Below are positions 1 through 64,000 of a stretch of 64,000 bases of DNA, piece after piece. Source of the DNA: Candidatus Velthaea sp. (GTDB lineage: Bacteria; Vulcanimicrobiota; Vulcanimicrobiia; Vulcanimicrobiales; Vulcanimicrobiaceae); contig JBEKHC010000002.1 in NCBI GenBank assembly GCA_050012475.1, positions 1-64,000 of the forward strand. The letters run 5' to 3'. A program made the position numbers and the translations under genes. The notes below the pieces were generated by a model, which saw nothing but the letters and a program-made list of their open reading frames with translations, made no database searches and was not told the DNA's origin. Position 1 is the stretch's first letter, and each line of letters begins with the position of its first letter.

Positions 1-1629
1 GCCAAGGCGACCGCTCGCAAGCCGCGCCGCGGCGCGGGTTCGGGCGCGCTCGATCGCACCTTGTCCGACGCGCCGCTCAAAGCGCTCTACGAGCCTGCGG
101 ACGTCGCTCACCTCGACCTCGCGCGCGATCTGGGTGTGCCGGGCGAGTTTCCGTACACGCGCGGCATCCATTCCAACATGTACCGCGAGCGGCTCTGGAC
201 GATGCGGCAGTTCGCCGGCTTCGGCAACGCCAAACAGACCAACGAGCGCTACCATTTTCTCTTGGCGCAGGGCAACCACGGACTGTCGGTCGCATTCGAC
301 ATGCCGACGCTCATGGGCTACGACTCCGATCACCCCAAGTCGCGGGGCGAAGTCGGAAAGTGCGGCGTGGCGATCGACTCGATCCGCGACATGGAGACGC
401 TTTTCGCGGGCATCGACATGGGCGCGATCACCACGTCGATGACGATCAACGGGCCGGCCGCCATCGCGCTCGCGCTCTATATCGTGGCGGCCGAAAACAA
501 AGGCATCCCGCGAGCAAAGCTGGGCGGCACGCTGCAGGCCGACATCCTCAAAGAGTACATCGCGCAAAAAGAATGGATCTTTCCGCCGCGGCCCCACGTG
601 CGCGTCATCGTCGACATGATGCGCTTTTGCCGCGACGAGATGCCGCTTTGGAACACGATCTCGGTCAGCGGCTATCACATCCGCGAAGCCGGATCGACCG
701 CCGCGCAAGAGCTGGCGTTCACGCTGGCCGACGGTTTTGCCTACGTCGAAGCGGCCATCGCAGCGGGGATGGACGTCGACAGCTTTGCGCCGCGGCTGTC
801 GTTTTTCTTCAACGCGCATATCGATTTCTTCGAAGAGATCGCCAAATACCGGGCCGCGCGGCGCATCTACGCGCGCCGCATGCGCGACAAGTACGGCGCG
901 AAAGATCCGCGCTCGTGGCAGCTGCGCTTCCATACCCAAACCGCGGGCTGCAGCGCGACCGCCCAGCAGCCCGAAAACAACATCGTGCGGACGGCCTACG
1001 AAGCGCTCGCGGCGGTGCTGGGCGGTACGCAATCGCTGCACACGAACTCGATGGATGAAGTGATGGCGCTGCCGACCGAAAAGAGCGTCGAAATCGCGCT
1101 GCGCACCCAGCAGGTGCTGGCCTACGAAACCAACGTGACCAACGTGGTCGATCCGCTGGGCGGCTCGTATTTCGTCGAAGCGCTGACCGACGCCATGGAG
1201 CAGCAGGCCGAACACTACTTCGAGAAGATCGCCGAATTCGGCGGGGTAATCGAAGCGATCGAGGCCGGCTTCTTCCAACGCGAGATCGCCGACGCGTCGT
1301 ACCGCTATCAGCGTTCGCTGGAGGTCAAGGACCGGGTCATCGTCGGGGTCAATGCCTTCGAGCACGAGACCGATGACGTACCGCCCGAGTTGCTCAAGAT
1401 CGGCCGCGACATCGAAGCGGGTCAGGCGGCCGCGGTCGGAACGGTGCGGGCAGACCGGGATGCGGCGGCCGTCGAGCGGACGCTGACGGCTTTGGGCGCC
1501 GCGTGCCGAAGCGCTGAAAACCTGATGCCGCGGCTGATCGACGCCGTCAAGGCGTGCGCCACGGAGGGCGAAATCGTCGATACGATGGTCGAGGTTTTCG
1601 GCCGTTACTCGGAAAGAGCAGCGTTCTGA
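1..1629 (+). CDS. icmA: B12-dependent acyl-CoA mutase large subunit (methylmalonyl-CoA mutase family, isobutyryl-CoA mutase-type residues); 5' end lies upstream of the window
   Basis: Motifs [49 protein letters not shown]. Frame is open from base 1. No B12-binding domain (encoded by the next gene). Confidence 0.85.
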
Positions 1630-1674
1630 AATGATCGGACAACGAGTGAAGGGCGCCCCCGGGAGCTGCGACTA

Positions 1675-2091
1675 ATGGATGAACGACCGCTGCGCGTCAT
1701 CATTGCCAAAGCCGGCTTGGACGGTCACGATCGCGGTGCGAAGGTCATCGCGCGCGCGCTGCGTGACGCCGGGATGGAAGTCATCTATACCGGGCTGTTC
1801 CAGACGCCCGAACAGATCGTTCAAACCGCGATCCAGGAGGACGCCGACGGCGTCGGCCTCTCGATTCTGTCGGGCGCGCACATGACGCTCTTCCCGCTCG
1901 TCGTCGAGCAGCTCAAGGCGCAGGGCGCCGGCGACATTGTGTTTTTCGGCGGCGGCACGATCCCGGCCGATGACGCGGCCGAACTCAAAGCGCTGGGCGT
2001 CCGCGAGATCTTCACGCCCGGAGCGCCGCTGGCGAACATCATCCGCTTCGTCGAGGCCGAGTGCGGCAAACGACGTGAATTGGTCGGTTAG
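1675..2091 (+). CDS. icmB: Cobalamin-binding small subunit of acyl-CoA mutase
   Basis: [10 protein letters not shown] (DxHxxG), SILSGAH, GGGTIP; adjacent to the large subunit. Confidence 0.88.
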
Positions 2092-2094
2092 CGG

Positions 2095-3585
2095 GTGGAT
2101 TCGCGACCGGTCCGCACTCGGGTTGCGCCGTCTCCGACGGGCGATCCGCACGTCGGTACGGCGTACGTTGCCTTAGTCAACTACATTTTTGCCAAGCAAA
2201 ACAACGGGACGTTCTTGCTGCGCATCGAGGACACCGATCGCGTCCGCAGCACGCACGAATCGGAACGCGCGATCCTCGAGTCGCTGCGTTGGCTCGGTCT
2301 GACCTGGGACGAAGGACCCGACGTCGGCGGCCCGCACGGGCCCTATCGTCAAAGCGACCGCATCGCGATTTACACGCGCTATGCGGCCGAGCTGCTTGAA
2401 AAAGGTCACGCGTTCCGCTGCTTTTGTTCGCCTGAACGCCTGGCTTCGATGCGCGAGGCGCAGCGGCTGGCGAAGCAGCCGCCGCGCTACGACGGACACT
2501 GCCTCAAACTCGATGCCGCCCAGGTCGACGCGCTCGCAGCGGAAGGCATTCCGTCGGTCGTGCGGCTGAAAGTGCCCGACTTCGGCGTCTGCGTCGTTCA
2601 CGATCTGCGCCGCGGTCCGATCGAGTTCGAGTGGCACGCCGTCGACATGCAAGTGCTGGTAAAATCGGACGGGATGCCGACGTATCATCTCGCCAACGTC
2701 GTCGACGATCACCTCATGCAGATCACGCACGTGTTCCGCGGCGAAGAATGGGTGAGCTCCGCCCCCAAACACCTGCTGCTCTACGAATATTTCGGCTGGG
2801 AACCGCCGCAGCTCATGCACTTGCCGCTGCTGCGCAATCCCGACAAGTCGAAATTGAGCAAGCGCAAGAACCCGACGAGCATTTTGTTTTACCGGCGCAT
2901 GGGATATCTGCCTGAAGCGTTGCTCAATTTCTTGGGCTTGCTGCTCGTATCTTCGGCCGAAGGTGAAGAAGTGATGACGCTAGACGAGCTTGGGCGGCGC
3001 TTCGATATCGCGAATATTTCGCTGGGCGGTCCGGTCTTCGACGTGCCGAAACTCGATTGGCTCAACGGCCGCTACATCCGTGATCTCGAGCCGCGCGCGT
3101 TACTCGAGCGCACGCGGGCGTGGGGTTTCGCCGCGGAGCGCGTGGCGCGGATCGTCGACCTCGCTCAGCCGCGCATCGAGCGTTTGAGCGACTTCGGCGA
3201 GTTGACGGCGTTCTTCTTCGCCGGCCGGTTATCGCTCACCAAGGAGCGGCTGTTGGAAGGCAAACTCGCGCCCGAGTACGTGCGCCAGGGGTTGGCGCTG
3301 GCCCTCTGGGGTCTGGATGCCGAACGTGTCTTCGACCGCTCCGCCATCGAGCGCGTGCTCAAGGGCGCGAGCAGCGCGCTCGGGCAAAAGTTCCGCGATC
3401 TGGCGCGCACGTATTACATTGCCATAACCGGCAGTCCGACTTCGGTTCCGTTGTTCGAGTCGATGGAGCTGCTGGGACGGGATATCGTTCGCGAGCGACT
3501 GCGCTGCGCGCTCGAATTGGTCGGACCCCCGACCGCGGCCGAACAGAAATCGTGGCGCGCGGCGCTACCTGCGGAGGAGGTCTAA
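2095..3585 (+). CDS. gltX: Glutamate--tRNA ligase
   Basis: APSPTGDPHVG (HIGH-like), LRIEDTD, KLSKR. Confidence 0.95.
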   Translation: MDSRPVRTRVAPSPTGDPHVGTAYVALVNYIFAKQNNGTFLLRIEDTDRVRSTHESERAILESLRWLGLTWDEGPDVGGPHGPYRQSDRIAIYTRYAAELLEKGHAFRCFCSPERLASMREAQRLAKQPPRYDGHCLKLDAAQVDALAAEGIPSVVRLKVPDFGVCVVHDLRRGPIEFEWHAVDMQVLVKSDGMPTYHLANVVDDHLMQITHVFRGEEWVSSAPKHLLLYEYFGWEPPQLMHLPLLRNPDKSKLSKRKNPTSILFYRRMGYLPEALLNFLGLLLVSSAEGEEVMTLDELGRRFDIANISLGGPVFDVPKLDWLNGRYIRDLEPRALLERTRAWGFAAERVARIVDLAQPRIERLSDFGELTAFFFAGRLSLTKERLLEGKLAPEYVRQGLALALWGLDAERVFDRSAIERVLKGASSALGQKFRDLARTYYIAITGSPTSVPLFESMELLGRDIVRERLRCALELVGPPTAAEQKSWRAALPAEEV

Positions 3586-4950
3586 GTGGCGGCACCGGCT
3601 CGCGCGATCGTCCTCGCCGCGGGGATGGGCACGCGCATGAAGTCGACGCAGCCCAAGGTCCTGCACGAGATCTGCGGCCGGCCGATGCTGTGGTACACCT
3701 TGAGCGCCCTCGCGGCGGCGGGCGTCCAGGAAACGGTCGTGGTCACCAATGCCGTCGTGGAACCGCGCATCGGGCCGCTGCTCGCGACGTTCGGCGCGCG
3801 CAGCGTCGTCCAGCAACCGCAACGCGGCACGGGTCACGCGGTGCAAATCGGCTTACGCGCGTTGTCGCCCGAGTCCGGCACGGTCGTCGTCGCGTACGGC
3901 GACATGCCGCTGGTCAGTGCGCAGATTTTCGCCGACGTCATCGGCGCGGTCCGGGCGGACGACGCTGCCGGACTCGGACTGACCACGGCGCTGATGCCGT
4001 TGCCCTCCAGCTTCGGGCGCGTCATCCGGCACGGCGACTCAGTGGCGAAGATCGTCGAAGAGCGCGACTGCTCGCCCGCCGAGCGCGCCGTGAACGAGAT
4101 GAACGCCGGTATTTATGCCTACGACGAACGGGCGCTGCGCAGCGTGATCGACGACTTGCGCGACGATAACGTGCAGCGCGAGTTGTATCTCACCGACACC
4201 GTCGCACTGCTGCTCGCGGCGGGGCTGCAGGTCGTGCCGGTGGCGTGCGCGGACTACCGGCTGGTGCTCGGCGTGAACGATCGCGTCGAACTCGCGCAGG
4301 CGCGCGCGCTGCTGAACCGATCGCTCTGCGAGCAGCACATGCGCTCCGGGGTGACGATCGTCGACCCGGCCACCACCTACCTCGAACCGGGCCTCGTGAT
4401 CGGAGCGGATTCGATCGTCTATCCGAACACCGCCATCGGCGGCGCGACCGTGATCGGCGCGAACGCCGTCCTCGGGCCCAATTCGCGCATCGCGAATGCG
4501 ACGATCGGCGACGGCGTGCAAATCACCGAGAGCGTGGTGCTCGACACGCAGCTCGCCGCGCACGTTCGCGTCGGCCCGTTCGCGCACTTACGGCAGGGCA
4601 ACGTCGTCGGCGCCGACGCCCGCGTCGGCAACTTCGTCGAACTCAAGAACACCACGCTGCACGCCGCCGCCAAGGCGAATCATCTGGCCTATTTGGGCGA
4701 TGCCGAGGTCGGCGCAGGCGCGAACATCGGGGCGGGCACGATCACGTGCAACTATGACGGCAAGCACAAGCATCGCACGGAGATCGGTCCGGGCGCCTTC
4801 GTCGGGTCGAACTCTTCGCTCGTCGCCCCCGTGCGGATCGGAGCGGGGGCGCAGACCGGCGCCGGCGCCGTCGTGATCCGCGACGTCGGTGACGGCGAGC
4901 GAGTGGTCGGGAATCCGGCGCGGCCGCTAGTAAAGAAAAGCAGCGTTTGA
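3586..4950 (+). CDS. glmU: Bifunctional UDP-GlcNAc pyrophosphorylase / glucosamine-1-P acetyltransferase
   Basis: LAAGMGTRMKS, YLTD, hexapeptide repeats, GAGTITCNYDG. Confidence 0.96.
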   Translation: MAAPARAIVLAAGMGTRMKSTQPKVLHEICGRPMLWYTLSALAAAGVQETVVVTNAVVEPRIGPLLATFGARSVVQQPQRGTGHAVQIGLRALSPESGTVVVAYGDMPLVSAQIFADVIGAVRADDAAGLGLTTALMPLPSSFGRVIRHGDSVAKIVEERDCSPAERAVNEMNAGIYAYDERALRSVIDDLRDDNVQRELYLTDTVALLLAAGLQVVPVACADYRLVLGVNDRVELAQARALLNRSLCEQHMRSGVTIVDPATTYLEPGLVIGADSIVYPNTAIGGATVIGANAVLGPNSRIANATIGDGVQITESVVLDTQLAAHVRVGPFAHLRQGNVVGADARVGNFVELKNTTLHAAAKANHLAYLGDAEVGAGANIGAGTITCNYDGKHKHRTEIGPGAFVGSNSSLVAPVRIGAGAQTGAGAVVIRDVGDGERVVGNPARPLVKKSSV

Positions 4951-4958
4951 ACCGATAT
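4931..4958 (+). promoter_or_regulatory. Putative sigma28 (FliA/SigD)-type promoter
   Basis: TAAA(4931)-N16-ACCGATAT(4951-4958), 7 nt upstream of ATG 4966. Confidence 0.55.
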
Positions 4959-4965
4959 CAAAGCC

Positions 4966-5145
4966 ATGGGAATGAGCATCGGCGACACCGGCGCTTCGGC
5001 TGACTCGGGCGGCGCCATTGCTTCATTGGCTGCGGCCAACTCGGCGAGCACGATGCTTACCCAAGTCGCAAACGCCCAGGTTGCCAACGTCGAAGCGCTG
5101 TTCGGTTCGCTCGGTCTGGGCACGAACGTAAACGCCGTCGCATAA
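4966..5145 (+). CDS. Small 59-aa YjfB-like (putative motility-associated) protein, absent from the ORF track
   Basis: MGMSIGDTGAS...QVANVEALFGSLGLGTNVNAVA*. The C-terminus resembles the LG.N.D..A ending of YjfB-type proteins, and a sigma28-like promoter lies upstream. Confidence 0.6.
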   Translation: MGMSIGDTGASADSGGAIASLAAANSASTMLTQVANAQVANVEALFGSLGLGTNVNAVA

Positions 5146-5333
5146 CAGCAGGATTCGCGGCGCTGAACGCGCCGCGAATCCATGGCGTTTGCGGCTGCGC
5201 CGCAAGCCGCGGTTGCGTTCGGCACTGCGCGTCGAGCCGCACGTGGCGTTCGGTGCTGCGGGCCTAGCGTGCGTGGCGTTCGCTGCGGGCTGAGCCACGG
5301 TGGCGTTTGCGCTGCGTGCGGTCGCGCGGCGGC
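5146..5333 (+). repeat. REP/BIME-like hairpin array, copy 1
   Basis: CAGCA, then a perfect 13-bp stem GGATTCGCGGCGC/GCGCCGCGAATCC, then five ~27-31-nt units related to TGGCGTTTGCGGCTGCGCCGCAAGCCGCGG. Confidence 0.85.
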
Positions 5334-5500
5334 TCGGATGGAAGTCGCACGTTGCTTGCACTTCGTGCAGGAGCGTGCCTTGGTTTGTGCTGCCTGCGGT
5401 TAACATTGCGCCGCCTTGCATGTTAGGCACGGCTCGGCGCGGCTCTTTTCATTTTCCGCGAGGATGGCGGGCGCGGTTCGCAAGCGAAGCTGTCAAACTT

Positions 5501-6349
5501 ATGGGCTCTGCACGCGTGCTCCTCGACAGCATCTCGCCCGCCGGGGTGCGGCTGACGACGATGGAAGTAAGATTCCATCGTTTCATTTTGCCCGAGTTCA
5601 ACACCCATCGCGCGTTCTCGCGCAACGCGGCGAGTTCGCGTGCGATCCCGATCAAGAAAGTGATCGCGGCGGTCCGCAACGATCCGGCGCTGCCGGTCTT
5701 CTGGGGCAAAAATCAGAGCGGGATGGCGGCGCGCCAAGAAATCGACGAGCCTGCGCGCGAACGCGCGCGCCGCGAATGGCAGCGGGCTTTGGACAATGCG
5801 CTCGAGAGCGCCGAGCGGCTCGCAAGCTCAGACATCGATCTGCACAAGCAGCTGGTGAATCGGATTCTCGAACCGTTCGCTTGGATCACCGTGATCGTCA
5901 GTGCGACCGAATGGGCAAATTTTTTCACCCAGCGCTGTCATCCCGACGCGCAGCCCGAAATCCATCATCTCGCCGTAGCGATGCTCGAAGCGTACCGGGC
6001 GAGCACGCCGCGCGAAGTCGGGCTAGGCGGCTGGCATCTGCCGCTCGTCCTGCCGGATGAACGCATGCTCGATTCCGCGACGCTGCGGAAACTCAGCGTC
6101 GCGCGTTGTGCGCGCGTCAGTTATCTCACGCACGACAACGTGCGCGACGTTGCCAAAGATCTCGAGCTGTACGACAAGCTGATGAGCGGCGGAGCGAACG
6201 GACACTGGAGTCCGACCGAACACGTTGCCACCCCGCTCGACGACCCGCGCGAAACGTGCGCGAATTTCCGCGGGTGGAAGCAGTTCCGCAAGCTGTTCAG
6301 TGCGGAAAACGCGGCCACGTTCCCGGACGAGATCGCACGAACCGGATAA
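5501..6349 (+). CDS. thyX: FAD-dependent thymidylate synthase (Thy1/ThyX)
   Basis: THRAFSRNAASSRAIP motif, ARCARVSY, HWSPTEH. Start taken at ATG 5501 because the longer ORF runs through the repeat. Confidence 0.85.
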   Translation: MGSARVLLDSISPAGVRLTTMEVRFHRFILPEFNTHRAFSRNAASSRAIPIKKVIAAVRNDPALPVFWGKNQSGMAARQEIDEPARERARREWQRALDNALESAERLASSDIDLHKQLVNRILEPFAWITVIVSATEWANFFTQRCHPDAQPEIHHLAVAMLEAYRASTPREVGLGGWHLPLVLPDERMLDSATLRKLSVARCARVSYLTHDNVRDVAKDLELYDKLMSGGANGHWSPTEHVATPLDDPRETCANFRGWKQFRKLFSAENAATFPDEIARTG

Positions 6350-7593
6350 GCCGGGCGCAGCGGTGGGGTTTCATCGTGTGCCTCGCCGCGCTGCTCGGCG
6401 CGGGGGCGTTCGCGGCCGCGGCGGCGGCGTCGCCGTCAACGGCGCGCACGCCGTTCGATGTCCGCGTCGATGCGCTGTCGGACCGGGCACTGCTGACGCT
6501 GCCGCCGCAAGATCTCGTCGACGCGGCGCGCCAGCGCGCCGCGCATGAGATCACCGATCTGCGCCAAGGGATATTTTTCGCCTGGGCCGGCGCGCAGATT
6601 TGGGCCTTCGCCTGGCTCTGGCAATCGGGCCGTGCCGCCCGGCTGCGCGACTGGCTGCGCCGCCGCATCCGCTCGCGCTGGGCGTATCGCGCGGCGTTCG
6701 GAGCGGCGCTGGGTGCGCTCGCGCCGGTGGCCGGGTTGCCGTTCGCATTCGTCGCCTATCGAATCGGATTCAACGTGGGGTTGACCGAAGAAGTGATCGG
6801 GAATTGGCTGCTGGACTACGCGTGCCGGATGCTCGTCGATGCCGCCGGCGCGGCGGTTGCCGTCGGTTTGATTCTCGAACTCGTCGATCGCACGCGGCTG
6901 TGGTATCTCGCTTTCTTGACGATTTTGTTTGCGGTCTCGATCGAAATCGTCGCGATCTCGCCGGTCGTCATCACGCCGCTCTCGACGCGGCTGGTGCGGC
7001 TTACGATCGCCGCCGCGGCACCGGTCGAAATGGCCGACGCGTCGGTGCGGTCGCAGGCTTTGAGCGCGTCAACCGCGGGCCTCGGCTCGTTCACGCGGAT
7101 CATCCTCAGCGACGTTCTGGTGTCGTCGGCCACCCCGCCGGAGATCGCGTACGTCGTCGATCGCGAGAACGCGCACGTCGCGCACAACGACGATCTCAAG
7201 GTCGCGCTCATCGCGATCACGATGTTCGTTTTCGCGGTCGCGATCGCGGTCTTGATCAGCGATCGGATCACGTTTCGCCGTGACGATGATGCGGTTTCGC
7301 GTTTGGCGCTCGTCGCCGCGTGCCTGGGCTTTGTCGGGCTGTTGATGTTTCCGCTCTTCAACGCCTACGCGCGGGGGATCGACTTCCGGGCCGACGAGGA
7401 CGCCCGGCGGATGTTGCGCGATCCTGCGCCGGCGGTCCGCTTTCTGGTCCGGCAGGCCGATCACGATCTGATCCCGCTGTGTCGCCGGCGGTCGTCGAAC
7501 TGGTACTTCGGTCAGGATCTGGCGATCGGGACGCGGATTGCGGCGATGCGCCGGACCCAGGACCCCTGTCCGCACTCGTCCTCCGAACAATAG
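6346..7593 (+). CDS. M48 (Ste24/HtpX)-like membrane protein with degenerate Zn motif; start uncertain (ATA 6346 or GTG 6376)
   Basis: Multiple TM segments; GLGSFTRIILSD; EIAYVVDRENAH in place of HExxH; DFRAD. Confidence 0.7.
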   Translation: MSRAQRWGFIVCLAALLGAGAFAAAAAASPSTARTPFDVRVDALSDRALLTLPPQDLVDAARQRAAHEITDLRQGIFFAWAGAQIWAFAWLWQSGRAARLRDWLRRRIRSRWAYRAAFGAALGALAPVAGLPFAFVAYRIGFNVGLTEEVIGNWLLDYACRMLVDAAGAAVAVGLILELVDRTRLWYLAFLTILFAVSIEIVAISPVVITPLSTRLVRLTIAAAAPVEMADASVRSQALSASTAGLGSFTRIILSDVLVSSATPPEIAYVVDRENAHVAHNDDLKVALIAITMFVFAVAIAVLISDRITFRRDDDAVSRLALVAACLGFVGLLMFPLFNAYARGIDFRADEDARRMLRDPAPAVRFLVRQADHDLIPLCRRRSSNWYFGQDLAIGTRIAAMRRTQDPCPHSSSEQ

Positions 7594-7672
7594 AGCCACC
7601 GCGGCTTGGCGCGGGAGGAACGGCGTCCGGTCTCGCGCGCAGCGCAAACGCCACGGGTTCGGCGCGTGGACG
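7594..7672 (-). repeat. REP/BIME-like hairpin array, partial copy (minus strand)
   Basis: Reverse strand reads ...TGGCGTTTGCGCTGCGCGCGAGACCGG...GCCAAGCCGCGGTGGC, matching the unit consensus. Confidence 0.65.
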
Positions 7673-7791
7673 AGGGTCGCCATTACGGCATGCATGCACA
7701 GCAGCTGGCGATCCTCAACGCTATGGTCAAGGTTGGAAGGCAATGGGAACACCCAGGCCTCCCGACCTCGGCTGACAACACCGTTGGTGCT
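7673..7791 (+). mobile_element. IS110-family transposase C-terminal remnant plus probable right end
   Basis: RVAITACMH (1-nt frameshift) QLAILNAMVKVGRQW resembles the IS110 C-terminus (KVA.VACMRKLL.ILNAM....W). It is followed by CTGACAACACCGTTGGTGCT. Confidence 0.6.
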
Positions 7792-8599
7792 AATGTGCGG
7801 CTTGGAGGACCTGGCCGAGCGAAGCGACCCGCGCGTACCCGGCGGGCACCGCGAAGACGGTGTCATCGGGCGTTTCCAAAGCGATCGCGGTGAGATCCAG
7901 GCGCAGTGAACCGCCGAAATCCTGCGGTGTGGCGGGTGTACTGCTGAACAGAATGCGCACCGGAAATCCATCCAGATCGTCGGCGAGCGCCAGCTGCGCG
8001 TGGTAATCCTCGAGCGCTTTGCCCGGCCGTTGGCGGCGCACGAGTACGTCGAGGTCGTCGGTCGCGTGACCGTTGGTGGTGCTGTGCCCGGTCAATTCAA
8101 TCGACGCGCGCTGGACGTCGTGCAGCTGCCGGACGATGCCCGCCAGTGCGGCGAGCGGGTCGGCCGCGCCGGGAGAAGCGGGAAGCGGTGCCGTCGCCGG
8201 GCCGGGCGTGGCCGCCTTGGGTGTGTCCTCGTAGTAGTCGCGATTGCCGTTCGAGTAGGCCGTCAGCGCTCCGGTGGCACCGTTGTAAATGATCGTTGCG
8301 CCGCCTGGGGCGAGCAGCGCGCCGGCGACGGCGCTGGTGGTCGAATCGGTTCCGGGAAAGCCCAGCGAGAGCAGGTCGAGCCGATACATGCTGCCGCGCC
8401 GGTAAAGCGCGATGTTGCCGCCGACGTTGAATGGCGAACCCGAGACCGTGGCTTGCACCACGAGCGTTCCGGTCGAATGGAAACCCGTTGCCGGCCCGCT
8501 GGCGCTGCCCGTCGCCGGCGCCGCGGTGCGCCCCGCGGCCGGTGCTGCGAGGAGGGATGCGAGCAGCGCCGCCGCGAGCATTCGGCGCGGGGCGTTCAT
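7790..8599 (-). CDS. Secreted hypothetical protein
   Basis: N-terminal signal peptide, beta-rich body, C-terminal FAVPAGY (DUF4412-like ending). Confidence 0.7.
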   Translation of the reverse strand: MNAPRRMLAAALLASLLAAPAAGRTAAPATGSASGPATGFHSTGTLVVQATVSGSPFNVGGNIALYRRGSMYRLDLLSLGFPGTDSTTSAVAGALLAPGGATIIYNGATGALTAYSNGNRDYYEDTPKAATPGPATAPLPASPGAADPLAALAGIVRQLHDVQRASIELTGHSTTNGHATDDLDVLVRRQRPGKALEDYHAQLALADDLDGFPVRILFSSTPATPQDFGGSLRLDLTAIALETPDDTVFAVPAGYARVASLGQVLQAAH

Positions 8600-9279
8600 G
8601 CGGTATAGACCGTGCCCGCGACTTGCGTGCCGAGATGCCGGGCGGTGAGAAACTCGACGATCGCGGCATGGGCGATGCGACCGTCGACGATCTGGGCTGC
8701 GCCGACGCCGCCGCGCACGCCCAGGGCCGCCGCGCGGATCGCCGAGCGCAGAGCGCCGCCCAGCCGTTCGTCGTCGGCTAACGTGAGGGCTTCGGCGGGC
8801 GTGAGCTCGTCGATGAGCAGTTGCGTCTGAACGTCGATCACGCCGCCGGCGTCGTTGAAGAAGATGGCCCGCGTCGCAGCGATGGCCTGGGCCAGCGCGC
8901 TGGCGACCGCGTCGGGCTCCACCGCGACGTCGCGTCCGAAGAGTCCCAGCGCCAGCGGTTCGATGACCGGAACGTAACCTGCGCCGAGCAGCGTATTGAG
9001 CAGCCGGGTCTGCACGGCACCAACTTCGGGGCCGGCGCCCGCCGGAATCATCCCTGCGTCCGCGCCGGATAAACCGACGGCCGTGTCGCCGGTCCGATTC
9101 ATCAGCCGCACCACCGTGCGGGCGCTTTCGGGCGACGGCGCGACCACCACCGGACGCACGCCCAGTTCGCGCAAGAACGCGAGATCGGAGAAGAGCGTCG
9201 TGCCGTCGGCGGCGAGCGTCGGTTCGTCGATGCGGAGAACTAGGCTTCTGTGAAGACCCGTCATTGCTGGGTACTCCAT
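8596..9279 (-). CDS. Amino-acid kinase fold protein, acetylglutamate kinase-like but degenerate
   Basis: AVGLSGADAG, GYVPVI, IVDGRIAHAAIVEFLT...GT are ArgB-like; the N-terminal KxGG and VHGGG motifs are missing. Confidence 0.7.
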   Translation of the reverse strand: MEYPAMTGLHRSLVLRIDEPTLAADGTTLFSDLAFLRELGVRPVVVAPSPESARTVVRLMNRTGDTAVGLSGADAGMIPAGAGPEVGAVQTRLLNTLLGAGYVPVIEPLALGLFGRDVAVEPDAVASALAQAIAATRAIFFNDAGGVIDVQTQLLIDELTPAEALTLADDERLGGALRSAIRAAALGVRGGVGAAQIVDGRIAHAAIVEFLTARHLGTQVAGTVYTA

Positions 9280-9310
9280 CGTTGCGGTGGTGTATACCCT
9301 TTTCGGTGCG

Positions 9311-9520
9311 TTACCTGCGATTCATGAGCGCCACGATGATTGTCAGCAGGATGCTCAAGAGCAGCGACGTTCCGATCGGGACGAACACCCGGAAGTTTTG
9401 ATTACCGAACGTCAAGTCACCCGGCAATCGTCCCAGCCGCAGCGCCGGCGCGAACTCGACGATCGCCCCGACGACGACGATCGCGATTCCCAGCGCAATG
9501 ATCGCGCGGCCCGGACTCAC
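9311..9520 (-). CDS. DUF2905 small membrane protein
   Basis: LGRLPGD, FVPIGTSLLLS. Confidence 0.85.
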   Translation of the reverse strand: MSPGRAIIALGIAIVVVGAIVEFAPALRLGRLPGDLTFGNQNFRVFVPIGTSLLLSILLTIIVALMNRR

Positions 9521-9568
9521 GAGCGGCTTGGCACCTCGCGCCGAACGCCGCGCGGCTTGCGCGAAGCG

Positions 9569-10060
9569 TTAGACGGCGAAGTCTTCGACGTACAGTGTTG
9601 CGTCGACGCCGACGCCGAGCGCCGCAACACCGATTTTGCGCACTCGCGGGTCCAGGATGTTGGCGCGATGGGCGGCGCTGTCGAGCAGCGCCTCATTGGC
9701 GTGCTCGACGTCCCGGTCGAAGGCAATGTTCTCGGCGGCCACGCGCCAGTGAAAGCCGACGGCTTGCAGCCGATCCAGTAACGAAGCGCCGTCAGGTGTG
9801 GAATGACCGAAGAACCTCCGGCTCGCCATGTCGCGGGCGTGCAGCAATGCCGCGCGCGAGAGCAATCTGTCGACGATGACGCCGGGTAATCCTTGATCGA
9901 GCCGCACGCGGTTGATATCGTCCACGAGCTCGCGTTCGTCGTTTTGGAGCACGACGAGAGGGGCGGGAGACACGATGATCAGCGGTTCGTACGCGGTCTC
10001 GGCATGCGCCAGTCCCGTCATCGCGACGGAGGCCAAAAGACCCAGCAACAATGCCTTCAT
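9569..10060 (-). CDS. CAP/SCP domain secreted protein
   Basis: HARDM, FGH, AENIA, SAAHRANIL, IGV. Confidence 0.88.
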   Translation of the reverse strand: MKALLLGLLASVAMTGLAHAETAYEPLIIVSPAPLVVLQNDERELVDDINRVRLDQGLPGVIVDRLLSRAALLHARDMASRRFFGHSTPDGASLLDRLQAVGFHWRVAAENIAFDRDVEHANEALLDSAAHRANILDPRVRKIGVAALGVGVDATLYVEDFAV

Positions 10061-10079
10061 GTCCTATTGTATATAGGAC
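10061..10079. promoter_or_regulatory. Inverted repeat overlapping the -10-like box of the CAP gene
   Basis: GTCCTAT-N5-ATAGGAC directly upstream of the ATG; the minus strand has TACAAT 5 nt before the ATG. Confidence 0.45.
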
Positions 10080-10094
10080 TTTAGGCCCCAATTC

Positions 10095-10670
10095 TTAACC
10101 TGGGAGCGCGAAGCTGTTGATGAAATTGATTGCGGTCACAGTTTTCGCATCGAGCCAGAGGAGAATTCCATCGACGCACGCGACCGTTAGGGCCGCCAAA
10201 CGTTGTTCCTCTTCGGGATTGAAAGCGCTTAGGACGCGGTCGATCGCCTCGCCGCCGGCGTCCCTTCCGATCCCGATCCGCAGGCGCGGAAAGTCCTCGC
10301 CGAAATGCGCGATGAGCGATTTGAGCCCGTTGTGGCCCCCCGAGCCGCCCCGCTCGCGCATCCGAAGCTTGCCGAACGGCAAATCCAAGTCGTCGACGAC
10401 TACGAGGATCTGGGCCGGCGGCACTTTGTGCCAAGCGGCGATCCGCTGCGTCGGCTCGCCGCTGAGGTTCATGAACGTCTGCGGCTCGACGAGGACCACC
10501 CCGCGCGCGCGGTCGACGGCCTGCCGAGCGCCATCCTTGGATTTCCAGTCGCCCTCCAGGCCCAAGCCGCGCGCCAGCTCGTCGACGACGATGAATCCGG
10601 CGTTGTGGCGCGTGCGCGCGTAACGCCGGCCTGGATTGCCCAGGCCGACGACGAGGCGAAGGCCGGCGAT
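10095..10670 (-). CDS. pth: Peptidyl-tRNA hydrolase (probable non-canonical ATC start)
   Basis: LVVGLGNPG..YARTRHNAGF lies in frame upstream of the tracked ORF; PQTFMNLSG, DDLDLP, GGHNGLKS. Confidence 0.9.
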   Translation of the reverse strand: MAGLRLVVGLGNPGRRYARTRHNAGFIVVDELARGLGLEGDWKSKDGARQAVDRARGVVLVEPQTFMNLSGEPTQRIAAWHKVPPAQILVVVDDLDLPFGKLRMRERGGSGGHNGLKSLIAHFGEDFPRLRIGIGRDAGGEAIDRVLSAFNPEEEQRLAALTVACVDGILLWLDAKTVTAINFINSFALPG

Positions 10671-10673
10671 CGG

Positions 10674-11315
10674 CTAGCTCGCGGCGGGCGCTTCGGCTGC
10701 CGGCGCTTCGGCAGCGGGCTCGGCCGCGACGGCCGTTTCCTCGGCGGCGCCGGTTCGCGGTGCCTCGACCGAAACGATGACCTGATCGGCCGGAGTCAGG
10801 AGGGTGAACCCCTCGGGCAGCGGCAATTCGCCCGCCGTGATGTGGCTGTGGATAGTGAGTTCGGAGGTGTCGACCGTGATGCTCTCGGGGATCTTGCCGG
10901 CGGCGCCCTTGACGTCGATCGAACGGGTCACGATGTCGAGGATCGCGCCGTCGCGGACGGCGGCCGAATTGCCGGTCACGGCGATCGCGACGGTTGCGCT
11001 GATTTCCTCACCCTGCGTCACGCGCTGAAAATCGACGTGGATCGGGCGGTGGGATACGGGATCCCGCTGGACCTCGCGCAGCAGCACCGAGTCGTGCTTG
11101 CCGTCGATCACGGCGTCGAGGATGCGGCTCTTTCCGCCGTGGGTCAGCAGCTCTTCGAGCGCCTTGGCACCGATCGAGATCGCGGTGGGTTCGCCGTGTC
11201 CGTAGAGCACGGCCGGAATTTGCCCCGCGCGCCGCACGGCGCGAGCCGAGGTCGTGCCGGGGTGGGTGCGGACGGCAATCGTCAGCGAGTCGGTGGAAGT
11301 CTGCGCTTTGGCCAT
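10674..11315 (-). CDS. rplY: 50S ribosomal protein L25/Ctc
   Basis: GQIPAVLYG, VQRDP, HVDF, C-terminal TL5 domain and acidic Ala-rich tail. Confidence 0.95.
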   Translation of the reverse strand: MAKAQTSTDSLTIAVRTHPGTTSARAVRRAGQIPAVLYGHGEPTAISIGAKALEELLTHGGKSRILDAVIDGKHDSVLLREVQRDPVSHRPIHVDFQRVTQGEEISATVAIAVTGNSAAVRDGAILDIVTRSIDVKGAAGKIPESITVDTSELTIHSHITAGELPLPEGFTLLTPADQVIVSVEAPRTGAAEETAVAAEPAAEAPAAEAPAAS

Positions 11316-11325
11316 GTCGGGTTCC

Positions 11326-12378
11326 TTAAACGGTTGCGGGCGTGAGAACGGTTTCGGCGGCGGCGGCGACCGCGCGTGCCGCGTCGGATGCCCGCTCGGA
11401 ATTTTCGAGCTCCTCGGGTCCGAACAGCTCCGAAACGGAGCGGTTCGAGGTGATTCGCTTGATCGCGTCGGCCAAAATCTGCGCGATCGACTGCTGTTCG
11501 ATCTTGCCGCCGTCGCCGTCGAGCGAGACGTTGCGCGGGATGGTATCGGTCACGATCACCTGTCGAATCGGCGAGTTCGCGAACTGTTTGATCGCGTCTC
11601 CGGCGAAGATGCCGTGCGTCGCCAGGGTGTAGACGTCGGTCGCACCCTCGTTGATGAGCGCTTCCGCGGCTTTGACGAGGGTGCCGCCGGTCGAAATCAT
11701 GTCGTCGACCACGACGGCGACTTTGCCTTGAACGTCGCCGACGATGCCGGTCACTTCCGAGACATCCGGCTGCGGACGACGCTTGATGATGACGGCGAGC
11801 GACGATTTGAGCCGCTTGGCAAAGGTCTCGGCGCGGGGGACGCCGCCCGCGTCGGGCGAGACCACAACGACGTTGTTGCCTTGCAGGCCCTGATTTTTTA
11901 GATAGTTGCACAGCGTCGGAGCAGCCGTCAGATTGTCGACGGGGATGTTGAAGAAGCCTTGGATCTGCGCGGCGTGGAGGTCGAGCGTGACCAGCCGCTC
12001 GGCGCCCGCGGTCTCGAGCATGTTCGCTACGAGCTTGGCCGAGATCGGTTCGCGGCCTTTGGTCTTCTTGTCTTGTTTGGCGTAGCCGTAGTAGGGGACG
12101 ACGGCGGTGATGCGATTGGCCGAGGCGCGCCGCAGCGCATCGATCATCAGCAGCAGCTCCATCAACGAATCGTTGACGGAACCGGCGGGGGAATTGCAAA
12201 TCGACTGGAGGACGAAAACTTCCGCGCCGCGGACGTTCTCGCGGATCTCGATGCGGCACTCATTATTCTTGAACCGGTCCACGAGCGCGTTGCCGACGCG
12301 TGTCTGCATCCGTTTCGCGATCTTTTCCGCTAGTTCGCGATTCGACGTTCCACTGAATATGAGTGGCGGCTGGATCAC
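11326..12378 (-). CDS. prs: Ribose-phosphate pyrophosphokinase
   Basis: PYYGYAKQD, DLHAAQIQGFF, VSPDAGG, VDDMISTGGT. Confidence 0.96.
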   Translation of the reverse strand: MIQPPLIFSGTSNRELAEKIAKRMQTRVGNALVDRFKNNECRIEIRENVRGAEVFVLQSICNSPAGSVNDSLMELLLMIDALRRASANRITAVVPYYGYAKQDKKTKGREPISAKLVANMLETAGAERLVTLDLHAAQIQGFFNIPVDNLTAAPTLCNYLKNQGLQGNNVVVVSPDAGGVPRAETFAKRLKSSLAVIIKRRPQPDVSEVTGIVGDVQGKVAVVVDDMISTGGTLVKAAEALINEGATDVYTLATHGIFAGDAIKQFANSPIRQVIVTDTIPRNVSLDGDGGKIEQQSIAQILADAIKRITSNRSVSELFGPEELENSERASDAARAVAAAAETVLTPATV

Positions 12379-12593
12379 GGAAATCGAACTCCTCCCGCTT
12401 CCGATGGCACGCCTGGGCGCGGCAACGGGGAGCGCAACAGTATGCGAGATTTCTCTTAGAATAGCCTGTCCCCGAGGCGCAACGCCGGGAGCTTTCCCCC
12501 GGTCTTACCACTACAAGGGCATCGGGCGAGCGGCAAAGCCGCCGCGGCCTGCGTCCGCCGCGAGCGGAGCAATTCGACGTCGGGAGCCGATCG

Positions 12594-14639
12594 ATTAGCA
12601 GATTCGAGTTAGTTTCACCTTACGGGCTGGCCGGCGATCAGCCGCGAGCCACCGTGTCGTTGGCGGCAGGCATCGAGCGCGGCGATCGCGCCCAGACGCT
12701 GCTCGGCGTCACCGGCAGCGGCAAAACCATGGCGATGGCGCGCGTCGTCGAACTGGTCCAGAAACCGACGCTGGTGCTGTGCCACAACAAGACGCTCGCC
12801 GCGCAGCTGTGCGCGGAATTCCGCGATTTTTTTCCCAACAACGCCGTCGAGTATTTCGTCTCCTACTTCGACTACTACCAGCCCGAAGCGTACATCGCAC
12901 ACACCGACACCTACATCGCCAAGGACAGTTCGATCAACGATGAGGTCGAGCGTTTGCGGCATTCCGCGACGCAGTCGCTGCTGACCCGCCGCGACACGCT
13001 CATCGTGGCGTCGGTCTCGTGCATTTTCGGGTTGGGTTCGCCCGCGGACTACATGGAGCTGGCGGCGGACATCAAAGTCGGCGACAGCGTCGACCGCGAC
13101 GAATTTCTGCGCCAGCTCGTGGGCATGCAATATCGGCGCAACGACCTCAATTTGGTGCGCGGCACGTTTCGCGTGCGGGGCGATACGCTCGAATTCGTGG
13201 GTGTCGATGAAGAGCTCGTCCATCGCATCGAGTTCTTCGGCGACGAGATCGAAGCGATCAACGTCGTCAACATACTGACCGGCGAATACGTCGAATCCAA
13301 AGACGAACTCAAGATTTTTCCGGCCAAGCACTACATCACGCCCGAGGAAAAGCTGCGCCGCGCGATCACTGGAATCGAAGAGGAACTCGTCGACCGGCTC
13401 AAGTTCTTCAAAGACAACGGGAAGCTGCTCGAAGCACAGCGGCTGGAACAACGCACGAACTACGACTTGGACATGCTGCGCGAGGTTGGCTACTGCAACG
13501 GCGTCGAGAACTATTCTCGCCACCTCGCCGGGCGCGAGCCCGGCTCGACGCCGTGGTGTTTGCTCGACTTCTTCCCGCAAGACGATTGGCTGATGTTCGT
13601 CGACGAATCGCACGTGACGGTGCCGCAAGTCCACGGCATGTACGGCGGGGACCGCGCGCGCAAGGAATCGCTGGTCGAACACGGCTTCCGGCTGCCGTCG
13701 GCGCTGGACAACCGGCCGCTCACGTTCGATGAGTTCGAACGCCACATCAAGCAGATCGTCTATGTCTCGGCGACGCCCTCGACGTATGAGATGTCGAAAT
13801 CGAGTCAGATCGTCGAGATGATCATCCGGCCGACCGGCCTCGTTGATCCGGAGGTCGAGGTTCGTCCGACGCGCCACCAAGTCGACGATCTCATGGATGA
13901 GATTCGGAAGCGCGCCGGCGCCGACGAACGCGTGCTCGTCACGACGCTGACCAAGAAAATGGCCGAAGACCTGACCGACTATCTGCTCGAGAACGGCATC
14001 AAGGTGCGCTACCTGCACAGCGAGGTGGAGACTCTCGAGCGGATCGCGATCTTGCGCGATTTGCGCAAAGGCGAGTTCGACGTGCTCGTGGGCATCAATC
14101 TCCTGCGCGAAGGCTTGGATCTGCCCGAGGTTTCGCTCGTCGGCATCCTCGATGCCGACAAGGAGGGCTATCTGCGCTCCGGGACGTCGCTGATCCAAAC
14201 GATTGGGCGAGCCGCGCGCAACGTCGAGGGCCGCGTGATCATGTACGCCGACGTCGTCACCGAATCGATGGCCCGGGCGCTGGGCGAAACCAAGCGCCGT
14301 CGCGAGCGGCAGCTGGCATTTAACATCGAACACGGAATCGAGGCGCGTTCGGTGCGCAAGGAAGTCCGCGACATTTTAGCGCTCGTCGGCGCGCCGGCTA
14401 ACGGCGCGGAAGCCATTCGCGCCGAGAAGCTGCCGCGCGAAGTCGCGTTAGCCATGGCAGCGGAGATCGAGCGCAAGATGCGCGAAGCCGCGGCGAACTT
14501 GGAGTTCGAGAAAGCGGCGGCGCTGCGCGACGAACTCGTCGAGTTGCGCAAACAAATCGGCGGCAACGAGGGCGTCCTCTTCGGCGGAAAAGCGCCGAAA
14601 ATATTTCAGCACGCGCTGCGCGAACTCATCGGCACATAA
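12594..14639 (+). CDS. uvrB: Excinuclease ABC subunit B (probable ATT start at 12594; tracked ORF starts 12654)
   Basis: [15 protein letters not shown]-terminus, [29 protein letters not shown]-terminal UVR coiled coil. Confidence 0.96.
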
Positions 14640-14820
14640 CAGGATTAAGCGAACTCTTCGAGTTCGCTTAATCCGTGGCGTTTGGCCCTTCGGGCCAAGC
14701 CGCGGCGGCGTTTGCGGCTGCGCGGCAATCCGCGGTGGCGTTTGCGCTACGCGCAATCCTTGGCATTTGCGGCTGCGCCGCAAGCCGCGGCGGCGTTGGG
14801 CTTTACGCAGGCCGCGAATC
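14640..14820 (+). repeat. REP/BIME-like hairpin array, copy 2 (may also act as terminator/stabiliser)
   Basis: CA, then a perfect 15-bp stem GGATTAAGCGAACTC/GAGTTCGCTTAATCC, then about five TGGCGTTTG...CAAGCCGCGG units. Confidence 0.85.
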
Positions 14821-15047
14821 TGCCGGAGCGGCACCTGCGTTAACGGTGAAGAAGCCGGGACCTCCGGCTTTGTTTCACTTTTTCGACAGCCGTCGCGGGA
14901 GCGATATCCGAGGTGGTTATGCGAACGATCGGCTCGAAGGCGCGGACGTGTAAATTTTCGGTAAACGCGGTAATGGTATTTGGCTTGATGGCCCGATGAT
15001 TGTCGTGTGAAGGTAAAGGTGGCCGGATTGCATCGGCGGTGCAGGCG

Positions 15048-17399
15048 GTGAAACTTCGCATTCGCGAGCGCGTGCTGCTGCTCGTCGCGCTGCCGCTCGT
15101 CTTGCTCGGTTCGCTGGCGATCGCCGGAATCGTCGCGTTGGACGATGCCCGAGCATTCACCGAGATCGCTCGCACGGCGAACGCGTCGCTGCTGGCGGCA
15201 GCCGAGTTGCGCTCTGCGGCATTGCTGGCCGAGTCAAGCGTGCGCGATGCGCTCGGCGATGACGCGTTAACGCGCGCAGACTCGGCACGCGCGGCAGCGC
15301 AAACACGGACGAAGCTCGCCCAACTTCGGCAGCTCGTCGCGAACTCGGCGCCGGCTCGTGCGGACGTCGAAGCGTTGCGCGCGCACGTCGACCGGCTGTT
15401 GGCCGTACTCGCGGCGCCGCCCGCGGGCGCACGCAACGACGAGCGGCGCGAAATGACCGCGATCGAAAGCGCGATCGCGACGCTCGACGCAACCGAACGG
15501 ACGAACTTGGCCGCTGCGCGCGCAGCGAACCCGATCTCCAACGGCAGCGTAGCGGTCATCCTCGCGGCCGGTTCGGTCCTGGGCACGGTCGTCACGCTCG
15601 TCGCCGGGTTCGGGCTGATCGGATTTATCTGCGACCGGCTGGACCGACTGGGCGAACGCGCCCGCAGCATTGCGCGCGGCCGTCCGCTCGAAGGGCGGAT
15701 TTCCGGCAGCGACGAGATCGCCGAGCTCGACGAAACGTTCTACGCGATGACGCTGTCACTGGAGAAGCGGCACGCGGAGCTGCGGGCCGCGCTCGAACGG
15801 GCGAACGAAGCATCGCGCCAAAAATCGAAATTCGTCGCCACGCTCAGCCACGAAATTCGCACGCCGATGAACGGCGTGATCGGGATGAGCGAACTGCTCT
15901 TGCAGACGGCCCTAAGCGGTGAACAGCGCAACTATGCCGACGCGGTGCATTGGTCCGGCGTCGCGTTGCTGACCATCGTCAACGAAGTCCTCGATTTCTC
16001 GAAGATCGAAGCCGGCCGGATGGAACTCGACCGCACCGACTTCAATCTGGTCGAAACCGTCGAGTCGGTCACCACGCTCTTATCGGCGCAGGCTGCGGGC
16101 AAAGGCGTCGCTTTGATGTCGTTCATCGATCCGGCCGTGCCGCAGGTCGTCAACGGCGATCACGCGCGCGTCCGCCAAGTTCTGCTCAATCTCGTCGGCA
16201 ACGCGCTCAAATTCACCGAGACGGGCAGCGTCGTCGTCGACGTCGTTGCCGCGGACGGCACGCCGCTGCAGAGCGCCGTCCGGTTCTGCGTGCGCGACAC
16301 CGGGATCGGCATCGATGAATCGATCGGCGATGAACTTTTCGAGCCGTTCGCGCAAGCCGACGGCACGACCACGCGACGCTTCGGCGGAACCGGCTTGGGC
16401 TTGGCGATCTCACGCTCGTTCGTCGAAATGATGGGCGGCCGGCTCGATTTTACCAGCAAACTCGGCAGCGGCACGACGTTTTCGTTCACGATCGCGTTAC
16501 CGGCCGGCAGCGCCGCGAGCCCGCTGTTCGGCTTGAACGAGAAATTGCGGGGAGCGCGGGCGCTCATCGTCGACGACGATCCCGCGGCGAGCGATGTCTT
16601 CGCGCGCTATTGCCGCTCGTGGGGCATGAGCGCCGATACGGTCGAGGAGCCGCTCCGCGCCAAGAACATGCTGCTGCGCGCCGCGGCCAAGAGCGACCCG
16701 TATGCCGTTGCGATCGTCGACTGCACCCTGCCCGACGTCGACGGCTTGGCATTTGGCCGCGAGATCGCGTGCGATGAACGAATCGCAGCGACGGCATTGA
16801 TCTTGGTCACCGCCCACGACGACGCCGAACGCACCGAACGCGCCCGGCAGGCCGGCTTCCTCGACTGTTTGATCAAACCGATCCGTCAGCTCGCGCTGCA
16901 CGCGAGCGTGGCGAAAGCCGTCGACGCGCGAGCCGTCGATGGCGGACTTGCACCAGTCGCGCAGCCGGCGCTCAACGCCGGCGTGCCGCCGCGCTCGGAG
17001 CGCATTTTGCTCGCTGAAGATAACGTGGTCAGCCGGCAACTCGCGCTGCGGCAACTCGCCAAGTTGGGCTTCGAGGCGGTTGCAGTCGCCGACGGTCACG
17101 CCGCAGTGACCACGCTCCAAACGCAGCGCTGCGATCTCATCTTGATGGATTGTCAGATGCCGGTGATGGACGGCTTCGAGGCGACCGCGTTGATTCGGGC
17201 GGGCGAACGGGGCGTGCCGTCCCACGTGCCGATCATCGCGATGACCGCAAACGCGCGTTCCGGTGATCGCGACGACTGTCTAGCGGCGGGGATGGACGAC
17301 TATCTCACCAAGCCGGTCACGATGGCCACCCTCGCGGGCGTGATCGAACGCTGGCTGGGCCGCGGTCCGGCGGCGGAGTCGGGGACGATTACCCACTAG
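15048..17399 (+). CDS. Hybrid sensor histidine kinase (TM-HAMP-HisKA-HATPase-REC-REC)
   Basis: [32 protein letters not shown], two receiver domains (IVDC, LMDCQMP). Start could be 15000-15048. Confidence 0.92.
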
Positions 17400-17447
17400 C
17401 CGATTGCCTACCGGGGACACCGCCTTCGGCGCGCGTATTGTGCGGCG

Positions 17448-18512
17448 ATGCAAGACACAACCGTCGCCGGAGTCGCGATGTGGTCGCGCTGGCAGCCCGA
17501 TCGCGGATTGAATTTCAACTCCTGGCTCGTCAGCGGCGATGCCGGCAGCTTCGTCGTCGATCCGCTGGAGCCCGATGATGCCGAGGCGGTCTTTGCGCGC
17601 TGCCGCGCGGCGGGGGTTCGCGCCGTCGTCGTTACCAATCGCGATCACGAGCGGGCTGCGGCCCGGTTCGCGAACGAACTCCAGGCCGAGGTTATCGCGC
17701 CGGCCGCGGATGCCGCGCAGCTTCGCGTCGCTGCCGATCGGACGGTCGTCGACGGCGACGAGGTTTTCGGTTGGCACGTGCTCGTGCTCGACGGCTACAA
17801 GACGCCGGGCGAGATGGTGCTCTATTCGCCCGCGCGGCGCGCCGCGATCAGCGGTGATGCGTTCTGGGGAGCGCCGGCAGGGGCGCTGCGGCTGATGCCC
17901 GACGAAAAGCTGGCCGATCCGGTGAACGCCGTGCTCTCGGCGCGGCGCGTCCGCGCACTCGAACTCGAGCATCTGCTCGTGGGCGACGGCGCCCCGATCT
18001 TCGGCGCGGCGCACGCGGCACTGTCGGCGATGATCGTCGCGCGTGCGGCTGAGGCGCCGGTCGACACGATCAACCTCGCCGACCTGCGCTTGAGAAGCTT
18101 CACCGGCGACCCCGAGCCGTTCACCGGTCAGATGGCGGAGATCGGCTTGCTGCTCGGCGCCCAGCGCTTGGGCATTGCGCTCGGGAAGCTCGGGCCGGGC
18201 CAGGCGTATTGTCCGTTCCATTGGCACACGCGCGAGGAAGAACTGTTCATCGTGTGGGAGGGCACACCCACGCTGCGCACGCCGGCGGCGACTCGCCGGC
18301 TCAAACCCGGTGACTGCGTCGTTTTTGCGACCGCGCCGCACGGTGCGCACCGGCTGTCGAACGATACGGACACGGCTTGCTCGATCGTGATGATCGCGAA
18401 CATCGACCGTGGCGACGTGTGCTTCTATCCGGATTCGAAGAAATTCGTCGTCGAGGCGACGGACACGCTGGTGCGGACAGAGCCGCAGCTGGACTACTTT
18501 GATGGTGAATAG
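17448..18512 (+). CDS. MBL-fold / cupin fusion protein
   Basis: N-terminal VVDP, TNRDHER, KTPGE, LLVGDG; C-terminal cupin PFHWHTREEE...GAH, YPDSKK. Confidence 0.8.
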   Translation: MQDTTVAGVAMWSRWQPDRGLNFNSWLVSGDAGSFVVDPLEPDDAEAVFARCRAAGVRAVVVTNRDHERAAARFANELQAEVIAPAADAAQLRVAADRTVVDGDEVFGWHVLVLDGYKTPGEMVLYSPARRAAISGDAFWGAPAGALRLMPDEKLADPVNAVLSARRVRALELEHLLVGDGAPIFGAAHAALSAMIVARAAEAPVDTINLADLRLRSFTGDPEPFTGQMAEIGLLLGAQRLGIALGKLGPGQAYCPFHWHTREEELFIVWEGTPTLRTPAATRRLKPGDCVVFATAPHGAHRLSNDTDTACSIVMIANIDRGDVCFYPDSKKFVVEATDTLVRTEPQLDYFDGE

Positions 18513-19401
18513 CGTTCGCACGACCGCGCTCGATTGCGCGTACCTCGAACGCGGCCCGGTGGACGGGACGCCGATCCTCTTCGTACACGGTTTCCCGGAC
18601 GACGCGCGAACCTGGGACGCCGTTACCCCGGCGCTGGCCGCCGCCGGGTTTCGGACGATCGCTCCGTTCGTCCGCGGCTTCGGGCCGACCCGGCTGCAGC
18701 CCGGCGCCGCACGCAGCGGCGAAATCGCCGCGCTCGCTCGCGACGCGCTCGATCTTGCCGACGCGCTAGGACTGCCGCGCTTCCATTTCGTCGGACACGA
18801 TTGGGGCGCGCGGGCCGGCTACGCGCTGGCGGTACTGGCGCCCGACCGTCTGTTGACGCTGACGGCGTTGGCCGTGGCCTACGGGACGAACGTTCCGGCA
18901 CAAGCGATGGACGTGCATCAGCTGCGCGCCTACTGGTACCAATGGTACTTCGCCACCTCGCGGGGCGAACGCGCCCTGCGTGATGAGCGCCTGGGCTTCT
19001 GTCGCGATCTCTGGCGCACATGGTCGCCCGGCTGGGCGTTCACTCCGGCCGAATTTGCGCAGACCGCCGCTTCGTTCGACAATCCGGACTTCGTCGACGT
19101 CGTGCTCCACTCGTATCGCGCGCGGTGGGGTTTCGTACCCGGCGACCCGGCCTATGCGGCCGACGGTGCGGCAATCGAGCGCGTTCCGCCGATCGCGGTT
19201 CCGGCAACGGTGCTCATGGGCCGCGACGACGGCGCCACCTTGCCCCAGAGCGCTGCCGGCAAGGAGCGGTTCTTCCGCGCCGCTTATACGCTGCAGATTC
19301 TCGACGATTGCGGCCATTTCGTTCAGCGCGAGCAGCCGCAGACGGTCATCGACGCGGTTTGCAGCGCAGCGCTCGCTGCTCAGACGTTGCGTGACCCGTG
19401 A
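18502..19401 (+). CDS. Alpha/beta hydrolase (epoxide hydrolase-like)
   Basis: HGFPD, GHDWGA, YWYQW, GHFVQREQP. Confidence 0.9.
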   Translation: MVNSVRTTALDCAYLERGPVDGTPILFVHGFPDDARTWDAVTPALAAAGFRTIAPFVRGFGPTRLQPGAARSGEIAALARDALDLADALGLPRFHFVGHDWGARAGYALAVLAPDRLLTLTALAVAYGTNVPAQAMDVHQLRAYWYQWYFATSRGERALRDERLGFCRDLWRTWSPGWAFTPAEFAQTAASFDNPDFVDVVLHSYRARWGFVPGDPAYAADGAAIERVPPIAVPATVLMGRDDGATLPQSAAGKERFFRAAYTLQILDDCGHFVQREQPQTVIDAVCSAALAAQTLRDP

Positions 19402-19529
19402 GCGCTCCAGCCGAGGCGTTCAAAGACCGCTAGAAACGACGGTTTCGATCGCTGCAAGCGCGGAAAACGTTCAACGTACTACCGTTGGGCGCTCTCGGGT
19501 TTGTTCGATTGAAAGCAGTCTCGATCGTA

Positions 19530-20948
19530 ATGCGCTTCCTTGGTGAAGCGGAGCGACCGGCGGGCGCCATCGGCGCACCAGCGAAAGCGCCTGTGCGCGG
19601 AGCGCGCAGCGGATGGGATGCGGCGCCGAAAAAGTCCGTTACCCGCGTGCATGTCGCGGAAATTTGCGCCGTGGTCGTCGCGGGTCTCCTGATCCGCATC
19701 GCGTTTTTGCACTCGCCCGGCTACCACGACGACATGGTTCTTTTCGCTCGCTGGTTCCGCGCGATCGCGGCGCTTCCGCCGGGCGAGGTCTATGGCCATG
19801 TGCCGAACCTCAACTATCCGCCGTTGTACGTCGTTTCGATCGAATGGTCGGCGCTGGTCTTGCGTGCGTTCGTGACCGGACCGCCGAGCGATGCGACGGT
19901 CGACCTCGCGCTCAAGGTGCCGCCGATCCTGTTCGATATGATCGGAGCGGTGCTGGCGTATGCGATCGTCCGACGCTGCGCGAACCATGCGTTCGCCCTA
20001 GGTGCCGCGGCGTTCATGGCATTCAATCCGGCGCTCATTTACGATTCGGCTTTTTGGGGCCAGAACGACTCGATTCCGGCGGTGCTGGCGCTGTTGGCGA
20101 TTGCCGCCTTGAGCCGGGGCAAGCTGATCGGAGCTTGGCTGAGCATCGCGTGTGCCGTGCTGGTGAAACCGCCGGTCTTCGTGCTCGTGCCCTTGCTGCT
20201 CGTCTATCCGCTCGCACTGCGGGGTCCCCAGCGGCGGCGTGCGCTAGGGCAGACCGCCGCAGGAGTGGTCGCGGCCCTCGTGCTGACGCAGACGCTGGCG
20301 ATGCTTTTCTTTCCGCACCCGGCGCCGCTGGGGTCGCTGCGCGATCTGATTGCACAGCTTGTCGCGGGCTCGAGTTATTTTCCGGTCAACTCGCTCAATG
20401 CGTTCAACCTCTGGGCGATGTTCGGACCGTTTTTCGTTTCCGACCGGACCCACGTTCTCTTTTTGTCGCTCCACGTCGTGGGCGACCTGCTGTTTTGCGC
20501 GGCCGCCGCGCTCATCTGCTGGCGTTACCTGGCGTCGCGCGGCACGGCGGGGTTGTTCGAGGCGTCGGTGCTGCTGTTGTCGGCGTTCTTCTTGCTCCTG
20601 ACCGAGATGCACGAGCGGTATCTTTACTACGCGGTGGTGTTTCTGGCCGAGGTGCTGGTGAAACGGCCGTATCGCTGGGCGGCCCTCATCATCTCGTTGA
20701 CGTTCTTGTTCAACCTCGAGTACGGGTTGACGTTCATGTACCTCGACGACGCGCGAGCAACGATGGTCAACCGCTACGAATTCGCACCATGGCTCGTGCA
20801 TATCTGTTCGTTGGCAAACATCGGCGTGTTTCTGTGGTTGCTGAGCGGATATCTCGGATTCGCCGGAGCCGCGCCGGGCGTGCGCGCATTGCTGCCGGAG
20901 GAACGGATCGACGAGCTCGCGTGGTCGAGCAAGCGGGGCCCCGCATAG
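19530..20948 (+). CDS. GT-C membrane glycosyltransferase (mannosyltransferase-like)
   Basis: NYPP, LKVPPILFD, FNPALIYDSAFWGQNDS, MHERY, many TM helices; start uncertain. Confidence 0.8.
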   Translation: MRFLGEAERPAGAIGAPAKAPVRGARSGWDAAPKKSVTRVHVAEICAVVVAGLLIRIAFLHSPGYHDDMVLFARWFRAIAALPPGEVYGHVPNLNYPPLYVVSIEWSALVLRAFVTGPPSDATVDLALKVPPILFDMIGAVLAYAIVRRCANHAFALGAAAFMAFNPALIYDSAFWGQNDSIPAVLALLAIAALSRGKLIGAWLSIACAVLVKPPVFVLVPLLLVYPLALRGPQRRRALGQTAAGVVAALVLTQTLAMLFFPHPAPLGSLRDLIAQLVAGSSYFPVNSLNAFNLWAMFGPFFVSDRTHVLFLSLHVVGDLLFCAAAALICWRYLASRGTAGLFEASVLLLSAFFLLLTEMHERYLYYAVVFLAEVLVKRPYRWAALIISLTFLFNLEYGLTFMYLDDARATMVNRYEFAPWLVHICSLANIGVFLWLLSGYLGFAGAAPGVRALLPEERIDELAWSSKRGPA

Positions 20949-20997
20949 CGCGGCGTTCCCAGCGAAAAGCGTGCGGTTGCGGTTCGCCGAAGGGGTG

Positions 20998-21402
20998 ATG
21001 ATGTTTGCTTTGCTGATTGCCGCCGACGTTGCTTCTCCGCTGCCGGCCGCAACCTGCGCTGCGGCCGATCCAGCCGTGACGAGCCTGACCTCGCAACTCT
21101 TCAAACGGCGCGGCGGCGATCACTACGTCATCACCGCGACATTGTCCAACCTGGGCGCGCGGAGCCAAACCCCCGACATCACGCAGCGCGTCGAACTCGT
21201 GCGCGACGGCGCGGTGCTGGCGCCTCAAACCGTACCGGCGCTCGGTCCGGGCGTAGCCTATAAGGTCGCGTTCGCCGTCGACCGGCCGTCCGGCGAACGA
21301 TCGCAACCGCTCACCGTGACGGTCCGGTACGTGCTGACCTCGGGCGACGCCGCGCACAACGCATGCGACCGCTCGAACGACGAAGTAACGAAAACGTTCT
21401 AA
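20998..21402 (+). CDS. Secreted Ig-like/CARDB-like hypothetical protein
   Basis: Signal-like N-terminus, TLSNLG, VPALGPG, two Cys. Confidence 0.65.
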   Translation: MMFALLIAADVASPLPAATCAAADPAVTSLTSQLFKRRGGDHYVITATLSNLGARSQTPDITQRVELVRDGAVLAPQTVPALGPGVAYKVAFAVDRPSGERSQPLTVTVRYVLTSGDAAHNACDRSNDEVTKTF

Positions 21403-23855
21403 TGAGCGCGCTCGGGCGCGGCGCGATTCGGCTGACGCAGCAGGCCGCGACCGCCGATGTCGTGACCCTCGGCGCACACGTGACCTTCGGCGACCGGCCG
21501 CTGCGATTGCGCTATCGCACGCGGACCGGTGCACTGTTGCGCATCGACGGCGTGGCGGCCGGCGCGTTCGACGGGAAACACGCGTCGTGCGATCTGGCGG
21601 CGCTGCCGGGCGAACACGAGGTTACGCTCGAAGTCGAACGGCGCGCGCTGCCCGTGGCAGGTCTGCCGCCGGGCGACGGCGTGCGCTGGCGCTGGATGCT
21701 CGCGCGCAGCGAACAGTCGCCGCAGCGAACGCTGGAGATCGACGTGCGCACGCCGGACGCGCCCGCAACCGGCGGTGCTGCGGCGGCCTTCGGGCACGCG
21801 CATCTCGACATCGCTTGGCTCTGGACGCATGCCGAGACCAAGCGCAAAGCGCTGCGCACGTTTGCCACCGCACTGCGTGAGATCGAAGCCGGGCCCTACG
21901 TCTTCGCCCAAAGCCAACCGCAGCTGTATGCGTGGGTCGAGGCGGCCGATTCCGAGCTGTTCGCTCGCGTCCGCGCGCGCGTGGGGCGCGGCTGGGACGC
22001 CGGCGTCGCGACGATGTGGGTCGAACCCGATTTGCACGCGCCCAGCGGCGAGTCGGTCCTGCGCCAATTCGCGTACGGGATGCGGTACACGCGGGAAAAG
22101 CTCGGCGTGCTGCCGACCGTTGTGTGGCTGCCCGACACCTTCGGTTTTCCCAGCACGCTCCCGCTGCTCGCTGCGCACGCCGGCGCGACGGCGTTTGCGA
22201 CCGCCAAGCTCGAATGGAACGACAGCACGCGCTGGCCGTTTCCGCAGTTCGTCTGGCACTCGGACGACGGCAGCGCGCTGACCGCTGCGGTCCTGGCGAG
22301 GTACGAGGGCGATCCGAGTCCGGCGCGCGTGCGCACGGCCGCGCAGCGAAACGAGCCGGTCGTGGTGGGATTCGGCGACGGCGGGGGCGGCGCGACCGAC
22401 GCGGCGATCGCGCGTGTCGCGGCACGCGCCTGGATCGCACCCGGCGATTGGTTTGCGACCCTCGAGCCGGCGGCGCTGCCGGCGTACACCGGCGAACTGT
22501 ACCTCGAAACGCACCGCGGCACGTACACGACGCACCACGACATCAAAGCGCGCAACGCTGCGCTCGAACGCGCGCTCGCTGCCGTCGAAGAGGCCTGCGC
22601 GTGGTGCGTTGCGATCCGCGCGCCGCAGTCGGTCATCGTGCCCTTGACCGACGACTTGCGCACGGCGTGGACGATCGTCTTGCGCAATCAATTCCACGAC
22701 GTGCTGGCCGGCTCGTCGACCGCGGCGGTGTATGCCGAGGCGCATGCCGAATACGATCGCGCCGAACGGATCGTCGAACGTTTGCGCGCCGGGACGCAGG
22801 CGGTCTTGCCGCGCACGCAGCTCACGCGCGCGGAGCCGCAGCTTGCCGTGCCGGAGGCGGCCGGGAACGATGAATTTCATTTCGCCGGCGAGTACGTTCG
22901 CGCGCGCGTGCGCGCCGACGGGACGATCGTTGAGCTCGGCGCGGCCCAAGGGCCCAGCGTGCTGACCTTGGGCAACGGACTGGCGGCGTACGTCGATACG
23001 CCGGCCGCCTGGGACGCCTGGAATATCGATCGCGGTTACGTCGACAAACGCGTTCGGGTCAAACCGCGCGGGGCGACGATCGACGAAGGCGGTTTGGTCG
23101 TGCGGCTGCAGATCGGTCGCCGCTCGAGCGCAGCGATGCGGATCGAACTGCGCGCGGACGAACCGTTTCTGCGCGTCGAACTCGCGGTCGATTGGCACGA
23201 AGATCGCGTTCTGCTGCGGGTCGAAAACCGGCTCGCCGTCGCCGCGAGCGCGGTGCGATTCGGCCAGCCGCACGGCTCCATTCTGCGCCCCGCCCAGGCC
23301 CGCAGCGCGGCCGAACGGGCGCGCTTCGAGGTGCCCGGTCAGCGCTATGCGCATGCCGACGACGGCAGTCGCGGCCTGGCCATCCTGGCCCCCGACACCT
23401 ATGGCTGGAATGCGCGCGCGCTCAAAGGCGGCGGCGTGCGGCTGGGGATGTCGCTGTTGCGTTCGCCGCGTTGGCCCGATCCGGGCGCCGACCGGGGCGA
23501 GCGCCGCATCGCGTATGCCTTTGCGCCGACCGCGGGCGCGTCCGTGTCGGCATTGGAAGCGGCTTGGAGCGCGTACACCGATGAACCCCGGGTGCAGCTG
23601 TTCACCTGCGAGACGCCCGGCGTGATCGTCGTGGCGACCAAACCGGCCGATGATGGCCGCGGCGTGATTGTCCGCGTTCGCGAGTGCGATGGCGCCCCGC
23701 AGCAGGTAGCGGTGCGCTGCGGCGGCCGGATGCGGTCGGCCCAGCCCGTCGACGCCGGCGAGCTGCCCGTCGCCGGCGACGTCAGCATCGAAGACGAGCA
23801 TGTCCTGTTCACGCTGGGCGCCTACGCGTTGCGCTCGTTTCGCGTTCATTTCTAA
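21402..23855 (+). CDS. Alpha-mannosidase (GH38)
   Basis: HAHLDIAWLW, WLPDTFG, GDGGGG, GELYLETHRGTYT, QFHDVLAGS. Confidence 0.9.
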   Translation: MSALGRGAIRLTQQAATADVVTLGAHVTFGDRPLRLRYRTRTGALLRIDGVAAGAFDGKHASCDLAALPGEHEVTLEVERRALPVAGLPPGDGVRWRWMLARSEQSPQRTLEIDVRTPDAPATGGAAAAFGHAHLDIAWLWTHAETKRKALRTFATALREIEAGPYVFAQSQPQLYAWVEAADSELFARVRARVGRGWDAGVATMWVEPDLHAPSGESVLRQFAYGMRYTREKLGVLPTVVWLPDTFGFPSTLPLLAAHAGATAFATAKLEWNDSTRWPFPQFVWHSDDGSALTAAVLARYEGDPSPARVRTAAQRNEPVVVGFGDGGGGATDAAIARVAARAWIAPGDWFATLEPAALPAYTGELYLETHRGTYTTHHDIKARNAALERALAAVEEACAWCVAIRAPQSVIVPLTDDLRTAWTIVLRNQFHDVLAGSSTAAVYAEAHAEYDRAERIVERLRAGTQAVLPRTQLTRAEPQLAVPEAAGNDEFHFAGEYVRARVRADGTIVELGAAQGPSVLTLGNGLAAYVDTPAAWDAWNIDRGYVDKRVRVKPRGATIDEGGLVVRLQIGRRSSAAMRIELRADEPFLRVELAVDWHEDRVLLRVENRLAVAASAVRFGQPHGSILRPAQARSAAERARFEVPGQRYAHADDGSRGLAILAPDTYGWNARALKGGGVRLGMSLLRSPRWPDPGADRGERRIAYAFAPTAGASVSALEAAWSAYTDEPRVQLFTCETPGVIVVATKPADDGRGVIVRVRECDGAPQQVAVRCGGRMRSAQPVDAGELPVAGDVSIEDEHVLFTLGAYALRSFRVHF

Positions 23856-23872
23856 CCGATGACCTCGAACCG

Positions 23873-25459
23873 ATGACCGCCGGCGCACTGCTCACCAGCC
23901 TGCTGACGGCGATCGTCGTGCTCGCGCTGGCGGCCAAAAAGATCGGCGTGCCGTACCCGGTCGTGTTCGTGATCGGCGGCGTCTTGCTCGGCTTCATCCC
24001 CGGCACGCCCGCGATCGTGCTCGAACCGGATCTCGTCTTTCTCCTGTTCTTGCCGCCGCTGATCTTCGGCGACGGCTGGACGACCGACGTGCGGACGTTC
24101 TTGCGCTACAAACATCCGATCTTGTGGCTCGCGATCGGGTTGGTGCTTTTCACCTCGGTGTGCGTCGCTTATGCGGCCTACTGGCTCATCGGCTTCCCGC
24201 TCGCGCTGGGCTTCGTGCTGGGCGCGATCCTGTCGCCCACCGACGCCGTCGCGACCGACGCCATCGCCGAAGAACTCAATCTGCCGCGCCGGCTGGCCGC
24301 GATCGTCAACGGAGAATCGCTGGTCAACGACGCGTCGGGGCTGGTGATCTACGCTTTTGCCGTGGCGGCGGTGCTCACCGGGACGTTCTCGCTCGGTTTG
24401 GCGCTGCTCCAGTTCGTCTATGTCGTCGTGCTCGGACTGGCGATCGGGATCGGCGGCGGCGCGATCCTCGCGCGTGTCATCATGTGGATCCGGCGCAGCG
24501 GTTTGTCCGACGAGTTGATCTCGGTCTCGATTTCCCTGGTCACCCCGTTCGCGCTGTACGAATCCGCCGACGTGCTGCACGCTTCGGGGGTGCTGGCGGC
24601 GCTCAGCGGCGGCATGATGCTCAGCCGTAAGTCGAGTCAGATTTTCGATGCCGACAGCCGGATCGCGGCGAGCGCGGTTTGGAATTTGCTGTTCTTCACC
24701 TTCAACGGTGCCGCGTTCGTGCTGATCGGTTTGCAGCTGCGTTCGCTCGTCGGCGCGCTGACGGTCTATCCACCGTGGACGCTTGCGGGGTGGTCGCTGG
24801 GAATCGCAGCGGTCGTGGTGCTCGCCCGCTACGTCTGGGTGTTTCCCGTCGCGCGTCTGCGCCGCATGATTTGGCCGCGCATCATCGAGCGCGAGGGACC
24901 CGCGCCGCCGTGGCAGGTGCTGTTCATCTTAGGCACGGCGGGGATGCGCGGCGTCGTCTCGCTCGCTGCGGCGCTGGCGTTGCCGGTGCGGTTTCCTTAC
25001 CGCGATCTGATCTTGTTCATCGTCTTCGTGGTGATCGTGGTAACGCTCGTCGGACAGGGATTGCTCATGCCGGTGCTGATCCGGCGCTGGAACGTCGTCG
25101 ACACCGACGACACGCTGGGGCGCGACATCGCGCTGGCGCGCGTGCGCATGGCCGAAGCCGTGCGCGCGCGGATGCGTGAACTCGAAGCGACGCTCACGCT
25201 TCCTCAGGAGTGGGAAGTTATCGGCCGGCTGGGTGCCGACTACGATCAGCGCATCGCGCATCTCACCGCCCATGCCGACGGCAGCGTCGACATCGATCTG
25301 GACGCCAGCCAGCACGAGATCGAGGGCCGTTTCCGGCGCGAAGCCTACGACGCGGAGCGGCGGACCTTGCTCGAACTGCGCCGCGCCGGAACGATCGCCG
25401 ACGAGGCCTATCGGCGCATCGAGTGGCAAATCGATCTAGCCGAATCGCGGCTGGAATGA
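23873..25459 (+). CDS. Na+/H+ antiporter, CPA1 family
   Basis: FLPPLIF, LSPTDAVA, GESLVNDASG, GMRGVVSLAAAL. Confidence 0.92.
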   Translation: MTAGALLTSLLTAIVVLALAAKKIGVPYPVVFVIGGVLLGFIPGTPAIVLEPDLVFLLFLPPLIFGDGWTTDVRTFLRYKHPILWLAIGLVLFTSVCVAYAAYWLIGFPLALGFVLGAILSPTDAVATDAIAEELNLPRRLAAIVNGESLVNDASGLVIYAFAVAAVLTGTFSLGLALLQFVYVVVLGLAIGIGGGAILARVIMWIRRSGLSDELISVSISLVTPFALYESADVLHASGVLAALSGGMMLSRKSSQIFDADSRIAASAVWNLLFFTFNGAAFVLIGLQLRSLVGALTVYPPWTLAGWSLGIAAVVVLARYVWVFPVARLRRMIWPRIIEREGPAPPWQVLFILGTAGMRGVVSLAAALALPVRFPYRDLILFIVFVVIVVTLVGQGLLMPVLIRRWNVVDTDDTLGRDIALARVRMAEAVRARMRELEATLTLPQEWEVIGRLGADYDQRIAHLTAHADGSVDIDLDASQHEIEGRFRREAYDAERRTLLELRRAGTIADEAYRRIEWQIDLAESRLE

Positions 25460-25463
25460 GGGA

Positions 25464-26228
25464 TTGTTGGTGAGGATCATCGATACCGTGCTGTTCGATC
25501 TCGACGACACGCTGCACGACGATACGACGGCCTTTCAAGAGGCGGCCCGGATGGTCGCCGCCGAGGTCGCCGCGGAGCGCGGCGTCGATCCGTCGGCCGT
25601 GCTCGGTGCGTATATCGCCCAAGCGCAAGCGTTCTGGAAGAAGCTTTCGGTCGAGCATCTGACGGCGGGCATCACGGACACGCGCGCTCAGCTGTGGTCG
25701 GACGCTCTGAGCGCGGTGGGCATCGACGATATCGCGCTGGCCGAACGCTGCGCGACGGCGTACACGCGCTATCGCGCCGACGTGCTGGAGCTCTCGCCCG
25801 GCGCGTTGGAATGCATCGAGGCGCTGCGCGCGCGCGGCTGCAAGCTCGGCATCGTTACCAACGGTTTTGCCGAAACCCACCACGACAAGATCGCGCGGCT
25901 CGGACTCACGCCGCTCTTCGACGCGCTCTTCATCGCCGACGAAATGGGCATGGTCAAGCCGGATCCGGCCATCTTCCAGCACGCCTGCGAGGTTCTGGGC
26001 AGCGTTCCCGAACGCACCGCGATGGTCGGCGACCGGTACGACCGCGACATTGCGGGGGCCAAGCGCAGCGGCTTGTTCACCGTTCTCATCGACGTTCACG
26101 CCATTCCGCTCCCCGACGGTGCGCCGCCGCCCGATGCGATCGTCGCTACGATCGCCGACGTGCTCGCGGTGCTGCCCCTCGGACGAATCGAGGGCGCGCC
26201 CGGCCGGGCACAGAAGGGCAGCGCCTAG
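25464..26228 (+). CDS. HAD-superfamily hydrolase
   Basis: FDLDDTL, VTNG, KPDPAIF, MVGDRYDRDIAGA. Confidence 0.9.
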   Translation: MLVRIIDTVLFDLDDTLHDDTTAFQEAARMVAAEVAAERGVDPSAVLGAYIAQAQAFWKKLSVEHLTAGITDTRAQLWSDALSAVGIDDIALAERCATAYTRYRADVLELSPGALECIEALRARGCKLGIVTNGFAETHHDKIARLGLTPLFDALFIADEMGMVKPDPAIFQHACEVLGSVPERTAMVGDRYDRDIAGAKRSGLFTVLIDVHAIPLPDGAPPPDAIVATIADVLAVLPLGRIEGAPGRAQKGSA

Positions 26229-26244
26229 CTGAGAAGGAGAGGCC

Positions 26245-26982
26245 GTGCAAAGCGATTCGGTCGAGAATATTTTTGCCCGCGCTTGGTCGCTGCTCACCAA
26301 AAACCCGGTGATCATCGTGCCTGGGCTGGTCGTCGGGATCGTCGTCGGCATCATTCAAGCGCTGATCGCGCCGCATCAGCAGGTTGTCGATGCTTCGGGC
26401 GATACGGTGGCGGCGGTCGCGGGCGCCGGACGAGTCGTGGCGTCGGCGACGATCTCGGCGATCGTCGGCGTGCTTGCGTTTCTGGTCACCGAGACGTACA
26501 CCACCGGCATGGCTGGTGCCGCTTGGCAAACCGGGATCACCTCGCTGGCCGACGGCCGGGCGTCGTTCCGCGAGGATGCGGGCCGGCTGCTGGCCGCGGT
26601 CCTGCTCATCGCGGTCGTCGGGATCGTCGCCGCCGTCCTCACCTTGGGGTTGGGCTGGCTCGTCGTGCTGTTCTTCTCGATCTACGTCGTGCCGGCGGTC
26701 GTGCTCGACAACTACAGTGCGGTGCCCGCTTTTCGACTGTCGGCGTCGATCGCGATGAAACGCGCGCTGCCGACGATCATCATCATCGTGCTGCTGTTCG
26801 TCATCGGGCTCGTGCTCGGGTTAGTGCTGCTGCCGTTGGCGTTCATTCCGTTCTTGGGTCCGCTCGTTACCGCGATCGTGTCGCAGGCCGTTACGGCCTA
26901 CGCAACGCTGGTGATCGTCGGCGAGTATTTGAACGCGCGGCGTTCACCGGACATCATCGCTGCCGGGCCGCCGCCGCGGTAG
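26245..26982 (+). CDS. Membrane protein of unknown function
   Basis: AAGGAG SD before GTG; about 6 hydrophobic helices. Confidence 0.8.
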
Positions 26983-26996
26983 GACCGGAGGAACGC

Positions 26997-27230
26997 GTGG
27001 AAGCGGCCGTCTTCGTCCGCATCGCCGTCGTCGTGTTCGGCTTCGCACTTTTCGTCGTAGCGGAACTGGTCGACAACGCGAATGCGCGCAAACCAGCGGC
27101 GACGGGCGCCCGGCAGGCCGAGACGCTTTTTGACGATGCCAAGGTGTTTACGCTGCGCATCTTCGGCGCGGTCGCGATCGCCGGCGGCCTGCTCGCTTTC
27201 GTCTTTGCGAACCATACGCCGATCTTCTGA
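26997..27230 (+). CDS. Small 2-TM membrane protein (77 aa)
   Basis: GGAGG SD before GTG 26997; two hydrophobic helices; 3' part of tracked ORF 26283..27230. Confidence 0.6.
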
Positions 27231-27276
27231 GCGCCGCTGCAACGGTTCTCGGTCACGGAGGGTCGAATGAGGGCAT

Positions 27277-30200
27277 ATGTCGTCGCCTCCTTCGCGTGTT
27301 CTCGACTCGATCGTCATCAAGGGCGCGCGGGAGCATAATCTCAAGAACATCGACCTGACCCTGCCGCGCAATCGGCTCATCGTCGTGACGGGCCTTTCGG
27401 GCTCGGGCAAATCGTCGTTGGCGTTCGACACGATCTACGCCGAAGGCCAGCGCCGCTACGTCGAGTCGCTGTCGTCGTACGCGCGGCAGTTCTTGGGTCA
27501 GATGGAAAAGCCCGACGTCGACTACATCGAGGGTTTGTCGCCGGCGATTTCGATCGATCAGAAGTCGACCTCGCGCAATCCGCGTTCGACGGTCGGTACG
27601 GTGACCGAAATCTACGACTATCTGCGGCTGCTCTTCGCGCGTATCGGCAAGCCGCACTGCTACAAGTGCGGGCGCGAGATCGGGGCCCAGAGCAGCGAGC
27701 AAATCGTCGATCAGATTCTGGCCTTACCGGCAGGAACCAAAATTCAGCTGCTCGCGCCGATGATCCGCGGCCGCAAGGGCGAGTATTCCAAGCTGTTCGA
27801 GGAAATCGGCAAAGAGGGCTTCGCGCGCGTGCGGATCGACGGCGAGATCAAGGAACTGCGCGACAAGATCGAACTCGACAAAAAGCGCAAGCACACGATC
27901 GAGGTCGTGGTCGACCGGCTGGTCATCAAGCCCGATATCCGCAAGCGCCTGACCGACTCGGTCGAAACGACCCTGCGCTTGTCGACCGGCATCGTCACCG
28001 TGCTCTACGAAGCGGTGAACGCGAACGCCGCGCGCAACGGCGCCGTCGCCGTGCCGGAAACGGACACCAAGCCGGGCACCGCGCAGTGGCAAGAGCTCAC
28101 GATGAGTGAAGCGTTCGCCTGCGCCTACTGCGGATTGTCGTTTCAAGAACTCGAGCCGCGGCTGTTCTCGTTCAACTCACCGTTCGGCGCGTGCCCGGCC
28201 TGTAGCGGTTTGGGCGTCAAAATCGAAATCGATCCCTGGAAAGTAATCCCCGATCGCACCAAGTCGATCGAACAAGGTGCGATCGTGCCCTGGAGCAAGT
28301 CGCTGGGTGCGGGCCGCTTTCCCTCGATGAACCCGTACTATCTGCAGCAGGTCGAACGACTGCTGCGCTCGCGCCGGGTGAAGATGACGACGCCAATCGA
28401 GAAGATGCCGCCCGATTTGGTCGAGATCATTCTCTACGGCACCGAGAAGAAGCAGCGCTTTACGTACGAGTCCAAGAGCGGCCACGCCTGGGAGTACGAC
28501 GCGGCGTTCGAAGGCGTGGTCAATAATCTGCAGCGCCGCTTCACGGAAACGTCCAGCGACTACGTGAAGGAAGACATCGAGAAGTACATGTCGGCGTCGA
28601 CCTGCACGGTCTGCAAAGGCGCCCGGCTCAAACCCGAAGCGCTGGCGGTCACCGTCGCCGAGCGCAACATTCACGAGCTCACGACGATGTCGGTCGAGAC
28701 CGCCGAGTCGTTCTTCCGCAGCCTGGCGACGAACGATCGCGAGAAGCTCATCTCGGCGCAAATCCTCAAGGAGATCGGTGCGCGGCTGGGTTTTCTTTCC
28801 AACGTCGGATTGGGGTATCTCAACTTGTCGCGCAGTGCGACGACGCTGTCGGGCGGCGAATCGCAGCGCATCCGGCTGGCCACCCAGATTGGCAGCGCGC
28901 TCGTCGGCGTGCTGTATATCTTGGACGAGCCGTCGATCGGGCTGCATCAGCGCGACAACGACCGGCTCTTGGGGACGCTCAAGACGCTGCGCGACATCGG
29001 CAACACGCTCATCGTCATCGAACACGACGAAGATACGATGCGCTCCGCCGACGTCATCGTCGACATCGGGCCGGGTGCGGGCGCCGAGGGCGGACACGTG
29101 CTTTCGGTCGGTTCGCTGGACGAGATTCTCGCCAACCCGCAGTCGCTCACGGCCGCGTACCTGTCGGGCCGCCAGTTCATCGCGATCCCCAAGATGCGCC
29201 GCACGCCGCGGGCGTGGCTGAAGATCAAAAAGGCATCGGCCAACAACTTGCGCGGGATCGACGTCGATTTTCCGATCGGCGTGTTGACCTGCGTGACCGG
29301 TGTCAGCGGTTCGGGCAAATCGTCGCTGGTCAACGAGGTGCTCGTCAAAGCGCTCAATCAGTATCTGCACGGTCAGCCCGCGGGCGGGACGTACGGCACG
29401 CTGGAGGGTGCCGAGGTACTCGACAAGATGGTGGTGATCGACCAATCGCCGATCGGACGCACGCCGCGCTCGAATCCGGCGACGTATACCGGCACGTTCG
29501 ATCTCATTCGCGAACTGTATTCGCTCACGCCCGAAGCGAAGATGCGCGGCTACACGCCGGGCCGCTTCTCGTTCAACGTCAAAGGCGGCCGCTGCGAGTC
29601 ATGCCAGGGCGACGGCGTCATCAAGATCGAGATGCACTTTCTGCCCGACGTCTACGTGCCGTGCGAAGTCTGCAAAGGCCGCCGCTACAACGCGCAAACG
29701 CTCGAAGTCAAGTTCAAGGGCAAATCGATCGCCGATATCCTCGAAATGCGCGTCGACGAAGCGGCCGAACTGCTCAGCACGATCCCGCGCATTCACAATA
29801 AACTCAAGACCATCGCCGAAGTCGGCCTGGGCTATATCAAGATGGGCCAGCCCGCAACACAGCTGTCGGGCGGCGAGGCCCAGCGCATCAAGCTCGCGAC
29901 CGAACTCTCGCGGCGCGCCACCGGGCGGACGTTCTACGTGCTGGACGAGCCGACGACCGGGCTGCACTTCGCCGACATCCACAAACTGCTCGACGTGTTG
30001 TCGCGCTTGGTGAGCGTCGGCAACACGGTGCTGGTGATCGAGCACAACCTCGACGTGATCAAGACCGCCGACTACGTGATCGATCTCGGTCCCGAAGGCG
30101 GCGAGCGCGGCGGGACGCTCGTCGGCATCGGCACGCCCGAACAATTGGCCGCCAACGACGCATCGTTTACCGGCGGTTATCTCAAGGACGTGCTGGCCGA

Positions 30201-30318
30201 CGAACGCGCGCACGGCCATATCGCCGCGAACGCGGCACGCATGGAAGCGATCGAAGCAGCGAATCTGGCCTCACTTCACGGACTCGTCACGAGCGACCGG
30301 GTGAAGATCGAGGCCTAG
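27277..30318 (+). CDS. uvrA: Excinuclease ABC subunit A
   Basis: GAREHNLKN, two Walker A motifs ([16 protein letters not shown]), LSGGE signatures, Zn fingers. Confidence 0.97.
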
Positions 30319-30552
30319 GCGATCCGCCTATGCGCCGAGAGCGAAACCGGCTCGACACGGTAAGTCATCCGGTGGACACGACAAGGAAACGACGGCGCCC
30401 GGCTGATCTCCTCGCCGAGGGCGAGCATTGTATGCGCCGCCCCCGTTCCATTCGTGTGCAAGACTTGGAGGAATGCGCTTCGCGCATTCCGTCGCGTTTG
30501 GGCGAACTTGAGTAGTGAGCGGAGGGATCGCCGACTGCCCCCACATCGGTTG

Positions 30553-31779
30553 TTAGCCCCAGCGTGGCTGCTCATCCAGACTGATACCGAGCACGGTCTT
30601 ACCCACCACTTCGTGCGTTAGGAAAGCATTGGCGGGATGAATTCTGCCCAGGCGAGCATCGCGCAGCAGACGCTCGTATCCGGCCGAGCGAAAGATGCCA
30701 TGGCCGCCGGCAACATCGAGTCCAAGATCCACAACGCGCCACGCCGCCTCGACGGCCCGATATTTGGCCGCGAAGATCTTCAGCGGCCATTCGGCGCCGT
30801 GATTGACGCCGTTCGACCAGTCCTGGGCAATCCGTTCGACATGCGGCCCGATCGATTCCAATTCGATCTTCATTTGTGCGATGGCATGCTGCACCTCGGG
30901 ATGGTAAGCCATCGACCGCGAGAGGGCCAGAGAGTTCTTGCTCTTAGCGGCGCTAACACTCTTATTCAAAGCGCGTTCGGCTAATCCGTAATAGACATTG
31001 GCGAAGCCCATCAGCGCCCAGGCAAAGACGGAGAGCACAAACGCATCGATTCCTGCACCACCAGCCGGCACAACGCGAGCGACGAACCGGTCGGGAATAA
31101 ACGCGTTCTCCAAGACCGCGTCGTCGCTGCGCGTAGCTCGCATACCGAGAACATCCCAGGTTTCTTCGATGATGTAGCCGCCGCCGTCGCGCGGAATAAA
31201 CGCGTGGACGATCTTTGGCTGGTCCGGGCTACTTGTGTCCATTGCGTGTACGCCGAAACGCGTCCACACCGGCGTTAGGCTGGCAAACTGTTTGCGGCCT
31301 GAGAATCGGTAGCCGCCTTCGACCCGTTCCGCTTTCGCTGTCGAAAGCAGGACGGGGATGTCGTTGCCGCTCTCGGCGTGACCGGCCGCGAAAATTTCGC
31401 CGGCCGCGGCATCCCGAAGCATCCATTCGAGCGACGCATCTCCCCGATGCCACAGGTCGGCGGCAACTCCGACCCAGTAGAGATGCATATTCACCGCCAA
31501 GGCAGTCGCCGGTGCATAGTATGCGAGCCGGCGCTGCTCGCGACACACTTCGGCGAGGCTCAAGCCAGCGCCGCCAAATTGCTCCGGAACCGGCATAGTG
31601 AGATATTTCGCAGCGCGGAGCTCTTCGAAATCCCGATCGAAGAAGCGATTTTCCCGGTCATAGCCGGCGGCGCGGGCATCGAAACGGGCGAGCATCTCCT
31701 CGGAGAGACCGACACGTGCGGATACCGCGGCGGAGTTCGTGCGTTCGCCCGGAAAAGTCGCTTCGTCAACTGCCGACAT
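30553..31779 (-). CDS. Acyl-CoA dehydrogenase family protein
   Basis: PEQFGGAG, GRKQFAS, WDVLGMRATRS, ERLLRDAR. Confidence 0.9.
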   Translation of the reverse strand: MSAVDEATFPGERTNSAAVSARVGLSEEMLARFDARAAGYDRENRFFDRDFEELRAAKYLTMPVPEQFGGAGLSLAEVCREQRRLAYYAPATALAVNMHLYWVGVAADLWHRGDASLEWMLRDAAAGEIFAAGHAESGNDIPVLLSTAKAERVEGGYRFSGRKQFASLTPVWTRFGVHAMDTSSPDQPKIVHAFIPRDGGGYIIEETWDVLGMRATRSDDAVLENAFIPDRFVARVVPAGGAGIDAFVLSVFAWALMGFANVYYGLAERALNKSVSAAKSKNSLALSRSMAYHPEVQHAIAQMKIELESIGPHVERIAQDWSNGVNHGAEWPLKIFAAKYRAVEAAWRVVDLGLDVAGGHGIFRSAGYERLLRDARLGRIHPANAFLTHEVVGKTVLGISLDEQPRWG

Positions 31780-31801
31780 GCGTTAACCCTCGATAAGATT
31801 T

Positions 31802-32887
31802 TTACGGCCGTGCTTCATATACGATGTTAAACGGTGTTTCCGTGGCTCGGCGAAAGCGAGTAAAGCCCGCCGAAGTCACGACTTCTCGGATGCGGCTTTC
31901 GCCGGCCTGCGCACCTAGACAGAGTGCGATTTCCTGCGATCTCGAGCACGGCGTACACAACAAAGTTGAGAACGAGTAGTAGACGCGCCCCACGGGATTG
32001 AGGTTGTCTTCCAACTGATCGTTTGCGAAGGGCTCGACGATCATCCAGGTGCCGTCTGTTGCAAGCGCTCGGCGAACGTGAGCGGCAACGCCCACGGGAT
32101 CGCCCATGTCGTGAAGGCAATCGAAGGCCGCTACCAAGTCGTAGTCTCTACCCGGGAAGTCTTTGGCACTCGAGACCTCAAAGTCGACCCGGTCGGCAAC
32201 TCCTTGGCGTCCGGCAGATTCTCGCGCCGCCTCGATGGATTGGTCGTGGTAGTCAAATCCGAAAAATCGCGAGTTGGGGAAAGCTCTTGCCATCAGCACC
32301 GTCGATGCGCCTTTTCCGCAGCCGATGTCGGCCACCCGGGCACCCGTTTCCAGCTTTTGTTGAACCTGGTTTAGCGAAGGTATCCACGAGCTGACAAGGT
32401 TCGCAGCGTAGCCTGGACGGAAGAACTTTTCGCAGCCGTGAAAAACGCCGGGATCGTGTTCGTGCCAGCCCATTCCGGCGCCCGTGCGGAATGATTCCGC
32501 GATGCGCGGCACGGCAGCTAAAGAACCCACCGCGAGTTCAAAAGCGCCCGGCAGATAAGCTGGGCTGTCTTCATGGGCCAACGCGAAAGCTTGCTCGTTG
32601 GTCAGGCTGAATCGTTTCGTCGTCTCATCGTAGGTGATGTAGCCGCCCGCCGCCTGCGAGGCGAGCCATTCACGCAGATAACGCTCGTCCGTTGCGGTCT
32701 CCTCGGCTAACTCCGCCGGAGTCATGGGGCCGGCCGCGAGTGCTTTGTAAAGACCGAGTTTCTCGCCGATCACCACCATCCCGGCGTGAACCGAAGCGCC
32801 AAGGTCGGTGACGAATTGTCCGATAAAGGCGTTCAGTTTGTCCATGTCCGGAACCGGCATTGGAGCCGGCGCGTGTGCTGTACTCAT
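31802..32887 (-). CDS. Class I SAM-dependent methyltransferase with N-terminal HTH (Rv2258c-like)
   Basis: ERYLREWL, DIGCGKG, FDCLHDMGDP, TPFNIVYEARP. Confidence 0.9.
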   Translation of the reverse strand: MSTAHAPAPMPVPDMDKLNAFIGQFVTDLGASVHAGMVVIGEKLGLYKALAAGPMTPAELAEETATDERYLREWLASQAAGGYITYDETTKRFSLTNEQAFALAHEDSPAYLPGAFELAVGSLAAVPRIAESFRTGAGMGWHEHDPGVFHGCEKFFRPGYAANLVSSWIPSLNQVQQKLETGARVADIGCGKGASTVLMARAFPNSRFFGFDYHDQSIEAARESAGRQGVADRVDFEVSSAKDFPGRDYDLVAAFDCLHDMGDPVGVAAHVRRALATDGTWMIVEPFANDQLEDNLNPVGRVYYSFSTLLCTPCSRSQEIALCLGAQAGESRIREVVTSAGFTRFRRATETPFNIVYEARP

Positions 32888-33073
32888 TTGAATGTCTCCC
32901 GTTGGTTGGCGATGTGGTCAATCGGGAACCCCGGTGCCGCCGTTGGAACCTCGCGGAAAATGCCGGATCTCGCGTGCTTCACATTTAGCAAGCGCAGGTC
33001 AGCGGCGTAACGAAGCATTGCCGAAGAAAGCCCGAAAGAATCCGAAAATCTATCTTGTGGGAGCACGGGGCCC

Positions 33074-35644
33074 TTGGAGACGATCGCCTCAACGTACCAC
33101 TTCGGCGAGTTCACGCTCGACGTGACGAGGGGCTGCGTTCTTCGGGCAGGAGCCGAAATCAAGGTCCGCCCCAAGGTTTATGAGACGCTCGCCTACCTGG
33201 TAAGAAACCGCGGCCGCCTGATCAGCAAGCAGGAACTGATGCAAGCAGTCTGGCCGGACAGCTTTGTTACCGACGACTCACTCGTGCAGTGCACCCTCGA
33301 ACTGCGGCGTGCTCTGGACGATCGCGACCAACAGTTACTCCGGACGGTACCGCGCCGAGGATACCTGTTCACCGCTGAGGTCACTCAGGGCGCAGCAAGA
33401 TCCGTCGCCTTACCGGAGGCTGATCTACCCGACTCAAGGGGCCGCAGAAACGGGGCTGCAAGACTTGGCGCACGGCTCGTCGATTTGCCGACCCCTCGCA
33501 CTTCGCTGATCGGCCGCGACAAAGAGGTGGAAAGTGCGGCGGAGCTGTTGCGCAATCAGAACATTCAGCTCCTAAGTCTTACCGGTCCCGGAGGCGCTGG
33601 AAAGACTCGCCTAGCGATTGCCGTAGCCGCGACGATTGCGTCGGAGTTTACCGGCGGAGTAAAATTTGTCGGGCTGGCCTCCATAACGGATCCCGAGCTG
33701 GTGGCAACGGCGCTCGCCAAATCGCTCGACATCCAACAAGTCGCCAACCGCACCGGCCCGCAACTCATCAGTGATTACTTCGAAGGTTCGGGTCCATTTC
33801 TCTTCGTGCTCGATAACTTTGAGCACGTATTAGCCGCTGCAACCCTCGTGGCCGAAACGTTAACGACCTGTCCCAGTCTCAAGGTGCTGGTCACCAGCCG
33901 AGCGTGTCTTCGAATTTATGGCGAGCAAGAATTCCCAGTGGCCCCCTTGCAGCGGGATTCAGCCGTCCAGTTGTTTGTGCAGCGCGCAACGGCAGTCCGG
34001 CCCAACTTCGCGGTGACCGACGAAAATTCGATCGCGATTGGGGAAATCTGCGCACGCCTCGATGGTTTGCCGCTAGGGATCGAGCTGGCGGCAGCCCGAA
34101 CGAAGGTCTTATCGCCGCGCGACATTCTGGAACGGCTGCGAAGCCGTTTGCAACTATTGACCGGCGGCGCGCTCGACTTACCCGAACGCCAACAGACCCT
34201 CCGCGCAACGATCGACTGGAGCCACGGGCTCTTGAACGAGGCCGAGCAGAAACTGTTCCGGCGATTTTCCGTCTTTATCGGCGGCTGCACGCTCGAGGCT
34301 GCTGAAGCTGTGTGCAACACGGCAAGTGATCTGGGAGTCGATTTGTTCGACGGCCTTGCTTCTCTGGTCGATAAGAACCTCGTTCAGCGCGTGGACCGTT
34401 CAAATTCCGAGGCGCGTTTCACAATGTTAGAAACCATTCGTGAGTACGCGCTCGAGCGGCTGGTATCGAGCGGCGAAGAGAGCCGAACGAGACGCGCGCA
34501 TGCCGCTTACTGCCTGGTCCTCGCACAGGAAGGCAATCCTGATTTGAGCCCAGCGGAACGGACCGCGTGGCTGACGCGATGCGATCTGGAGATAGACAAC
34601 TTTCGCTCCGCTCTTGACCACCTAATTCAGGATGGAGACGCTGACTGGAGTTTGCGTCTTTCTATGGCGCTCTTCCGGTTCTGGGACATGCGCGAGCACT
34701 TTACCGAAGGGCGAAGCCGCTTGGAGACCGTGCTGCGCCTGGCGGGCGAGCGTTTTTCAAAAGAACGTGCGAAGCTGGCGCTTTTTCTGGGAGCTCTCAC
34801 CACAGCGCAGGGTGATTTTCCCTCCGCGCAGCGCTTTCTCGAGCAAAGCCTTTCACTTTATGACGAGTTGAGCGATCGATGGGGCGTAGCCGTCTCCTTG
34901 AATGCACTCGCGATATCAGCGCGGGACCTAGGCGACTACTCTTCAGCGCAAGCCAACTTCGAACGCAGCTTAGCCTGTTGGCGTGCGCTATCTGATCGAT
35001 CGGCGCTCGCCCGTTGCCTTCATAACCTCGCGGACGTCACCAAAGTTTGCGGCGATTATTCGCGCGCACAATCGGAACTAACGGAAGCGGCGAGCATTTT
35101 TGAAGAACTCGGCGATCGGAGCGGAGCCGCATGGTCGAAAAATCAGCAAGGGGATCTAGCGCGCGAACAAGGCGACCTCGCTGCCGCTCTCGGCTTTTAT
35201 GGACGTGCGCTTTCGGCATTTCGGGAAATTGGGGATCGCTGGGGCTCCGCCCGGTCTCTCGCCGATTTAGGTCACATCCACTGCGAGCAGAACGAGTACG
35301 AGGCGGCGCACGCCGCCTACAGTGAATCGCTGGAACTCTTCACGGAGTTAGGGCACAGGCGCGGCATCGCACGTGCGTTGGAGGGTTCCGCGTGTTTGGC
35401 TGCGGCTCGAGGCGATGCAGTGCGAGCGCTGAAGCTGGCGGCAGCTGCAGCGCATTTGCGATGGCTGATCGGCGCACCACTCCCGCGCGCAGAGCAGCTA
35501 CGCCTCGCTCAGAATCTATTACGCGCGTGGGAATCGCTAAGCGATGCGGACGGGAAAGAGGCGTGGGCAGCAGGGCGAGCGATGAGCATCGAGAGCGCAA
35601 TTCAACACTCACTGCACGAACCGCAGTCGACTATTACAGGTTGA
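33074..35644 (+). CDS. STAND-type regulator: winged-helix (OmpR/CadC-like) + ATPase + TPR
   Basis: VWPDSFV...TVPRRGY, GPGGAGKT, VLDNFE, LDGLPLGIELAAAR, TPR repeats. Confidence 0.9.
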   Translation: METIASTYHFGEFTLDVTRGCVLRAGAEIKVRPKVYETLAYLVRNRGRLISKQELMQAVWPDSFVTDDSLVQCTLELRRALDDRDQQLLRTVPRRGYLFTAEVTQGAARSVALPEADLPDSRGRRNGAARLGARLVDLPTPRTSLIGRDKEVESAAELLRNQNIQLLSLTGPGGAGKTRLAIAVAATIASEFTGGVKFVGLASITDPELVATALAKSLDIQQVANRTGPQLISDYFEGSGPFLFVLDNFEHVLAAATLVAETLTTCPSLKVLVTSRACLRIYGEQEFPVAPLQRDSAVQLFVQRATAVRPNFAVTDENSIAIGEICARLDGLPLGIELAAARTKVLSPRDILERLRSRLQLLTGGALDLPERQQTLRATIDWSHGLLNEAEQKLFRRFSVFIGGCTLEAAEAVCNTASDLGVDLFDGLASLVDKNLVQRVDRSNSEARFTMLETIREYALERLVSSGEESRTRRAHAAYCLVLAQEGNPDLSPAERTAWLTRCDLEIDNFRSALDHLIQDGDADWSLRLSMALFRFWDMREHFTEGRSRLETVLRLAGERFSKERAKLALFLGALTTAQGDFPSAQRFLEQSLSLYDELSDRWGVAVSLNALAISARDLGDYSSAQANFERSLACWRALSDRSALARCLHNLADVTKVCGDYSRAQSELTEAASIFEELGDRSGAAWSKNQQGDLAREQGDLAAALGFYGRALSAFREIGDRWGSARSLADLGHIHCEQNEYEAAHAAYSESLELFTELGHRRGIARALEGSACLAAARGDAVRALKLAAAAAHLRWLIGAPLPRAEQLRLAQNLLRAWESLSDADGKEAWAAGRAMSIESAIQHSLHEPQSTITG

Positions 35645-35903
35645 CGGGATCGAGGAGCCGGCGCACGGCCGACACCCGATCGGCCGGAATGCCGGTCCGG
35701 CGCGCGTGCTCCCGTACGCTATTCTCGTCGGGAGCGAGATACACGCAATAGACTTTATCTTCGGTCACGTAACTGTGCAACCACTGGATTTTCGGGCCCA
35801 TACTCTCCAGTGTCTCGAGAGAGCGCAGAGACAACTCACGGAGCTCTGCGTCCGAGATCGATCCAGCCCCCGGAATCTCACGTTCTATGATGAACTGCGG
35901 CAT
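35634..35903 (-). CDS. DUF4242 family small protein
   Basis: IEREIPG, WLHSYV, YCVYLAP, HA...G.PADRV. Confidence 0.85.
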   Translation of the reverse strand: MPQFIIEREIPGAGSISDAELRELSLRSLETLESMGPKIQWLHSYVTEDKVYCVYLAPDENSVREHARRTGIPADRVSAVRRLLDPVNL

Positions 35904-36137
35904 GATTCTGAGAAGTTAACCTCGGCTACGGCAAAAAAATGATTGCTGCGGGGTCGATTTACGACTTGGAAACCGATGTGCGGAGGCGGCAGATGCTTAT
36001 TCCTTTCGTGCAGGCCTTCCTGCCCGTTCCTCCCTTCACCATAGAACAGGCAACCGAGGATAACCGAGTTCGTTCGTTGTGTGTGCCTACGCAGCGCATC
36101 GTGCCCTGCGACCGACGTCCTCGGCCGGATATGGCTA

Positions 36138-36481
36138 TCAGCGACTGAAAAGCGAACACGGTCCGCTTCTTTTCCATCAGTCCGGCGGTTGCTGTGACGG
36201 CAGTGCGCCGATGTGTCTTCGGGATAACGACTTCCGGGTCGGTTCACACGATGTGTTGCTGGGCGTCGTCGAGGGCTGTCCCTTTTACATCGGAGGCGCG
36301 CAGTTCAAAACCTGGGAGCATACGCAGCTCATCAGATGTCATCCCCGGTTCGGGCGATAGTTTCTCGATTGAAGTCTCAGGCGGGGCCCGGTTCATCACC
36401 GAGTCGCGCGTCCTCAGTGCTCTTGAACAGGTTGCTCAAGGCTGCCGGGCCGCCACAGACCGGGCCGGCGGCCGCATCTGA
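36138..36481 (+). pseudogene. DUF779 family pseudogene (frameshifted, 5' decayed)
   Basis: HGPLLFHQSGGCCDGSAPMC...WEHTQLI continues in another frame as DVIPGSGDSFSIE...RFITESR. Confidence 0.75.
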
Positions 36482-36898
36482 GGAGCTTCGCGTGCAGCGA
36501 ACGTAACCTTCGGAGCGGTGGGTCGCCGTCGACATCCCACTGACGACTCACCGCGCTCCGTCTGCCGGCATTTTGGCTTTCGCGTTTCGCGCCCGCAGCG
36601 CAATGCGGTCGGTTAAAGACGGCCGGTCCGTGTTACGGACTCGGTCCAGCTCTGCCCCGCGTCGTTTGCGCGCCTTAACGCCTCGCAACGCGCCTCGTGA
36701 TGAGGTTCCGGAACGGCTATGCCCGGCGCGGTTAGAGCCCGAGGTCAGCCTGGATAGCGAAAGGCGCGTCCTATAGTGGCTATGGGTCGCGCCTGTTTGC
36801 TCAGAGTGTGGTGATTATTAGGTCCGTCCAGAATCGGTCACGTCACCCGTCGTTTTCGAGCACCTGCCGGACTGTATCAGAAAAGCGGACCGCGGCGG

Positions 36899-37207
36899 TT
36901 AGCGCGCTGCTACCGCTACCGGGCTCGAGCTAGAGTCTACCGCGGGCGACAAGACATCGGCGAGCTGGCTGGCAAACGCCTTTTGCTGGTCGAGCACTTG
37001 GGTCGCGAACGACGAATTGAGTTCAACAACCTGCGCGAGCGTCGGAAGGCCTTCGATCGTAGATCCGTTCGGCAGCTTCATCAACGAAGGCAAGCTGGCG
37101 GCAACTTCACGAACTGTTTGGAGCGTGGAGATCTGGACCGCTTCGATCTGTTTGACGTTGTCGAGTGTTTGAGTTTGGATTTTTTCGAGAATTTCGAGAT
37201 AGGTCAT
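36899..37207 (-). CDS. Hypothetical helical protein (phasin-like composition)
   Basis: 102-aa ORF directly after a near-consensus promoter; amphipathic helices. Confidence 0.7.
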   Translation of the reverse strand: MTYLEILEKIQTQTLDNVKQIEAVQISTLQTVREVAASLPSLMKLPNGSTIEGLPTLAQVVELNSSFATQVLDQQKAFASQLADVLSPAVDSSSSPVAVAAR

Positions 37208-37213
37208 GTGCTA

Positions 37214-37241
37214 AGTATACCAAGCAGATGCAGTTTGTCAA
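37214..37241 (-). promoter_or_regulatory. Sigma70-type promoter, leaderless transcript
   Basis: TTGACA-N16-TATACT-N6-ATG(37207). Confidence 0.75.
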
Positions 37242-37364
37242 GCGGCTTTGGTCGAAGGCGCGTCGCAGTGCGTCCAAGTGGGGATAACTCAACATTCGTT
37301 GCGCCCGCTGGGCCTTTCGCGATATGTCTTCCCACGGATGATCTATCGGCAGATCTGACACGCG

Positions 37365-37715
37365 TTGATCGGTGCTGGGAGACGCGTGCGCTTCACTCGC
37401 TGCAGCGACTTGGTGCAACGCCTTCAGGCTGCCCGGCGCGATCTGCGGCTGCCGCAAAGACTTGCCAAGCTCGATCGCTTCGATTTGATCATCCTGGACG
37501 ATCTGTCGTACGTGCGCCGCGATCAGGCCGAAACGGCGGTGCTCTTCGAGCTGATTTCCAAACGCCACGAGCGCAAGAGCATCGCGATTATGCCAATGCG
37601 CCCTTCTCGCAGTGGAGTGATGTCTTCGTCGATCCGGCGCCGACCTTGGCGGCAATCGATCGGCTCGTTCACCATGCGGCGATCCTCGAGATGAATGTGG
37701 AACGCTGTCGCCAGC
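37365..37715 (+). mobile_element. istB: IS21 helper ATPase (IstB) remnant, truncated and frameshifted
   Basis: LIILDDLSYV..DQAETAVLFELI, then a frameshift, then ANAPFSQW...AAIDRLVHHAAILEMNVE. Confidence 0.85.
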
Positions 37716-37765
37716 TAAAAACAGGACCACAGGTCTTCGAGTGCGATGGCTCACCCCAGCACGAG

Positions 37766-38110
37766 CTACGTGAGCGGCGAAAGGTGCTTTGGTTCGTAAA
37801 GGCCGAGCTTGTCGCCGCCAGGGAGTTCGAGCGTCGTCACCAAACCCCAGCCGCGGTCGGCGAGCGGTGTCGTTTTGATTCCCTTCTTCTCGAGCTGTTG
37901 TACCGTCGCGGCGATGTCGCCGCAGATCAGCCACAGTTCGTGTTCGGGGTCGTCTTCGGTCTCATGGACGGCGAGTTCGGTCGGCGGTGCGGCGAAGAAG
38001 AGCCGCCCGTTGCCGGCGTCGACGTAGTGCAGGTCGAGCACGTCCTTGAGAAAGTCATACATCTCCTTGGCGTGCTTTGTGTAGAAGATCGCGTGGATAC
38101 CGGTGATCAC
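37766..38110 (-). CDS. VOC/glyoxalase family protein
   Basis: ITGIHAIFY, PPTELAVH, DRGWG, LPGG..LGLYEPKH. Confidence 0.85.
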   Translation of the reverse strand: MITGIHAIFYTKHAKEMYDFLKDVLDLHYVDAGNGRLFFAAPPTELAVHETEDDPEHELWLICGDIAATVQQLEKKGIKTTPLADRGWGLVTTLELPGGDKLGLYEPKHLSPLT

Positions 38111-38138
38111 TCTGTTCCTCTTCCCTCGAACTACGCGC

Positions 38139-38200
38139 CTTCGCTGCGCTCCGCTCGGATGACATTACAACGGCGCTTCGCGCGCTCCGCTCGGGATGAC
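38139..38200 (+). repeat. Two tandem REP-like units
   Basis: CTTCGCTGCGCTCCGCTCGGATGAC and CTTCGCGCGCTCCGCTCGGGATGAC. Confidence 0.6.
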
Positions 38201-38413
38201 CATAGCGTAATTGAAAAACGCGCGGCGCCGCTGTGGACAGCGTGGCTGAGCTCCGCAAGCAGCAGTTAGCAACGAGCAAGGGGCTCATCCCCACCCTGCC
38301 CACAGCACCACTACTGCTGCTGCTTCTTCAAAGAAAGGACGAGGAACGGGACGGGCACTACCGCCTCATCTGAAAACCGCGACCTATACTGCTACCTGCT
38401 TCGCAGCGGCAAA

Positions 38414-38454
38414 GATAATTGACGCCGAGCGGTCGGGATAATTGTCGCCGAGCA
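38414..38454 (+). mobile_element. Probable IS21-type right end
   Basis: 17-nt direct repeats GATAATTGACGCCGAGC / GATAATTGTCGCCGAGC ending in CA, downstream of the istB remnant. Confidence 0.55.
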
Positions 38455-38748
38455 CGTTTCGCACCGCCAACGATTCGCCGGTGTCGAGATCGACTACATC
38501 AATCGCGCCAAAGTGGCGGCCAAGATGTTACGTTTCGGGTCGGCGGCGAATCGACCGGGATACTCGTCGCCGACCGCGGCACCTTCGCGCCTTGCGTCCT
38601 AATCCGGCGCGAGTTCCCGACCGTCACCGACGCTTAGCCAATATCGCATTGAAAGCACTGGGAAGTGCAGGCCCCCTCCTAGCCAGGGACGCTCCGATGG
38701 AGCCCTGGACGTCGCCGCGATGCTCTAGCCAGCACGAAATCAGGCATA

Positions 38749-39030
38749 CTAGCCGAGGTAGCGGTGCACGAGCATCTGCCATTCTTCGTCGAGCGAGCAC
38801 GTCGGGAATGGTTCGCCGACGCGGCGGTACCAATAGCGCGCGTTCGCGGCATCGCCTTCTTTGCGATGCAGATACGCGTGCACGCGATTCGTTTCCGCGG
38901 TTTCGGGAGCTTGCGCGCGTTCGTGGGCCGCTTCCCATCGTCCGGCGCGGTCGAGCGCTAACGCCGCCAGTGCCGGCGCGAGACTGCGCGCCCGCTCGAC
39001 GTCGATCGCAAGAAACTCTTCGTACGTCAT
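38749..39030 (-). CDS. Conserved hypothetical protein
   Basis: WEAAH..AQ, HAYLHRKEGD..NARYWY motif. Confidence 0.8.
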   Translation of the reverse strand: MTYEEFLAIDVERARSLAPALAALALDRAGRWEAAHERAQAPETAETNRVHAYLHRKEGDAANARYWYRRVGEPFPTCSLDEEWQMLVHRYLG

Positions 39031-39237
39031 TACAGCTGTTGTTCTCCGGGGCGGATGTCAAGGTCGAACCGATAGCCGGGTAAGCGTCGCTGCGGCGCGT
39101 TCGGACACGAGCGCCGGTTGGGACGCTTTTCGGACGGCCGATCCGTACCATCGCAAAGGTGAGCTCGTTCCGAGCGATCGGGAGACCACTGCTGCTTCGA
39201 GCATTTCGAAGGACCCCTTTCGAGTGGAGTTTCAATT

Positions 39238-39519
39238 GTGAAGCGAACAACACTGGTATCGCTTGCGGCAACCTTACCCATTGCCGCGCTTGCGATCGGC
39301 AATGCCGTGGCGCAACCTCCGACGGCGGCGGCGACCGCTTTTGGCGCCTCGGTCCCCGCGAAGGTGAGTTATATTCCCCCAGTCATTGGGCCCGTTCGCG
39401 ACTACGTGATCATCATCATCACGACGGCGTGGGGCCGCGTGGTGGGCGATATCCCGTACGCATCGACGGGCATCAAAGCCGCGAGCCCGAGCGACGCGGC
39501 AAAATCCCTGGACGGTTGA
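39238..39519 (+). CDS. Secreted 93-aa peptide, putative SdpC-like precursor
   Basis: GGAG SD; Sec signal peptide ending AVA; hydrophobic core YVIIIITTAWGRVVG; first gene of the cluster. Confidence 0.7.
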   Translation: MKRTTLVSLAATLPIAALAIGNAVAQPPTAAATAFGASVPAKVSYIPPVIGPVRDYVIIIITTAWGRVVGDIPYASTGIKAASPSDAAKSLDG

Positions 39520-39524
39520 GCAGC

Positions 39525-39555
39525 AGGCGTGAAGTCCGCGTACGGCTTCACGCCT
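39525..39555 (+). terminator. Stem-loop after the peptide gene (stabiliser/attenuator; no U-tract)
   Basis: AGGCGTGAAG / CTTCACGCCT 10-bp stem. Confidence 0.6.
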
Positions 39556-39618
39556 CGCCGCTGCGCCGGCGCACGTCATGAATGCCTTGATGCCGTCTGA
39601 ACGGCGAGGACTTTTCGC

Positions 39619-40272
39619 ATGGACAACACCGACGTTGCTTCGCCTCGAGAGCGCCTGGCGCTCGCGGCTTTCGCGCTCGTTCTCGCCGCCGTCCTCGCCG
39701 TTCACGCGGGGTTCGAGACCCTCTTCGTTCTGCCGTCGAACCCGATCGGCGAACGGCTGCGGCCGCTGGTACTCGCGTACACGCACCCGTACTTCGAGCA
39801 GTATTGGAACATGTTTGCGCCGGCGCCCATCGCGAGCGACATCATCGTGCTCGCGCGGACGCGAGACGCGGCGGGTGCCCAGAGCGCGTGGGTCAGTCTG
39901 ACCGATCCGCTCATCGACAAGGTGCGCGCAAATCCGCTCTCACGCTACTCGACGCTGAAGAACGTCGCCATGACGCTGGGCCTCGCCGCCCTGGCCGACA
40001 AGACGCTCATCAAGGGGAAACTCACCCGCGCTCAGCTTCGGACGCTCATGGAACCCAAGACGCGGCCGATGTTTTTCGACGGCCTGCTGCGCCTCGCGGT
40101 CTTTCTGCGGGCCGGCGAAGGCACCGACGTCCGCAGCATGCAGATCCAAATCATCGATCACGAGTTTCCGCGCTTTAGCCATCGATTCGAGCGCGACGAC
40201 GTTCGCTTGAACAACCACGCGATGATCCTGCCCTGGGTACCGGTTTCTGGAACGGACGGAAGCACATCATGA
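39619..40272 (+). CDS. DUF5819 / SdpA-like protein
   Basis: One N-terminal TM; P.NP..., YTHPYFEQYWNMFAPAP motif; precedes an HTTM gene with ATGA overlap. Confidence 0.8.
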   Translation: MDNTDVASPRERLALAAFALVLAAVLAVHAGFETLFVLPSNPIGERLRPLVLAYTHPYFEQYWNMFAPAPIASDIIVLARTRDAAGAQSAWVSLTDPLIDKVRANPLSRYSTLKNVAMTLGLAALADKTLIKGKLTRAQLRTLMEPKTRPMFFDGLLRLAVFLRAGEGTDVRSMQIQIIDHEFPRFSHRFERDDVRLNNHAMILPWVPVSGTDGSTS

Positions 40273-41300
40273 GACCAGGCGTTATCGCGGCGCAGGTCGT
40301 GCCGCTCGTGGATCGCGTCTTCGCGCGCCTCACGATCCCGCATCGGCAGATCGGTGCCAGCGTGTTCCGGCTCGTGTTGGGCAGCACGATCGCACTGCTC
40401 TATTTGCAAAACCTCGGTTGGCGGCGGTTTCTCTGGGGTCCGCACGGGTTGATCCCGTTCACGCACGCCGCGCAAATCGTCGCGGCATACGGGCCCAATC
40501 TGTACTTGGCGTCGCCGTCAGCGTGGTTCTTCGAGGCCGTGTTCTGGACGGGACTGGTGGCATCGATTGCGTTCGCTTGCGGGCGCTGGATCCCGGTCTC
40601 GACGCTGCTGTGCGCCGTGCTGACCTGGTGCCTCATTTACCGCGATGGTTTTCTAGGTGACGCTGGTTGGAATTTGGCGACCATCCTGCTCGTGTATGCG
40701 CTCGTGCTCGATTGCGGGCGCTATCTCGTCGCCGGAAAGTCCGGCGCTGCGCTGGTGCCGAGCGCCCGGCCGAATTTCCACTCGCGCGCCGCCGCGCTGC
40801 TGCACAACTTCGGCATCACGCTGGCGATCTGGCAAGTGAGCCTGCTCTACGGTACCTCGTGCTTTTACAAGATTACCGGGCACAAGTGGCAAGACGGAAC
40901 GGCGCTCTACTACATTCTGCGCAGCAATCAGTTCAATCTGTCTCCGCTGGGGCCGCATATCTACCACAGTGCCGCGCTGGTGTGCATTGCAACGTATGCG
41001 ACGCTGCTGCTGCAGGCGGCATTCCCATTCTGCATTTGGCAGCGCCCGGCCAAGTACGTCGTCGCCCTGGGGGCGATCGGCTTCCACGTCGGCATCGCCG
41101 TTACGATGGGGCTGCCGTTTTTCTCCCTCGTCATGATTTCGTGCGAAGCGCTCGTCTTTTCGGATGCGGAATATCGCCTGGCGGTCGGCGCGTTGCGCGC
41201 AGTCGGGCAGCGGTGTGACGCCGTTCGCGGTCGACTGTCGTTTGCCGGCGCACGGGCGGCGGCTGCCGCGGCCCTGCCGTCGGTACAGGATGGACGGTGA
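40269..41300 (+). CDS. HTTM-domain membrane protein (SdpB-like; vitamin K-dependent carboxylase-related fold)
   Basis: WGPHG, DAGWNL, LLHN, QVSLLY...KITGHKWQDGTALYY, FHVGIAVTMGLPFFS. Confidence 0.85.
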   Translation: MRPGVIAAQVVPLVDRVFARLTIPHRQIGASVFRLVLGSTIALLYLQNLGWRRFLWGPHGLIPFTHAAQIVAAYGPNLYLASPSAWFFEAVFWTGLVASIAFACGRWIPVSTLLCAVLTWCLIYRDGFLGDAGWNLATILLVYALVLDCGRYLVAGKSGAALVPSARPNFHSRAAALLHNFGITLAIWQVSLLYGTSCFYKITGHKWQDGTALYYILRSNQFNLSPLGPHIYHSAALVCIATYATLLLQAAFPFCIWQRPAKYVVALGAIGFHVGIAVTMGLPFFSLVMISCEALVFSDAEYRLAVGALRAVGQRCDAVRGRLSFAGARAAAAAALPSVQDGR

Positions 41301-44300
41301 TGCCGGCCGATGCGTTGCGGCGGCGAATAAGCGCGGCGGCTTTGGCGGCCGGGCTGCTGACGATCCTCATCGCGGGCATGACGATCGCGCCGGTGCGCGC
41401 TGAGAGCGGCGCCCAGCTGACCGTTCGCGTGATCGATCAGACATCGAAGCGGGGCCTTGCGCTGGCCCGCGTGATCCTCACGGGGCCCGTGCAGCGGCTC
41501 GGTTTCACCGATGACAACGGGTCGATCGCTTTTACCGATTTGCGCTCGGGCGTGTATCGGCTCGTTGCCGCCGCTGCCGGCTACCAATCCCAGACGTCGA
41601 GCATCACCGTCGCGCCGGATGCCGCTGTTAGCGCGGTCGCCGGACTCGCTGCGGCGGGCGCGCTCAAGACGATCGGCCGAGTCAGCGTACGTGAGAAGCG
41701 AAGCCTCGAAGTCGCCGACTTTGGTTCCGACGGCGCGATTCGGCGCACGCACGACTCGCTCGACGATGCGCTGCGGTTCGACCCGGCAGCGAGCGTCGGA
41801 CCGAACGGCGCGCTCGCGATCGCCGGCCAGCCAACGACCTCGGCCGGCGTGACGCTCGACGGGATACCGCTGGCGCAATCCGGTCTCGACCTGCGGCGGC
41901 TGGGCGCAGACCTCTTTTCTTCGCTGAGCGTGACACCGGGACCGGCAAACGGTGCGATCGCGGGCAACGTCGACTTGCGTCCGTTCGATCCGACGCTGCT
42001 GTTCCGCTCGGCGCTCACCACGCAATACGCAAGCGACGGCAGCAATCGATTCGCGACCGTTCTGAGCGGGACCAGCGGCAACGTCGGATACGCGCTCAGC
42101 GCGGCCCGTTCGCTGACGAGCGGACCACTCGACGGTCAGCGTTTTTTCGATGCCAGCGGCAGCGATTTCGTTCACGCGGATCGGACCTGGTCCGACGGCA
42201 TGCTGGCCAAGCTGCGGCTCGGGCTCACACCGTCTTCGAACCTCATGTTCACCGCGCTGCACACGACGACGCGGGCCACCGAAAGCTGCGCGCTCTTGAA
42301 TGACACGCTGCCATGCACGTACGGACCGGGCGCATCGCAGACCAGCAGCTTGGATGTTGCCGGCCTGACGTTCACGGGAGTCTACGGCAAGCTTTCGCTG
42401 ACGGCGACGCCCTACGTGAATCGCCGGCGCGAAGATCTCGCGTACCCGAACCAGATCGAGGCTGGTCTTGCGGCGCCGCAGAGCGGCTCGGTTGAAGCGT
42501 CGGCGGCCGGTGCCCGCTTTGCCGCCGACTTGGTCGGATCGAATGCCGTCGACTATCATCTCAGCGGGCTCGTCTCGCGATCGTCGCTGGTTTCGCAAGC
42601 CGTCGCGGTCGACTCAAATCTCGATTGGCAAGCCGATCACACCTACGACGATATCGCCGTCGGCGCCAGCGCGAAGCTGCGCCCGGGGCTGACCATCGCA
42701 CCGAATCTGCGCTTCACCCAAACCGACGCGACGCCGCACCTCGGGGCCGATGTCACCGTCCATTGGAAGCCGGCGCGCGACGATGCGGTCAATCTGGCGT
42801 ACGTGCCGCGCGCCTACGGTCTCGCAAATACGATTCCGCAGGCATTTTCTGCTCCGTCGGCGCTCGACTTCGACTGCGCCGACCACACGGCGATCGCACA
42901 CGCGGCGGGCGTATCGGCGGACGAGCCCGCGACGAGCGTGCTGCGCGTCAACTGGACGCACGAGCACCGGGCGACGAAAACGGTCGTTTCGGCCTTTCGC
43001 ACCAAACAAGTCAACGCGGTCGTCCCGACCTTCGTGAACCTCACGGGGCTCGCGACGAACCTCATTCCAGCCGGTTTTCTGGGCGCAGCGAACGCTGCGT
43101 TCACGTCGCCGTTCGCTTGTCCGGGCGCACCGCCGCTCTCCGCGTCCGACATTGCGGTGGCCGAGCCGGCAGTGCTCCCGGCGCAGACCACGCTGGGCGC
43201 TTCGATCGGCGAAGCCTTTCAACTCAATTCGTCGCTCGTCGTGATCCCAAGCTACAGCGCGACATACGCGCGCGCCGATCAAGTCGGCCCGCAATTCGCT
43301 GTGCCGCGGTCGGTGGTGACGGCCGGGCAGCAATTGCCCGGCGTGCCGATGCATCAGTGGTCGCTGCTCGCCGACTACAAGCGTCCCGGAAGCCGCCTGG
43401 AAGCCATTGCGTCGGTGACGCACACCGCGGCCAACAACGCGTATTTTCTCCCCGCCTACACGCTGATCGGAGCCGGCCTGAGCCTGCCGCTCGGCGCGGC
43501 CGATCTCCTGATCAGCGGTACGAATCTCACCAACGCGTTCGGCGGCGCATTTGCTTCGCCGGCGCTGGGTGTGCCGCTGGCCGTCAATCGCGGTGCGCCG
43601 CTGGCGGTGCCGGGATATCCGCTGCCGGGCCGGCGGATTGCGGTGGCCGTCCGTTTCGCCGTTGGAAGTTCCGCGCTGCGCGCCGGCGAGACCATCGCAC
43701 CGCTCACGACGCCGGCGGACGACGGCACGGTTCGGCGCTTCGATCTGTATTCGCTCCCCCAAACGCAGCCCAGCACGCCGGGCGTCGACGTCGACCCGGC
43801 CGCCCCGTCGTGCGTTCCCGAATCGCTTCGCGATGCACGCCGCATTTTGCATGCGATCGGCGCGTATACGGCGCGGCTCGCTGTCGCGGACCGGCGTGCC
43901 GCCGGGCCGTTCCCGCACATCGACGGCGTGACGATGACGCGTCACGATCTCGGCGATAGTTACGAACTGCGCTTCACCATGGACCCCCGCGCCACGCTGG
44001 CAGTGGCGCGCTGCGGCGCATTCACGTACGCCAACCGCGACCAAGCAACGCAAGTGGGATTGGAAGACCGTTTCGATCTCGCAAGTTGGCAACTCGATTT
44101 TCGCTACGCCCGGCAATTCGGATTGTTTCTCGTCGAGCGGCCCGAGAGCGTCGTTGCCCACGCGGTCCGCTCGGCGCTGCCCGCCGCGCCGCCGTCCGAT
44201 CCGTTCGCGACCGTCACCGGGGCGCAATGCCGGCCGGACCAAACGCCGGTCGCACGTGCGCTGCTGACGCGGCTGCGCGCCGGAATCGAGAGCACCCAAG

Positions 44301-44539
44301 CTTCCGACCCGGCTTTCACCATCGCGCGGCACGCGGCCGGCGCCGAGTCCTGGTACTCGGTGGAACTGCACGATCCACTGCTCGTGCAGCCGCTGCTGAA
44401 TTGCGCTGCGGTGGCATCGGCGTCGCGCGACGAACTGCGCCGCCGCGGCATCGACGGTGCAGCCTTGCCCGCCGTCAACTATGCGCAGCGCGTCGGCTGG
44501 TACGTCGTAGCGCATCCTACCGCAGGAGAAGGACAATGA
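41297..44539 (+). CDS. TonB-dependent receptor-like protein with N-terminal carboxypeptidase-regulatory-like domain and duplicated C-terminal extension
   Basis: Signal peptide; TDDNG...GVYRL...GY; plug-like LDGIPL, GAIAGNVDL; barrel-end-like NLTN...PGRRIAVAVRF; then about 290 extra aa. Confidence 0.7.
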   Translation: MMPADALRRRISAAALAAGLLTILIAGMTIAPVRAESGAQLTVRVIDQTSKRGLALARVILTGPVQRLGFTDDNGSIAFTDLRSGVYRLVAAAAGYQSQTSSITVAPDAAVSAVAGLAAAGALKTIGRVSVREKRSLEVADFGSDGAIRRTHDSLDDALRFDPAASVGPNGALAIAGQPTTSAGVTLDGIPLAQSGLDLRRLGADLFSSLSVTPGPANGAIAGNVDLRPFDPTLLFRSALTTQYASDGSNRFATVLSGTSGNVGYALSAARSLTSGPLDGQRFFDASGSDFVHADRTWSDGMLAKLRLGLTPSSNLMFTALHTTTRATESCALLNDTLPCTYGPGASQTSSLDVAGLTFTGVYGKLSLTATPYVNRRREDLAYPNQIEAGLAAPQSGSVEASAAGARFAADLVGSNAVDYHLSGLVSRSSLVSQAVAVDSNLDWQADHTYDDIAVGASAKLRPGLTIAPNLRFTQTDATPHLGADVTVHWKPARDDAVNLAYVPRAYGLANTIPQAFSAPSALDFDCADHTAIAHAAGVSADEPATSVLRVNWTHEHRATKTVVSAFRTKQVNAVVPTFVNLTGLATNLIPAGFLGAANAAFTSPFACPGAPPLSASDIAVAEPAVLPAQTTLGASIGEAFQLNSSLVVIPSYSATYARADQVGPQFAVPRSVVTAGQQLPGVPMHQWSLLADYKRPGSRLEAIASVTHTAANNAYFLPAYTLIGAGLSLPLGAADLLISGTNLTNAFGGAFASPALGVPLAVNRGAPLAVPGYPLPGRRIAVAVRFAVGSSALRAGETIAPLTTPADDGTVRRFDLYSLPQTQPSTPGVDVDPAAPSCVPESLRDARRILHAIGAYTARLAVADRRAAGPFPHIDGVTMTRHDLGDSYELRFTMDPRATLAVARCGAFTYANRDQATQVGLEDRFDLASWQLDFRYARQFGLFLVERPESVVAHAVRSALPAAPPSDPFATVTGAQCRPDQTPVARALLTRLRAGIESTQASDPAFTIARHAAGAESWYSVELHDPLLVQPLLNCAAVASASRDELRRRGIDGAALPAVNYAQRVGWYVVAHPTAGEGQ

Positions 44540-44967
44540 CGACCGACGCGTCCGCGGTGCTGATTTTCGATGCCGACTGTGGTTTGTGCGCGCGCTTCGT
44601 TGGCGGTGATCTCGTGCGCGCCGCGCGCATTCGCGCGGCCGGCTATCAGTCGATTGCGCGCGACCCTGCCGTCGTGCGCACGTTGCACGAGCACGGCCTC
44701 GACGTCGAACGCTGCGCCACCGCGATGGTGCTCGTCGCCAACGGCCGGGTGTGGGTCGGCGCGCGTGCGTTCAACGCACTTCTCGCCCGGGCCGGCGGGT
44801 GGCGTGCGTTGGCTGCCAGGCTGCTCGGGTGCCCGCTCCTGTTTCCCTTCGAGCTGTTCGCTTACCGGATCATCGCGGCCAATCGGCGCCGGATTTCAGG
44901 TTGGATCGGCGCACCGGTTTGTCTGCGCTCATGTCACGCACCGTTCGACACCCAAGGAGAGTCATAG
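44536..44967 (+). CDS. DCC1/DUF393 thiol-disulfide oxidoreductase
   Basis: LIFDADCGLC (DxxCxxC), YRIIAANR; ATGA overlap with the previous gene. Confidence 0.85.
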   Translation: MTTDASAVLIFDADCGLCARFVGGDLVRAARIRAAGYQSIARDPAVVRTLHEHGLDVERCATAMVLVANGRVWVGARAFNALLARAGGWRALAARLLGCPLLFPFELFAYRIIAANRRRISGWIGAPVCLRSCHAPFDTQGES

Positions 44968-44968
44968 C

Positions 44969-45379
44969 ATGTTCGCAATCGCCCTATCCGTTCTACTCGC
45001 CGCGCTCGAGCCGCAGGCCGTCACCCCGCAAACCGGACCAAGCCCGTCCGCGGCGGTGTCGCCGCCGGTCGACGATCCCCAGATTGCCGCGCGGGTGAAA
45101 GCGGAGTTCGTCGCGTGGCAGCAAGGCGCCATCGATCGGTCGTTGTATTCGCCGGCGTTCGGCGACCCCACCGACATGGTCGAGGCGATGAGCGCTCAGC
45201 TCAAGGGGCTCGGCCCGCTGCTTTCCACGACGGCTCGCTCGAGTTTGCGTCGGCAGGGCAGCACCATCTACGTCTACTCGCTGCGGTGCCGGAACGGAAA
45301 CGTCAAGATGCAGCTGGGGCTCGATGCGCGTGGAAAAATATCGGCAATTTCGTTCGAGCCTGAGGCCCCGCCGGCATAG
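44969..45379 (+). CDS. Small exported hypothetical protein (136 aa)
   Basis: AAGGAG SD, signal-like N-terminus, Pro-rich linker, LG.L...YVY...GKI C-terminal domain. Confidence 0.7.
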   Translation: MFAIALSVLLAALEPQAVTPQTGPSPSAAVSPPVDDPQIAARVKAEFVAWQQGAIDRSLYSPAFGDPTDMVEAMSAQLKGLGPLLSTTARSSLRRQGSTIYVYSLRCRNGNVKMQLGLDARGKISAISFEPEAPPA

Positions 45380-45532
45380 CAGCAGGGTTCAGCGCTTCGC
45401 GACGAGCCGCGCGTGGCGTTTGCGGCTCCGCCGCGAGCCGCGGTGGCGTTCGGCGCTGCAGGCCGACCGCGCGTGGCGTTTGCGGCTTCGCCGCAAGCCG
45501 CCGCCTTCGCGTTTGGGCTTCGCCCAAGCCCC
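45380..45532 (+). repeat. REP/BIME-like hairpin array, copy 3
   Basis: CAGCAGGGTT..., then TGGCGTTTGCGGCTCCGCCGCGAGCCGCGG-type units, between convergent genes. Confidence 0.85.
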
Positions 45533-45542
45533 AAGTCGCCGT

Positions 45543-47027
45543 TCAGGAACGCCGTTCGGGGCGCGCGTGGCGGAAGCCGTACAAGAAGTAAATCGCCAGG
45601 CCGATGATGAGCCAAACCACGAAACGCCACCAGGTGAATTGACCGAGGCCGACCGTGGAGAGAAAGAGCGAAAGCGCGATGCCGCACAGCGGAAAGAGCG
45701 GAACGAACGGTGAGCGGAACGGGCGCTCGAGTTCCGGCCGGCGGTAGCGGAGAAAAATTACGCCGGCACACACGATGATGAACGCGCTGAAGGTTCCGAT
45801 GTTGACCAGCTCGAGCAATGCGTCGAGCGGGACGATCAAGGTCAGCAGCGCGACGACGATGCCGGTGAGCATCGTCATGCGAACCGGTGTTTTGAAACGC
45901 GGATTGACGGCGGCGACGAACGGCGGGAGCATCCCGTCGCGCGCCATGACGTAGAAGATACGCGTCTGGCCGAGCAGCGAGGTCAAAGCGACGCTCGTCG
46001 TCCCGGTCAACACGCCGATCGTGATGATCCACGTGATGAGCGGATTGTGCAGCGGGGCCAGCGCCGCGACGAGCGCATTGTTTTGATCGACCTTCTGCCA
46101 GGGGACGATGGCGACGAGCACGATCGCTACCGTGCAGTAGATCAGCGTTCCGATGACGAGCGAGCCGAGCACGCCCACCGGGACGTCGCGGCTGGGATTG
46201 CCGCATTCCTCGGCGGTCGTCGTTGCCGCGTCGAAACCGATGTACGTGAAGAACACCAGCGCCGCCGCCGGAACGATGCCGTTCCCGCTCGCGCCGAAAG
46301 CGATCCGGCCCCAACCCAGCGGCGAGAACGGGTGCAGGTAGCTGGGATGAATGAGGCTCAGCCCGGCGATCACGAACACGGCGAGCGCGCCGATCTTGAG
46401 AATGACGAGCGCGTTGTTCGAGGTCGCGGTCTCACGGATGCCCAGCGAGAGTAGAACGGACAGGAGGAGCACGAACGCGCCGCCGATGAGATCGTACTGC
46501 GAATGCGCGAGGTCCCATTGCCCCACCGCCCACCAGGGACCGTGGGACACGAACTGCGCCTGCTGCAGCGCTTTGGGCAGCACGAACCCGAACGAACTCA
46601 ACGCGCTCTGAAGCGAGCCCGAAAACTGCTGCGCGACCGGCGCGGCGCTGATGCCGTATTCGAGGATCAAATCCCAGCCGATGATCCACGCGACGACTTG
46701 TCCGAGTGTCGCATAGGCATACGTATACGCGCTGCCGGCGATCGGGACCATCGAGCCCAGTTCCGCGTAGCACAGTGCGGCGAACATCGAAGCCAGCCCG
46801 GCCAGGAGAAACGAGATGATGATCGCCGGACCCGCTTTCGCCACGCCGGGGCCGATCGTGGTGAAGATTCCGCCGCCGATCATCGTGCCGAGGCCGATTG
46901 CGATCAGGTCGCGGCCGTTCAGCGCCCGGCGCAGCTGCATGCGCTGGCCGTCTTCGCGCAGCTGCTCGATCGACGCGGTTGCAAACAGTCGAGCTGCGAG
47001 ACTTGCCGGACGTGGCGTGATGGCCAT
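45543..47027 (-). CDS. APC family amino acid permease
   Basis: GTMIGGGIF, ALCYAEL, GSAYTYAY, YIGFDA, EECGNP, RPFRSP. Confidence 0.93.
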   Translation of the reverse strand: MAITPRPASLAARLFATASIEQLREDGQRMQLRRALNGRDLIAIGLGTMIGGGIFTTIGPGVAKAGPAIIISFLLAGLASMFAALCYAELGSMVPIAGSAYTYAYATLGQVVAWIIGWDLILEYGISAAPVAQQFSGSLQSALSSFGFVLPKALQQAQFVSHGPWWAVGQWDLAHSQYDLIGGAFVLLLSVLLSLGIRETATSNNALVILKIGALAVFVIAGLSLIHPSYLHPFSPLGWGRIAFGASGNGIVPAAALVFFTYIGFDAATTTAEECGNPSRDVPVGVLGSLVIGTLIYCTVAIVLVAIVPWQKVDQNNALVAALAPLHNPLITWIITIGVLTGTTSVALTSLLGQTRIFYVMARDGMLPPFVAAVNPRFKTPVRMTMLTGIVVALLTLIVPLDALLELVNIGTFSAFIIVCAGVIFLRYRRPELERPFRSPFVPLFPLCGIALSLFLSTVGLGQFTWWRFVVWLIIGLAIYFLYGFRHARPERRS

Positions 47028-47398
47028 GGATTGGCGATGTTTGCCCGTTCGCGGCGCTGGTCCTAGTGGGCTGCGCTGAAGCCGAGGGCATGGGCGAATG
47101 CTCGCTTCGGCCCGCAATCGTGGCCCGAGCGTCCGGTGCATGCGCGCGGCTGAAGCATGAAACGTGCATCGGAACGGGGTTCATTCGCCAACAACGTTTT
47201 CGTCGCGCGCGGCTTAGCCGCGATCTGCCGTGGCTGCGGTCTTTTGGGAAACGGCGTGCGCCGTTCGGTATTGCCGATGGCGGCGCCGGCCGTTGGTAGC
47301 CGATTGTAGCTTCGGCTACGTTCGCGCGCGGCGAGTTGCCGCCACGGCGTCGGTGTGTTACGGTTACGGCGAATTACACTCTCGTTGAGGAAGGAACT

Positions 47399-48115
47399 AT
47401 GCGCCTTTCACCAACTGCGATCATCGTCGCATTTGCCGCCGTCGTGCTTTCGAGCGGCGTTTCGTCCGCCGCGACGGTGACCATCGACGGCGCGCCCGTA
47501 ACCGGGACGATCCTCCACGAAGGCCACCTGATGGTCCCGTTTCGCGCGCCGATGCAGCAGATCGGTGCGACCGTCGTTTGGACGGATAAAGTTAAAACCG
47601 GCGTGGCGAGCGCGCAGGGACACGAACTCATCCGCACGGCAATCGGCTCGAAGACCGTCGTCATCAAAGGCGCGCCGAAAGTCATCACCGTGGCGCCCGC
47701 ACTCATCGAGCCGCAGCATCTCGAGTACATTCCGGTCGAAATTTTGCCGCAGATCTCGCGCGCGAAACTGACGTTCTCGCCGGACCGCAAATCGGCCGTC
47801 ATCACCAACTTCGATCTCGGTGGCGTGGCAGCGGCAGCAGCAGCTGCAGCCGCCGTTGTCGCTGCGGCCGCACCGGCTCCCACCGCGGCGGCGACAGCAG
47901 CACCGGCTCCCGTCGCCGCGGCTCCCGTCGTTGCGGCACCGGTTGGCGAACCCGTCGTGACGGACGCTTCGGGCTTCCCCAGTGTCGATCCGGACGGCAA
48001 GATCTTGCTGGTCTGGGTCTGGCTGCTGCCGATCAGCGCAGCGGTCGCGGGGTTCGCGTACTTTGCCGTCATCGGACAAGTCGAACGCAAGGGCCGTCGT
48101 AACCGCACCTTCTAA
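47399..48115 (+). CDS. Copper amine oxidase N-terminal (stalk)-like surface protein with Ala/Pro linker and C-terminal TM
   Basis: GHLMVPFR...IGATVVW, signal peptide, TM followed by a basic tail. Confidence 0.7.
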   Translation: MRLSPTAIIVAFAAVVLSSGVSSAATVTIDGAPVTGTILHEGHLMVPFRAPMQQIGATVVWTDKVKTGVASAQGHELIRTAIGSKTVVIKGAPKVITVAPALIEPQHLEYIPVEILPQISRAKLTFSPDRKSAVITNFDLGGVAAAAAAAAAVVAAAAPAPTAAATAAPAPVAAAPVVAAPVGEPVVTDASGFPSVDPDGKILLVWVWLLPISAAVAGFAYFAVIGQVERKGRRNRTF

Positions 48116-48157
48116 TCGCGGCGCGATCGTTATCCCCGAATTCTTATCCCCAAAAGT

Positions 48158-48196
48158 GAGAAGTGCGGCCTAATTCATCGGGGCCGCTCTTCTTTT
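48158..48196 (+). terminator. Probable intrinsic terminator
   Basis: GCGGCC...GGCCGC stem followed by TCTTCTTTT. Confidence 0.5.
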
Positions 48197-48267
48197 GTGC
48201 TTCGATTGAAGAGGTATTGGCGAACGAGCCGTTCGTAGTAGCCGTCATACATCGTTCGTTCGCTCTC

Positions 48268-48711
48268 ATGAGGTATTTTGTGAAACAGTTTTTTGCGACG
48301 CTGCTGTGCGGCGCGCTTTTCCTGTGCGGCCCGGCCGCGACGCTCGCGCAAACCGCTGCGACCGCGGCCGCTCCCGCCGTGACGTCGTGCCCCACCGGTT
48401 CGAAACTCGTCGAAGGTTACACCAAAAAGAACGGCACGGTCGTTGCCGCGCACTGCAAGAAATCGCACGGAAAGAAATCGAGTGCGATGGGCGCAGCAAC
48501 GTCCGGGACGGCTGCGGGTACCACGTCCGCCGGCACCGCTCCCGCAGTTGCGGCACCTGCCGTTGCTGCTCCGGCCGCGTCGGCGGCCGCTCCCGATCCC
48601 GCTGCGACGACCTGTCCCGCCGGCAAAACGTACGTGCACTCGTACACCACGAAAAAAGGCAAGACGGTCGCGGGCTACTGCCGCAAAGCGCATAAGAAGG
48701 CCAGCAGCTGA
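48268..48711 (+). CDS. Secreted small protein with two Cys-bounded basic repeats
   Basis: CPTGSKLVEGYTKKNGTVVAAHC and CPAGKTYVHSYTTKKGKTVAGYC; start at 48268 or 48280. Confidence 0.75.
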   Translation: MRYFVKQFFATLLCGALFLCGPAATLAQTAATAAAPAVTSCPTGSKLVEGYTKKNGTVVAAHCKKSHGKKSSAMGAATSGTAAGTTSAGTAPAVAAPAVAAPAASAAAPDPAATTCPAGKTYVHSYTTKKGKTVAGYCRKAHKKASS

Positions 48712-49020
48712 CCGACGGATCCGCGACGTGCGCCCGCTCGACGCCGGCTGAGCTCCGCGAGCACGGCGTGACGTGCCCGCGGCCGCTTCGGCCCGGCACG
48801 ACGCCTCGGCCGGCGGGGCTTCGGCCGCTGCCCGGGTCACAGAACACCAGGGGCGCTTCGGAGCCGCAGCGTGTTTCCTCCGCTGCCTTGTCGAAGACGC
48901 CCGCCGCGAGGGAATGGTGTTCCTTTCGCAGGTGAGGGACACGATGAGCAGAGAGCTGCGGGGCGTCTTCGCGCATCCGGGAACACCCGCCGCCTCGCGA
49001 CGACCGTGCCTTCGTGCGTG

Positions 49021-51438
49021 ATGGCGTTCCAACATCCGGCGCTGTCGCCGCGGCAAGCTGAAATCGCGAACCTGGTCGCGGGCGGCAGGTCTAACCGTGA
49101 AATCGCGGTGGCCCTTCACTTGAGCGAACGGACCGTCGAATCGCACATCGCCACGCTGTTCAACAAACTCACCGTCCGCTCGCGCACCGAACTGGTCGCG
49201 GCTGTCTTGCGTTCCGCGGCCGCGCTCTCGCCGGACTGCATAAAGACGAACCTCCCGCTGCAGCTCAACCGCCTTGTCGGCCGCGAGGCCGAGGTCGCGC
49301 ACCTCACGGCCCTGCTCGCCGCCGAACGGCTGGTCACGATTACCGGTGCGGGCGGTGTCGGTAAGACGCGCGTGGCGTTGCAGGTCGGAGCGGCGCTCGT
49401 AAATGCGTATCCGAGTGGGGCATGGTTGGTCGAACTTGCGGCGCTCGGCGAACCGGCGCTGATCGGCACCGAGATCGCGCGCGCGGTGGGCGTCGACATC
49501 TCCGGCACGACCGATCCACTCGAGATGCTGGGTGCGCGATTCGCGCGGCAGACGCTGCTGCTCGTGCTGGACAACTGCGAGCACCTCATCACCGGTGCGG
49601 CGCGGGTCGCCGAAACACTGGCGCGACACTGTCCGAACCTGCGAATTCTTGCGACCAGCCGCGAGCCGCTCAAGATTGCCGGCGAGCACAGCTATCGATT
49701 GCCATCATTGCGCGTCCCGCCGCTCGAAACCGCGCGTGGGCAACCGGCGGCGGCGATCGGCGCGTACGAGGCCGTCGAGCTCTTCGTAGACCGCGCGCGC
49801 GCCGTCGAAGATCACTTCACCGTGACCGACGAGAATGCGCCGGCCGTCGCCCGGATTTGCCGCCGGCTCGACGGCATTCCGCTCGCCATCGAGCTCGCTG
49901 CCGCTCGCATCAACGTCCTCCCGGTGAACGCGTTGGCGGAGCGGCTCGACCAACGTCTTCGCATCTTGACCGGCGGCCTGCGCACGAGCGTGCCGCGCCA
50001 CCAAACGATGCGCGTGCTCATCGATTGGAGTTACAACCTGCTCGCACCGGCCGAGCAGCGCTTGTTCGAGCGGCTCGCAGTTTTTGCCGGCGGCTGCACG
50101 CTTGCCGCTGCCGTGGCTGTCTGCAGCGGCGCGGAAGTCGATGACGATGCGATGTTCACGCTGCTGGGTTCGTTGGTCGATAAATCGCTCGTCAGCGCCG
50201 ATTTGGAAGCCGCCGAACCACGCTACCGGCTCGCCGAGTCCGCGCGTGAATACGCGCGCGAGAAGCTCGCCGAGCGAGGCGAGCTCGGGGCCGCGGTCGC
50301 GCGTCAGCGGCTATACCTGCGCGATCTCTTCGCAGCAGCTCGAACGCGCGCGGAGCGTACCGGGTGGTCGTCGGAGATCGGTTCACTGTTGCGCAATGAG
50401 CTCGACGATGTGCGTGCTGCGCTCGACGAGGCAGCCGGCCGTGACCTGCCCGAGCTAGGCGCCGAGCTGCTGGATGCGATCGATGACGGATGGATTTCGA
50501 TCGGGCTAGAGGGCGAAGGCTGCGCGCGGCTGGAGCGTTTGGCCGTGCTTCTGCCGGACGGCGAACGGCGGCTGACGTCCGCCCTCTGGGCCGCATTCGC
50601 TCGCCTAGCGGCGTTTTTGAAGCCGGTTCGAGCGCTCGAAGCGGCAGCGACGGCGGTGGAAGCTGCGCGCGATGCCGACGATCGCGACCTTCTTGCGCGG
50701 GCCTTGACCACGTACGCGGTCAGTCTTAGCCGCGTCCGCCAGTTTCAGGATGCCGCGGCGGCTCTTGCGGAAGCCGACGCCCTGGCGCCGTCGCTTAACG
50801 TCGCTCTTCGCCTGCGAATCACGGGAAGCAAAGCTCTGTTGTCCTATTTCCTGGGCGATCTGGAGGGTGCCGCCCAAGGCTACGAATTTTTGCGCGACAC
50901 GCATTTCCGGCTCGGGAATGTTGCTGAGGCCGCGTCCATCGCACTTGACCTCGCGGAAAACAAGCATCAACGCGGTCAAACCGAGATCGCGATCGCGCTC
51001 GTCCAGGAGGTGCTTCCGGTGCTGCGCGCCGGCTCCGACCGGCGGACGCTCTTGCTTGCGTTAGCAAACCTCTGCGGCTATTTTGTCGCGCTCGATCGCC
51101 TTGCGGAAGCGCGCGCCGTTGGACGTGAGGTGTTCCAGGACGGTTCGGAGCACGATCGCGATCGAACGACGTTCGTCAACACGATCGAGCACTCGGCTCT
51201 CGTGCTCGCTCTTGACGGCGACGTGCGCCGCGGCGCGCAACTGGCGGGATACACCGACGCCGCCTACGCGCGAGCCGGCTTTCACCGTGAATACACGGAG
51301 TCGACGACGCGAGCCCGTCTCGCAGCACTCTTTCGCGAACGGCTCACGCCCGCCGAATGCGAAGCGCTGCTCGCCGCGGGAGCTGCGCTCTCGATCGAGG
51401 CGGCAATCGCTCTCGCGCTCGCGGATCGTGCCCCATGA
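49021..51438 (+). CDS. LuxR-HTH + STAND ATPase + TPR regulator
   Basis: LSPRQAEI...GRSNREIA...SERTVESH, GAGGVGKT, LDNCEH, LDGIPLAIELAAAR. Confidence 0.9.
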   Translation: MAFQHPALSPRQAEIANLVAGGRSNREIAVALHLSERTVESHIATLFNKLTVRSRTELVAAVLRSAAALSPDCIKTNLPLQLNRLVGREAEVAHLTALLAAERLVTITGAGGVGKTRVALQVGAALVNAYPSGAWLVELAALGEPALIGTEIARAVGVDISGTTDPLEMLGARFARQTLLLVLDNCEHLITGAARVAETLARHCPNLRILATSREPLKIAGEHSYRLPSLRVPPLETARGQPAAAIGAYEAVELFVDRARAVEDHFTVTDENAPAVARICRRLDGIPLAIELAAARINVLPVNALAERLDQRLRILTGGLRTSVPRHQTMRVLIDWSYNLLAPAEQRLFERLAVFAGGCTLAAAVAVCSGAEVDDDAMFTLLGSLVDKSLVSADLEAAEPRYRLAESAREYAREKLAERGELGAAVARQRLYLRDLFAAARTRAERTGWSSEIGSLLRNELDDVRAALDEAAGRDLPELGAELLDAIDDGWISIGLEGEGCARLERLAVLLPDGERRLTSALWAAFARLAAFLKPVRALEAAATAVEAARDADDRDLLARALTTYAVSLSRVRQFQDAAAALAEADALAPSLNVALRLRITGSKALLSYFLGDLEGAAQGYEFLRDTHFRLGNVAEAASIALDLAENKHQRGQTEIAIALVQEVLPVLRAGSDRRTLLLALANLCGYFVALDRLAEARAVGREVFQDGSEHDRDRTTFVNTIEHSALVLALDGDVRRGAQLAGYTDAAYARAGFHREYTESTTRARLAALFRERLTPAECEALLAAGAALSIEAAIALALADRAP

Positions 51439-51498
51439 TCGCCATTTCGGTTCAGGGCCGGCTTGCGCCGTGTCACCCGCGCGTTCCAATGTGTCGCT

Positions 51499-51864
51499 CT
51501 ACACTCTGCCCGGTGGGCGCGTCATTGCGTAGGCGTCCCAGCCGAAATCGCGTTGCGGTAACGGGTCGAAGCCTTCCCGCTCGAAACGGACATCGAGATT
51601 GACGCGATACGGGACCGCTCCGGCCGCGGCCAGATCCGCGCCGAAGCCGGGGAAGAGGTCTTCGAGCGCCTGCAAACCGCCAACGAGGATTGCGTGCGTA
51701 TGTTGGTCTTGCGGCGTCCCCGACCGGTGCGCCGCAATGGACGGCAGCACGTCGCGGTGGAGCAGCGTCACGCGCTCGAAGCGAGCGCTGACCGCGCGCG
51801 CGCTCGCAAGGCCGGCGAGTCCGGCGCCGACCACGATCGCGTGTTTGCCGAGCGGCGCGCTCAC
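51499..51864 (-). pseudogene. Truncated FAD-dependent monooxygenase/oxidoreductase (N-terminal fragment)
   Basis: IVVGAGLAGL, RDVLP, GTPQ..HTH; stops after 121 aa. Confidence 0.7.
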
Positions 51865-52239
51865 AGCGTTGCGCTACGTGAGCGGCGCATCGGCGAAGCG
51901 CTGCGTCACCACGTCCTTGCACGGCGCCACGATTATGCCCGTCGAGTCGGTTTGGGAGCTTACGCCGGCGGACCTGGCGGTACCGATTACTTCATCAAAC
52001 GTCGCCATGTCGTCCCTCTTCAGGTGCTTCTTGAGCGGATCGGAAATCGAACGCACCCGAAATGAAACGCGCTTTGGAGGTCGGATACAGCCCGTGCGCG
52101 CGGGATACGCTTGAGGATACCGGTCGCACCCAGACCGATCATCCGGGAAAACCCTGAATAAGCGTCAGCCGACATCGCCGGGCGACGCCCGTATTTTTAG
52201 CCGCCGCGATCGTCCGTCACGAACTCCGCGTTGGAGACG

Positions 52240-52656
52240 CTAATTTGGTTGCTGCGGCGTTGTGCGGCGCGCGAGCAGCGCGTCGAGCGAGAAGCGATCG
52301 GCGCTCAGCGTGGCAAGCAGGGCGGCGTACACGAGTTCGTACACGAGTTGCTCGGCCAGCGCACTGTGCTCGCCGCGTAATGCGGTGCCGAATGTCAGCG
52401 ATGCCATGAGCAGTGCTCCGCCGACGAGCGCGGGCCGCCCGAACAGGCCAACGATGAGCAGCAAGCCGACCAGCGCTTCGGCGAACGGCAGCCCATAGGC
52501 ATACGGGGTCACCAGCGCGGACGGCAAGATGCCGGCGAACTGCTTGATGACCCCGCCGGCAAACCCGTTCAGGTGCGGGAAGCGCTGAACGCCGTGCAGG
52601 CAAATGTTCAGGCCGAGCGTCACCCGCAAGATCGCATGCGCCAGGGCAGCGTTCAC
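52240..52656 (-). CDS. DoxX family membrane protein
   Basis: LRVTLGLN..LHG, EALVGLLLIVGLF, FSLD. Confidence 0.85.
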   Translation of the reverse strand: MNAALAHAILRVTLGLNICLHGVQRFPHLNGFAGGVIKQFAGILPSALVTPYAYGLPFAEALVGLLLIVGLFGRPALVGGALLMASLTFGTALRGEHSALAEQLVYELVYAALLATLSADRFSLDALLARRTTPQQPN

Positions 52657-52691
52657 GCCGTCGTCCGCGTCGCCGAATCGTTTGCGGGCCG

Positions 52692-55600
52692 CTATGGATG
52701 TGCCGCCTCCGCCGGCCGCAGCACGCCGTCAGGTGAAGGCGCGGGCGTTTCGCTGGGCGGGATGCCGTGCGCGCCCACGAAGTGCTCGGGCGCGAGCCAC
52801 ATATACATGATCGGCACGAGCACCAGCGTGAGGATGAGCGAACTGGTGATGCCGCCGATCACGACGACGCCGAGGCTCGAGCGCACGCTGGAGCCCGGTT
52901 CGAGCGCGAGCGCAAGCGGGAAGTTGCCCGCGATGACCGAGACGCTGGTCATGATGATGGGGCGGAAACGGGTGAAGGCGCTCTCCTGAATGGCTTGCAG
53001 TTTGCTTTCACCGCGTTCGCGCAGCGTGTTGGCATAGTCGACGAGCAGGATGCCGTTTTTCGTCACCAGTCCGACGAGCAAGATCGTACCGATGAGCGAG
53101 AACAGGTTGAGCGTCTCACGCGTCAAGGCGAGCGCTCCAAGCGCACCGACCGCCGCGACGGGCACCGAGAACAGGATGATGAACGGCGAACGGTAGCTGT
53201 TGTAGAGCGCAACCATCAGCAAGAACACCAGCACGACCGATAGGATCAGCGACGTGCCCAAACCCAAGAGCGTCTGCCCCATGAGGTCTTGTTGACCCAG
53301 CGGCGCCGGGCGCACGACGATGGTCTGCGGCCACTTCTGCTGCTTCGCAACGGCTTGGATCTTGTTCAAAAACGCGTTTTGCACGTTCGAGAGCGACGAT
53401 CCGGCGGCGACGTTCGCGCTGATATGCACGACCGAGTTGCGGTCGACGCGGATGATGATCGGCGGCGCCGGCTCCCATTTGAACGTCGCGAAATCGCCAA
53501 GGTGCACGATTTGATTGGTGGTGGAGCGGATCGGGATCGCGTTGAATTCGGCGAGGCTGGTTTGATCCTCGATCGGATAGATCACTTGCACTTGTTCGAG
53601 GCCGTCGGTCGTCTCGAACTGGGTCGCGATCGATCCGCCGAACGCCGCGCGCGCGGCGTTCGCAGCCGTGCCGATACTGACGTTGAGCGCTTGGGCCCGC
53701 GCGCGGTCGAAGAGCAGCTCGACCTGCGGCTGCTGCGCCGAGTCCGAGCTCAGGACGCTGCGTGCGCCCGGCGTTTGCTGCATGACCGTATAGGCGGTCT
53801 GCGCGTATTTTGTGGGATCGCCGCCACCGATATCGCTCACCAGTTCGTCGATCGGTTGGGCGTTGCCGCCTTGCGTGCCCGTGGCGGGAACGACGACCGG
53901 AGCGCCGGCCGGAACGGTGCGCTGGGCGATTTTGCGGAACTGCGCAACCCAGTAATCGGTGGAGTCGTGCCGATCGGCGCGCAGCCAAACATGGACTTGG
54001 CCGACATTGCCCTGGCTCACGAACCCGCCGAACGGTGCCGCGTACGCACCGCAGACGGCGATGTCGGCATCGATGTCGGCATTGTTCTTGCGCAGCGCCG
54101 TTTCGAGCCCGTTCATCTTGCTGCAGACCGTGCTCAATGGCGTGCCGATCGGATATTGCACCTGGATGAAGATCTCGCCGCGATCTTGCGGCGGGATGAA
54201 CTCCTCGCCGACGATGCCGGTGGGGATAAGCAAGACGGAGCCGACGAACGTCACCAGACAGATCAAAACGAACGGAATACGGTGCCGCAATCCCCAGGGC
54301 AAGACTTTGTGCGCGTAATGGCTGCGCAGATTGCTGAACCCGCGCTCGAACGCGCGGATGATGCCCCACGGCTGCCAGTTGCTGCGCAGTGCCCAGTTCG
54401 CCGCCAGCGACGGCGTGATCGTGAAGCAGACGAACAGGGAGGTCAGCGTCGAGATGACGACCACGACGCCGAACTCGGCAAGATTGCGGCCGACTTGGCT
54501 TTGAATGAACGCGATGGGCAAAAACACGACGACGTCGACGAGCGTGATGACGATCGCCGCGACGCCGATCTCCGTCCGGCCGGTGATCGCCGCCGCGACC
54601 GGATCCTGGCCCATCTCGAAGTGGCGTTCGATGTTTTCGAGCACCACGGTCGAGTCGTCGACGAGGATACCGATGACGAGCGTCATGCCGAGCAACGAGA
54701 TCGTGTCGAGCGTCAACCCGAGCATCTTCATCGCGAACAGCGCGACGCCCAGCGATGCCGGAATCGCGATGAGCACCACGATGGCGTTGCGCCACGACCC
54801 CAGGAAAAACAACATCACAATGCCGGTCAGCACGATGCCTTCGGAAAGGGTCCGCATCACGCCGTCGAGCTGCATCGCCGTGTATTTCGATTGGACGTTG
54901 ATGACGCCGAAATTGATGTCGGGGAACTGCGCACGGATCTTCGGCAGTTGGGCGAGCACGTTGTTCGATGCGTCGACTTCTGATGCGTCGGAGGCCTTCT
55001 GAATTTGCAGGAACACGCCGTTGAGCCCGTTCACGCCGGCGGCCGTGCGGCGCGGCTCGTAGCTGTCGGCGACGCTCGCAACGTCGGCGATGCGCAGGAC
55101 GGAGGCCGCCGAGGTCCACGGATCGATCGTGCCCGCGTTGCCGCCGACGGCGCCTGCCGTCTGCGCGGTCACCGTGGACGTCAACGGGGAAATCGCCAGA
55201 CCCAGAATCGATTCGGGCGAGATGATGTCGCCCCGGATGTCGACGTTGACTTCGCGATTGGGTTGATAGACGATGCCGCCCGGCGCGCGGACGTTACTCG
55301 CGCCGACGGTGTTGATGACGTCGGTGAGCGTCAGTTTATTGGCGACGAGCCGCTGCGGATCGACGGTGACTTCGTAGGCCGGCGTGACGTTGCCGCCCTC
55401 GGTCACGTTCGAAACACCCGGGACCTGCTCGAAGGCCGGAACGATACGGCCTTGCGCGATGAGCGAAAGTTTGCTGGCGGTCATCTTGGACGACGTCAGC
55501 GAAAGCGTCACGACGACGGCTTCGCTGGGATCGTTCACTTGAACGACGGGCGCCGTCAAATCGGTCGGCAGATTGTGGCTTGCCGCCTGGACCGCTTTTT

Positions 55601-55925
55601 GCACGTTGACGAGGTCGGTATTTTCGTCGGAATTGAGCGTGAAGATGGCCGCGATCGTGGCCTGCCCGTTTTGAATGGTCGAGTTCATCGTTTGCAGATC
55701 GGGGCTTCCGGCGATCTGGTCTTCGATCGGCGCAACGATGCTGTCGCGCATCACGGTCGTGGTCGCGCCGTTGTAGGTCAGCTGCACGCGGATCGTCGGC
55801 TGCGATACGTTCGGGTACTGCTGACGAACCAGCGTCGCCCACGCGATCGATCCGGCGAGCAGGATGAGGGCGAGCAGCACGAAGACCAGCGTCGGGCGCC
55901 GGACAAAAAGCGTCGTCAGCCACAT
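52692..55925 (-). CDS. RND efflux permease (AcrB family)
   Basis: GILVDDS, KNGILLVD, RFRPIIMT; 12-TM RND layout. Confidence 0.95.
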   Translation of the reverse strand: MWLTTLFVRRPTLVFVLLALILLAGSIAWATLVRQQYPNVSQPTIRVQLTYNGATTTVMRDSIVAPIEDQIAGSPDLQTMNSTIQNGQATIAAIFTLNSDENTDLVNVQKAVQAASHNLPTDLTAPVVQVNDPSEAVVVTLSLTSSKMTASKLSLIAQGRIVPAFEQVPGVSNVTEGGNVTPAYEVTVDPQRLVANKLTLTDVINTVGASNVRAPGGIVYQPNREVNVDIRGDIISPESILGLAISPLTSTVTAQTAGAVGGNAGTIDPWTSAASVLRIADVASVADSYEPRRTAAGVNGLNGVFLQIQKASDASEVDASNNVLAQLPKIRAQFPDINFGVINVQSKYTAMQLDGVMRTLSEGIVLTGIVMLFFLGSWRNAIVVLIAIPASLGVALFAMKMLGLTLDTISLLGMTLVIGILVDDSTVVLENIERHFEMGQDPVAAAITGRTEIGVAAIVITLVDVVVFLPIAFIQSQVGRNLAEFGVVVVISTLTSLFVCFTITPSLAANWALRSNWQPWGIIRAFERGFSNLRSHYAHKVLPWGLRHRIPFVLICLVTFVGSVLLIPTGIVGEEFIPPQDRGEIFIQVQYPIGTPLSTVCSKMNGLETALRKNNADIDADIAVCGAYAAPFGGFVSQGNVGQVHVWLRADRHDSTDYWVAQFRKIAQRTVPAGAPVVVPATGTQGGNAQPIDELVSDIGGGDPTKYAQTAYTVMQQTPGARSVLSSDSAQQPQVELLFDRARAQALNVSIGTAANAARAAFGGSIATQFETTDGLEQVQVIYPIEDQTSLAEFNAIPIRSTTNQIVHLGDFATFKWEPAPPIIIRVDRNSVVHISANVAAGSSLSNVQNAFLNKIQAVAKQQKWPQTIVVRPAPLGQQDLMGQTLLGLGTSLILSVVLVFLLMVALYNSYRSPFIILFSVPVAAVGALGALALTRETLNLFSLIGTILLVGLVTKNGILLVDYANTLRERGESKLQAIQESAFTRFRPIIMTSVSVIAGNFPLALALEPGSSVRSSLGVVVIGGITSSLILTLVLVPIMYMWLAPEHFVGAHGIPPSETPAPSPDGVLRPAEAAHP

Positions 55926-55937
55926 ACCAGACCGGCC

Positions 55938-59501
<3,564 letters not shown>

Positions 59502-59671
59502 CGCGGCGCTTCAGTCGGGTGCGCGACAATCTTTACGGACGGTTGCGCTGCGGCGGGCACGTTTCTGAACATCCTGACGGCAGGGCGGCGTATCGGGCAG
59601 GACTAATTGGGCGAGACCCCTTTTTGGGGTGAAGACAGAGAAAAAAGCTTACCTACTGTGGAGTGTTTCGC

Positions 59672-60919
59672 ATGCCGACTGAACCGTCGGGCCACTCGCA
59701 GTCGACTTCAGCGGCCGATTCGGCCGCTGAGAGCGATGTAGCACGTCCCTTCAAGGGATTCGCTACGCGAGCGATCCGTATAGGCCAAGATCCGTGTAAA
59801 TCGACCGGATCGACCATCGTCCCCATCTACCAAACCGCGACGTTCACCCAAGAATCCGTGGGCGTCACCAAGGGCTTCGACTACTCGCGCTCGGCCAATC
59901 CAACCCGCCGAGCCTTGGAATCCGCCCTCGCCGATCTCGAAGGCGCCCGCTTCGGAAGCGCGTTCGGATCCGGAATGGCAGCCGTGAACGCTGCAACCGC
60001 ATCGTTCTTGCGCACCGGCGACCACATTCTAGCGACGCGCGACATCTACGGCGGTACCTGGCGCCTCCTGAGCGACGTCCTGCCGCGCTTCGGCATCGAA
60101 ACCAGTTATGTCGACATGGCCGATCTCGACGCCGTTCGGGCAGCGATCAGGCCCAACACCAAGCTGTTCTGGGTTGAGACACCGACGAATCCGCTGCTGA
60201 CGCTCATCGACATCCAGTCGATCTGCACGCTGCGCCGGCCCGGGCAGATCGTCGTCGTCGACAACACGTTCTGCTCGCCGTATTTTCAGCGGCCGCTCGA
60301 ACTCGGCGCTGACGTCGTCATGCACTCGACCACCAAGTACATCAACGGGCACTCCGACGTGGTGGGCGGCGTGGTCATCACCGACAACGCCGATCTCGCC
60401 GCGCAAGTCGCGTTCCATCAGAACGCCGTCGGCGCCGTCCCCGGTCCACAGGACGCCTATCTGACGCTGCGCGGCGCCAAGACGCTCGCGCTGCGCATGC
60501 GCGAACACGAGCGTAACGCCCACGCGGTGGCCGATTGGCTCAGGACGCGCGAGGACATCGCGGAGGTCTACTATCCGGGTCTGGCCGATCACCCGCAGCA
60601 CGAGCTGGCGAAGCGCCAAATGCACGGCTTCGGCGGGGTCGTGTCGTTCCGTGTGCGCGGGGAGGCGACGCGCGCCCACGATCTCGCCAAACGCACGCGC
60701 ATCTTCAACCTCGCGACGTCGCTGGGCGGGGTCGAATCGCTGATCTGCAGCCCGGCCGTCATGACCCACGGGTCGCTCCCGCTCGAGAAGAAAGCCGAAC
60801 TCGGCGTGACGCCGGATCTGCTTCGGCTTTCGGTCGGGATCGAAGACATCGATGACATCATCGCCGACCTTCAGGCCGCCCTGGACGCGACGATCGAACA
60901 GGCGCTCGTCCCGGCCTAA
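59672..60919 (+). CDS. Cystathionine gamma-synthase / gamma-lyase (PLP)
   Basis: YSRSANPT, SGMAA, ETPTNP, DNTF, HSTTKYINGHSD, SLGGVESL. Confidence 0.92.
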   Translation: MPTEPSGHSQSTSAADSAAESDVARPFKGFATRAIRIGQDPCKSTGSTIVPIYQTATFTQESVGVTKGFDYSRSANPTRRALESALADLEGARFGSAFGSGMAAVNAATASFLRTGDHILATRDIYGGTWRLLSDVLPRFGIETSYVDMADLDAVRAAIRPNTKLFWVETPTNPLLTLIDIQSICTLRRPGQIVVVDNTFCSPYFQRPLELGADVVMHSTTKYINGHSDVVGGVVITDNADLAAQVAFHQNAVGAVPGPQDAYLTLRGAKTLALRMREHERNAHAVADWLRTREDIAEVYYPGLADHPQHELAKRQMHGFGGVVSFRVRGEATRAHDLAKRTRIFNLATSLGGVESLICSPAVMTHGSLPLEKKAELGVTPDLLRLSVGIEDIDDIIADLQAALDATIEQALVPA

Positions 60920-60937
60920 CCAACCGCCGGCTTGACA

Positions 60938-60969
60938 AAGGCTCCCGTCGCGGACGCAACGGGAGCCTT
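60938..60969. terminator. Hairpin between convergent genes (probable terminator)
   Basis: AAGGCTCCCGT...ACGGGAGCCTT. Confidence 0.7.
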
Positions 60970-60988
60970 CTTGCGGCCCGAACGCGGT

Positions 60989-61312
60989 CTAGGGCGCGAA
61001 CATTGCCTGGAGCGTGGTCAGAATGTCGCCCATGGTCCGGGCATCCACTTTTCCGATGCGTTTCCCGAGCCGAACGGTATCGACCGTTCGCAGTTGATCG
61101 AGAACGACCGACGACGGCCTTCCGGCGACGGTTGTCGTCACTCGAAAGCGGAGCTGGCGTACCGTGCTCGTGAGCGGGGCTACGATGACTCGGCTGAGCC
61201 GGCTATTCAATTCGTCGGGCGATACGACGATGCACGGACGCGTTTTTTGAATTTCCGATCCAACAGCCGGATCGAGTGCGACCCAGTAGATCTCACTCCG
61301 TTTCGCTACCAA
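60989..61312 (-). CDS. mazF: MazF/PemK toxin
   Basis: LDPAVGSEIQKTRPCIVVS, APLTS, DQLRTVD..RL. Confidence 0.92.
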   Translation of the reverse strand: MVAKRSEIYWVALDPAVGSEIQKTRPCIVVSPDELNSRLSRVIVAPLTSTVRQLRFRVTTTVAGRPSSVVLDQLRTVDTVRLGKRIGKVDARTMGDILTTLQAMFAP

Positions 61313-61563
61313 ATAAGTTCGCCGCGCGACGAGGCGTCGAGATCGGCCTCGAGCCAGTCGCGTTCCTCCGCGCCATCGACCACCGAAGCGGCGTCGTCGG
61401 CCCAGCCTTCGCGCGGATGGACAGCGATCTTGCGAAGGATGATCGACGACCCGTCGACGGTCATCTCAACCGGAGAGTCGATCGCGAAGCCTGCTTCGTC
61501 CAGGATATTTCGCGGAATGGAGACGCCCTGCGAATTTCCTAGCCGCCGTATCGTCGTCCTCAT
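61306..61563 (-). CDS. mazE: MazE/AbrB antitoxin
   Basis: IRRLGNSQGVSIP, PREGW; overlaps the toxin start. Confidence 0.9.
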   Translation of the reverse strand: MRTTIRRLGNSQGVSIPRNILDEAGFAIDSPVEMTVDGSSIILRKIAVHPREGWADDAASVVDGAEERDWLEADLDASSRGELIW

Positions 61564-61580
61564 GTAGTACATTGTAACAC
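61564..61580 (-). promoter_or_regulatory. Extended -10 promoter / operator of mazEF (leaderless)
   Basis: TG-T-TACAAT-N7-ATG, within the imperfect palindrome GTAGTACATTGTAACAC. Confidence 0.6.
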
Positions 61581-61626
61581 GCATCTGGTCACCCTGCCAA
61601 TCCGCCATGCGGGAGGCCACCGTGCC

Positions 61627-62094
61627 TCAATGCAGCCGGCGAATGATGACTTTCGCGAACGGTTCGACTTCGTCGTATGAGGCCATGTGGCTTTGCGGTA
61701 CGACGCGGACCGCGACGTCGCGGTGGTGCTTGACGACGTACACCGTGCCGTTGTAAAGCGTCACCTCCGCGCCCAAGCCGCCGACGTGTCGGGCGAGACC
61801 GGCGGCGTTCGGATCGTTGTACACGCTGATGCCGGGATAGTCGCTGCCGGGATCGGGGGTGATGACGATGACTTGGCCCTGCGAACTGGAGATGAAGCAC
61901 ATCGCGCCGGTGCCGCCGTGCAGGTCGTAGGGGCGCCGTTCGCGCCCGTCGACGGTCCAGCCCAAGAGGTGCAGCACGTCGTCGTTCGTGACGAAGGCGC
62001 ACGGATTGAGCGGTTTCTCGATCGAAGCGCGCGCTGCCGCCGGATTTCCGGCAAAGGCCAGCGTCACGGCGAGTACCACCCACCCGGTCAGCAT
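61627..62094 (-). CDS. Secreted hypothetical protein (DUF3558-like Cys pattern)
   Basis: Signal peptide, NPCAFVT...C; 3' part of tracked ORF 61627..62844. Confidence 0.65.
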   Translation of the reverse strand: MLTGWVVLAVTLAFAGNPAAARASIEKPLNPCAFVTNDDVLHLLGWTVDGRERRPYDLHGGTGAMCFISSSQGQVIVITPDPGSDYPGISVYNDPNAAGLARHVGGLGAEVTLYNGTVYVVKHHRDVAVRVVPQSHMASYDEVEPFAKVIIRRLH

Positions 62095-62102
62095 CTTTGC
62101 CA

Positions 62103-63611
62103 CTAAAAAATCCGCTGGGGGTCGGCCGCGGCCGGCTGCGGACGCGCCGCTTCGCTGAGCGCTTCGGCGACGTCGCCGGCGATGACCCCGACCGGGCGCT
62201 GCGCGCCGGCGATGCTGCCGGCCCGCCCGTGCCAGAACGCCCCGACCCGGGCCGCATCGATCGGTGCCAGCCCTTGGGCGAGCAGCGTCGCGATGATGCC
62301 GGTCAGCACGTCGCCGGTGCCCGCCGTCGCCAAAGCGGGCGTTCCGGTGGGGTTCACGTGAACGGTAATGCGGTCGGCGACGAGGGTAGAGCGGCCTTTG
62401 AGCAGCGTCGTCACCTCGTGCTCGGCGACGAACGCGCGCAGCCGCGGCAACCGGTCGTGGGGTTCGAGCCGGCCGAGACCGGTGAGCCGGGCGAATTCGC
62501 CCGCGTGCGGCGTGATTACCACGCGCTTCCCGTGCAAGATGCTCAGGTGCTTGCCGAGGTGGAACAGGGCGCTGGCGTCGGCGACGATCGGGAGTTCGGT
62601 GCGGGCGATCACGCTGCGCACGATCGTACCGACGGTTTCGCTGAGCCCGAGGCCCGGCCCGATCGCAATCGAGCCGCAATGGTTGAGCAAGTCGCAGATC
62701 TCGCCCGCGCCGCCCAGCGCGTCCCGGTCGTTGAAGGTCACCACGACCTGCTCGATGAGGTGGCTGCGAATCGCCGCCGCGGCGCCGGACGGCGTCGCGA
62801 CCGTCACGTAGCCGGCTCCGCTGCGGGCCGCGCCCCGCGCACACAGGACCGCGGCGCCTGGAAACTGTTCCGAACCGGCCAGGATCAACGGCGCGCCGGC
62901 CCGGCGCTTGTCGGTTTCGCCTTCGCGCCTGGGCAGCAGCCGGCTGAATTCACCCTCGGTGAGCACGTGCGCCGAACCCTCGGGGGCGCCGGCGTCGTCC
63001 GCCGCCATGCCGAGATCATCGCACCAGAGCTGTCCGGTCGAGGAGCGTCCCGGTTCGAGAAAACAGCCCAGCTTCGGCGCGCCCAGAGCGATCGTCGCGA
63101 CGGCGCGTACGCACGTTTCGTCCACCGCGCCCGTCGTTGGATCGAGCCCGGTGGGAACGTCGATGGCCAGAATCGGCGCTCCGGCGCCGTTGATTGCGAC
63201 GACCAGCGCCGCGCTGGTGGGGTCGAGCGGCAGCCGCGCGTTCGCCCCCAAAATCCCATCGAGCAGCAGCCCGGCCCCGGCAAGCGTCGTCGAATCGACG
63301 ATGAGCGGCCGAAAGACGACGCCGGCGGTTCGGGCGCGGTCCCGCGCGTCGACGCGGGCAGCCGAGCCGGCGACGCTTTGATCGCAGTACACGATGCGCG
63401 AGCGCGCACCGTCGAGCGCTGCGAGCGCCGCGAAGACGTCTCCGCCGTTGTTCCCGTTGCCGGCGATGCCCACGATCGGTCCAGGCTGTGCGTAGTGCGG
63501 GATGAGCGCCGCGATGGCATCGCCGGCCCGGCGCATCAGAGTGATCTCGCCGTCGCGCGCGACCGCGGCCGCGTCGATTGCGCGCATTTCCGCGGCGGTC
63601 GGCGCGCGCAT
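62103..63611 (-). CDS. nnr: Bifunctional NAD(P)H-hydrate epimerase/dehydratase
   Basis: MRAID, GNNGGD, AIDVPTG, GPGLG, TPHAGEF, AGTGDVLTG. Confidence 0.93.
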   Translation of the reverse strand: MRAPTAAEMRAIDAAAVARDGEITLMRRAGDAIAALIPHYAQPGPIVGIAGNGNNGGDVFAALAALDGARSRIVYCDQSVAGSAARVDARDRARTAGVVFRPLIVDSTTLAGAGLLLDGILGANARLPLDPTSAALVVAINGAGAPILAIDVPTGLDPTTGAVDETCVRAVATIALGAPKLGCFLEPGRSSTGQLWCDDLGMAADDAGAPEGSAHVLTEGEFSRLLPRREGETDKRRAGAPLILAGSEQFPGAAVLCARGAARSGAGYVTVATPSGAAAAIRSHLIEQVVVTFNDRDALGGAGEICDLLNHCGSIAIGPGLGLSETVGTIVRSVIARTELPIVADASALFHLGKHLSILHGKRVVITPHAGEFARLTGLGRLEPHDRLPRLRAFVAEHEVTTLLKGRSTLVADRITVHVNPTGTPALATAGTGDVLTGIIATLLAQGLAPIDAARVGAFWHGRAGSIAGAQRPVGVIAGDVAEALSEAARPQPAAADPQRIF

Positions 63612-63973
63612 CAGCCTTCGAGCACGACGACGGCAGCGGCCGTCGTCGCGGTGTGGGTGATGGTGAGGTGGATGGCGGTGACGCCGCGCCGCGCGCGCAA
63701 CTCGGCATATTTCCCCAGCAGCACGATGGCCGGTTTGCCGGACGCTTCGTGAGTCACACCGACGGCACGCCAAGGGATGGCGTGACCGAACGCTTTGCGC
63801 GTCGCCTCCTTGGCTGCGAAGAAGCCGGCGAGCCGCTCGGGCCAATTGCGCTTGCGCATGGCGTACGCCATTTCTTCGGCGGTGTAGACTTTGCGCGCGA
63901 ATCGCTCGCGTTGCACGGGGTCGAATGCATAGCGCTCGACCTCGGCTAGGTCGATGCCTAAACCCACGATCAT
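63611..63973 (-). CDS. acpS: Holo-ACP synthase
   Basis: GLGIDL, FAAKEA..KA, GKP, LTITH. Confidence 0.93.
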   Translation of the reverse strand: MIVGLGIDLAEVERYAFDPVQRERFARKVYTAEEMAYAMRKRNWPERLAGFFAAKEATRKAFGHAIPWRAVGVTHEASGKPAIVLLGKYAELRARRGVTAIHLTITHTATTAAAVVVLEG

Positions 63974-64000
63974 TTCGAGCCGTTTCGCGTGTGGCGAGCC

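Follow-up and report, generated by a model that had tools for sequence, protein, structure and literature searches.

Among the questions raised by a locus that joins a small secreted peptide to membrane enzymes and an outer-membrane barrel, the central one is whether its six genes form a single peptide system, and which of them belong to it by necessity. The genes lie on the + strand within positions 39238-45379 of the window, by which we mean the whole stretch of 64,000 nucleotides analysed here from Candidatus Velthaea sp., a bacterium of peat and soil (contig JBEKHC010000002.1, assembly GCA_050012475.1; Table 1). A literature search, covering mostly non-subscription sources without bioRxiv supplements, found no published combination of the operon's parts. 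Our overall reading, to which we assign roughly even chances, is that of an accessory operon making a modified exported peptide with a cognate outer-membrane barrel.

Table 1. Features of the locus, in window positions.
Feature	Position	Strand	Length and basis
Gene 1, secreted precursor peptide	39238..39519	+	93 aa; 17 family members; dN/dS
Stem-loop directly after peptide stop	39525..39561	+	folding z-scores
Gene 2, DUF5819 protein	39619..40272	+	217 aa; PF19136; hhalign vs SdpA family
Gene 3, HTTM/SdpB-like membrane enzyme	40269..41300	+	343 aa; TIGR04033, GGCX alignment
Gene 4, TonB-dependent-transporter-fold protein, between HTTM and DCC	41297..44539	+	1080 aa; Pfam, fold model
Gene 5, DCC1-like thiol-disulfide oxidoreductase	44536..44967	+	143 aa; PF04134, DxxCxxC
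Gene 6, small exported protein, DUF3887-like stand-alone domain	44969..45379	+	136 aa; DUF3887 lead score 0.84

The arrangement itself is real. Open reading frame coordinates and folding confirmed the six co-oriented genes, the overlaps and the stem-loop claimed in the preliminary description, with neighbours among genes 2-5 overlapping by 4 nt (ATGA/GTGA) and the start of gene 6 lying 1 nt past the gene 5 stop. The same gene order occurs on two metagenome contigs, L127 and L128 (protein identity 86-97%). Peat DNA contigs (run X2) bridge junctions 2/3, 3/4 and 4/5/6, so the gene order is no assembly chimera. Between the window and L128, dN/dS values for genes 1 to 6 are 0.19, 0.14, 0.20, 0.23, 0.64 and 0.21; purifying selection is clear on five genes, the DCC gene being more weakly constrained. 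Contigs from RNA runs cover 39179-39421, 39491-39770 and 41484-41883 at low depth, in libraries that may hold DNA, and no sigma-70 promoter consensus was found. The surrounding interval, between uvrA and a permease gene, is a hot spot for insertions.

Gene 1 encodes a Sec signal, with a cut predicted after residue 25, followed by a Pro/Ala/Thr linker, a core rich in Ile and, at the C-terminus, a conserved tag that ends in Leu-Asp-x-stop. The mature peptide would hold four Asp, no Glu and no Cys; the tag Asp is the sole invariant acidic residue in a 9-row alignment of the family, whose conserved core (17 members) is the Ile run. Gene 1 matched no NCBIfam model, including TIGR04032 for SdpC; in this respect the SdpABC-like system proposed at the outset is not borne out, as the peptide is not SdpC-like. 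The hairpin behind its stop is modest (z -1.37 over 111 nt, z -2.25 over 63 nt), and hairpins of z < -1.7 and differing sequence occupy the equivalent place in 15 of 19 folded intergenic regions. It lacks a U-tract, was not flagged in a terminator search and probably serves to stabilise the mRNA of the precursor.

The two genes that follow can be related to known enzymes at a distance. Gene 2 matches PF19136 (DUF5819, E 1e-19) and has one N-terminal membrane helix; the SdpA models TIGR04034 and PF17418 match neither gene 2 nor anything else in the window's genome, and no solved structure related to DUF5819 was found by sequence. Gene 3 has no Pfam match and reaches the SdpB model TIGR04033 (E 7e-11) with 42.3 bits, far below the cut-off of 178.4. 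Profile comparisons nevertheless relate DUF5819 to an SdpA-family protein (hhalign P 76%, E 2e-5) and the HTTM protein to an SdpB-family one (P 98%), and thus sustain the earlier proposal of a secreted peptide + DUF5819 + HTTM (+ DCC) module related to SdpAB. An alignment of gene 3 also matches human GGCX (E 7e-10), and its homologues match PF05090. In the HMMER alignment, mapped by eye, K201, W207, H273 and F285 of gene 3 fall on K218, W223, H287 and F299 of GGCX; K201, W207 and F285, invariant in 17 rows, correspond to the general base Lys218, Trp223 and the CO2-stacking Phe299, and the Glu-binding N159/H160 are replaced by small residues (Ala/Gly-Gly). Gene 2 is a distant SdpA homologue and would supply the other half of a GGCX-like enzyme split over two proteins. 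A complex prediction of HTTM, DUF5819 and peptide scored 0.36 against 0.19 for a control, and is not counted as evidence.

The core of the system, namely a secreted peptide, a hairpin, DUF5819 and HTTM, often with DCC, is widespread. An upstream secreted small ORF is present at 13 of the 15 DUF5819 loci examined in the phylum (a count that leaves out L032, a near-duplicate of L031), two loci showing none, and at 4 of 7 plasmid loci read, the core occurring on Bacillus and Streptomyces plasmids. At three plasmid loci the upstream gene belongs to an ice-binding family instead; together with the two peptide-less loci of the phylum, this indicates that the enzyme pair is not peptide-specific everywhere. 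Of the 13 peptides, 8 end exactly in the [LF]D-x-stop tag and three lack it; one locus carries eight tandem ORFs ending in this tag, the layout of multi-precursor peptide clusters. Further loci also encode radical-SAM methyltransferases of RiPP type (TIGR03975, scoring above the cut-off), JmjC/2OG oxygenases or peptidases. That the peptide is the substrate of the enzyme pair is, in our judgement, highly probable. A genome-wide scan with a single DUF5819 protein found only two loci.

The TonB-receptor-like protein of the preliminary description proved to be a true TonB-type barrel. Gene 4 comprises a signal peptide, a CarboxypepD_reg N-domain (E 8e-10), a plug, a 22-strand barrel (plug and barrel profile matches being weak) and, after the last strand, two tandem alpha/beta domains that carry conserved Cys and form an internal repeat (E 1e-5). 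The fold model (54-row alignment, 22 strands counted) reached pLDDT 84 and pTM 0.75, against pLDDT 32 without an alignment, and superimposes on BtuB with Z 32.2 and rmsd 2.8 over 495 aligned residues, the lists of matches being filled by the barrel part. By barrel topology, the C-terminal pair would be periplasmic; an Atlas search with this pair gave no usable match, a result with no bearing on absence or novelty. A conserved TonB-box-like stretch, judged by eye, precedes the plug, and the window's genome encodes members of the TonB_C and ExbB families. Gene 4 belongs to an undescribed, lineage-wide family of transporters that have an additional pair of C-terminal domains.

This barrel is not a fixed component. 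The same genome holds a paralogous cassette (C116; 57-64% identical) where HTTM overlaps DCC directly, and among 16 DUF5819 loci just two have a barrel, which makes it a late insertion; its absence from the other 14 also means that the peptide family needs no linked barrel. A conserved six-gene system is accordingly rejected, and the earlier expectation that homologous pairs would keep both partners held for the peptide and mostly failed for the barrel. The family has a distribution of its own, independent of DUF5819 (172 of 301 phylum genomes). As for its link to peptides, a secreted-peptide gene adjoins 17 of 32 divergent copies and 0 of 31 in the conserved group, in a non-random sample of loci from multi-copy genomes with non-independent kin and peptides called by heuristic plus eye. 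The family is also found at 3 of 17 HTTM-type peptide loci, including that of the only SdpA-bearing genome of 401 (chance P roughly 3e-4 to 1e-2), and one divergent barrel sits within a true SdpABC-type cluster. The Cys-rich peptides beside other barrels matched no NCBIfam family beyond weak signal-peptide hits. Gene context slightly favours the view that the barrel handles the gene 1 peptide, a claim of the preliminary description that draws independent support from the peptide-linked divergent copies and against which the barrel-less DUF5819 loci count.

The proposed thiol oxidoreductase stands: gene 5 matches PF04134 (DCC1, E 8e-12, 46.8 bits against a cut-off of 27.8), carries its DxxCxxC motif as D12, C15 and C18, and has no signal peptide. 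DCC recurs in the core and is fused to HTTM at some loci. Gene 6 consists of a DUF3887-like domain, which in other proteins forms the C-terminal part of beta-lactamase-family serine hydrolases. It accompanies both cassette copies of the window's genome, was not seen at the G017 cassette, and is present in 37 of 61 related genomes, only three of which have DUF5819, so that immunity is unlikely; the possible immunity role once suggested for it was rejected for this common, exported domain. Within the overall reading, gene 6 would act as a non-catalytic periplasmic accessory.

In the pathway we propose, Sec would export the gene 1 product, which would then be cut down to a pro-peptide of ~68 aa, and DUF5819 and HTTM would together make up a split inner-membrane enzyme resembling the vitamin-K carboxylase. 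The pair probably grips the C-terminal tag, and its conserved Lys, perhaps with a quinol, would take a proton from core residues. The lost Glu-binding Asn-His, the Glu-free mature peptide, the Ile-rich core and the tag favour epimerisation of the Ile/Val run, dehydration of Thr, or both, in the manner of linaridins, over gamma-carboxylation; this chemistry, rather than carboxylation or simple processing, is a tentative assignment that falls a little short of even chances. DCC would supply or recycle thiol reducing power, and the tag would be removed by a protease encoded elsewhere, of a kind often present at related loci and absent here. The inserted barrel would finally be the cognate channel in the outer membrane, by which the peptide leaves the cell or is taken up again and sensed.

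How much of this depends on the barrel is best seen by asking whether the peptide system might be limited to genes 1-3 and 5-6, with gene 4 a passenger that imports an unrelated nutrient or signal. The insertion between two genes that overlap in the paralogue, the wide DUF5819-independent distribution of the family and the hot-spot setting all make this possible, if doubtful. Against it stand the translational coupling of the barrel gene on both sides, its dN/dS of 0.23 and a GC3 equal to that of its neighbours, the presence of a barrel from a different branch at two other HTTM-type loci, and the fact that both sisters of the window's barrel (support 0.98) face a secreted-peptide gene. The barrel is probably not a bystander in the operon.

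TonB-dependent transporters (TBDTs) mostly import, and this would suit a quinone-dependent carboxylase acting on Asp, as MloH does, whose acidified peptide chelates metal and is re-imported as a complex through the barrel, in the manner of a metallophore. The retained K218/W223/F299 equivalents and the four Asp of the peptide are consistent with it, as is a preprint that, in its available part, models DUF5819 + HTTM-DCC1 as a split GGCX/MloH with a menaquinol pocket (bioRxiv 10.64898/2026.08.19.745780); the loss of N159/H160, the Glu-free mature peptide with the tag Asp as its one invariant acidic residue, and a conserved core that is an Ile run make it quite improbable. Slightly less so, yet still unlikely, is an SDP-like antibacterial toxin, in which genes 2-3 would do no more than allow a protease to free a hydrophobic, membrane-active fragment, with gene 6 conferring immunity. 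The homology of genes 2 and 3 to SdpA/SdpB, the SdpAB requirement of SdpC processing (PMC6818787, as far as its available part goes), the hydrophobic core and the pairing of gene 6 with both cassettes are set against a peptide unrelated to SdpC and a gene 6 product that is soluble, lineage-wide and not seen at G017. The signal peptide, the conserved motif at the stop and the hairpin behind it are also what one would expect if gene 1 were a leader acting on the downstream genes through the hairpin. Such CruR/SecM-like leaders stall the ribosome to monitor secretion. Gene 1 has no RAPP-type ending, the hairpin ends ~55 nt before the gene 2 start, one locus has eight tandem tag-bearing ORFs and related loci encode tailoring enzymes, which leaves this reading very improbable.

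The candidate substrates of this locus are short, with a soluble linker and a conserved C-terminal tag, and the barrel-less paralogue is a natural control, so HTTM-pair chemistry (SdpAB, DUF5819/HTTM) can be tested here by co-expression and mass spectrometry. More speculatively, and with the chances rather against it, the duplicated copies of this undescribed TBDT family of Vulcanimicrobiota/Eremiobacterota (labels on close homologues) may work as plug-in gates in the outer membrane that serve diverse Sec-secreted peptides, from Cys-rich mini-proteins and SdpC-like toxins to HTTM-modified peptides, with one of them coupled here to a follower-directed, periplasm-facing epimerase or dehydratase of carboxylase fold. 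Such a combination would amount to a RiPP class of its own, whose peptides are modified once secreted and then exported or sensed by way of a TBDT.

Among known systems, SdpABC/YitPOM of Bacillus subtilis shares a Sec-secreted precursor with a hydrophobic segment and an SdpA-like + SdpB/HTTM pair, SdpAB being needed for SdpC processing (PMC6818787, available part). Here, in contrast, gene 2 is a DUF5819 protein below all SdpA models, gene 3 falls far under the SdpB cut-off, the 93-aa precursor is unrelated to SdpC, the operon has no SdpI/SdpR, and DCC and the outer-membrane barrel are extra. The DUF5819 + HTTM-DCC1 pair of Melghirimyces thermohalophilus joins the same two families plus DCC, and the available part of the preprint names no substrate peptide or transporter for it (bioRxiv 10.64898/2026.08.19.745780). 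Gene 3 conserves the pocket Lys/Trp/Phe of MloH and human GGCX, whereas the Glu-binding N159/H160 and any Glu in the mature peptide are absent (PMC12647623, available part). Linaridins (LinA, LinG/HTTM, LinL, LinE) likewise have an HTTM protein next to a ribosomal peptide that includes Thr and aliphatic residues, and contain Dhb and D-amino acids including D-Ile (10.1101/2020.07.09.196543, PMC9927463, PMC10849128, PMC10125368, available parts); our six genes, in contrast, include no alpha/beta-hydrolase LinE or LinH fusion and no LinM/LinD/LinT, the peptide family has no PxxxTP site, and the precursor carries a Sec signal at one end and a conserved tag at the other. Finally, Oar-PopC of Myxococcus xanthus is a precedent for TBDT-mediated secretion, with the same CarboxypepD_reg, plug and barrel and a cargo that would reach the periplasm first, whereas here export is a proposal, the cargo would be a small peptide and the barrel has two extra C-terminal domains (PMC6434023, available part). 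With the barrel family, the handling of secreted polypeptides by TonB-type transporters would have a second example, and the passage of periplasm-matured peptides across the outer membrane of diderms would find an explanation.

The six-gene cassette is a real feature. Its six open reading frames, the overlaps of 4 nt that chain genes 2-5, the single nucleotide between genes 5 and 6 and the DxxCxxC motif were all confirmed as the preliminary description had them, and family scans matched DUF5819, DCC1 and CarboxypepD_reg/plug domains, with gene 3 reaching SdpB below threshold. All six genes recur in unchanged order on two metagenome contigs; compared with one of these, five genes have a dN/dS of 0.14-0.23 and the DCC gene has 0.64. 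Contigs of peat DNA span three of the operon's junctions. Close homologues carry labels of Vulcanimicrobiota/Eremiobacterota, which puts the source organism in that phylum. In comparisons among relatives the operon is accessory, since a DUF5819 match is absent from three same-genus genomes and the genes on its two sides, for uvrA and an amino-acid permease, lie about 850 nt apart in G002, a related genome. The DNA between uvrA and the cassette is missing from metagenome contig L128, where the cassette comes almost directly after uvrA; the units behind gene 6 are found also behind uvrA in L128, and many unrelated contigs match them.

Coordinates of the cassette, its flanking DNA and related loci
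Locus	Position	Content
Window	39238..45379	Six-gene cassette, + strand
Window	30318-38700	About 8 kb at lower GC (0.59-0.61) between uvrA and cassette; HTH/NB-ARC-type regulators, IstB-like remnant
Window	45395-45530	Short repeated GC-rich units, REP-like, after gene 6
L005 (G000:C116)	9834-14037	Upstream of second cassette: M50/daptide-type HExxH protease, 350-aa unknown, prenyltransferase/squalene-cyclase-fold protein
L026 (G384:C21)	10529-12859	Eight tandem secreted-peptide ORFs, cores differing, C-terminal tag identical, before DUF5819/HTTM pair
L109 (G167:C4)	6668-14455	LuxR-type HTH, gene-4-family barrel, membrane protein, SdpC-like gene, two SdpA/SdpB pairs

The core of this cassette is a module of a known kind, and chemically unexplained. 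A second copy in the source genome (contig C116) comprises peptide, DUF5819, HTTM, DCC and gene 6 at 40-64% identity, with the HTTM stop overlapping the DCC start and no barrel; a LuxR-type HTH gene lies downstream. DUF5819 matches occur in 13 of 401 phylum genomes, 11 of them above the cut-off, with 16 loci above it. The expected co-occurrence of peptide, DUF5819, HTTM, TonB-type barrel and DCC held for the peptide, a small secreted ORF standing directly upstream of DUF5819 in 13 of the 15 phylum loci examined for one, but mostly failed for the barrel (2/16, two flanks being short); DCC is present in 6/16. On plasmids (57 records with an HTTM match, seven read), four combine a small secreted protein with DUF5819, HTTM and DCC, and in three, all from actinomycetes (L165, L166, L167), the upstream gene is of an ice-binding family instead of a peptide, which hints at larger secreted substrates. 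Two loci lack the upstream peptide: L031, with an NlpC/P60-like gene downstream, and L036, whose HTTM gene is frameshifted. Of 19 regions folded, 15 have a hairpin (z below -1.7) after the stop codon of the peptide gene. Gene 6, matched in 37 of 61 relatives (three flagged unpublished), resembles DUF3887 weakly and has its closest paralogue in the C116 cassette (47%). Some of its matches form the C-terminal part of PF00144 hydrolases; the protein may be what is left of the peptidase present in other loci, or an adaptor for it. Elsewhere the source genome holds 16 PF00144 matches.

All 17 close relatives of the gene-1 peptide share a Sec signal and an N-terminal (Q/H/E)PP, followed by a variable Ala/Pro/Thr/Ser linker, an Ile/Val run behind Tyr or Trp-His and, at the C-terminus, a tag finishing in Leu/Phe-Asp-x; this ending is exact in eight of 13 phylum peptides and in two from Streptomyces, and three phylum peptides have no tag. 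The window's mature peptide contains neither Cys nor Glu. At related loci the additional genes encode RiPP radical-SAM methyltransferases, JmjC/2OG oxygenases, serine hydrolases or an M50 protease. From this layout we infer a modified-peptide cluster with its recognition sequence behind the core. The locus with tandem peptides, L026, holds a second DUF5819/HTTM pair with its own peptide 5 kb upstream, and two loci of G355 (L027, L028) join peptide, DUF5819 and HTTM to a TIGR03975 RiPP radical-SAM methyltransferase, a serine hydrolase and DUF5825 (scanned in L027).

AlphaFold, given a 54-row alignment, returned a confident gene-4 model in which an N-terminal beta-sandwich precedes a plug, 22 strands and two alpha/beta domains that repeat each other (E 1e-5 for the internal repeat), and whose best structural matches are classical TBDTs. 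Matches to its last 282 residues occur in 172 of 301 phylum genomes, six of them flagged unpublished, all but one in three families; the profile search gave at least 150 matches, mostly full-length among those listed. We examined another 62 loci, drawn from the best matches and from multi-copy genomes, and built a FastTree phylogeny of 61 sequences with a midpoint root, three frameshifted or short loci being placed by context. A conserved group of 31 loci emerged; in 23 of them a response regulator and a histidine kinase, recognised by eye, immediately precede the barrel gene. Most genomes have this copy (L068-L086, L008) right after an OmpR-type regulator and a histidine kinase; that of the source genome lies on contig C50.

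A secreted-peptide gene lies within about 3 kb of, or in a common HTTM-type cluster with, 17 of 32 divergent barrels, whereas no credible one adjoins any of the 31 conserved barrels, in a biased locus sample of non-independent kin, for which the Fisher value of the contrast is an overstatement. In 12 of the 17 the gene encodes a Cys-rich mini-protein, in two it faces a sister of the window's barrel (one frameshifted), and three are HTTM-type loci: the window; G211, which has DUF5819 and HTTM genes, two oxygenases and the barrel; and G167, the sole SdpA genome among 401, whose barrel stands ahead of SdpC-, SdpA- and SdpB-family genes in an SdpABC-type cluster in a diderm. The Sec-secreted Cys-rich peptides (L083, L085, L074, L093, L100, L101, L106, L108, L112, L113, L124, L125) have 50-81 aa and 4-6 Cys, and often accompany one or two uncharacterised exported proteins, once a TlpA/ResA-like thioredoxin; none of seven scanned matched a family. 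Since the barrels of G211 and G167 form a sister pair separate from the window's, the tree points to at least two recruitments into HTTM-type loci. The barrel is an optional and probably functional addition to the core. Several other divergent barrels come, by eye, after ECF sigma/anti-sigma or BlaRI-like genes, neighbours that would fit a receptor as well as an exporter. The most interesting result, which reaches beyond the region first described, is this putative family of transporters, so far undescribed, which repeatedly occurs together with secreted peptides.

As to the enzyme, homology makes DUF5819 a distant relative of SdpA and gene 3 one of SdpB. An alignment of 17 HTTM sequences hits human GGCX (E 7e-10); as read from this match, K201, W207, H273 and F285 correspond to GGCX K218, W223, H287 and F299, and the positions of N159/H160 hold Ala/Gly-Gly. 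One study assigns K218 as the GGCX general base, anchored by W223, with F299 serving CO2 and N159/H160 the Glu carboxylate (PMC12647623); a preprint models DUF5819 and HTTM-DCC1 as a split GGCX/MloH (bioRxiv 10.64898/2026.08.19.745780). Asp carboxylation or plain processing are possible activities of the pair; our guess would be chemistry at the alpha proton, because the general base is kept, Glu recognition is lost and the core is Ile-rich. The CypH/CypL membrane pair is reported to carry out the Dhb and D-amino-acid reactions of linaridins. An HTTM protein is likewise part of linaridin clusters, whose products contain Dhb and D-amino acids including D-Ile (10.1101/2020.07.09.196543, PMC9927463, PMC10849128, PMC10125368).
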